DNA of 32,000 nucleotides from Geotalea daltonii FRC-32. Lineage in GTDB: Bacteria > Desulfobacterota > Desulfuromonadia > Geobacterales > Geobacteraceae. The translations under genes and the position numbers were made by a program. Positions within the stretch are counted from its first letter, which is position 1; the number at the start of each line of letters is the position of its first letter. Below are positions 1-32,000 of this stretch, piece after piece. The notes under the pieces were generated by a model. That model was not told the origin of the DNA and did not search any database. It saw nothing but the letters and a program-made list of their open reading frames with translations. Where the stretch lies: assembly GCF_000022265.1 (NCBI RefSeq), contig NC_011979.1, forward strand, positions 2,250,001 through 2,282,000. Reading direction: 5' to 3'.

Positions 1-404
1 CAGAGGGCCACCCTTTTCAGTGACGATTCGACAATGCCGTCAGCCTCAGCCCGGTTGATCCTGCCGTTCAGCTTGTAACCGGCTATGACGTTATCATAGA
101 TGGACATTGCCGGAAAAGGGTTGGGCTTCTGAAAGACCATGCCCACCCGCCGCCTGATGGTGACGGGGTCGGCGCCCTTGTCGTAGATATCGGTATCGTC
201 CAGAAGTATCTTGCCGGTTACCTGGGCCGATGGTACCAGATCGTGCATACGGTTGATGGCCCGCAATACCGTTGATTTGCCGCAACCGGACGGACCGATG
301 ATGGCGGTAACGCTGTTTTCGGGGAATTCCATGGAAACGCTTTTCACGGCATGGTTAGCGCCGAAATGAACATTCAGTTGTTCGAGTTTTACCTTGTTTT
401 GCAT
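1..404 (-). CDS. pstB: Phosphate ABC transporter ATP-binding protein PstB, N-terminal ~134 codons. The 3-prime end lies beyond the window start.
   Basis: Absent from the ORF track because it is open at the window edge. My reverse-strand translation from ATG 404 reads MQNKVKLEQLNVHFGANHAVKSVSMEFPENSVTAIIGPSGCGKSTVLRAINRMHD. It has Walker A GPSGCGKST and an NRM motif typical of PstB, and it sits directly after pstA. Confidence 0.9.
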   Translation of the reverse strand, partial: MQNKVKLEQLNVHFGANHAVKSVSMEFPENSVTAIIGPSGCGKSTVLRAINRMHDLVPSAQVTGKILLDDTDIYDKGADPVTIRRRVGMVFQKPNPFPAMSIYDNVIAGYKLNGRINRAEADGIVESSLKRVAL

Positions 405-418
405 TGAAACCTCATTTA

Positions 419-1258
419 TCAGTTTTTCTGTCTGCTTCTACCGAAGTACCTGGCCGAGAGGCTCAGGGCGAACATGATCGTTACCAGCACCAGTGCGCCG
501 GCCCATGCCAGCCGATGCCAGTCCTCATAGGGAGAGATGGCGAAGTTGAAGATCTGCAGCGGCATGGCAGCCATGGGTGAGGTAAGCTTGTTGCTCCAGA
601 ACTGGTTGCCAAGGGCGGTGAAGAGCAGCGGTGCTGTTTCACCAGCCACCCTGGCAATGGCCAGTAGTACTCCGGTCATGACCCCGGTCATGGCGCTTCT
701 CAAGGTGACCTTGATGCTGGTCCGCCACAGGGGGACGCCCAGGGCGAGAGACGCCTCGCGCAAGGTACCGGGAACCATCTTCAATTGCTCCTCGGTGGTG
801 CGCAGGATAATGGGAATCATGATCATTGCCAGGGCCACGGCGCCGGCCAGGGCGGAAAAGCCCTTCATGGGCACCACCAGCAGCGTATAGGCAACCATCC
901 CGGTGATGATGGAGGGAATGCCGGCCAGGACATCCGCCGCAAAACGGATGGTGGTAGAAATGCGGCTGCCGCCAAACTCGGCCAGGTAAACGGCTCCGAA
1001 AATACCGACGGGAAGGCCGATTACGGACGCCATGCCAATCATCACCGCCGAGCCGGCCATGCCGTTGGCCATGCCGCCGCCGGTTTCACCGGTCGGCTTC
1101 GGTATCTGGGTGAAAAAGTCAATACTGATGGAACTCAAGCCCATCTTTACAATATGGACGAAGATAAATATCAACGGTACCAGCACCGCCAGTGCTGCGG
1201 CAAGCATAAGGCCGGTCATGGCCATGCTGGTTGTTTTGCGCAGGGCAACGCTTTTCAT
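419..1258 (-). CDS. pstA: Phosphate ABC transporter permease PstA
   Basis: 279-aa polytopic membrane ORF with a PstA-like C-terminal half (EASLALGVPLWRT, GETAPLLFTA). It overlaps the pstC stop by 4 nt and lies in the pstS-C-A-B order. Confidence 0.9.
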   Translation of the reverse strand: MKSVALRKTTSMAMTGLMLAAALAVLVPLIFIFVHIVKMGLSSISIDFFTQIPKPTGETGGGMANGMAGSAVMIGMASVIGLPVGIFGAVYLAEFGGSRISTTIRFAADVLAGIPSIITGMVAYTLLVVPMKGFSALAGAVALAMIMIPIILRTTEEQLKMVPGTLREASLALGVPLWRTSIKVTLRSAMTGVMTGVLLAIARVAGETAPLLFTALGNQFWSNKLTSPMAAMPLQIFNFAISPYEDWHRLAWAGALVLVTIMFALSLSARYFGRSRQKN

Positions 1259-2226
1259 CGGCTACCTCCGCTTTGTCCTCTGGTCACGCTCCAGATAAGA
1301 AATCTGGCCAGGGCGTTGATGACGAGGGTCACCACCAGCAGGATCAGGCCGATTTCCATCAGTGCCGAAGAATGGATATTGGAGGTGGCTTCGGCAAACT
1401 CGTTGGCAATGACGCTGGGCATGGTGTAGGCGGGGGAAAGGAGTGACAGTGATATCTGCGGCGTGTTGCCGATGACCATGGTTACCGCCATGGTTTCGCC
1501 GATGGCCCGGCCCATGCCGAGTATGACTGCGCCGAGAATGCCCGATTTGCCGTAGGGGAGGACCGCCATGCGGATCATCTCCCAGCGGGTGGCGCCAAGT
1601 GCTATTGCCGCTTCCTTCTGGCTTTGAGGCACTGCCAGCAGCACCTCACGGCTGATGGAAGTAATGATCGGCACCACCATGATCATGAGGATGAAGATGG
1701 CGGCCAGCATGCTCACCCCGTAGGGTGCCCCCTCAAAAAAGGGGAGAAAGCCGAAATGGTCGATGAGAAACGGCTGAACAGTCTTCTGCAGCCAGGGAGC
1801 CATGACCAGTACCCCCCACAGGCCATAGATAACGCTGGGGATGGCCGCCAGAAGTTCCACCAGGGAGGCTACCACGGCGCCTACTCTTTTCGGGGCTATC
1901 TCGGTAATGAAGACGGCGCTGCCGACACTGAGGGGGGTGGCCAGGGCAAGGGCCAAAACGGATGAAACCACGGAGCCGTAGATGTAGGGGAGGGCGCCGA
2001 ATTCTTCTTGCACAGCATCCCAGTTCTGGCCGGTGATGAAGCGCCAGCCCGATTTTGCCATGGATGGCAGACTTTGGTTGACCATCTCGTAGATCATAAG
2101 GAAGAGAATGGCGAGAATGCTGAAGGCGAAGATGACGGTGATTCCCTTGAAGATGAAATCACCGTTCAAGCCTGTTTTTATTTTCCATCGGTTGGGTATT
2201 GTTGCCTGAGACACTGTATGCTCCAA
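1255..2226 (-). CDS. pstC: Phosphate ABC transporter permease PstC
   Basis: 323-aa membrane ORF with the EAA-type loop (KEAAIALGATRWEMI) and GETMAV motif. The track start at 2226 is TTG. GTG at 2214 preceded by GGAG is an alternative start. Confidence 0.88.
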   Translation of the reverse strand: MEHTVSQATIPNRWKIKTGLNGDFIFKGITVIFAFSILAILFLMIYEMVNQSLPSMAKSGWRFITGQNWDAVQEEFGALPYIYGSVVSSVLALALATPLSVGSAVFITEIAPKRVGAVVASLVELLAAIPSVIYGLWGVLVMAPWLQKTVQPFLIDHFGFLPFFEGAPYGVSMLAAIFILMIMVVPIITSISREVLLAVPQSQKEAAIALGATRWEMIRMAVLPYGKSGILGAVILGMGRAIGETMAVTMVIGNTPQISLSLLSPAYTMPSVIANEFAEATSNIHSSALMEIGLILLVVTLVINALARFLIWSVTRGQSGGSR

Positions 2227-2425
2227 AATGATTCATGGGTGTGGCTGCCGCAACTTCGTCCGTTCGTTCGGTCGCCACAGCTGCAGACCTTGCGCCTTCT
2301 CTACTGTTCGCTGCTGCATCATCGCTTGTTCCAGCTTTGCTTCCGATCATGCACCGGCGGGTGTCCGCTCGCCGCTGTGGCTCTGTCACTCTCTCCCGAA
2401 GCCGCGGCAGCCGTGGGCAAATAGG

Positions 2426-3454
2426 CTACTTTATTGTCTTGACTGTCTTCTCCACCATCTTTGCCACATTGGCCGGCAACGGCGCATAGAGGATCTTCTC
2501 AGCCATCTTCTGGCCGTGCTTCAGTTCCCAGTTGAGGAACTCAACCAGCTTTTTCCCCTTGGCCTTGTCCTTCTGATCCTGGTAAACGAGCAACCAGGTG
2601 AAGCCGACGATTGGGTAGGAGTCCTTGCCCGGCTGGTTGACCAGAGAGACGCGGAAATCGGCGGGCATGGACTTGGCGGCGCCGGCAGCAGCGGCGCTGG
2701 TTGATTTGATGGTCGGCTCGACGAAGACGCCGCTCTTGTTCTTCAGGGAAGCGTATGGCAGCTTGTTTTCCACGGCATAGGCCAGTTCAACGTAGCCGAT
2801 GGTGTATTGGGTGGTTTTGACTTGTCCGGCAACCCCTTCGTTACCCTTGCCGCCGAGTCCTACCGGCCACTTTACCGAGCTTCCCTTGCCCACTTTGCGG
2901 CCCCATTGCTGGCTGACGGAGGAGAGATAGTCGGTGAAGATGCTGGTGGTGCCGCTGCCGTCGGAGCGGTGAACGACAATGATGGCTTTTGCCGGCAGCC
3001 TGAGACCGGGGTTGTCTTTGACGATCCTGGGATCGTTCCACTTGTTCAGCTTGCCCAGGTAGATATCGGTCAGGTTCTCAGACGAAAGCTTCAGCCCCTT
3101 GCCGATGCCGGGTATATTGTAGGTCACGACCACTGCGCCCATGACGGTCGGGATATGGAGCAGCTTACCGGGCACCCGCTTCAGTTCGTCATCATTAAGA
3201 AATTTGTCTGAAGCTCCGAAATCCACGGTCTGGGCAGTGATCTGCTTGATGCCGCCGCCGCTGCCGATGGACTGGTAGTTGAATTTAACGGAGGGGTCGA
3301 CCTTGGCATACTCGGTGAACCATTTTGAATAGAGGGGGTAGGGGAAGGTTGCCCCGGCGCCGTTGATGAGGGTTGCAGCCGAAGCTTGACCGGCCATGGC
3401 CGTTATCGCCGTGATGCTTAAGGTCAGGAAAATGTTTCGAACGAAGTTGAACAT
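2426..3454 (-). CDS. pstS: Periplasmic phosphate-binding protein PstS
   Basis: 342 aa with a signal peptide (..AMAGQASAATL) and PstS hallmarks GAGATFPYPLYSKW and YQSIGSGGGIKQ. AAGGAGG RBS upstream of ATG 3454. Confidence 0.93.
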   Translation of the reverse strand: MFNFVRNIFLTLSITAITAMAGQASAATLINGAGATFPYPLYSKWFTEYAKVDPSVKFNYQSIGSGGGIKQITAQTVDFGASDKFLNDDELKRVPGKLLHIPTVMGAVVVTYNIPGIGKGLKLSSENLTDIYLGKLNKWNDPRIVKDNPGLRLPAKAIIVVHRSDGSGTTSIFTDYLSSVSQQWGRKVGKGSSVKWPVGLGGKGNEGVAGQVKTTQYTIGYVELAYAVENKLPYASLKNKSGVFVEPTIKSTSAAAAGAAKSMPADFRVSLVNQPGKDSYPIVGFTWLLVYQDQKDKAKGKKLVEFLNWELKHGQKMAEKILYAPLPANVAKMVEKTVKTIK

Positions 3455-3483
3455 TGGATGCCTCCTTTTCAGTGATGGCTACC

Positions 3484-3520
3484 TTGATACCGCTGCAATG
3501 TTACAACTGTGTTACAACGG
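3484..3520 (-). promoter_or_regulatory. Candidate PhoB/Pho-box promoter of pstS
   Basis: The minus strand reads GTTGTAACACAGTTGTAACATTGCAGCGGTATCAA. GTTGTAAC is directly repeated with 11-bp phasing (plus-strand 3500-3507 and 3511-3518), followed 7 nt later by a -10-like TATCAA. The proximal 10-mer and its spacing recur upstream of psiE. Confidence 0.5.
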
Positions 3521-3574
3521 GGGAAAGATCAGGTAAAAACGACGATACAGTTATTTTAACAGGCTAATATTGGA

Positions 3575-4012
3575 TTACAGCTCTGCACGATGACTTCTGG
3601 GCGAAAAGCGCACGGCGATGATCCTGACCAGTGCCAGAGACAGGACGAGACTAATTACCATCGCCAGTTCCTGCCATTCCATATCCCTGTACCAGAAGGC
3701 CATGACCTCGGTGAGAACGGTGACTATTACCGTGTCTATGATGTAGGTGACTTTGACCCTCCCCTCGGTGAAATAGGCGAGAGCGGTTCGCAACACCTCC
3801 ACAATGGAGAGAACGGTCAGCACATCCACGAGGATTGTTCTGAAGGCTCCATGGAAATCCATCTCCATGATCAGCCGCAGATCGTAAAAAGTATAGAGAA
3901 CTCCCGCCAGGATCGCTGCCAGGATGGCAATGATCAGCAGGCTCAGGAGCACCCGTGCCGATTGTTCGAAAAAGCGGCTCAATTTCAGATCTATTACATC
4001 TTCTTTCCACAT
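3575..4012 (-). CDS. psiE: PsiE-family (phosphate-starvation-inducible) membrane protein
   Basis: 145 aa, 4 predicted TM helices, with the size and hydrophobic pattern of PsiE as I recall it. It is adjacent to pst and preceded by the same Pho-box-like motif. Confidence 0.6.
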   Translation of the reverse strand: MWKEDVIDLKLSRFFEQSARVLLSLLIIAILAAILAGVLYTFYDLRLIMEMDFHGAFRTILVDVLTVLSIVEVLRTALAYFTEGRVKVTYIIDTVIVTVLTEVMAFWYRDMEWQELAMVISLVLSLALVRIIAVRFSPRSHRAEL

Positions 4013-4035
4013 ATATTTCTCCTTTTTGGGAAAGG

Positions 4036-4070
4036 AGTATAACCTGCTAATGTTACAATTCCGTCACCTT
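4036..4070 (-). promoter_or_regulatory. Candidate Pho-box promoter of the psiE-like gene
   Basis: The minus strand reads GGTGACGGAATTGTAACATTAGCAGGTTATACT. The 10-mer TTGTAACATT is identical to the pstS site, followed by GCAG and a -10-like TATACT at the same 7-nt spacing. The distal half-site is degenerate (GTGAC). Confidence 0.45.
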
Positions 4071-4161
4071 CCGGTGAAAAATTGGAAACTGTTGACATTG
4101 GCGGGGGAAAAGGTATCTTCTGTCAGTTAAATTGGGCATTCAGTTGACGCAGGGAGTGAAC

Positions 4162-4752
4162 ATGGAAAAACTTTTGAACCATCTGAAGGGAAAATTCCTT
4201 GCCGGACTTTTTGTCGTTATCCCGGTGGGAATTACCATCTTCATCCTCATCTTCCTTTTCAACTTCGCTGACGGTATCCTCGGGTCCTATCTGGACAGCC
4301 TCTTCACTGCCATGACCGATGAGGAGATTCACTTCCCCGGGCTCGGTATGCTTACCGGTGCAGTGGTCATTTATCTTTGCGGGCTCTTGGCAACCAACGT
4401 GCTCGGTACCCAGCTTCTCAGATGGTGGGACAGGTTGCTCTCAAGGATTCCACTGGTGAAGTCGATATATACATCAAGCAAGCAACTCACCAAAGTCTTC
4501 AAAGAGGGTAAAACCTCCTATCGCCGGGCAGTGTTTGTTGAGTGGCCGCGCCGGGGAGTGCGGGCCATCGGTTTTGTCACCGCCGAAATAGTGCGGGACG
4601 GCGAGCCCCTGGTAGTGGTTTACGTGCCGACGATGCCCAATCCCACTTCCGGCTTTGCCCTCTTCTTCAAGCAGGATGAAGTTTTCGAAAGTGGAATGAC
4701 GGTGGAGGAGGCGGTCAAGTTCGTTGTTTCCGGTGGAATGGTGGTAAGTTAG
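4162..4752 (+). CDS. DUF502-family membrane protein
   Basis: The N-terminal LKGKFLAGLFVVIPVGITIFILIFLF..DGIL and IPLVKSIYTSSKQL pattern is typical of DUF502. I prefer ATG 4162 (AGGGAG RBS at 4151-4156) over the track start 4132. Confidence 0.75.
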   Translation: MEKLLNHLKGKFLAGLFVVIPVGITIFILIFLFNFADGILGSYLDSLFTAMTDEEIHFPGLGMLTGAVVIYLCGLLATNVLGTQLLRWWDRLLSRIPLVKSIYTSSKQLTKVFKEGKTSYRRAVFVEWPRRGVRAIGFVTAEIVRDGEPLVVVYVPTMPNPTSGFALFFKQDEVFESGMTVEEAVKFVVSGGMVVS

Positions 4753-4753
4753 A

Positions 4754-4798
4754 CCCCCTCCCGATCCCTCCCCCGCTGGGGAAGGGATCGGGAGGGGG
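4754..4798 (+). terminator. GC-rich perfect 16-bp stem hairpin (terminator or REP-like element)
   Basis: CCCCCTCCCGATCCCT (4754-4769) is the exact reverse complement of AGGGATCGGGAGGGGG (4783-4798). It lies right after the DUF502 stop. No clear U-tract follows. Confidence 0.5.
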
Positions 4799-4817
4799 CG
4801 GTGAATCCGGAGTGTGT

Positions 4818-6101
4818 ATGGGTGTTTTGTTACAGGTACAGACTGATTTCATGTCTGTCCCCGATGTTATGCAGTGGATAGATATGAACAGGCTCTCCTG
4901 CGTGGTGACCATAACTCTCGATGGCGACCGGGAAATGACTGTCTACATGGAGCATGGCACCATTATTTATGCCGCTTCCCAGCACAAGGGCTTGCGCCTG
5001 GGGGAATACCTGGCAAAGACAGGCGCCATGAGCGAGGTCCAGGTACTCCAGGCCCTGGGAGAAAGCCGCAAATCCGGTATCTCCCTTATCCGTTACCTGG
5101 CCGACAACAAGATAATAGGGCTTCCTGCTCTAACCGAGGTCTTCACCAATCTGGTGGAAGATCTGCTCATGGAAGTTGTTCAGGTGGGCATGGCTTCGGT
5201 AACCGTCACGTCTCCGCTCCCCGATTTTGTCCTGAACGGGCCGGTCCACCTGCAGACCGGCCAGCTGGTCTTCGATGCCGTGCGCAAGCTGGATGAACTG
5301 AACCGGGACCGCCAGCAGCGGGACGAGTCCATAGAAAAGATCAGCCGACGCCTCTACGAGGAAGATTTTCAGCTGCCGGTCCTGCCCAACATGCTCATGC
5401 AGCTCATTTCCATCATGGAGGACGAAAAATCCACATTCCAGGATATGGCCAGGATTATCATGACCGACCAGGTCCTCATTTCCAGGATTCTCAAGGTCGC
5501 CAACTCCCCGTTTTATGCGGCCACCGGTCAGGTTGATTCCATCCAGTTCGCCATCGTCCGCCTGGGCATGCGGGAGATCATGAACATCGTCACCGCTATC
5601 CAGATCAATTCCCTCAATTTCACCGATGTTTCCAAGGAAAAGCTGCAGGCGATCCTGGACGATGCCCTGAAGACCGCTTTCATGGCCAGCGGCCTGGCCC
5701 GCCATTGCCGGCTCGATCCGGAAGAGGCATTTCTGGGAGGGCTGCTCCTGGACCTGGGGAAGACGGTAATTCTCAGTGTCGCAAAAGACTTCAACATCAA
5801 TCAGGCGCTACTGGATGACCTGCTTAGCGAGCAGCATGCACAGATCGGCTCCCTCATTGCCAAAAAATGGAATTACCCCGAATCGATCCAGAATCTGATC
5901 CGTTACCATCACAAAAAGAATTTCGGCGGCATGGTCAACAGGATGATCGCCCTGGTCCAGGTCGCCGACAACTTCATCCAAACCGGTACCGACAAAGGCA
6001 TCGATCCGGAAGTAATGGCAGCCCTGGCCATTCCCCCCGAAATTTTAACCCAGACCTATGAAACCTCCATTGCTTCATTTAACCAGATAAAGGCTTCCTA
6101 G
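4818..6101 (+). CDS. DUF4388 (PATAN-like) N-terminal domain plus HDOD domain signalling protein
   Basis: The N-terminus has SVPDVMQWIDMNRLSCVVTI..GTIIYA, a DUF4388 pattern. The C-terminal half has LPVLPNMLMQLISIMEDEKSTFQDMARIIMTDQVLISRILKVANSPFY..GMREI, an HDOD pattern. ATG 4818 has GGAG 5 nt upstream. GTG 4812 is an alternative start. Confidence 0.75.
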   Translation: MGVLLQVQTDFMSVPDVMQWIDMNRLSCVVTITLDGDREMTVYMEHGTIIYAASQHKGLRLGEYLAKTGAMSEVQVLQALGESRKSGISLIRYLADNKIIGLPALTEVFTNLVEDLLMEVVQVGMASVTVTSPLPDFVLNGPVHLQTGQLVFDAVRKLDELNRDRQQRDESIEKISRRLYEEDFQLPVLPNMLMQLISIMEDEKSTFQDMARIIMTDQVLISRILKVANSPFYAATGQVDSIQFAIVRLGMREIMNIVTAIQINSLNFTDVSKEKLQAILDDALKTAFMASGLARHCRLDPEEAFLGGLLLDLGKTVILSVAKDFNINQALLDDLLSEQHAQIGSLIAKKWNYPESIQNLIRYHHKKNFGGMVNRMIALVQVADNFIQTGTDKGIDPEVMAALAIPPEILTQTYETSIASFNQIKAS

Positions 6102-6106
6102 ATTAC

Positions 6107-6137
6107 CAGGAAAGAACTAACCGCACGGGACACTAGG
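6107..6137 (+). repeat. Solo copy of the terminal sequence of the 31.3-kb palindromic element
   Basis: CAGGAAAGAACTAACCGCACGGGACACTAGG matches 31458-31486 (CAGGGAACTAATCTGCACGGGACACTAGG). The shared parts are a 15-nt exact core GCACGGGACACTAGG plus GAACTAA and CAGG. Confidence 0.5.
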
Positions 6138-6192
6138 CCCCCTCGTCGCCCATCTCTTCTTTGTTTTGCTTCTGCAAACATGGGCGGAAATT

Positions 6193-8202
6193 TTATTCAA
6201 TCCTGAATTTGGCCACCATTCCTTTTAAATCCATCGCCTGTTGGGAAAGTTCTTCTGCCGACATGACCAGCAACTCCACGGAGGAGAGATTTTCCTGGGC
6301 AAGTTCACTTATGTTCTCCACGGCCTTCACCACCATTTCCCCCCCTTTGCGTTGTTCAGCCGTGGCGTTGGCAACCTGCTGGGTCATTGAGGCCATGCCG
6401 TCAACTGATGCTACTATTTGCTTCGCAGACTTTGCCTGCTCCCGTGTGGCGAGGTTTACCTGCTGGGTGACCTGGTTCATATTATTCACGGCAAGCCGGA
6501 TCTGCTGGTTTCCCTGGGCTTGTTCACGGGCTGAACTGGCAACCAGCGCAGTACTCTGCCTCATTTTATCCACGGCTTTCAGCACTTGACTGGAGGCATT
6601 CGCATGCTCCGCCGTCACGGTGGAGATGTCGCTCATCAGGCTGCTCGTTTGCTCAATGCCCTTGACGATATTGGCGAGGGTGTTCCCAGCCTTGGCGGAA
6701 AGCTCCATGGATGCCCGGGCTTCCCTTGAGGCCTTCTGGCCATATTTTACGGAGTCTTCGGTATCCGCCTGGACCTCTTTGATTACCTGGCCGATTTCCT
6801 TGGTTGCCCCGAAGCTCAGCTTGGCCAGTTTGCGCACTTCGTCGGCCACGACGGCGAAACCGCGTCCTGCATCACCGGCCTGGGCCGCCTCAATGGTCGC
6901 ATTGAGGGCCAGCAGGTTGGTCTGGTCAGCTATATCGTTGATTACCTTGACGATGTTGCCGATTTCATTGGAGTGCTTCCCAAGGTTGACGATGGAAGCT
7001 GCTGTCAACTCGATCACTTCCGCCACCCGCTGCATCGCGGCAAGGGCCTCCTGGACAGCCTGCTGACCCGCATACCCTTCTTTTGCCGCCACTTTTGCCA
7101 CGTTGTCTGCGTCAGCCACATTCTTCGCCACCTGCCGAATGGAGACAGCCATTTGCTCAACGATCACGGCAGTCTCCCCCGCCACCTGCTGGAGTACCTG
7201 ACTGCTCCCCGCCACCTGCTCGTTCGAGACGGTCATTTTTTCAATAGTGGACGAGGTTTCGGACACTGAGGTCGCCATGATATCGGCGCTTCTTGCCACC
7301 TGCTCGCTGGACGCCCCCATCTCCTGGATGGAAGATGAAAATTCATCGGCATATCCTGCCAGTGAGTTGGCACTTTCTGCTACTGTCTGGATGGATGCCG
7401 CCATTTGCAACATGTTGCTGGAAGTCTCTTCACTGGCCGAAGCCTGGCTGTGAGCCGCCTTGGCCAACTGAGATGAATTGTCCGAGATTTGATTGGCAGC
7501 AGAGGCTACCTGCCCGGAGGTCTCCCGGATTTTGCCGACGATGGCACGCAGATTGTCCAGCATGCTATTCATTGAACGGCCCATTTCGCCTATTTCGTCA
7601 TCTGCCCGTATCTCCAGGGTTTCCGTAAGATCGCCGTCAGCTACTTTTTCCAGCATGCCCTTCAGCTTCCCAAGAGGGCGCAACGCCAGGCGGCGGAAGA
7701 GCAGGTAAAATACGAGGGATATGCCCACAATGGAAGCAGCTGCCAGACCCAGTATGATTAATTGAGATTCCCGCAATTTTGCCTTGCTGTTAAGGGTGCT
7801 CAATACGATCTTGGCCATGCCGATTTGTTCGCCGTTTTGCATGACTGGGGTGGTGAACTCCAGCAGGTACTCCTTCTCGGCTTTTGCCCTGGCTGCATGT
7901 TTTTCGTCAAGCTGGGTCAAGGCTTGCCCTTGTTTATCCAGAAACTGTGCATAGACGATTTCCGCGTCGTTGGCGGAAATATCCCGCACATAGTTCTCCA
8001 GGTAGATATAGTTGAAACTGACGATGGGCTCCGCACCAATCGTGGCGAGAAAATGAACGAGGTTCTTTCCCCTTCGGTTCATGTCCGCCATCACGGAATT
8101 TTTTTCATAAAACGTGAGGGAAACGCTCATTACAGAGAAGACCAGGACCAGGGTCGCCAGTATCCCAGCTAAAAATTTTCTGGTAAGATTCCACCTCTTC
8201 AT
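6193..8202 (-). CDS. Methyl-accepting chemotaxis protein with a small periplasmic sensor, HAMP and a very long signalling domain
   Basis: 669 aa. TM1 is at ~11-31, a ~117-aa periplasmic region follows, TM2 is at ~148-170, and HAMP contains [14 protein letters not shown]. The conserved hairpin tip is [37 protein letters not shown] near residue 443. GGAGGG RBS. Confidence 0.92.
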
Positions 8203-8234
8203 TTATCGAATCCCTCCACAAAAAGTGCTATGGC

Positions 8235-8286
8235 AATAAAACGCCCGGCATCCCTGTTCCAAACCCTGGAATAGAGGATGCCGGGC
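8235..8286 (-). terminator. Rho-independent terminator between the DUF3365 gene and the MCP gene
   Basis: An 11-bp perfect stem pairs GCCCGGCATCC (8243-8253) with GGATGCCGGGC (8276-8286). On the minus strand it is followed by GTTTTATT (complement of 8235-8242). Confidence 0.65.
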
Positions 8287-8301
8287 AAAAAATTCAGCTA
8301 A

Positions 8302-9039
8302 TTATTTCACCGGTATGCTGACACTGATGGCCCCGCGCACATCACCTTCCTTATAGCCTTCCTTCTTTCTCCCTGAGATGTCCATGTCACCGGCAGGAGA
8401 ACCATGGCAGGTGAGACACATCTGGGTAATATAGACAGGCGCCAGGTAACGGAAGGTCTTTTTGCCGCCGCTGGTTGTCTGTTCTGAATATGTTTTGCTG
8501 CGCACCCATCCATTTTCGAATTTCTTCAATACATCTGTTTCGAATTTGTCCGGTTTATTGGCAGGATTGCGATATTTAAGGCTGGTCTGCTTTACGGTAA
8601 TACCGGTTTTTTTCAAAAACTTATCTCCCGTCTTCTTTCCGTATATTGCCGGAGAAAAACCTTTAAAAGCTATTCCCGGCTGGTTGATCTGGGGTTGAGC
8701 TTCGGTGACAACTTCTTTTGCCGAGTTATGCAGTTTCTGCAGAATGCCGCTGTTATAGTCTGAAGTGTTCAGGTTTTTAATGTCCAGGCCGGTCATTTTT
8801 TTAAAATCATCGGCAAGCTGCGCTTCATAGACTGCAGCTGTAAATCCCTTATCGGCTTTGCCTGACGTATTTATGAGGGATTGATTGTTGGCGATTACGG
8901 CTCGCCCTTTCAGCAAATAGTCGGCAAGGAGCTTTGCCAGCTTTTCATCATTTTGGGCGGCAAACAGATTTTGCGCGAAAAGAAGTGTTGCTGAAACAAG
9001 TCCCATCACCAGTACCACCGAAACCCTTTTTTTCATCAT
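8302..9039 (-). CDS. Periplasmic DUF3365 (Tll0287-like) c-type heme protein
   Basis: Signal peptide MMKKRVSVVLVMGLVSATLLFAQNLFA, a single CxxCH motif (CLTCHG), and family-like KYRNPANKPDKFE and GYKEGDVRGAISVSIP. I take the start at ATG 9039 with a strong AAGGAGG RBS, not the track start 9087. Confidence 0.8.
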   Translation of the reverse strand: MMKKRVSVVLVMGLVSATLLFAQNLFAAQNDEKLAKLLADYLLKGRAVIANNQSLINTSGKADKGFTAAVYEAQLADDFKKMTGLDIKNLNTSDYNSGILQKLHNSAKEVVTEAQPQINQPGIAFKGFSPAIYGKKTGDKFLKKTGITVKQTSLKYRNPANKPDKFETDVLKKFENGWVRSKTYSEQTTSGGKKTFRYLAPVYITQMCLTCHGSPAGDMDISGRKKEGYKEGDVRGAISVSIPVK

Positions 9040-9324
9040 CGATGTATCCTCCTTATTTTTGCCTGCAGTTGCCATCATCTCCGGCAATCAACCAGGACGG
9101 CCATTTCATTCCATCAACTCGAAGAGAAATGCATTGTTAATCATTAAATCCTATTCCCACGTGGGAGCTTACAATTTTCTCAGGATGATTAAAACTCTTT
9201 TTTATGGAAACTTCGATTAGCAGTGTTCTTTTTGTCCAGACGGGTCCTGCCATGTTCAGCAAAGGTGTTGAAAATGCTTCAATTCCACCCGGACAGACCC
9301 TCTTTCCAATCCTCCTCTATTTTT

Positions 9325-9388
9325 ATGATCATGCTCATTTTTGTCCTTGCATCTTCCTTTGTTATTATTTATTGTGATCATGGTCATA
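9325..9388. promoter_or_regulatory. Candidate TetR operator pair
   Basis: TGATCATGCTCAT (9326-9338) and TGATCATGGTCAT (9375-9387) match at 12/13 positions and lie 49 bp apart. Each sits in a pseudo-palindrome (ATGA-N6-TCAT) just upstream of or overlapping the TetR start. Confidence 0.35.
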
Positions 9389-10026
9389 TGATGGAGACGC
9401 AAATGCGCATCAGCGAGCAGGCAAAACAGGAGAGCCGGACACGGCTTCTGGAAAAGGCTGCAGAGTTATTCGTAAACAAAGGATTTGAGGATACCACCAC
9501 CCGAGACATTGCCCAAGCGGCTGGGTTGGCTGCTGGTACCATGTTCAACTATTTCCCCAGCAAGGAAACCCTTGCCATGACCATGGTCACGGAAGCTTTG
9601 GAAAACGGCATCGGCGATTTTAACCGCCGGCGTACCGGAGAAGAAGACCTGGCCGAGGAGCTGTTCCTGTTCATCAGCTCAGGACTGCGCCGGCTGCGGC
9701 CGTTGCGCCACTTTCTCGGCCCGGTCCTGGAGCGTTCCCTGAGCCCCTTTCCCCGGAAGAACATCTGTCATGAAGGAGAGGCTGCTCGTCTGCAGCACCT
9801 GAATGCCGTGCAGGCCATTATCGAGCGGCACGGCTTCACGGAGGCTCCCGATGAGGTAACCATAACCATTTACTGGTCCCTCTTTCTCGGCATTCTCGCC
9901 TTCTGGACCAGTGACGAATCGGTGAATCAAGAGGCAACCCAGGCTCTGATAGACTACTCCATCCGGACCTTCGTTCACGTGATCAGCGGTAGCGGATCGG
10001 AAGGGAGTGTACACGATGCAGTGTGA
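9388..10026 (+). CDS. TetR/AcrR-family transcriptional regulator
   Basis: N-terminal HTH: SRTRLLEKAAELFVNKGFEDTTTRDIAQAAGLAAGTMFNYFPSKE. The track ORF (9223) carries an implausible hydrophobic extension. ATG 9388/9391 or ATG 9403 (GGAGA 5 nt upstream) are the likely starts. Confidence 0.85.
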   Translation: MMETQMRISEQAKQESRTRLLEKAAELFVNKGFEDTTTRDIAQAAGLAAGTMFNYFPSKETLAMTMVTEALENGIGDFNRRRTGEEDLAEELFLFISSGLRRLRPLRHFLGPVLERSLSPFPRKNICHEGEAARLQHLNAVQAIIERHGFTEAPDEVTITIYWSLFLGILAFWTSDESVNQEATQALIDYSIRTFVHVISGSGSEGSVHDAV

Positions 10027-11470
10027 AAGCGGCTATAGGACCGATTCCGCCGGCAGAACCGGCAGTACCCTCACCAAAGAGACCGAGAGGCAACTGGCGG
10101 AATTGATAGAGCGGGTTGCTGGTAAGAAGCCGCCGGTCAGTTCTTACTCACGCATGTGGATCATGGGGTCGACCCAGGCGAAGGTTGCCATGACCTTCTT
10201 GGCATCATGGGTTCAGTGCCTGTTTTCCGATGCCGACCGAAAGGAGCGGATGCGGAACGAGGCGCGGCTGAAGGCCGCCCTGGAGCTGTTGGGGACCATG
10301 GGGTACCTGCGGGGTGCCGTCATGAAACTGGGACAGCTGCTGGCAAACCTGCCGGAGGTGATCCCGGAAGAGGTGGCGGAGATATTGGGGAAGCTCCATT
10401 TCCAGGCGCCGGCCATGCATTTTTCCATGGTTCGCGAGGTCTTTCTCGACGAGTTCAGACGGGAGCCTGAAGAGATCTTTGCCTCCTTCGAACGCAAGGC
10501 TTTTGCTGCGGCTTCCCTGGGGCAGGTGCACCGGGCGCGCCTCCACACCGGCGAAGAGGTGGCGGTGAAAATCCAGTATCCCCACATTGCCAGGACGATC
10601 CGGGCAGACATGCGCAACCTGCGTCTGTTGCTGCAACCCATGCGCATGACCGAGGATTGGCCGAACCTTCTGGATAAGCTGGCAGACGTGGAGCAGATGC
10701 TTCTGATGGAGGCCGATTACCAGCAGGAAGCCGCCTTCGGTACCGAGATACGGAGCCATTTCTCTCCGGAGGAGGGTATAGTGGTTCCCCGGGTGTTCGG
10801 GGAATACTCAACAGGCCGAGTCCTGACCACCGAATATCTGCGCGGACTGCACCTTGACCAGTTTCTCGCCCTCGATCCCGATCAGGCTCTGCGGGATCAT
10901 TTCACCCACCTTTACACTGCAGCGACCATGCGGCTTCTCTACCGGGTCCACTGGCTCATGGCCGATCCCAATCCCGGCAACTATATCTTCATGGAGGACG
11001 GTCGGCTGGGAATCGTCGATTTCGGCTGTACCCGCGTCCTTTCGGAAGATGAATGGTCTCTCCAGCGCCAGGTGGAAGACGCTGTCTTGAAGGGTGACGA
11101 GGCGGAAATGAAAAGGCTCGTTGCCAAAGCCAGCCTCTATGAAAGCGCTGAAGAAATGGGACCGGAACGCCTGGAGGTTGTCGGACGTTCCATCCGGTGG
11201 ATGTTGGAGCCGTGGCAGACGGAGGGGCTATTCGATTTCGGCGACCGGGATTTTTTCTGCCGAGGTGTCGATGCGCTGATGGATGTGGCGAGGAGGCGCT
11301 ATACCCGCGGCATGCCGGTCCATATCTGGAGCACCCGTTTCATTCTGGGGGCGCGGGCAATCGTCTACCGGCTTAAGGGGCGCTGTGATTTCAGAAAGAT
11401 CTATGACAAGGAATCGGGCGGAGCTGACAGAACACGAATTCATGCAGCTGATGAGGTTTTCAATGACTGA
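10016..11470 (+). CDS. ABC1/UbiB-family atypical protein kinase, paralog 1
   Basis: ABC1 hallmarks: FAAASLGQVHRARL, EEVAVKIQYP, EADYQQEA, catalytic loop MADPNPGN and VDFG. ATG 10016 lies 8 nt after AAGGGAG and overlaps the TetR stop (10026) by 11 nt. Confidence 0.88.
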   Translation: MQCESGYRTDSAGRTGSTLTKETERQLAELIERVAGKKPPVSSYSRMWIMGSTQAKVAMTFLASWVQCLFSDADRKERMRNEARLKAALELLGTMGYLRGAVMKLGQLLANLPEVIPEEVAEILGKLHFQAPAMHFSMVREVFLDEFRREPEEIFASFERKAFAAASLGQVHRARLHTGEEVAVKIQYPHIARTIRADMRNLRLLLQPMRMTEDWPNLLDKLADVEQMLLMEADYQQEAAFGTEIRSHFSPEEGIVVPRVFGEYSTGRVLTTEYLRGLHLDQFLALDPDQALRDHFTHLYTAATMRLLYRVHWLMADPNPGNYIFMEDGRLGIVDFGCTRVLSEDEWSLQRQVEDAVLKGDEAEMKRLVAKASLYESAEEMGPERLEVVGRSIRWMLEPWQTEGLFDFGDRDFFCRGVDALMDVARRRYTRGMPVHIWSTRFILGARAIVYRLKGRCDFRKIYDKESGGADRTRIHAADEVFND

Positions 11471-12881
11471 TGAAACGCTTATCAAGGCAATGCCCAAAGA
11501 TGCGACCATCGACCCGACCGGGGAGCGGCTGGCAGAACTGGTGAGCAGCATTGCCGGCAGGAAAATGCCGGTCTCCTCCTTTTCCCGCATGTGGAACCTG
11601 GGTTCGGCCCACGCCAGGGTCACCCTGGGTTACTTTGCCTACTGGCTCCGCAGTCGCTTTGCCGATGATGATGGGAAGCAGCGCCTTAAAAACGAGGCGC
11701 ACCTGGCGGCAGCCCTGCAGTTATTCTCCACCATGGGATATCTGCGGGGTGCAGTGATGAAGGTGGGGCAGATGCTGGCCAACCTGCCGGAGATTGTCCC
11801 GGAGGAATTTGCCGAAGTCCTTTCGGCGCTCCATTTCGAGGCCCCTCCCATGCATTATGCCATGGTCAGGGATGTTTTCCTGGACGAGTTCGGGCGAGAG
11901 CCGGAGGAACTGTTCGCTTCCTTCGACCGTCAGGCTTTCGCCGCCGCTTCCCTGGGGCAGGTACACCGCGCCCGGCTGCATAGCGGGGAGGAAGTGGCGG
12001 TAAAGGTCCAGTATCCCCACATCGCCCGGACTATCAAGGCAGACCTGCGCAATCTCCGAATTCTGCTGCAACCCATGTGTCTCACCAGCGACTGGCAGAA
12101 CACCCTGGACAAGCTGACGGATTTGGAGCACGTGCTGCTCATGGAGACCGATTACGAAAATGAGGCCCGTATCAGCAACGAGACGAGGCAGTTGTACGGC
12201 GACGAAGACCAGGTGGTGGTGCCGAGGGTCCATGAACAGTATTCCACGAAGCGGGTTTTGACGACGGACTATCTGGCCGGCAAGCACCTTGAGCAACTCC
12301 TGGCTGAAAATCCCAGCCAGGAGGAGCGTGATCATTTCTGTACGCTCATTTCCAAGGCCATTTACAGGATTTATTACCGTCTGCACCGGGTGCATGCCGA
12401 CCCGCACCCCGGCAACTTCATATTTATGGAGGATGGACGCCTGGGGCTCATCGATTTCGGCTGCTCCCGGGTCATCACCGATGATGAGTGGCGGCTGATG
12501 ATGGCTATCGAGCAGGCCGGCATCGACGGGGATGAAGAGGCTTTGAGCCGTTTGATTGCCGAAGCATGCCTGTGCAAGAACCCCGGGGAGATCGAACCGG
12601 ACCGGCTGGAAACGGTGCGGCGCGGGGTCGATTGGCAGCTGAAGCCTACGTTGACTGAAGGGCTCTACGATATGGGGGACCGGGAGGAATTTCTGCGAGG
12701 CGTCACCAGTTTAATGGAGATGACCCGCAAAGGATATACCCGCGGTTCCCCCTTGTACCTCTGGACCAATCGCTTGTGCCTCGGTGCCAGGGCAGTGGGG
12801 TACCGCCTGAAAGGACGCGTCCATCACCAGAAGATCCAGCGGCAGGAATTTGCCGCCGTAAAAGGAGATGCTCCATGTTGA
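11463..12881 (+). CDS. ABC1/UbiB-family atypical protein kinase, paralog 2
   Basis: Same motifs with the canonical catalytic loop HADPHPGN and IDFG. ATG 11463 overlaps the paralog-1 stop (11470) by 8 nt and gives an N-terminus colinear with paralog 1. ATGs at 11403, 11442 and 11451 are alternatives. Confidence 0.85.
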   Translation: MTDETLIKAMPKDATIDPTGERLAELVSSIAGRKMPVSSFSRMWNLGSAHARVTLGYFAYWLRSRFADDDGKQRLKNEAHLAAALQLFSTMGYLRGAVMKVGQMLANLPEIVPEEFAEVLSALHFEAPPMHYAMVRDVFLDEFGREPEELFASFDRQAFAAASLGQVHRARLHSGEEVAVKVQYPHIARTIKADLRNLRILLQPMCLTSDWQNTLDKLTDLEHVLLMETDYENEARISNETRQLYGDEDQVVVPRVHEQYSTKRVLTTDYLAGKHLEQLLAENPSQEERDHFCTLISKAIYRIYYRLHRVHADPHPGNFIFMEDGRLGLIDFGCSRVITDDEWRLMMAIEQAGIDGDEEALSRLIAEACLCKNPGEIEPDRLETVRRGVDWQLKPTLTEGLYDMGDREEFLRGVTSLMEMTRKGYTRGSPLYLWTNRLCLGARAVGYRLKGRVHHQKIQRQEFAAVKGDAPC

Positions 12882-13561
12882 GACTACGCGATGTAACCAA
12901 GACCTATGACGGAAAGTCGGAAGTGACGGCCCTTGCAGGGATCACCCTCACTATCGATCCGGGCGAAATGGTGGCGATCATGGGGCCGTCCGGCTCCGGC
13001 AAGTCAACCTTGCTCAACCTTTTCGGAGGGCTGGATGTTCCTACCTCGGGCCAGGTCATGGTGGCGGGGAAGGATCTGGCGGGGGAAAACGAGAAGGAAC
13101 GGTCGCTGTTTCGCCGCTCGAAAATTTCTTATATTTTCCAGGCCTATCACCTGATGCCGACCTTGAAGGTAAGCCAGAACGTGGCGCTGCCCCTGCATCT
13201 GGCCGGCGTATCTTCCACCGAGATCAGTCGCAGGGTTGCCCAGGCCCTGAAGGACGTCGGCTTGGAGTCGCGGGCGAATCACCTTCCCGACGAGCTTTCC
13301 GGCGGCGAGCGCCAGCGGGTCGCCATTGCCCGGGCGCTGGTGACCGGGGCGCCGCTCCTTTTGGCGGACGAGCCCACCGGCAACCTGGACAGCGCCCGTG
13401 GAGAGGAGATCCTGAAGCTGCTCCGTACCATCCACCGTGAGCGGGGCACCACCATCGTCATGGTCACCCACGACCACCACGCCGCTTCCGCCTGCGACCG
13501 CCTGATAAGCCTGCGGGACGGCAGGGTTGAGGGGGATGGCGCCGTTGGAGGTGGGAAATGA
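12875..13561 (+). CDS. ABC transporter ATP-binding protein (LolD/MacB/YbbA type)
   Basis: Walker A GPSGSGKST, signature LSGGERQRVAIARAL, Walker B LLLADEPTGNLD. ATG 12875 has an AAAGGAGA RBS and overlaps the kinase-2 stop by 7 nt. Confidence 0.92.
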   Translation: MLRLRDVTKTYDGKSEVTALAGITLTIDPGEMVAIMGPSGSGKSTLLNLFGGLDVPTSGQVMVAGKDLAGENEKERSLFRRSKISYIFQAYHLMPTLKVSQNVALPLHLAGVSSTEISRRVAQALKDVGLESRANHLPDELSGGERQRVAIARALVTGAPLLLADEPTGNLDSARGEEILKLLRTIHRERGTTIVMVTHDHHAASACDRLISLRDGRVEGDGAVGGGK

Positions 13562-16113
13562 ATTTCCTGCTTCGCACCCTGTCTCTCTCCTACGTCAGGC
13601 GCCACCTGATGAAGACGCTGCTGACCCTGCTGGGTGTCGTGGTCGGCGTCGCCACCTTCAGCGCCATTCGCAGCGCCCAGGGAACACTGGTCAAGGGAAT
13701 ACGCTCCACTGTCGACCGTGTCGCCGGCAAGGCCCATCTGCAGATAACCATGGCCGGCGGAGTGCCGGAGGAGGCCCAGGAGAAGGTCCGAACCCTTCCG
13801 GGTATCCGGGCCGTCTCACCGGTCATCGAACAGATCGTGGTGCCGGAGCGGGGCGAACTGGGGAGCCTGATGGTGATCGGCATTGACCTCCTGGGGGACC
13901 GGGAGATGCGGGAATACGGTTTCGAGGGAGATGATGCCGACCTGGACGATCCGCTGCTGTTCCTCGCCCAGCCCGACTCGGCCATCTTCACCCGCGACTT
14001 TGCCCAAAGGGCGGGGCTAAAGACCGGTGACACCCTTCCGGTGCGGGTATCTACCGGGGTGAAGCGGGTTGCGGCACGGGGACTCCTTTCCGCCAAGGGT
14101 TTTGCCGAGGCCTTCGGCGGCAACCTGATGGTGGTGGATGTTTATGCCGCCCAGGAGCTATTCGGCCGGGGCCGCCGCTTCGACCGCATCGATGTGCGGC
14201 TTGCGGAGGGGACAACGGTGGCCCAAGGGACGGCAACGCTTCAGAAGGTCCTGGGGCCTGCCTATGGCGTGGAGACGCCGGACCGTCGGAGTGCACAGAT
14301 GGAGCAGACGGTGAACAATTTCGTCGTCGGCTTCAATGTTACCAGCGGCTTTGCCCTTTGCATCGGTACCTTTCTCATCTTCAACGCCTTCAACGTGGCG
14401 GTGAACCGCAGGCGGCGCGACATCGGCACCCTGCGCGCCCTGGGGGCCACGCCGCGGCAGGTGCAGTCCCTCTTTCTCTTGGAGGCGCTGGTAATCGGCC
14501 TGGTCGGGGGTGCTGTCGGCTGTCTGGCTGGAGGTGCCATTTCCGAAGGGTTTCTCCGCATGATGGGGCAGACGACGGAAACGGTGTACGGGATTGCCTC
14601 CTCCGGAAGCTCCGTTATGTTTCCCCCTGGAATCGTCCTTGAGTCCATGCTGCTCGGCGTTGTCGCATCTCTCGTGGGAGCTTGGAATCCAGCGCTTGCC
14701 GCCTCCCGGATTTCTCCGACTGAAGCCTTTGCCAAAGGGGCTTTCCAGGCAAAGATTGCCGGAAGCCATGGGCTCCGAATCGCAGCCGGCGCCGTTGCTT
14801 TCGGCTGCGCCATTCTCATTGCCCTTTTTCCCCCTTTTGGCGGGAACCCACTCATCCTATCCGTGATGGTCCTCGGCGGAATCGGAATGGTGCTCCTCGT
14901 CGGCCCGTTTTCCCGCGTGCTCCTGCGTTTCTTCGCCCCGCTTCTTATGGGGTTTTCGCCGGTTGCGGGACGTCTCTGTTCCAATGCCCTCCTGGGAGCT
15001 CCCCGCAGGACCTCCGGCACGGTCATGGCCATGGCGCTTTCACTTACATTCGTTCTCGGATTCGGCGGATACATGGGATCTATGACAGAATCGATGGCCA
15101 AGTGGATGGATGATGTCCTCACCAGCGACCTTTACGTGCGGGCGTCCGCCAACTGGTCGCGCCCCGATTTCCTCTTTCCGGGAACATTGCGGCAGGAACT
15201 TCAGAAGGTGTCGGGCGTGCGGGCAGTTGAATCGGTGAGGACGATCCGCCCCATGTACCAGGGACATCAGATCGTAATCAGCTCCTTCGAGGTTGAGCCG
15301 GTACTGAAGCGGATCGAGTACGAATATTTCAGCGGCAACGAGCAGTCCATACTCCAGGGGGTCGGCAGGCAGGGGATGTGCTTCGTTTCGGATAATTTTC
15401 AGAGCCGCTTCAACCTGGGCGTTGGGCAGGAAGTCGAACTGATAACCCCCCAGGGGCCCGTGCGGTTTCCCATAGCCGCCGTTGTGCGCGATTTTGGCTC
15501 GGACCAGGGTTCCATTTATATGGACCGGAGTACTTATCTGCGCCATTGGCAGGATGACCGAGTGGATATCTATGACGTGTCAGTGGTTGGCGGAGCTGAT
15601 GTGGGCCAGGTCCGCAACCTGATTCGGGCGCAGTTGGCGGGGAAGATGCCGGCTCTGATCTCGACCAGGCAGGAGTTCGTTGCCGAGATCAAGAAGGCTA
15701 TCGATGCCTTTCATGCCCTGACACGGGTCACCCTGTTCCTTGCTTTGGCGGTGGCGTTCCTGGGCATCGTCACATCGCTTCTAATTTCAGTGTCGGAACG
15801 GACCCGGGAAATCGGCGTATTGAAGGCACTCGGCGCGATCCCGTCGCAAATCGTCCGGAGCGTCGTGGCGGAGGCACTCGTCATCTCCCTGGTGTCGGTC
15901 TTCGTGGCAATCCCTGCCGGAAATCTTTTTGCTGCCTTCATGGAGGGGGCGGTGGCAAGGTTCTTCACCGGCTGGAGCATGCCCCACCTCTATCCATGGA
16001 ATATCCTGATCCAGCTTTTCATCGCCCTTCCGTTCGTATCCGCGTTTGCCGCCTGGGTTCCGGCGCGCCAGGCGGCACGGCTGAAGATAACCGAGGCAAT
16101 CGAGTACGAATGA
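13558..16113 (+). CDS. Fused double-FtsX ABC permease (YbbP/MacB-like, 851 aa)
   Basis: Two FtsX-type modules (RRRRDIGTLRALGATPRQV and RTREIGVLKALGAIPSQI), each preceded by a large extracytoplasmic domain. ATGA start/stop overlap with the ATPase gene. Confidence 0.9.
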   Translation: MNFLLRTLSLSYVRRHLMKTLLTLLGVVVGVATFSAIRSAQGTLVKGIRSTVDRVAGKAHLQITMAGGVPEEAQEKVRTLPGIRAVSPVIEQIVVPERGELGSLMVIGIDLLGDREMREYGFEGDDADLDDPLLFLAQPDSAIFTRDFAQRAGLKTGDTLPVRVSTGVKRVAARGLLSAKGFAEAFGGNLMVVDVYAAQELFGRGRRFDRIDVRLAEGTTVAQGTATLQKVLGPAYGVETPDRRSAQMEQTVNNFVVGFNVTSGFALCIGTFLIFNAFNVAVNRRRRDIGTLRALGATPRQVQSLFLLEALVIGLVGGAVGCLAGGAISEGFLRMMGQTTETVYGIASSGSSVMFPPGIVLESMLLGVVASLVGAWNPALAASRISPTEAFAKGAFQAKIAGSHGLRIAAGAVAFGCAILIALFPPFGGNPLILSVMVLGGIGMVLLVGPFSRVLLRFFAPLLMGFSPVAGRLCSNALLGAPRRTSGTVMAMALSLTFVLGFGGYMGSMTESMAKWMDDVLTSDLYVRASANWSRPDFLFPGTLRQELQKVSGVRAVESVRTIRPMYQGHQIVISSFEVEPVLKRIEYEYFSGNEQSILQGVGRQGMCFVSDNFQSRFNLGVGQEVELITPQGPVRFPIAAVVRDFGSDQGSIYMDRSTYLRHWQDDRVDIYDVSVVGGADVGQVRNLIRAQLAGKMPALISTRQEFVAEIKKAIDAFHALTRVTLFLALAVAFLGIVTSLLISVSERTREIGVLKALGAIPSQIVRSVVAEALVISLVSVFVAIPAGNLFAAFMEGAVARFFTGWSMPHLYPWNILIQLFIALPFVSAFAAWVPARQAARLKITEAIEYE

Positions 16114-16200
16114 CCCTTTCTCCCCCTTAAGAAAGGGGGCTGTGGGGATTTTTCTGCGATAGTATAAATCCCCCTGAATCTCCCTTTCCTAAAGGGGGAC
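16114..16200. repeat. Two short GC-rich REP-like hairpins, possibly the operon terminator
   Basis: CCCCCTT (16122-16128) pairs with AAGGGGG (16133-16139), and a T-run follows at 16149-16153. CCCTTT (16182-16187) pairs with AAAGGG (16191-16196). Both have the same CCCC..GGGG flavour as the 4754 hairpin. Confidence 0.4.
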
Positions 16201-16256
16201 TTGGTCCGGCGGCAGTTTGCGAACATCGGCAAAACCTGTGGATAAGGAGGTACACA

Positions 16257-16664
16257 TTGGCGGAAATAGCGATAAAAATAGGCGGAGTCCTCTCCGCCCT
16301 GGTCGGCATCGGTCACTGTTTTTTCTACCGTGGTTTCGGCTGGCAGGAAGATTTCGAGAAAACCCGATTGCTGACTGCCCAGGTGCTTTACACAATCCAT
16401 CTGTTTCTTATCCCCATGTTTTTGTTCTTTGCCTACGCTTCCCTCTTCCATACGAGTGAACTGGCTGGAGGAAGCCCGCTCGGTATTGCCGTCAGCACCT
16501 TCTACGCACTTTTCTGGTTTTTTAGGCTTTTCTGGCAGATGGTCTATTTCAAGCCGGCCCAGATAACCGGATTCGAGAAGCTCTTGCCGTTGCATTACTT
16601 TCTGATGGTCTGCTTCGTTGCTTTAACCGCGGCCTATGCTCTTCCGCTAGTATGGCAGCGGTGA
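16257..16664 (+). CDS. Small hypothetical integral membrane protein (135 aa, ~4 TM)
   Basis: TTG start 6 nt after a strong AAGGAGG (16244-16250). Hydrophobic, helix-rich translation. No family recognised. Confidence 0.55.
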   Translation: MAEIAIKIGGVLSALVGIGHCFFYRGFGWQEDFEKTRLLTAQVLYTIHLFLIPMFLFFAYASLFHTSELAGGSPLGIAVSTFYALFWFFRLFWQMVYFKPAQITGFEKLLPLHYFLMVCFVALTAAYALPLVWQR

Positions 16665-16735
16665 TGATACAAGGGAAATTCGGCTGAAGTTCCCTTTCCC
16701 TGTCGGTTTGCCAAATATCAGCTATGGAGACAGTC

Positions 16736-17536
16736 ATGCACAAAAAAAACGGATTATCGATTACAACTGCGGCATTGTTGCTCTTAGTCTTCACCACCAC
16801 CCTGGCCCTGGCGGCACCCGATGCCCGGGCACTGCTCAAAGAGTCTGAGGCCCGCCACCGGACGAAGACCCAGCAGTATTCCGGCAATCTTGCCGTGGTC
16901 AACAAGGATGGCAAAGTCCGCAAAAAGGGCTGGAAAAGTTACCGGCAGGGCTACGCCGGTGACGCCAAGACCCTGACCCGGTTCACCGAACCGCCGGAGG
17001 TGAAGGGGGTCGGCTTCCTCTCCATCTCCCGCCCCGCCGGACAGAATGCCGACCAGTGGCTCTATCTCCCCTCCATGAAACGGGAACGGCGCATTGCCGC
17101 CCAGGATCGGGATGCGTCATTCGTCGGTACCGATTTCAACTACGAGGACATGGAGGAGTTCGACCACGAAAAGCACAAAGTGGCCATGCAAGGAGAACAG
17201 ACCGTGGATGGGCAGCTTTGCTATGTGATTACGGCGATTCCACTGGAAAGCGCCGGCAAGTCGGTCTACGAGAAGAAGACCCTTTACCTGCGCAAAGATA
17301 TCCTCTACCTGTTGCGTATGGACCTTTACCGGAAAGGTGACAAGCAGCCCGGCAAGATATTCAGCCTTTCCGACCTGCAGAATGTGGAGGGGCACTGGGT
17401 CGCCAAGAAATGGGAAATGAGCGACCTGAAAAAGGGGAGCAAGACGACGGTGATCTTGAAGGATGTGACCTTCGACAAGCCCCAGCCGGCAAACCGCTTT
17501 ACATTGCAGAACCTGAACCGTGAAGGTGGCGATTGA
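16736..17536 (+). CDS. LolA-like outer-membrane lipoprotein-sorting family protein (periplasmic)
   Basis: Signal peptide ..TTTLALAAPDA. The core QWLYLPSMKRERRIAAQDRDASFVGTDFNYEDME matches my recollection of the LolA_like family signature. ATG 16736 (GGAGA 5 nt upstream) is preferred; ATG 16724 is an alternative. Confidence 0.75.
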   Translation: MHKKNGLSITTAALLLLVFTTTLALAAPDARALLKESEARHRTKTQQYSGNLAVVNKDGKVRKKGWKSYRQGYAGDAKTLTRFTEPPEVKGVGFLSISRPAGQNADQWLYLPSMKRERRIAAQDRDASFVGTDFNYEDMEEFDHEKHKVAMQGEQTVDGQLCYVITAIPLESAGKSVYEKKTLYLRKDILYLLRMDLYRKGDKQPGKIFSLSDLQNVEGHWVAKKWEMSDLKKGSKTTVILKDVTFDKPQPANRFTLQNLNREGGD

Positions 17537-18774
17537 ACCATGTTTGCCTTTCCCTTTGCCTGATCCTGCTGCTCGTCTGTCCTTATTCAGCTGAAGCGGC
17601 GGAATATTCAGGCTATGCCGAGATCAAGGGATTCCTCTATCCCGAACGGACCCACGGCCACAGTCCGTCGGTGGTGGGCTGGGGGACGCTGTTCAACAAG
17701 GTGGAGCAGCGGCTGGGGGAGGCTCAGCTGACCGGATCCCTGCGGGGGGAGTGGCTTTCCACCGATGATCGGGGAGGGCGCCTGTTCGATCCGATCGACC
17801 GGCACATCCGCCGCCCGCCTTTGTCGGTGCAGGATTTGTGGCTGCGCTTGCCCCTGTCGCCTGACGTGGATCTGCAACTGGGGCGCTTTCAGTTGGGGTG
17901 GGGCAAGACCGACGGGTATTCTCCGGCCGATGCCTTTCTCCCCCGTGATCTGACTGATCCCTTTGCCGACGAGAAACTGCCCCTCTGGGCGGTACGGCTG
18001 TCTGGACAGAGGGGCTCCGTGCGCTACGAAGCGGTCGGCAGCCCAATTACCACACCCTGGCGCCTTCCCGTACTCGGCAGCAGGACTGCTCCGCTCAATG
18101 GGGAGATTCCCGGCACCGTGACACTGGAAGAAAGGGACAGCTCGCCGCCGGTGCCCGGATTCGGCGCGGTGCGGCTGTTGGCCACCCTGGACCAGTGGGA
18201 TGTGGGGGGCTGGGTGCGCGCCGGTATCCGTCCCGCTCCCCTCCTGGAGTTCCAGGTTGATCAGGCTCTGGAGACTGCCAACGGGCTGGTGATTCCGGTG
18301 GAGCGCCGCTATGTGGAGGAAGAAGGGGTTGGGATCGAGCTTTCGCGGGTGGTGGGCTCCTGGGTGATCCGGGGGGAGGTTGCCGGGCTCTTTTCCCGTG
18401 ACAGGGAGCTGGGCAATGCGGTCATTGGGGCGCTGAGCGCCGAAAAAGGCTTCGGCGACGGAACCTTGCTCATGACCCTGGCCGGGAATGCCATCGATCC
18501 GCCGGTGGATGAAATCCTGCTCTTCGACCGGGCGATCCTCCCGGCGCTCATTACCGCCTGGACCCGTACCGAGGAGTGGGGAGAGTGGAAGGCGGTCTGG
18601 AGTGTGGGGCTTAAGCATGGGGATGGTCTCGTGAAAGCTGAGGTTTCCTACAACCTCACCGATGTCTGGAAGCTGACCGTGGGAGGGGAGGCCCCTTACG
18701 GATCAGGCCAGGGGGGATTCGGCGCCCTGGATGCAGCCAGGCGCCTGCGTATGGCGGTTCGCCGGAGCTGGTGA
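17533..18774 (+). CDS. Putative outer-membrane beta-barrel protein (DUF1302/AlgE-like LGRxxxxWGK motif)
   Basis: Signal peptide MNHVCLSLCLILLLVCPYSAEA, the motif LQLGRFQLGWGKTDGYSPADAF, alternating-pattern strands and a C-terminal aromatic residue (..VRRSW). The TTG start overlaps the LolA-like stop (TTGA). Confidence 0.55.
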   Translation: MNHVCLSLCLILLLVCPYSAEAAEYSGYAEIKGFLYPERTHGHSPSVVGWGTLFNKVEQRLGEAQLTGSLRGEWLSTDDRGGRLFDPIDRHIRRPPLSVQDLWLRLPLSPDVDLQLGRFQLGWGKTDGYSPADAFLPRDLTDPFADEKLPLWAVRLSGQRGSVRYEAVGSPITTPWRLPVLGSRTAPLNGEIPGTVTLEERDSSPPVPGFGAVRLLATLDQWDVGGWVRAGIRPAPLLEFQVDQALETANGLVIPVERRYVEEEGVGIELSRVVGSWVIRGEVAGLFSRDRELGNAVIGALSAEKGFGDGTLLMTLAGNAIDPPVDEILLFDRAILPALITAWTRTEEWGEWKAVWSVGLKHGDGLVKAEVSYNLTDVWKLTVGGEAPYGSGQGGFGALDAARRLRMAVRRSW

Positions 18775-18811
18775 AAAGATTCGGTTGCTAAAAACAGAGT
18801 GAGGAGGGGGT

Positions 18812-19267
18812 ATGAGCATGTTAGGCATTGACAGAGTGAAGGAACTTTTTCACGCGACATCATCTTCCGTCAGCTTGGGGACCAGCAGCAAAGGGGAGTT
18901 GAACATTGCTCCTGTGGGCAGTGCCTTCATGCCGGACGAAAGCAGCATAATCCTGTTGCGGGGGCCGTTGCGACAGACCTATCTGAATTTGCAGGAAAAT
19001 CCTGAAGCAGTGTTTCTGGTCGCGAACAAACATCCGTTCCGCTGGCTCAAATTTTTCGTGACCGGAAAGTTCGGCGCATCTTTCGGATATCGGATACACA
19101 CCCGGTTGAGAGAGGTCAGGCCCGTGACCAGTGCGGAAACCGAAGCCATTCTAAAGAAGCGCTTCGGCCTGGTAGCCGGGTCGAGGGGAGGCAGGAAAAT
19201 TCAGGCCACTCTGAAGCATATGATGATCTTCGATATTACGCAGATAAGGGAAGTAACGCCTTTTTAG
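18812..19267 (+). CDS. Pyridoxamine-5-phosphate-oxidase-like (FMN-binding split-barrel) family protein
   Basis: 151 aa. The pattern LGTSSKGELNIAPVGSAF..DESSIILL resembles PNPOx-like proteins. Strong GAGGAGG RBS. Confidence 0.45.
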   Translation: MSMLGIDRVKELFHATSSSVSLGTSSKGELNIAPVGSAFMPDESSIILLRGPLRQTYLNLQENPEAVFLVANKHPFRWLKFFVTGKFGASFGYRIHTRLREVRPVTSAETEAILKKRFGLVAGSRGGRKIQATLKHMMIFDITQIREVTPF

Positions 19268-19295
19268 TATCTTACACAAGGCAGGAGGGGAAAAC

Positions 19296-20219
19296 ATGGC
19301 AAGCCTGCAGAGCGTGGTCCAAAGATTGAAGCTGAAATACAACAAGTCCTATACCGCTCCATGGGTTCACCTGGAAAAACTACGGGCGATACAGGAAGAT
19401 GCTGCTGAGCGGATTCCGTTGCCCAAAGACGTGAGGACTCAGACGGTTGTTGCCGGGGGGGTGGATGCCGAATGGGTGCATCCCCATGAAGCGACAAAAG
19501 AGAAGGTGCTGATGTATCTCCACGGCGGTGCGTACGTCATGGGGTCGTGCAACACCCACCGCCCGCTGGCGGCGCAGATCGCCAGGGCATGCGGAATGCG
19601 CGCCCTGTTGCTGGAATACCGGCTTGCTCCTGAGCATCCCTATCCTGCGGCAATTCATGATAGCGTCGCAGCCTACCGCTGGCTGCTGTACAATGGGGTT
19701 CATCCCGACGATCTTGTTATTGCCGGGGATTCAGCCGGGGGTGGCCTTGCCCTGGCGACTCTCTTGTCTCTGCGGGATTCGGGAGAGCCCATGCCTGCGG
19801 CTGCGGTATGTATCACCCCATGGGCCGATCTGACTGGTGCTGGCGAATCCGTCAAGACCCGTGCCAAGGCCGATCCCTGTCTGTGGCCCGACCATTTTTC
19901 CTTTGCCGGTCACTATGCAGGTGCCCATGATCGTTGCGATCCGCTCCTTTCCCCCTTGTACGCGGACCTGGCCGGATTGCCGCCCCTGTTGATTCAGGCC
20001 GCCGGCGACCACATCCTGTTGAGCGACTCCACCGGGCTTGCCCAGCGGGCGAAGGATGCGGGCGTTGCCGTCACCCTGGAGGTCTGGCAGGGGATGTGGC
20101 ACGCCTTCCATCTCCATGCGCCGCAGTTGCCGGAGGCCAGGAGCGCCATTGAAGCCATCGGCAGCTTTGTCAGGCGACAGCTGCAAACAAGGGGACTCGG
20201 CGCGCGTGCCTGTTTATAG
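19296..20219 (+). CDS. Alpha/beta-hydrolase fold-3 esterase/lipase (hormone-sensitive-lipase family)
   Basis: HGG oxyanion motif (YLHGGAYVMGS) and nucleophile elbow GDSAGG. AGGAGG RBS. Confidence 0.85.
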   Translation: MASLQSVVQRLKLKYNKSYTAPWVHLEKLRAIQEDAAERIPLPKDVRTQTVVAGGVDAEWVHPHEATKEKVLMYLHGGAYVMGSCNTHRPLAAQIARACGMRALLLEYRLAPEHPYPAAIHDSVAAYRWLLYNGVHPDDLVIAGDSAGGGLALATLLSLRDSGEPMPAAAVCITPWADLTGAGESVKTRAKADPCLWPDHFSFAGHYAGAHDRCDPLLSPLYADLAGLPPLLIQAAGDHILLSDSTGLAQRAKDAGVAVTLEVWQGMWHAFHLHAPQLPEARSAIEAIGSFVRRQLQTRGLGARACL

Positions 20220-20289
20220 CTGCAGTCGGCGGTCGGCGGCTGCCGATCGGCAGGGATGTGACGAACTATAAATGAAAAAGGAGGTTCTT

Positions 20290-21252
20290 ATGTTTATCAA
20301 ACGTGTGGTCGGCGGGCTGCTGGCGTTGGTAGTAATGATGGGGCTCGGCGGGTGCGACAAGCGTTCGCTCTTCCAGTCGATCATGAATCGTGAACGTGAA
20401 AGTGCCAAGCTGACCGTCAAGATGGAGAATCTCCCCTATGGCAAGGTGGTCTACCTGACCAATGGGCCTGCGGCCGGCAGCGAGCCTCCCATCGTCATGC
20501 TGCACGGCTTTGGCGGTGAGAAAGACAACTGGAACCGTTTTTCGAAGGAACTGACCGATGAGTATCGCGTGATCATTCCCGATCTTCCGGGGCATGGGGA
20601 AAGCGTTCAGGATTCCGGTCTGAATTACGGGATCGACGAGCAGGCAAAGCGCCTGAAACAATTTCTCGATGCGTTGGGGGTAAAAAAGGCCCACCTGGTG
20701 GGCAATTCCATGGGGGGCGCCATTGCCCTGCGCTATGCCTACCTTTACCCCCAATCCGTCGCCTCTCTCGGCTTGTTTGCCGCGGCGGGGGTTGAACAGA
20801 CCGTTGCCGATTTTCACACTGCCATGAAAGCAACCGGCAAAAATCCTCTGCTGGAGATTCAAAACGCAAAGGATTTTGAAGATGTCATGAGCAGATATGT
20901 CTTCGTGGATCCTCCTTATATTCCCGGTTTCATAGTCGATATACTGGTGGAAGAAAAGCTCAAGCGGAGGGCCCTGGAGAAGAAGATGTTCGTCGAGCTC
21001 ATGGCAGACATGGACCAGACGAGCATCCTTTCGTCCATCAACTCTCCAACTCTGATCCTTTGGGGAAGCCAGGACAAGATACTGCACGTGGATAATGCGG
21101 AGCTGTTCCGGACCAAGCTCGCTGGAAGCCGCAAAGAGATCATCGATGGGGTCGGTCATTGTCCCATGATCGAGAAGCCAGAGGTTGCGAGGGAGGCATA
21201 CCGTAAATTCCTCCAAGAGACAGCGCCTCAGGGCAAGCGGGCCGGGATTTGA
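20290..21252 (+). CDS. Alpha/beta hydrolase lipoprotein
   Basis: Lipobox MMGLGGC, MLHGFGG, nucleophile GNSMGG and catalytic His context GVGHCPMIEKP. ATG 20290 follows AAGGAGG (20278-20284). The track start 20272 is less likely. Confidence 0.85.
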   Translation: MFIKRVVGGLLALVVMMGLGGCDKRSLFQSIMNRERESAKLTVKMENLPYGKVVYLTNGPAAGSEPPIVMLHGFGGEKDNWNRFSKELTDEYRVIIPDLPGHGESVQDSGLNYGIDEQAKRLKQFLDALGVKKAHLVGNSMGGAIALRYAYLYPQSVASLGLFAAAGVEQTVADFHTAMKATGKNPLLEIQNAKDFEDVMSRYVFVDPPYIPGFIVDILVEEKLKRRALEKKMFVELMADMDQTSILSSINSPTLILWGSQDKILHVDNAELFRTKLAGSRKEIIDGVGHCPMIEKPEVAREAYRKFLQETAPQGKRAGI

Positions 21253-21346
21253 CAGTAACATGCTTGTCGTTGCGCCAACGGGCTGCAATTGCCATATGTT
21301 AAGGCTGGAGAAAATGAGATTGACGATGGGAACGTTTTGGAGTAGT

Positions 21347-21532
21347 TTGCGCAAAATTTATATTTTTCTTATGAAGGTTTCACATGTTTTCTGTCACCTC
21401 CCCTTATATCGTTTCGAATTGCATTAACGCGGTCAGAATTTGCCGTTGGGGTGCATCATAGTCTTTGGGGGGGTGCAGTAACAACTATAGCCAAAACCCC
21501 CATCGACATGTTGCCGCTGGGGGTTTTGTTTT
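21347..21532 (+). promoter_or_regulatory. Candidate promoter plus structured 5-prime leader with a terminator-like hairpin, upstream of the protease gene
   Basis: TTGCGC (21347-21352), a 17-nt AT-rich spacer, then TATGAA (21370-21375). AAAACCCCC (21493-21501) pairs with GGGGGTTTT (21519-21527), followed by GTTTT. Upstream G-runs (21445-21448, 21466-21472) and a C-run (21397-21402) allow alternative pairings. Confidence 0.3.
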
Positions 21533-21590
21533 ACTGCAGGAAAGGGAAATGCTCTGCTGCAACTTTTCCGTAATTGGAAGGAGATATTTC

Positions 21591-22808
21591 GTGAAATATA
21601 AAGTCCGCATGATGATTCTTTTTTGCCTGGTTTTTTTTGCATCAGGTTGCTCAACCTTTCAGGCAATTTCTCTGGTCCGCGGGGGTGAAGCGCTATCTCC
21701 GGGCCAGAAAGAAAAGGTCCTTCCTACGGAATTCAACGGCCATATGATTCTGGTAAAAGGCAACATCAACGGATCGGCCAAAGAATATCGATTCATTCTC
21801 GATACCGCCGCATTGACCATGATTGACAAAGAAACGGCGACCGAACTGCGACTGGCAAGGGATGTGGAGGTCAAGACAAATGACAGTGCAGGGGGAACAA
21901 AAACAGCCCACCTGACAAAGCTGGGGCGTCTCACTATTGGCGACATTACCGTTACCAATACTGCCGCTGTCATCATGGATATGACCAAGATCCGGCAAAT
22001 GACAGGCATAGAGGTTGACGGCATCATCGGCTCCAACTTTCTCCGCTTTTTTACGGTCAAGATCGACTATCAGCGGCAGCAGGTTTCCCTTTCCGGTGAT
22101 CTGTCACCACTCAAGGCGGTTCCCGGAGCATCCCTGGTCAAATTCGAGCAATCCATGAAACAGGGCTTTGCCCCAATGGTGGAAGCTGCAAGTGGAGATG
22201 TTTCGTTCAAGGCGTTCATCGATACCGGCCTTACCTATCCCCTGTCCCTCCCGCTTTCCATCGTTAAGAAGGCAGACAAGGAATCGGTGATCGAAGGGAA
22301 AGGGTTGATGGGGGGCGGCTTTTTAGAGAACAACAAAAAGGAAGTACTGACCCGTCTCAACAGTTTCCGGATGGGGAGTAGTAGCGAATTCGGGAGAATT
22401 GTCGCCAACGGGACGGAAGGAAAGGACGTGGCTCTCATCGGCAAGGAATTCCTTTCGCGATTTGTCGTCACGCTCAATTATCCTGCCGGAGAGATGCTCC
22501 TGGTTCCGGTTAGTGGCGTGAAAGGGGACGACAACATGTTTACCGCAGGCATCGGCGTTATGCGGGATGCCAACGGCAAATTCCTGGTTTCTGGCGTCTG
22601 GAGCGGTTCGCCAGCTGATAAGGCCGGTGTTGCCGCCAATGACGAGATAGTAATGGTTAACGGCAAAGGGGCTGCCAGTTATACGCTAGGGGAAATGCGC
22701 GCCATTTTGAAAACCAATGACGGCAAAGATGCTGTGGACCTGGCAATAAAAAATGCCGGTGGGGAGAGAAACCTCACGATCAAAAAGCAGTTCCTTTTTG
22801 CCCAGTAG
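21591..22808 (+). CDS. Lipoprotein with two retropepsin-like aspartic protease domains and a C-terminal PDZ domain
   Basis: GTG 21591 follows GGAAGGAGA. Lipobox FFASGC. Active-site-like motifs FILDTAAL and FIDTGLT. PDZ-like GVWSGSPADKAGVAANDEIVMVNG. Confidence 0.75.
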   Translation: MKYKVRMMILFCLVFFASGCSTFQAISLVRGGEALSPGQKEKVLPTEFNGHMILVKGNINGSAKEYRFILDTAALTMIDKETATELRLARDVEVKTNDSAGGTKTAHLTKLGRLTIGDITVTNTAAVIMDMTKIRQMTGIEVDGIIGSNFLRFFTVKIDYQRQQVSLSGDLSPLKAVPGASLVKFEQSMKQGFAPMVEAASGDVSFKAFIDTGLTYPLSLPLSIVKKADKESVIEGKGLMGGGFLENNKKEVLTRLNSFRMGSSSEFGRIVANGTEGKDVALIGKEFLSRFVVTLNYPAGEMLLVPVSGVKGDDNMFTAGIGVMRDANGKFLVSGVWSGSPADKAGVAANDEIVMVNGKGAASYTLGEMRAILKTNDGKDAVDLAIKNAGGERNLTIKKQFLFAQ

Positions 22809-23044
22809 TAATCACCGTTTCTGTAAAACCGGCGGAATGCTGTTGAATAACTATGTAAATGGGATGATGACCTTGTTTGCCGGTAAGCAGGTTTGACTTG
22901 GACTTTCGTTCCCCTTAGCTTTCCTTGATTAATGAAGTTAGCGGAGTATAAAGCGGCGTCGATTACAAAAGAGTGAAGTGTTGATTGGATGGGACGGGTC
23001 AAATGCACAGCCCGTTGGGCGACAAAATACCACAAGAGGAAATT

Positions 23045-23851
23045 ATGAAACGGCTTGAAGGCAAGATCGCGATCATCACAGGTGCTGCAAGGGGAATTGG
23101 AGAAGCAATAGCTCGCGCATTTGTTGCAGAAGGTGCTTTTGTATACCTCACTGATATCAAAGACAAGCAAGGCGCAATCGTTTCAGAACAAATTGGAAAC
23201 AAATCGACCTATCGTCGTCTCGATGTCAGGGAAGAAACTGACTGGCAACGTGTCACTTTGGAGGTCATCGAAGAGCATGGCAGGCTTGATATTGCCGTAA
23301 ATAACGCAGGCATCACCGGCTTTGAAGATGGGATTATCGAGCAAAACCCAGAACATGCAAGCTTGGACAGTTGGCATGACGTCCATCGGACAAACCTTGA
23401 TGGGGTTTTCCTGGGATGCAAATATGCAATCCAGGCTATGCGTAAGACAGGAATGGGTTCAATTATAAATATTTCGTCTCGATCCGGACTGGTTGGTATC
23501 CCAGGTGCTGCCGCCTATGCCTCGTCAAAGGCGGCAGTTCGTAACCATTCCAAAACAGTAGCGCTCTATTGTGCGGAGCAATGCCTCAATATTCGCTGTA
23601 ACTCGATACATCCAGCCGCAATTCTGACACCAATGTGGGAACCACTTTTAGGCGGTTCCGCGCCGGAGCGGGCGGAGCGAATGAAGGAATTTGTAAAAGA
23701 CACCCCGCTTCGTAGATTTGGCACACCTGAGGAAGTTGCTGCTGTGGCTGTTCTTTTGGCCTCAGACGAGGCAGCATACATGACGGGCACAGAATTAAAC
23801 ATTGACGGTGGAATGCTGGCTGGTTCGGTAGCAATTCCAGTTGTAGAATGA
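23045..23851 (+). CDS. Short-chain dehydrogenase/reductase (classical SDR)
   Basis: TGAARGIG cofactor motif, NNAG, and catalytic [12 protein letters not shown] 23045 follows AGAGGA. Visibly lower GC than upstream genes. Confidence 0.9.
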
Positions 23852-23939
23852 ACGCCGAATAGTCCAACCAATCGGCAAAATGGGGTCAGGATTGGGGAGT
23901 GACAGAGGGGTCAGCCCTTGAGTGTGACAGAGGGGTCTA

Positions 23940-24150
23940 CCATAGGATTTAAGCAGATGACGGAGCATTTCCTCTCGTGTAAAATACCGTCTGACGGGGG
24001 TGTGGCTTATGGGGTCAGTGGCCTGTTCATTCAGACTCACTCGGGCCTGAAATGCCGCCCCCGTCATCTGCGTCATCCTCAAAGGTCGACCGGGATGGTG
24101 CCGCAAGTGGCTCTGTAAGTAGACGAGACCTTGGGATGACTAACTCGTCT
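23940..24150 (+). ncRNA. Candidate bridge (guide) RNA in the IS110 left end
   Basis: An 11-bp long-range stem pairs GCAGATGACGG (23953-23963) with CCGTCATCTGC (24061-24071). A second stem pairs AGACGAG (24121-24127) with CTCGTCT (24144-24150). The internal ATGGGGTCAG (24009-24018) repeats flank sequence 23880-23889, and GGGGTCAG also occurs at the putative left junction 23907-23914. Confidence 0.35.
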
Positions 24151-24166
24151 GGTAAAGGAGCCCCTT

Positions 24167-25366
24167 GTGAGAAAGAGTTCTCCCCTTGAACTGCGCGTTG
24201 GTGTCGACGTCGGCTGTCACAGTCACAATGTCGCCATTGGCCTTTCAAACGGCGAAATTTTGGAAGAGTTCTCGATCAAGCATGAGCCGGAAGGATTCCG
24301 GCAGTTCTTTGCATGCATCGAGAAGCACGAGAAGAAGCATAGCTTGCCTGTTTCAGTAGCGATGGAAGGCTACAACGGCTATGCCCGGCCCTTGGACACG
24401 CTGGTGCGTGCTCGGAACTACCGGCTATTCAACATCAACAACCTGAAGCTCGCCAGGTTTAAGGAGATCTTTCCTGGTGCAGCGAAAACCGATGAGATCG
24501 ATGCCAGAAAAGCGCTGGAGTTGTTCCAGCTCCGCGATTACCTTCCAGTTGCCAAAGATGTGCTGCAGGAGGTACGTGCCACGCCCAAAGAAAATGAAGT
24601 GCTTAAGCGTCTGTCACGCCGTCGCCGTCGTTTGGTAAATGAGCGCGTGCGGGTGCTGAACAACTTCCAGGCCGACTTGCAATCCGTCTGTCCGGGCCTG
24701 TTGGAGATCACCGGCGATGCTGGCAATCTCTGGTTTCTGCGTTTCATTACGAGTGTAGACAGCCTCCCAAAGCTGGCCAGGATGCGTGAAGGTACAATCC
24801 GTAAGCTCCCTGGTATCGGGGCAAAGTACACGGGCATCATCATAACGTGGCAGAAACAGGCTCACTTCAGCCACGAAGTCGAGTGGGTCAGCGACATGAT
24901 CCTTGAAGACGCGTGGCGGATACTGGAGTTGCACGAAAGCATAGACAGTCTAGATCGACGAATGGCTGCAGTCGCCATCGATTCGGAGATTGCGCAGAAT
25001 CTTTCAACTATACCTGGATTCGGCTCTACGACTATTGCAGAACTTGCAGGTGAAATCGGTACAGTCGAGCGGTTCAAAGACGAACAGAGCCTGGCATTGT
25101 ATCTTGGAATGACCAATCTCGACAACAGTTCTGGTAAGAAGAAAGGCTCTAAACCACCAAAGCAAGTGAATGAGCGAGCGAAGGCAGCCATGATGACAGC
25201 TGTCGACAGACACAGAAAACAAGTCCCGCAGTCACAAACGTACTATCGAAAAAAACGAGCAGAAGGAAAGAAGCACAATCAAGCAGTACGCGCCCTTGGT
25301 CGTCATTTGTGCCGAGTTATCTTCAAGATGTTGAAAGAGAACAGGGGGTACTTGCTGCCCCAATGA
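24167..25366 (+). CDS. IS110-family (DEDD) transposase/recombinase
   Basis: N-terminal LRVGVDVGCHSHNVAI (DEDD RuvC-like start) and a C-terminal Transposase_20-like region (IPGFGSTTIAELAGEIG, SGKKKG, ..AVRALGRHLCRVIFKML). GTG start 7 nt after AAGGAG. Confidence 0.9.
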   Translation: MRKSSPLELRVGVDVGCHSHNVAIGLSNGEILEEFSIKHEPEGFRQFFACIEKHEKKHSLPVSVAMEGYNGYARPLDTLVRARNYRLFNINNLKLARFKEIFPGAAKTDEIDARKALELFQLRDYLPVAKDVLQEVRATPKENEVLKRLSRRRRRLVNERVRVLNNFQADLQSVCPGLLEITGDAGNLWFLRFITSVDSLPKLARMREGTIRKLPGIGAKYTGIIITWQKQAHFSHEVEWVSDMILEDAWRILELHESIDSLDRRMAAVAIDSEIAQNLSTIPGFGSTTIAELAGEIGTVERFKDEQSLALYLGMTNLDNSSGKKKGSKPPKQVNERAKAAMMTAVDRHRKQVPQSQTYYRKKRAEGKKHNQAVRALGRHLCRVIFKMLKENRGYLLPQ

Positions 25367-25546
25367 CAAATTTTTCTTGAAAATTCCAGCGGGATGTTCA
25401 GCCCTTGAAAAAGGAAAATGTAGTGTCGATAGCCCAAAATTCTCTTTTCAAGGGCCGCCCCCATATTCTTCAGGGCCGACCCCATATTCTTCATTCGTTC
25501 TTCATTCGGAGTATAACCCCATTATTTATGGAAAGGAGAGCGAGTC

Positions 25547-25921
25547 ATGGCAAATCCGTTTGTGCATGTGGAACTCATGACCACTGATGTGGCTAAGGCA
25601 AAGGAATTTTATAACGGACTGTTCGATTGGCAATTGGAAGATATCCCGAAGATGGATTACACCTTGATCAAGGTCGGTGAAGGGACGGGTGGCGGCATGA
25701 TGAAAACAGTCCAGCCAGATTTACCGTCCCACTGGATAGCCTACGTGCAGGTAGAGGATGCGGCCGCTGCCACCGAAAAAGCCCGGAAACTTGGGGCGAC
25801 GATTTGCAAGGAAGTGACCCAAATTTCCGGTGGCTGGTTCAGTGTCATCACCGATCCGACTGGGGCAACACTGGGGATATGGCAGATGAACCCTGCTGCC
25901 TGTCAAAAGCCTGCGGCCTGA
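25547..25921 (+). CDS. VOC (glyoxalase/bleomycin-resistance/dioxygenase) family protein
   Basis: 124 aa. The pattern MANPFVHVELMTTDVAKAKEFY..GGMM..HWIAYVQVEDAAAATEKARKLGA..DPTGATLGIWQ is typical of small VOC proteins. AAGGAGAG RBS. Confidence 0.8.
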   Translation: MANPFVHVELMTTDVAKAKEFYNGLFDWQLEDIPKMDYTLIKVGEGTGGGMMKTVQPDLPSHWIAYVQVEDAAAATEKARKLGATICKEVTQISGGWFSVITDPTGATLGIWQMNPAACQKPAA

Positions 25922-26142
25922 GCTGAGGTTTGTCTTTTTGAGATCACTTGCAAAAGAAGTTGAACATTCTCGAATTAGGACAAAGGTTAAATTGTCGAAA
26001 AATCAATGGGGAGGGGGCAGCCCTTGAAAGTGAGACTGTGCAGGAGAAGCAAAAACAGAAATTGAAGCTGGAGAATAAGTATATCCAGTTAGCAAACATT
26101 GGAATGCTTCTGCAGGTGGCGAGTAAAATTGGGAGGCGAAAC

Positions 26143-26613
26143 ATGGAACCTAGAATAGAAATACTAGAACCTAAAAAACTCATTGGGATTCACAAGAAAA
26201 TGTCTCTATCAAACAATAAAACTGCCGAACTGTGGCGAGAATTCATGCCAAGACGAATGGAAGTAAAAGACAGATCAACAACAGATTATATTTCAATGCA
26301 GAAGTATGATAACTGCTGGACTTTTTCTCCGGACGCGGTGTTTGAAAAATGGGCAACAGTTGAGGTCTCTTCCCTTGAGGAGATCCCTACGAGTATGGAG
26401 ACATATTTACTGCAAGGTGGGAAATATGCGGTGTTTACCCATCACGGTCCCGCGAGTGCTGCGGCCGGAACTTTTCAATACATTCTTGGCGAATGGCTGC
26501 CGAAATCATCATACAACTTAGATGATAGAGAACACTTCGAAGTTCTGCCTGAAGGCTATAATCCAATAGATCCGGAAGCCAAAGAAGAAATATGGGTTCC
26601 GATAACAGGCTGA
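26143..26613 (+). CDS. GyrI-like small-molecule-binding (AraC effector-binding-like) domain protein
   Basis: The pattern IEILEPKKLIGIHKKMS..ELWREFMP..GGKYAVFTHHGP..FQYILGEWLPKS..REHFEVL is typical of GyrI-like proteins. ATG 26143 lies 6 nt after GGGAGG. The track TTG start at 25948 is rejected. Confidence 0.75.
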   Translation: MEPRIEILEPKKLIGIHKKMSLSNNKTAELWREFMPRRMEVKDRSTTDYISMQKYDNCWTFSPDAVFEKWATVEVSSLEEIPTSMETYLLQGGKYAVFTHHGPASAAAGTFQYILGEWLPKSSYNLDDREHFEVLPEGYNPIDPEAKEEIWVPITG

Positions 26614-26635
26614 AGTTTAGGTGCAGAGGAGCATC

Positions 26636-27340
26636 ATGGAGAATCAGGGCATTTCCTGGCAGTATGACGAATTCAAGCAAATAGGCACCGATTACAGCAG
26701 CAAGACGGAAGTAGATAAGTACGACTCGAGCCATGCCGATTTTCGCGACATTAAGGCCGAAAGCATAAAAGTACTGGATCTGCTTGAAGTTACGAAGGAA
26801 CATACGCTTATCGATTTTGGGTCGGGCACCGGTACTTTCGCCATTGAAGCGGCCCTGCGCTGTGCCAGGGTACATGCTGTCGATGTCTCGCGAGAAATGA
26901 TCGACTGCGCTGCGACCAAGGCAATGAAGGCTGGAGTGACCAACCTTCATTTTCATCATGCCGGCTTCCTGACATACCGGCATCAAGTTGCTCCAGTTGA
27001 TGCAGTGGTGACGACCTTCGCCTTTCATCATCTGCCTGATTTCTGGAAAGGGATTGCACTGAAGCGGGTGAATGCCGTGCTGAAGCCCAGCGGGAAGTTT
27101 TATATCCATGATGTGATCATCGAGGAAAACCAGGCGCTGAAGAACATTGCTGCATTGATCCAGAAGCTCGGGAAAGCTGGTGGCAAGCTGATGCGAGAGG
27201 ATGCGGAGAGGCATTTCAAGGATGAATATTCGACCTATGACTGGGTGATGGACGGTCTCCTGGCTCGTGCAGGCTTTACCATCAGGGTCAAACGCATTGA
27301 GGACGGGGTGCTTGGGACCTACATCTGCACCAGGAATTAG
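26636..27340 (+). CDS. Class I SAM-dependent methyltransferase
   Basis: Motif I LIDFGSGTGTFAIEAA and post-I VHAVDVS. ATG 26636 follows AGAGGAG. Confidence 0.8.
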   Translation: MENQGISWQYDEFKQIGTDYSSKTEVDKYDSSHADFRDIKAESIKVLDLLEVTKEHTLIDFGSGTGTFAIEAALRCARVHAVDVSREMIDCAATKAMKAGVTNLHFHHAGFLTYRHQVAPVDAVVTTFAFHHLPDFWKGIALKRVNAVLKPSGKFYIHDVIIEENQALKNIAALIQKLGKAGGKLMREDAERHFKDEYSTYDWVMDGLLARAGFTIRVKRIEDGVLGTYICTRN

Positions 27341-27352
27341 CTTGAGGTAAAC
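27306..27352 (+). repeat. Direct repeat copy 1, the functional 3-prime end of the methyltransferase gene
   Basis: 41/47 identical to 28098-28144 by my position-by-position alignment. It encodes ..VLGTYICTRN-stop. Confidence 0.8.
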
Positions 27353-27357
27353 AATCA

Positions 27358-27615
27358 ATGGCAATTGAACTCAGCAAACAGGAAGTCGATGACATCGTCC
27401 ATTCTCTTCGCAAGTATTGCAAAGAAGAGCTGGAGCAGGAAATCAGCGGCATGCAGGCGAAGTTTCTTCTTGACTATATCATGAAGGAGATCGCTCCTTT
27501 CGCCTATAACAAAGGCATCAAAGACGCCGAAGCGTATTTCCAGGCAAAGGTTGAAGACCTGCCGGGCATCTGTTTTGAGGAGGGAATGACGTATTGGCAC
27601 AAGAAGCGAAAATAA
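27358..27615 (+). CDS. DUF2164-family protein
   Basis: 85 aa. MAIELSKQEVDDIVHSLRKYCKEELEQEISGMQAKFLLDYIMKEIAPFAYNKGIKDAEAYF matches my recollection of the DUF2164 family. Confidence 0.7.
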   Translation: MAIELSKQEVDDIVHSLRKYCKEELEQEISGMQAKFLLDYIMKEIAPFAYNKGIKDAEAYFQAKVEDLPGICFEEGMTYWHKKRK

Positions 27616-27719
27616 CAATGCTGCAAGGGTATCAGGTCAAACATTGACAATATCGAATCTGTTAATGTCTAGACATGACACTATGAATTCTTGGTAGTTA
27701 CACACATTGAGGAGGTTAA

Positions 27720-28097
27720 ATGAAACACGTTTTTGCTGTCTTTGCCATCTTTGCTCTTACAGGCTGTGCTTCGTTGCAGTCGGTCCCCACCGAAGCGATA
27801 ACCAGGTTGCCGGTTGTCCGAGTCGGTAGTCAACCACCGGAAACCATGGAATATGTCACGTTCTACCCGGCAGGCTTTGCGTTTCCGGTAAAACTCAACG
27901 CAACAGGCTCGCTGTTTGCGTCTGCGAGCCGGGTTGAGTCCCAGGCAATCCTCGCCAAAGACTTGTACCTGTATAAGTATTGGGCGAGCCACGATGGGAA
28001 AACATGGGAAAACTCGCACAAATTGATCGGGGTGGAGTTCGGCGGCGGCTTTGATGTGAAGGGACTTCAGGCAAACATAAAGCTGGAGGCGAAGTAA
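27720..28097 (+). CDS. Hypothetical lipoprotein (125 aa)
   Basis: Lipobox FALTGC after a positively charged N-terminus. Strong GAGGAGG RBS. No family recognised. Confidence 0.65.
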   Translation: MKHVFAVFAIFALTGCASLQSVPTEAITRLPVVRVGSQPPETMEYVTFYPAGFAFPVKLNATGSLFASASRVESQAILAKDLYLYKYWASHDGKTWENSHKLIGVEFGGGFDVKGLQANIKLEAK

Positions 28098-28144
28098 AGG
28101 GTACTGGTGACCTATATCTGCACCAGGAAATAGCTTGAGGAAAA
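28098..28144 (+). repeat. Direct repeat copy 2, an orphan relic of a methyltransferase 3-prime end
   Basis: GGGTACTGGTGACCTATATCTGCACCAGGAAATAGCTTGAGGAAAAC would read VLVTYICTRK-stop, but it has no gene body upstream (the lipoprotein stop is at 28095-28097). Confidence 0.75.
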
Positions 28145-28170
28145 CTGAAATATTATTGCCGGAGGGATAG

Positions 28171-29085
28171 ATGAAAAGCTGTTGCAGATCCATAGTGCTT
28201 TGCTCTGTTTTTGCCATGGTGCTTACCGTTGCCCATGGGCACGCTGCCGACAGTTCTGCCAACGAAACGGCAAAGGAGTTGCTGACTCCGCCGACTGTGG
28301 CTGCCGGGGCGCATCCCTGGAGGTCGACGGCGAACCTGACCTGGCTTCCCGACAGCGACATCCGGAACAGTGGGGGAAAACTCGCCATGGAGGAGGTGGA
28401 GGCAACCTTCGGGAGGAGCTATTTTCTTACCCCCGACCTCACCGTCTCCACGGAAGCGGCCTATTCACTGAGAAACCTCGATGGGCCTGCCGGTGCACTC
28501 CTTCCCGAAGAATTGCATACCTTCTCGGTGAAGCTGGAGGCCGATTATCATTGGAAGCCGGATATTACCCTGACATTCCTGGTGGCGCCGGGACTCAACG
28601 GCGACTTCAGGGAGATCGGCACCGACGATATCCGCACCCAGATGGGGGTGCTGGGGCGCTACAATCTGTCGGAAAAATTGATCCTGCTGGCGGGACTGAT
28701 ATACCAGCAGGGCTACGAGAAACTGCCGCTTCTTCCCGTTGCCGGCTTGATCTACCGGCCCAACGATCAATGGATGTTGAGCCTGGCCGCTCCCCGACCG
28801 GGAATTACCTTCAGCCCGAACCGTACCTCAAGCTATTACATCGGCGGCGAGATTTCCGGTACTGAGTATCAGCTGCACGATAAATCCATCGGGGCAGAGA
28901 AGGTACTGTATCGTGACTTCAGAGCCTTTGCCGGGGCCGAATATCTTCTGTTCTCTGCCGTAAAAGTGAATCTTTCGGGCGGCTACGCCTTAAATCGAAA
29001 ATTCCTCTTCTATGACGGGGCTCGGGATGATCTGGCGATCGCGGACGGTCCCTTTGCCAGGGTCGGGGTAAGTCTGAACTGGTAG
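28171..29085 (+). CDS. Putative outer-membrane beta-barrel protein
   Basis: Signal peptide ..MVLTVAHGHA, alternating amphipathic strands, and a C-terminal ..VGVSLNW aromatic terminus. GGAGGG RBS. Confidence 0.5.
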   Translation: MKSCCRSIVLCSVFAMVLTVAHGHAADSSANETAKELLTPPTVAAGAHPWRSTANLTWLPDSDIRNSGGKLAMEEVEATFGRSYFLTPDLTVSTEAAYSLRNLDGPAGALLPEELHTFSVKLEADYHWKPDITLTFLVAPGLNGDFREIGTDDIRTQMGVLGRYNLSEKLILLAGLIYQQGYEKLPLLPVAGLIYRPNDQWMLSLAAPRPGITFSPNRTSSYYIGGEISGTEYQLHDKSIGAEKVLYRDFRAFAGAEYLLFSAVKVNLSGGYALNRKFLFYDGARDDLAIADGPFARVGVSLNW

Positions 29086-29173
29086 CAGGCGTGGAAGACG
29101 ATTACCGTCGAAGAGAAGCTGCGATATCAGCAAGGAATCTGTACAGGAACAAGCACCGGTAGAAGGAGATGCA

Positions 29174-29911
29174 ATGGCAACCGTTGCGGAACATTACGAA
29201 TATCTGTTGGCCGACTATTACTCATGGATGTTCGGAGACTTCGCCGGCAAAGTGGAAACTCACCACCGCTTTTTTTCCGTTAACCAGATTCAGCCGACCA
29301 AATCAGGGCTTGCCATGGATCTGGGCGCCGGTCCGGGATTCCAGTCCATCCCCCTGGCGCAGCTGGGTTTCCGGGTGCTGGCCGTGGATCTCAGCCTCAG
29401 GCTGTTGGAAGAGCTGCATTGCAGGTGCGGCAACCTCCCCATTACCCCCATCCATGGCGATTTGATGGATTTCGCAGCCTGGGGCGAAGCACCCATAGAG
29501 TTGTGCGTCTGCATGGGGGATACCCTGCCGCATCTGCCCGACTTTGAGAGTGTAACGCTTCTCCTGGAGCAGGTTTACCGATCCCTCGAACCGGGAGGGC
29601 GATTGGTGCTCTCCTTTCGCGACCTGAGCCTTGAGTTGCACGGCACCGACCGCTTCATACCAGTGCGCAGCGATGCGGATACGGTCTTTACCTGTTTTCT
29701 CGAATACGAATCCCATTATGTCACAGTCCACGATCTGCTCTATACCCTCAAGGAAGCCTGGGAGCTGCGCAAGAGCACGTACAGAAAAATACGGATATCG
29801 CCGGCATGGATTGTTGAACAGCTTGAAAAGGCGGGTTTTTTAATGGAAATGGCTGAAAATATGAACGGCATGATCACCGTAATCGCCCGAAAGCCTGTAG
29901 TCAGCCGATGA
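29174..29911 (+). CDS. Class I SAM-dependent methyltransferase
   Basis: Motif I AMDLGAGPGFQSIPLA, post-I VLAVDLS, and LEPGGRLVLS. GAAGGAGA RBS. Confidence 0.8.
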   Translation: MATVAEHYEYLLADYYSWMFGDFAGKVETHHRFFSVNQIQPTKSGLAMDLGAGPGFQSIPLAQLGFRVLAVDLSLRLLEELHCRCGNLPITPIHGDLMDFAAWGEAPIELCVCMGDTLPHLPDFESVTLLLEQVYRSLEPGGRLVLSFRDLSLELHGTDRFIPVRSDADTVFTCFLEYESHYVTVHDLLYTLKEAWELRKSTYRKIRISPAWIVEQLEKAGFLMEMAENMNGMITVIARKPVVSR

Positions 29912-30151
29912 TCCGCTGTGTTGCAAGGGACAAAATTCTCACTGTACAAAAGATACGGAGTGTTCACCCTGCTCCGCTATAAAACCATCGGAGAACTGTT
30001 GGTCAAGCTGTTTGAAACATTTGTTTTGCAGCATTCGGGAACCTTTTCCTTCCTGTTGCGTATATCCAGCTGGAACACGCAGCTTTCGGCCGGAACGGCA
30101 TGGGCGAAGGAATCATGAATGAGTCATCATGGATATGGTTGGGAAATTGGA

Positions 30152-31078
30152 ATGCGGGGGGCTTTTTTGAAAGCAATTTCAGTGCTGTTTCTACTTGTAA
30201 CCCTGCCAGGTTGTGGGGTATTACGGACAGGTGCTGCCTCATTGAAATCAACCGCGGATTTTATGCCGATGGAAGCGGATCGACGCGTTTTTGCCGAAGC
30301 CGGCGGAGAGGATGTGGCGGCGGTGGCCGCGCAACTGCTGCCGGAGGCGGTCGCCACGGTCGAAAAACAGCAGGGCCGGCCTTTTCCCAAGCCGGTGGAG
30401 GTTTATGTTACAAGGGATGAGGAGAGTTTTGCCGCGTTTACCGGCGTGGCGAAGCAGGTGCGGGGTGCCGTCATTCTCAAGCTGTTCCTGTCAGGTGGGC
30501 TGAGAAAGGAGCCTGAGCGGATCCGCAGGATTCTTGTACATGAGCTGTCCCATATGCACCTCTGGCAATATGTTGGACTGTACCCCTACAATGCAAATCT
30601 GCCGTCATGGTTTCAGGAGGGGCTGGCGGTGCTTGTTTCGGGTGGAGGGGGCGCCGAGCGGGTCAGCGAGGATGCTGCAGCCGCTGCCATTGCGGCCGGC
30701 AAGGCTGTTACGCCCGAGTCGACGGGAAGTTTCTTTTTCAAAAAGTCTGGCGCCTCGTACGGGCTGGAACCCCACATGTTCTACCGGCAGAGCGGAATGT
30801 TCGTCTCTTACCTGAAGAGTCTGGATGAGGAACGCTTCGCTGCTTTCATGTCGGACCTTGAAGGGGGGCGTACCTTCGAAGATGCCTTCAACGATGCTTT
30901 TCGAGGCAGCGTCGGTGAACTGTGGCAGGTTTTTGCGGCGCGATGCAAAACAGCCGCTGACTTACGGCACCGGATTTTCAGAAGAACCCAGTCGCCTCAA
31001 AAAGCATCGTCACCGGAAACTCCCGTTCGGGTGACCTCGGCAGCTTTTAAATGGGAAAGATATGTGACTGCAAAATGA
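30152..31078 (+). CDS. Lipoprotein with a Peptidase_MA_2-like zinc-metalloprotease motif
   Basis: Lipobox LVTLPGC. HExxH (ILVHELSHMHL) followed by WFQEGLAVL as the candidate third zinc ligand. ATG 30152 is chosen for the signal peptide. ATG 30119 is an alternative. Confidence 0.6.
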   Translation: MRGAFLKAISVLFLLVTLPGCGVLRTGAASLKSTADFMPMEADRRVFAEAGGEDVAAVAAQLLPEAVATVEKQQGRPFPKPVEVYVTRDEESFAAFTGVAKQVRGAVILKLFLSGGLRKEPERIRRILVHELSHMHLWQYVGLYPYNANLPSWFQEGLAVLVSGGGGAERVSEDAAAAAIAAGKAVTPESTGSFFFKKSGASYGLEPHMFYRQSGMFVSYLKSLDEERFAAFMSDLEGGRTFEDAFNDAFRGSVGELWQVFAARCKTAADLRHRIFRRTQSPQKASSPETPVRVTSAAFKWERYVTAK

Positions 31079-31323
31079 CTGTGACGGGCAGTTCTGGCGA
31101 AATATTGCATATTGTTTTGTTTCCGATCGGCATTTTCTTGATATATGTCCTGGCCAAATTAGTAGCGTTGGCACGAAAAGGATATAAAGGGGCGATTGTA
31201 TTGGGGGCACTTCTTGCCATTTTTGCCCCTGATCCGGTCTATGAAAAACAATGCAAACTAATCCGGAAAGCAAAGGCACAAGTTGAGTGCGCAGAGGAAT
31301 CCGGAGATCCGCCCTCTTCCTAG
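31075..31323 (+). CDS. Small hypothetical membrane protein (82 aa, 2 TM)
   Basis: ATGA overlap with the upstream stop (31076-31078). Two hydrophobic helices (ILHIVLFPIGIFLIYVLAKLVALA and AIVLGALLAIFAP). Confidence 0.35.
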   Translation: MTVTGSSGEILHIVLFPIGIFLIYVLAKLVALARKGYKGAIVLGALLAIFAPDPVYEKQCKLIRKAKAQVECAEESGDPPSS

Positions 31324-31486
31324 TGTCACGTGCGGTTAACTCTTTTTTGATAATTTCGGGTCTTTTGGCCCCCAGCTGTGTTGCGGCTTCTGGCCTTAGG
31401 CCAAGCCAGGCCTGCGTTGCCGCGCCTTGCCGGGAACCAAATCCCTCGAAATTCTTGCAGGGAACTAATCTGCACGGGACACTAGG
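31319..31486. repeat. ~170-bp imperfect palindromic MITE-like / structured intergenic element
   Basis: The ends CCTAGTGTCACGTGCGG (31319-31335) and CTGCACGGGACACTAGG (31470-31486) are inverted repeats (15/17). Interior halves are also partially self-complementary, for example AATTTCGGG with CCCTCGAAATT. Confidence 0.5.
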
Positions 31487-31498
31487 GGTGAAACAGTA

Positions 31499-32000
31499 AT
31501 GCGGAAAATGCAAAAGGCAAAGTCAGTCAAAAAGTGTTTCCTGTTTGGATTCGGAACGCTTATCGCACTTATGACCATTGTTGTAGGAATCGCCATGATC
31601 TCCTCGGGCTCGGAAACAATGAAAATGACGCCGTATCATCCTTTTCGCTCAGCAAAAGCGAAAGAGCAATATCTGAAGGTATATGATCTGAAGGCCGGTA
31701 ACTGGCCGGTTCCTTCGGAATCGAGGCTGGTGAGCACTTCTTTCGGAGAAACCTTTGTAAGAATCAGCGGACCGGCGGAGGCTCCACCGCTGGTTTTGCT
31801 GCATGGGATCAATGGAAATTCGCTGCAGTGGATAACGAACGTTGAAGCCTTATCGGCAAGATACAGAGTATTCGCGGTGGACAACATCTATGACTGTGGG
31901 AGAAGTGTCTATACGCGAGCCGTGAAAACACCGGATGATTATGTAGTCTGGCTTGATGAGTTGTTCGATGCACTTCAGCTTCGTAACGGTATCAATCTCA
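31499..32000 (+). CDS. Alpha/beta hydrolase with an N-terminal TM anchor, partial (continues beyond the window end)
   Basis: Absent from the ORF track because there is no stop. My translation reads MRKMQKAKSVKKCFLFGFGTLIALMTIVVG...ETFVRISGPAEAPPLVLLHGINGNSLQWITNVEALSARYRVFAVD, typical of the alpha/beta hydrolase fold. Confidence 0.7.
   Translation, partial: MRKMQKAKSVKKCFLFGFGTLIALMTIVVGIAMISSGSETMKMTPYHPFRSAKAKEQYLKVYDLKAGNWPVPSESRLVSTSFGETFVRISGPAEAPPLVLLHGINGNSLQWITNVEALSARYRVFAVDNIYDCGRSVYTRAVKTPDDYVVWLDELFDALQLRNGINL

Follow-up and report, generated by a model that had tools for sequence, protein, structure and literature searches.

Does a gene cluster that places a TetR repressor and two ABC1/UbiB-family proteins ahead of an ABC transporter, a LolA-like protein, and an outer membrane (OM) barrel encode one trans-envelope pathway, and what might such a pathway carry? 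The question is raised by a 32,000-nucleotide stretch of the Geotalea daltonii FRC-32 genome (the window; NC_011979.1, 2,250,001–2,282,000), for which a first-pass annotation proposed lipid or quinone trafficking with the ABC1 kinases as part of the system. The reading that we favor, and to which we give about an even chance, is a single TetR-repressed operon in which two modules are joined and which serves trans-envelope export, probably as an inducible response to xenobiotics or toxic lipids; it draws on analogy with related systems.

Organization of the cluster

The cluster comprises, in order on the + strand, genes for TetR, two ABC1 proteins (K1 and K2), an ABC ATPase, a double-FtsX permease, a small membrane protein, the LolA-like protein, and the barrel (Table 1). 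The genes and start/stop overlaps of the first-pass annotation, all on one strand, were each found as described, and the sequence supports a co-directional, translationally coupled single cluster behind a TetR-type promoter/operator. The 610-bp “gap” between the permease and LolA-like genes contains an ORF that the annotation overlooked, Geob_2023; its product matches no Pfam family, and an ORF of the same size occupies this slot in G. metallireducens. The nested hairpins after the permease gene, which are not repeated elsewhere in the window, are a possible attenuator or RNA-stabilizing element, and the 143-nt hairpin-rich spacer containing them might terminate or attenuate transcription in the G. 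daltonii strain. Beyond the barrel gene, gaps of 37 nt to a PNPOx-like gene and of a further 28 nt to an esterase gene, both with good ribosome binding sites (RBSs), indicate that the operon probably extends through these two genes. No mention of the locus tags of the cluster genes was found in the literature searched.

Table 1. Features of the G. daltonii cluster (window coordinates)
Feature	Position	Strand	Characteristics	Support
Candidate TetR operator 1	9325–9338	+	ATGATCATGCTCAT; just upstream of −35 element	palindrome
Sigma-70-like promoter	9341–9368	+	TTGTCC, 16 nt, TATTAT; bracketed by the two operators	consensus scan
Candidate TetR operator 2	9374–9387	+	GTGATCATGGTCAT; between −10 element and TetR start	palindrome
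TetR-family repressor	9403–10026	+	207 aa	TetR_N 1.9e-15 (56.8 bits), TetR_C_23 1e-8 (Pfam)
TetR/K1 junction	TGA 10024–10026; ATG 10016	+	overlap	
K1 (Geob_2019), ABC1/UbiB-family atypical kinase/ATPase	10016–11470	+	484 aa, “ADPNPGNY” subtype	PF03109 1.6e-56
K1/K2 junction	TGA 11468–11470; ATG 11463	+	overlap	
K2, ABC1/UbiB-family atypical kinase/ATPase	11463–12881	+	472 aa, “ADPHPGNF” subtype	PF03109 4.6e-62
K2/ATPase junction	TGA 12879–12881; ATG 12875	+	overlap	
ABC ATPase, LolD/MacB-NBD type	12875–13561	+	228 aa	ABC_tran 1.3e-37
ATPase/permease junction	13558–13561	+	ATGA common to both genes	
Fused Type VII ABC permease (Geob_2022)	13558–16113	+	851 aa, 10 TM helices, two MacB-type periplasmic domains	Pfam
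Intergenic hairpins	16114–16200	+	G/C-rich, nested	fold −57 kcal/mol, z = −1.9
Small membrane protein (Geob_2023)	16257–16664	+	135 aa, 3–4 TM, TTG start, AAGGAGG RBS	
Periplasmic LolA-like protein	16724–17536	+	270 aa, type I signal peptide	PF17131 1.4e-53
LolA-like/barrel junction	17533–17536	+	TTGA common to both genes	
OM beta-barrel	17533–18774	+	413 aa, signal peptide, C-terminus ...RRSW	AF2 model
PNPOx-like split-barrel protein (Geob_2026)	18812–19267	+	151 aa	PNPOx_N 5.2e-5, below Pfam cut-off
Hormone-sensitive-lipase-type esterase	19296–20219	+	307 aa, cytoplasmic	Abhydrolase_3 1.2e-58

The TetR gene had been given a start at 9388, which is an in-frame alternative; the ATG at 9403 is likelier, with a conserved MRISEQ N terminus and a product of 207 residues (relatives have 207–208). 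The two sites suggested for TetR binding, at 9326 and 9375, proved to be real palindromes. A relaxed form of the palindrome (RTGAnCnnGnTCAY) has five matches in the window versus 0.11 expected, a putative operator pair about 48 bp apart recurs in most of the 28 related loci inspected, and the operator 1 palindrome keeps its position in most related loci. The relatives have a TTGAC(N17)TATAGT promoter with operator 2 abutting the −10 element. The N-terminal HTH domain, together with paired 14-bp palindromes flanking the −35/−10 elements of its own promoter, points to a TetR-family autoregulator, and the paired putative operators argue for conditional expression.

The ABC1 proteins K1 and K2

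K1 and K2, which are 59% identical, score well above the Pfam gathering cut-off for the ABC1 domain (PF03109; 191.6 and 209.8 bits, cut-off 22.9), and K2 matches a G. daltonii protein at 100% identity. Both contain the motifs GAVMK(L/V)GQ, AAASLGQVH, EVAVK, ADP(N/H)PGN, and (V/I)DFGC, and the corresponding catalytic elements (KxGQ, Ala-rich loop, catalytic Lys, catalytic loop, DFG) are conserved in 18 relatives. Hydropathy analysis revealed no TM helix and no hydrophobic segment over threshold in either protein; both are predicted to be soluble or peripheral and have all catalytic motifs intact. Their best PDB sequence matches (1e-31 to 1e-41) are mycobacterial Rv3197/MSMEG_1954 (MABP-1) and eukaryotic COQ8A/B, of the UbiB family (COQ8B 4.9e-38 for K1; Rv3197/MABP-1 7.4e-41 and COQ8B 7.9e-39 for K2), all of which are, like K1 and K2, ABC1 domains without C-terminal TM helices. 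Neither is MABP-1 proper (NF050082; 121.5 and 159.8 bits for K1 and K2, respectively, versus a cut-off of 800), the relationship being one of homology only. The Rv3197/MABP-1 ATPase is inducible and provides tolerance to a hydrophobic drug (a macrolide; PMC6208485). Assignment to UbiB proper was likewise rejected, by two models (about 165 bits versus 487.55 for TIGR01982; 111–118 versus 667 for PRK04750) and by the absence, on hydropathy, of C-terminal TM helices. The description of the kinases as “twin” holds for this locus, but only G. daltonii and G. toluenoxydans have such a pair; a single ABC1 gene is the rule in most relatives.

Under the dedicated quinone/isoprenoid-lipid trafficking originally proposed, the ABC1 kinases would be obligatory cytoplasmic feeders of the FtsX pump, the LolA-like carrier, and the barrel. 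ABC1/UbiB proteins are indeed tied to prenylquinone biology: COQ8, matched by both K1 and K2, acts on a membrane prenyl-lipid pathway, and in yeast it is UbiB proteins that govern how CoQ is distributed among membranes (PMC8346625). However, K1 and K2 lie far below the UbiB equivalog cut-offs, the cluster has no quinone or isoprenoid biosynthesis gene, and regulation by TetR suggests a function that is inducible and not housekeeping. We found nothing pointing to quinone as the cargo. We regard this proposal as decidedly unlikely; the genomic distribution of the genes, described below, also bears on it.

The ABC ATPase and the fused permease

The ATPase is closest to the LolD, DarD, FtsE, and MacB NCBIfam models and falls below the cut-off of every one. 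The permease has two FtsX (128.7 bits) and two MacB_PCD (70.7 bits) Pfam domains and shows similarity to LolCE and LolF. FtsX-type 4-TM units, a MacB-type domain between TM1 and TM2, and a separate NBD place the pump in the Type VII (MacB/FtsX) superfamily. Hydropathy analysis gives nine clear TM segments (residues 19–37, 256–274, 305–323, 358–376, 406–424, 431–449, 727–745, 769–787, and 816–834) and a weaker tenth near 484–505.

The AF2 model of the permease (pLDDT 75) has its best PDB fold match in Escherichia coli YbbP (9GE6; TM 0.62/0.65, E 6e-20), the top matches, 9GE6 and 9GE7, extending over about 890 columns. As modeled, the permease shares with YbbP two 4-TM units, 10 TM helices in all, two Porter/Sabre periplasmic domains, and a TM5–TM6 hairpin link. 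In the YbbAP-TesA system (PDB 9GE6–9GE8; PMC12646458), too, the ATPase has a gene of its own, which precedes that of a single fused permease. The identity between YbbAP and the G. daltonii pump is only 15–16%, and no sequence-level homology between the permease and YbbP was detected in our searches. YbbAP is found without TetR or ABC1 genes, and its partner is the TesA esterase, a periplasmic lipid hydrolase, in place of the LolA-like protein and OM barrel of the G. daltonii cluster; the esterase encoded in this cluster, unlike TesA, has no signal peptide.

Three other assignments were rejected. A MacAB-TolC tripartite pump is not indicated, as no HlyD/adaptor or OEP domain occurs in any gene within 8302–21354, although the pump may use an adaptor encoded elsewhere. 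A LolCDE lipoprotein-release transporter would require higher scores (lolCE 100.3 versus 362; LolD 231.9 versus 307.75; the LolE equivalog cut-off is also unreached). The permease is not an ADOP duplicated orphan permease (TIGR03434; 96.1 versus 622.3 bits), and an ATPase gene overlaps its start.

The LolA-like protein and the OM barrel

The LolA-like protein belongs to PF17131 (LolA_like/TP_0789-like; 181.8 bits, gathering score 30) and has an N-terminal hydrophobic signal ending ALA-AP, without a lipobox cysteine; its solved relatives include PDB 9tp6 (8.4e-34), 4z48, and 3bk5. It also matches DUF1329 (PF07044; 27.5 bits, cut-off 23.1), the match spanning only 66 residues. The AF2 model of the neighboring gene product (pLDDT 80, pTM 0.79) is a porin-like barrel with porin-like fold matches. 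The barrel itself has no Pfam match, including no direct match to DUF1302 (PF06980). In hhalign its family profile aligns with relatives at 100% probability (E 1e-54); DUF1302 is matched by 26 of these 42 relatives (best E 2e-15), which suggests that the barrel is a divergent, remote DUF1302 relative.

The 4-nt overlap of the LolA-like and barrel genes is maintained across phyla, and three to four natural LolA_like-barrel fusion proteins were found in other organisms. Such fusions recall the periplasmic-domain-plus-barrel layout of LptD. The first-pass annotation envisaged a periplasmic carrier, but the LolA-like protein may sit docked on the barrel and not act as a free shuttle. The YbbP-like architecture, the probable DUF1329/DUF1302 kinship, and the natural fusions are all consistent with the idea that the pump, LolA-like protein, and barrel work across the envelope.

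A similar concept of a Type VII ABC transporter acting with a LolA-like protein and an OM barrel has already been published, in silico, for Borrelia BBJ23–BBJ29, proposed to deliver a non-polar ligand to the OM in an ATP-driven manner (PMC13078400). The Borrelia set differs in its Omp85-family barrel, 4-TM homodimer permease, and TPR chaperones, and it has neither TetR nor ABC1. In the DUF1302/DUF1329/BNR (Ycf48-like)/RND-MMPL clusters of Shewanella, Pseudomonas, Delftia, and ORM2a, which are linked to hydrophobic compounds, an OM barrel and a LolA/LolB-like periplasmic protein form a pair, as here, with genetic ties to an exporter in the inner membrane (10.1101/072470; 10.1101/2020.07.04.188060; PMC13101534). 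The inner-membrane engine of those clusters is a proton-driven RND/MMPL protein, in contrast to the ATP-driven Type VII ABC pump of G. daltonii; the BNR/Ycf48 protein is absent here, and the G. daltonii proteins fall in PF17131 and an unnamed barrel family, outside the DUF1329/DUF1302 models proper. The cluster resembles LolCDE-LolA-LolB in combining an extractor of the Type VII ABC class, whose ATPase is LolD-like, with a periplasmic protein of the LolA fold. Unlike that system, it lacks a LolB lipoprotein, and its permease is fused, with 10 TM helices; the acceptor is a barrel, which in some organisms is fused to a LolA-like domain.

[quoted passage not shown] Export of a cell-wall component was proposed by Price et al. 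for the DUF1302/DUF1329/BNR/RND clusters (10.1101/072470), the Borrelia cluster was interpreted in the same way (PMC13078400), and the permease resembles LolCE and LolF. We nonetheless consider such a role doubtful, given the repressor with its paired putative operators, the unreached LolCE and LolD equivalog cut-offs, and the patchy occurrence of the module, which is not universal within its clades.

G. daltonii degrades aromatic hydrocarbons, and the barrel and LolA-like protein might instead capture hydrophobic substrates (hydrocarbons, fatty esters) at the OM and deliver them inward. Pseudomonas putida mutants in DUF1302/DUF1329 show defects on fatty esters and Tween 20 (10.1101/2020.07.04.188060). 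In a benzene degrader the protein that ranks fourth in abundance belongs to DUF1329, and phenanthrene supports only poor growth of a Delftia DUF1329 mutant (PMC13101534). Uptake is nevertheless very improbable: no characterized Type VII ABC transporter imports, all working outward or by mechanotransmission (PMC12646458). The operon, furthermore, has no catabolic genes. The module is also present in lineages, e.g., Geomonas and Acidobacteriota, that may not degrade hydrocarbons, a status that we assume.

Two separable modules

The gene order ABC1–ATPase–FtsX permease–LolA-like–barrel, which the first-pass annotation suggested searching for, is conserved far beyond chance: among 45 loci with sufficient upstream sequence, TetR and ABC1 genes lie directly upstream of the ATPase gene in 29, all in Geobacterales-like lineages, with ABC1-to-ATPase gaps of 20–53 nt or an overlap. 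LolA-like and barrel genes follow the ATPase and permease genes in 37 of the 40 loci informative downstream. The remaining 16 of the 45 have no TetR or ABC1 gene and come mostly from Acidobacteriota, Bdellovibrionales, and Anaeromyxobacter, with one Geobacteraceae locus (L050); where the downstream sequence is informative, most keep the full four-gene transporter module. Conversely, many distant metagenomic loci carry the TetR-ABC1 pair but no homologue that could be detected of the ATPase/permease/LolA-like/barrel set, the pair being followed by variable genes (DUF6463, PNPOx, alpha/beta hydrolase, or a Fer4 protein), and the nearest ABC1 relatives outside Geobacterales keep TetR with no homologue of the transporter set nearby.

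The sequence comparisons thus identify the cluster as a fusion of two separately conserved modules, TetR/ABC1 and ATPase-permease-LolA-like-barrel, and the view of ABC1 as an integral part of the transporter does not hold. As to quinone trafficking, the synteny across Geobacterales-like genomes, and a second arrangement that retains both ABC1 paralogues, with a K1-like gene after the barrel gene (locus L139), speak for it as they do for the favored reading, and the ABC1-free transporter loci and transporter-free ABC1 relatives speak against it.

Because the modules are separable, their adjacency may reflect only shared regulation. A self-contained TetR-ABC1 stress module, e.g., an MABP-1-like ATPase for drug or xenobiotic tolerance, would then have been placed upstream of an unrelated transporter in a Geobacterales ancestor, the two having a promoter in common and no mechanistic link. 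The occurrence of each module alone, including the transporter without TetR/ABC1 within Geobacteraceae, makes this a possibility to be taken seriously, if still a tentative one. Against it, the join has been kept in many genomes distinct at the species level, its junctions tight or overlapping; the cluster acquired a second ABC1 paralogue at least twice, at different positions; and both modules are repeatedly accompanied by PNPOx and esterase accessory genes.

Proposed mechanism

In the favored export reading, module A would consist of the TetR repressor, translationally coupled to the COQ8/UbiB-like ABC1 ATPases, and module B of an ABC ATPase dimer, the single fused 10-TM Type VII mechanotransmission permease of YbbP architecture, and an OM complex of the LolA-like (DUF1329-like) periplasmic lipid-binding protein and the DUF1302-like barrel. 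A hydrophobic ligand would free TetR from the two palindromic operators bracketing the promoter. The pump, LolA-like protein, and barrel probably move a greasy molecule out of the inner membrane, direction and cargo being assigned by analogy: the molecule would be handed to the LolA-like protein docked on the barrel, which would insert it into the OM or release it across. The ABC1 ATPases may work from the cytoplasmic side, their target being that molecule, a related hydrophobic compound, or membrane stress. We consider the operon more likely to mount an inducible response to a xenobiotic or membrane-toxic lipid than to traffic quinone constitutively. The G. daltonii cluster is a promising candidate lead to the function of bacterial ABC1/UbiB proteins.

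A more speculative proposal, which we think has a small chance of being correct, makes the UbiB/ABC1 ATPases functional partners of a Type VII ABC “extractor”: on the cytoplasmic side K1 and K2 would mobilize or mark a hydrophobic molecule, perhaps a prenylquinone or some other membrane lipid, which the pump, LolA-like protein, and barrel would then carry to the OM. Geobacter-type bacteria use menaquinone, not ubiquinone. If true, this partnership would define for the first time what ABC1 proteins do in the cells of a bacterium without ubiquinone synthesis, and it would parallel in a prokaryote the lipid redistribution that depends on UbiB proteins in mitochondria.

The small membrane protein, PNPOx-like protein, and esterase may have accessory roles in the favored export operon. 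The PNPOx-like protein is 56% identical to the product of a gene lying between the ABC1 and ATPase genes in one related locus (L056), and a PNPOx_N gene follows TetR-ABC1 in another (L111). The esterase matches the GESAG HSL subfamily (8e-86, below the cut-off), and its gene adjoins the cluster in L004/L139 and L016.

Organization of the Gene Cluster

The cluster, which runs from TetR through two tandem ABC1/UbiB-family genes (K1 and K2), ATPase, permease, small ORF, LolA-like, barrel, and PNPOx-like genes to an esterase gene, encodes a Type VII pump of YbbP architecture and a LolA-like/DUF1302-like outer-membrane unit in an operon with conserved, paired predicted TetR operators. All of the genes and junctions proposed in the first-pass annotation are present in the window, and Pfam assigns TetR_N, ABC1 (twice), ABC_tran, two FtsX with two MacB_PCD domains, and LolA_like to their products. 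K2 is 100% identical to a G. daltonii NCBI protein named "protein kinase, ABC1 domain-containing", and exact protein matches were found for K1 (ACM20375), the permease (ACM20378), the small ORF (ACM20379), and the PNPOx-like protein (ACM20382); the remaining locus tags of the cluster were inferred from the consecutive accession numbers.

Junctions, regulatory elements, and neighboring features in the window
Feature	Position	Strand	Description
TetR/K1 junction	10016; 10026	+	overlap; K1 ATG (10016) within TetR, whose stop is at 10026
K1/K2 junction	11463; 11470	+	overlap; K2 ATG (11463) within K1, whose stop is at 11470
K2/ATPase junction	12875; 12881	+	overlap; ATPase ATG (12875) within K2, whose stop is at 12881
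ATPase/permease junction	13558-13561	+	ATGA common to both genes
LolA-like/barrel junction	17533-17536	+	TTGA common to both genes
Small membrane ORF (Geob_2023)	16257-16664	+	135 aa; 3-4 TM; TTG start; AAGGAGG RBS
Nested G/C-rich hairpins	16114-16200		CCCCCTTAAGAAAGGGGG and TCCCTTTCCTAAAGGGGGA; directly after permease stop codon
Palindrome, copy 1	9325-9338		14 bp
Palindrome, copy 2	9374-9387		14 bp
Third operator-pattern match	9577-9590		ATGACCATGGTCAC; within TetR coding sequence
Sensor-domain and chemotaxis genes	6193-9087	-	divergently upstream of the cluster
IS110-family transposase	24167-25366		
DUF6268 protein	28171-29085		
Peptidase_MA_2 protein	30119-31078		

The TetR gene, originally placed at 9388, most likely starts at ATG 9403, because this codon is preceded by GGAG, opens a conserved MRISEQ N-terminus, and gives a product of 207 aa that matches the length of its relatives. 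What had been read as a 610-bp gap 3′ of the permease is occupied by the small membrane ORF, for which Pfam gives no match even at E = 10. A same-size ORF occupies the same slot in G. metallireducens, whose genome also carries this cluster (locus L140, 14730-15137), and a 66%-identical copy lies 3′ of the barrel in the related locus L002. Its assignment to DUF6463 was rejected, as BLASTP found no similarity to the DUF6463 proteins that follow TetR-ABC1 in loci L085 and L099. The hairpins between permease and small ORF could form an attenuator or RNA-stabilizing element, their folding z-score being only -1.9; they do not represent a dispersed repeat, as the window contains no second copy. Beyond the barrel, the co-directional run extends through the PNPOx-like gene and a hormone-sensitive-lipase-type esterase gene, preceded by gaps of 37 and 28 nt, respectively, and by strong ribosome-binding sites, and ends at a convergent gene at 20266.

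The Operon as a Join of Two Modules

Comparison of related loci shows that the operon brings together, in a lineage-specific manner, a TetR-ABC1 module and a transporter module of four genes (ATPase, permease, LolA-like, and barrel), since each module occurs elsewhere without the other. A permease alignment was used to scan GTDB genomes, one per species, and gave 53 loci, which were then searched by tblastn with all window proteins. The LolA-like and barrel genes lie directly 3′ of the permease in 37 of the 40 loci with enough downstream sequence (36 scripted, plus L035 added from the tblastn result), and the 4-nt overlap between LolA-like and barrel genes is seen again in Bdellovibrionales, G. 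uraniireducens, G. metallireducens, and a Geobacteraceae MAG. TetR and ABC1 are directly 5′ of the ATPase in 29/45 loci with enough upstream sequence, a count that includes L043 (G. toluenoxydans), which was added after being dropped by the script's coverage filter. These 29 are labeled Geobacter/Geotalea/Geomonas/Citrifermentans, Desulfuromonadaceae, Pelobacter, Desulfocapsaceae, or unclassified "Deltaproteobacteria", with the exception of L048, whose contig is binned as Pedobacter. TetR/ABC1 is missing from the other 16 loci, which belong to Acidobacteriota (including Thermoanaerobaculia and Holophagales), Bdellovibrionales, Anaeromyxobacter, an unclassified bacterium, and one Geobacteraceae locus (L050); most of those with informative downstream sequence carry the full ATPase-permease-LolA-like-barrel set, which is absent in L023, L029, and L032.

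In the reverse direction, an ABC1 alignment was used to scan metagenomes, with tblastn applied to the resulting loci; the closest ABC1 relatives outside the group (41-56% identity to K2) lie in eight of them (L059-L066). In seven of the eight, an orthologous TetR with 30-61% identity sits immediately 5′ of ABC1, TetR being seen only as a contig-end fragment in L064, and tblastn detected no ATPase, permease, LolA-like, or barrel homolog nearby, several of the contigs being short. The proposed conservation of ABC1-ATPase-permease-LolA-like-barrel synteny is thus borne out in Geobacterales-like lineages, but does not extend to ABC1 at the loci that lack it. Within these lineages the join is stable and tight: the ABC1 and ATPase genes overlap in the window and lie 20-53 nt apart in close relatives, and the synteny counts rule out two unrelated operons lying side by side by chance.

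The genes 3′ of stand-alone TetR-ABC1 vary, encoding a DUF6463 small membrane protein, a PNPOx_N protein, an alpha/beta hydrolase, or a ferredoxin-domain protein (L085 8331-8735; L099 5541-5957; L111 6780-7283; L075 8311-9636); a DUF6463, PNPOx_N, or alpha/beta hydrolase gene often follows metagenomic TetR-ABC1, echoing the accessory genes of the window cluster. Locus L056 (5317-12600), from a Deltaproteobacteria MAG, encodes TetR, a short ABC1 (302 aa), a PNPOx-like protein, ATPase, permease, LolA-like protein, and barrel, with the PNPOx-like gene inside the operon and its product 56% identical to that of the window. Locus L075 has a gene for a 906-aa double-FtsX/MacB_PCD permease (2265-4985) just upstream of a distant TetR-ABC1-hydrolase set, which may reflect an independent ABC1/FtsX adjacency or a chance neighbor of the abundant ADOP type. 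It was left out as independent support because it has no adjacent ATPase and looks like an ADOP-type orphan permease, genes for which are abundant in Acidobacteria.

ABC1 Proteins

The "twin" kinases are two older subtypes, with ADPHPGNF in K2-like and ADPNPGNY in K1-like proteins and 59% identity between K1 and K2. Most genomes have a single subtype in the upstream slot; both occur in tandem in G. daltonii and, judged by spacing, in G. toluenoxydans, and one Geobacteraceae MAG has a K2-like gene upstream and a K1-like gene 3′ of the barrel, followed by the same esterase. That a second ABC1 gene has joined the cluster in two arrangements speaks for a real functional tie without proving it. The main rival explanation is that the ABC1 module, which is separable from the transporter module, is merely co-regulated with it, and we consider a genuine partnership between the ABC1 proteins and the pump unlikely. 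The first-pass interpretation stands in part, with the trans-envelope pump/LolA-like/barrel unit retained and an obligatory role of ABC1 given up.

K1 and K2 both retain the KxGQ motif, Ala-rich loop, VAVK lysine, catalytic loop, and DFG, and no transmembrane segment was found in either. The solved structures closest to them are those of COQ8A/B and mycobacterial Rv3197/MSMEG_1954, and K1 and K2 score far under the equivalog cut-offs for UbiB and MABP-1. Macrolide tolerance is conferred by MABP-1, an inducible ATPase (PMC6208485), and CoQ distribution in yeast is controlled by UbiB proteins (PMC8346625).

Pump Permease and Outer-Membrane Pair

Nine clear hydrophobic segments and one weaker segment in the permease suggest 10 TM helices. 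Its AlphaFold model (pLDDT 75) is most similar to E. coli YbbP (9GE6; TM 0.62/0.65, ~890 columns, E 6e-20), followed by LolE, BceB, and MacB; the link to YbbP comes from fold comparison only, neither phmmer nor a 25-sequence profile having found it in the PDB.

The LolA-like protein has a type I signal peptide without a lipobox, and its closest solved relatives are three uncharacterized structures; a literature search on TP0789 returned only one proteomics paper. The barrel gene has no Pfam family and no sequence match in the PDB. Its AlphaFold model (31-sequence alignment; pLDDT 80, pTM 0.79) comprises a signal peptide and a beta-barrel, for which every fold match in the PDB is a porin, AlgE, or OprB; the fold search gave nothing beyond generic 16-18-strand porins (TM ~0.45-0.5). 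A barrel-family profile retrieved 883 relatives (E <= 0.001) from 1.84 billion representative proteins, among them single-chain LolA_like-barrel fusions, three clean (P0380, P0382, and P0384) and a fourth (P0393) garbled at its C-terminus. The fusions consist of a signal peptide, LolA_like (PF17131), a Pro/Ser/Gly/Arg-rich linker of ~30-50 residues, and a barrel without its own signal peptide, a layout that recalls the periplasmic lipid-binding domain followed by a barrel in LptD. They provide Rosetta-stone evidence that the LolA-like protein and barrel form one outer-membrane unit, and lead to the structural hypothesis of an outer-membrane translocon with a docked lipid-binding domain.

Among distant barrel relatives, 26/42 match Pfam DUF1302 (best E 2e-15), and the barrel profile aligns with the distant-relative profile with a probability of 100% (E 1e-54). 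Together with a DUF1329 match of the LolA-like protein just above cut-off, this kinship suggests that the two form a divergent DUF1329/DUF1302 pair. In several proteobacteria, DUF1302 and DUF1329 show cofitness with a BNR protein and an RND/MMPL exporter, a set proposed to export an envelope component (10.1101/072470). In P. putida, DUF1302/DUF1329 mutants show a defect on fatty esters (10.1101/2020.07.04.188060). Growth on phenanthrene is poor in a Delftia DUF1329 mutant, and a benzene-degrading culture of Desulfobacterota has a DUF1329 protein among its most abundant proteins (PMC13101534).

Paired Predicted TetR Operators

The two TetR sites noted earlier proved to be palindromes that bracket a sigma-70-like promoter at 9341-9368; a relaxed operator motif occurs five times in the window against 0.11 expected. 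The palindrome (consensus GTGAGCGCGCTCAC) is present twice, ~48 bp apart, in most of 28 related loci inspected, with copy 1 just upstream of a TTGAC-like -35 and copy 2 abutting a TATAGT-like -10. Such an arrangement is typical of TetR repressors that control their own expression, and its recurrence is good comparative evidence for the palindromes as predicted operators. The third operator-pattern match may be a chance occurrence or an auxiliary site.

Proposed Function

We propose that a hydrophobic ligand would derepress the operon, and that the pump would hand a hydrophobic molecule to the LolA-like domain docked on the barrel, which may insert it into, or release it across, the outer membrane. 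By analogy with MABP-1 and with UbiB control of CoQ in yeast, the ABC1 ATPases might act at the cytoplasmic face, either on that molecule or on membrane stress. Both the repressor control and the recurring accessory genes (PNPOx-like and esterase) make it more likely that the system responds inducibly to a xenobiotic or toxic lipid than that it serves housekeeping quinone trafficking; the quinone cargo suggested earlier finds no counterpart in the cluster, which contains no quinone or isoprenoid gene.

The system joins three partly understood kinds of machinery by which hydrophobic molecules cross the periplasm, i.e. YbbAP-type extractors, DUF1302/DUF1329 outer-membrane pairs, and Lol/Lpt-like transfer, in an uncharacterized module found widely across Desulfuromonadia, Acidobacteriota, Bdellovibrionota, and Myxococcota. 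Its genomic link to ABC1 ATPases is lineage-restricted and previously undescribed: our literature search found no system combining LolA-like, FtsX, and ABC1, and no paper mentioning Geob_2019-2025. As a conserved repressor-controlled operon ties ABC1 to a putative membrane-lipid extraction machine, and some host relatives are genetically manipulable, the question of what UbiB/ABC1 proteins do biochemically, particularly in bacteria without ubiquinone, is directly testable; ABC1 proteins as real pump partners would, if true, be of high interest.

Neighboring DNA

The genes divergently upstream encode a methyl-accepting chemotaxis protein and a Tll0287-like (PF11845) protein with a sensor domain, either secreted or membrane-bound. 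Both genes probably have no connection with the cluster, since no homologs were found beside it in L001-L053, save one weak partial Tll0287 match in L052. Downstream (20266-31078), the DUF6268 and Peptidase_MA_2 genes lie ~8 kb from the cluster in the window and close 3′ of it in relatives (L139 19871-20782; L140 19149-19973). The DNA between the cluster and these two genes encodes, among others, the IS110-family transposase, an aspartyl-protease/PDZ protein, an SDR, a GyrI-like protein, and methyltransferases, which suggests an insertion.
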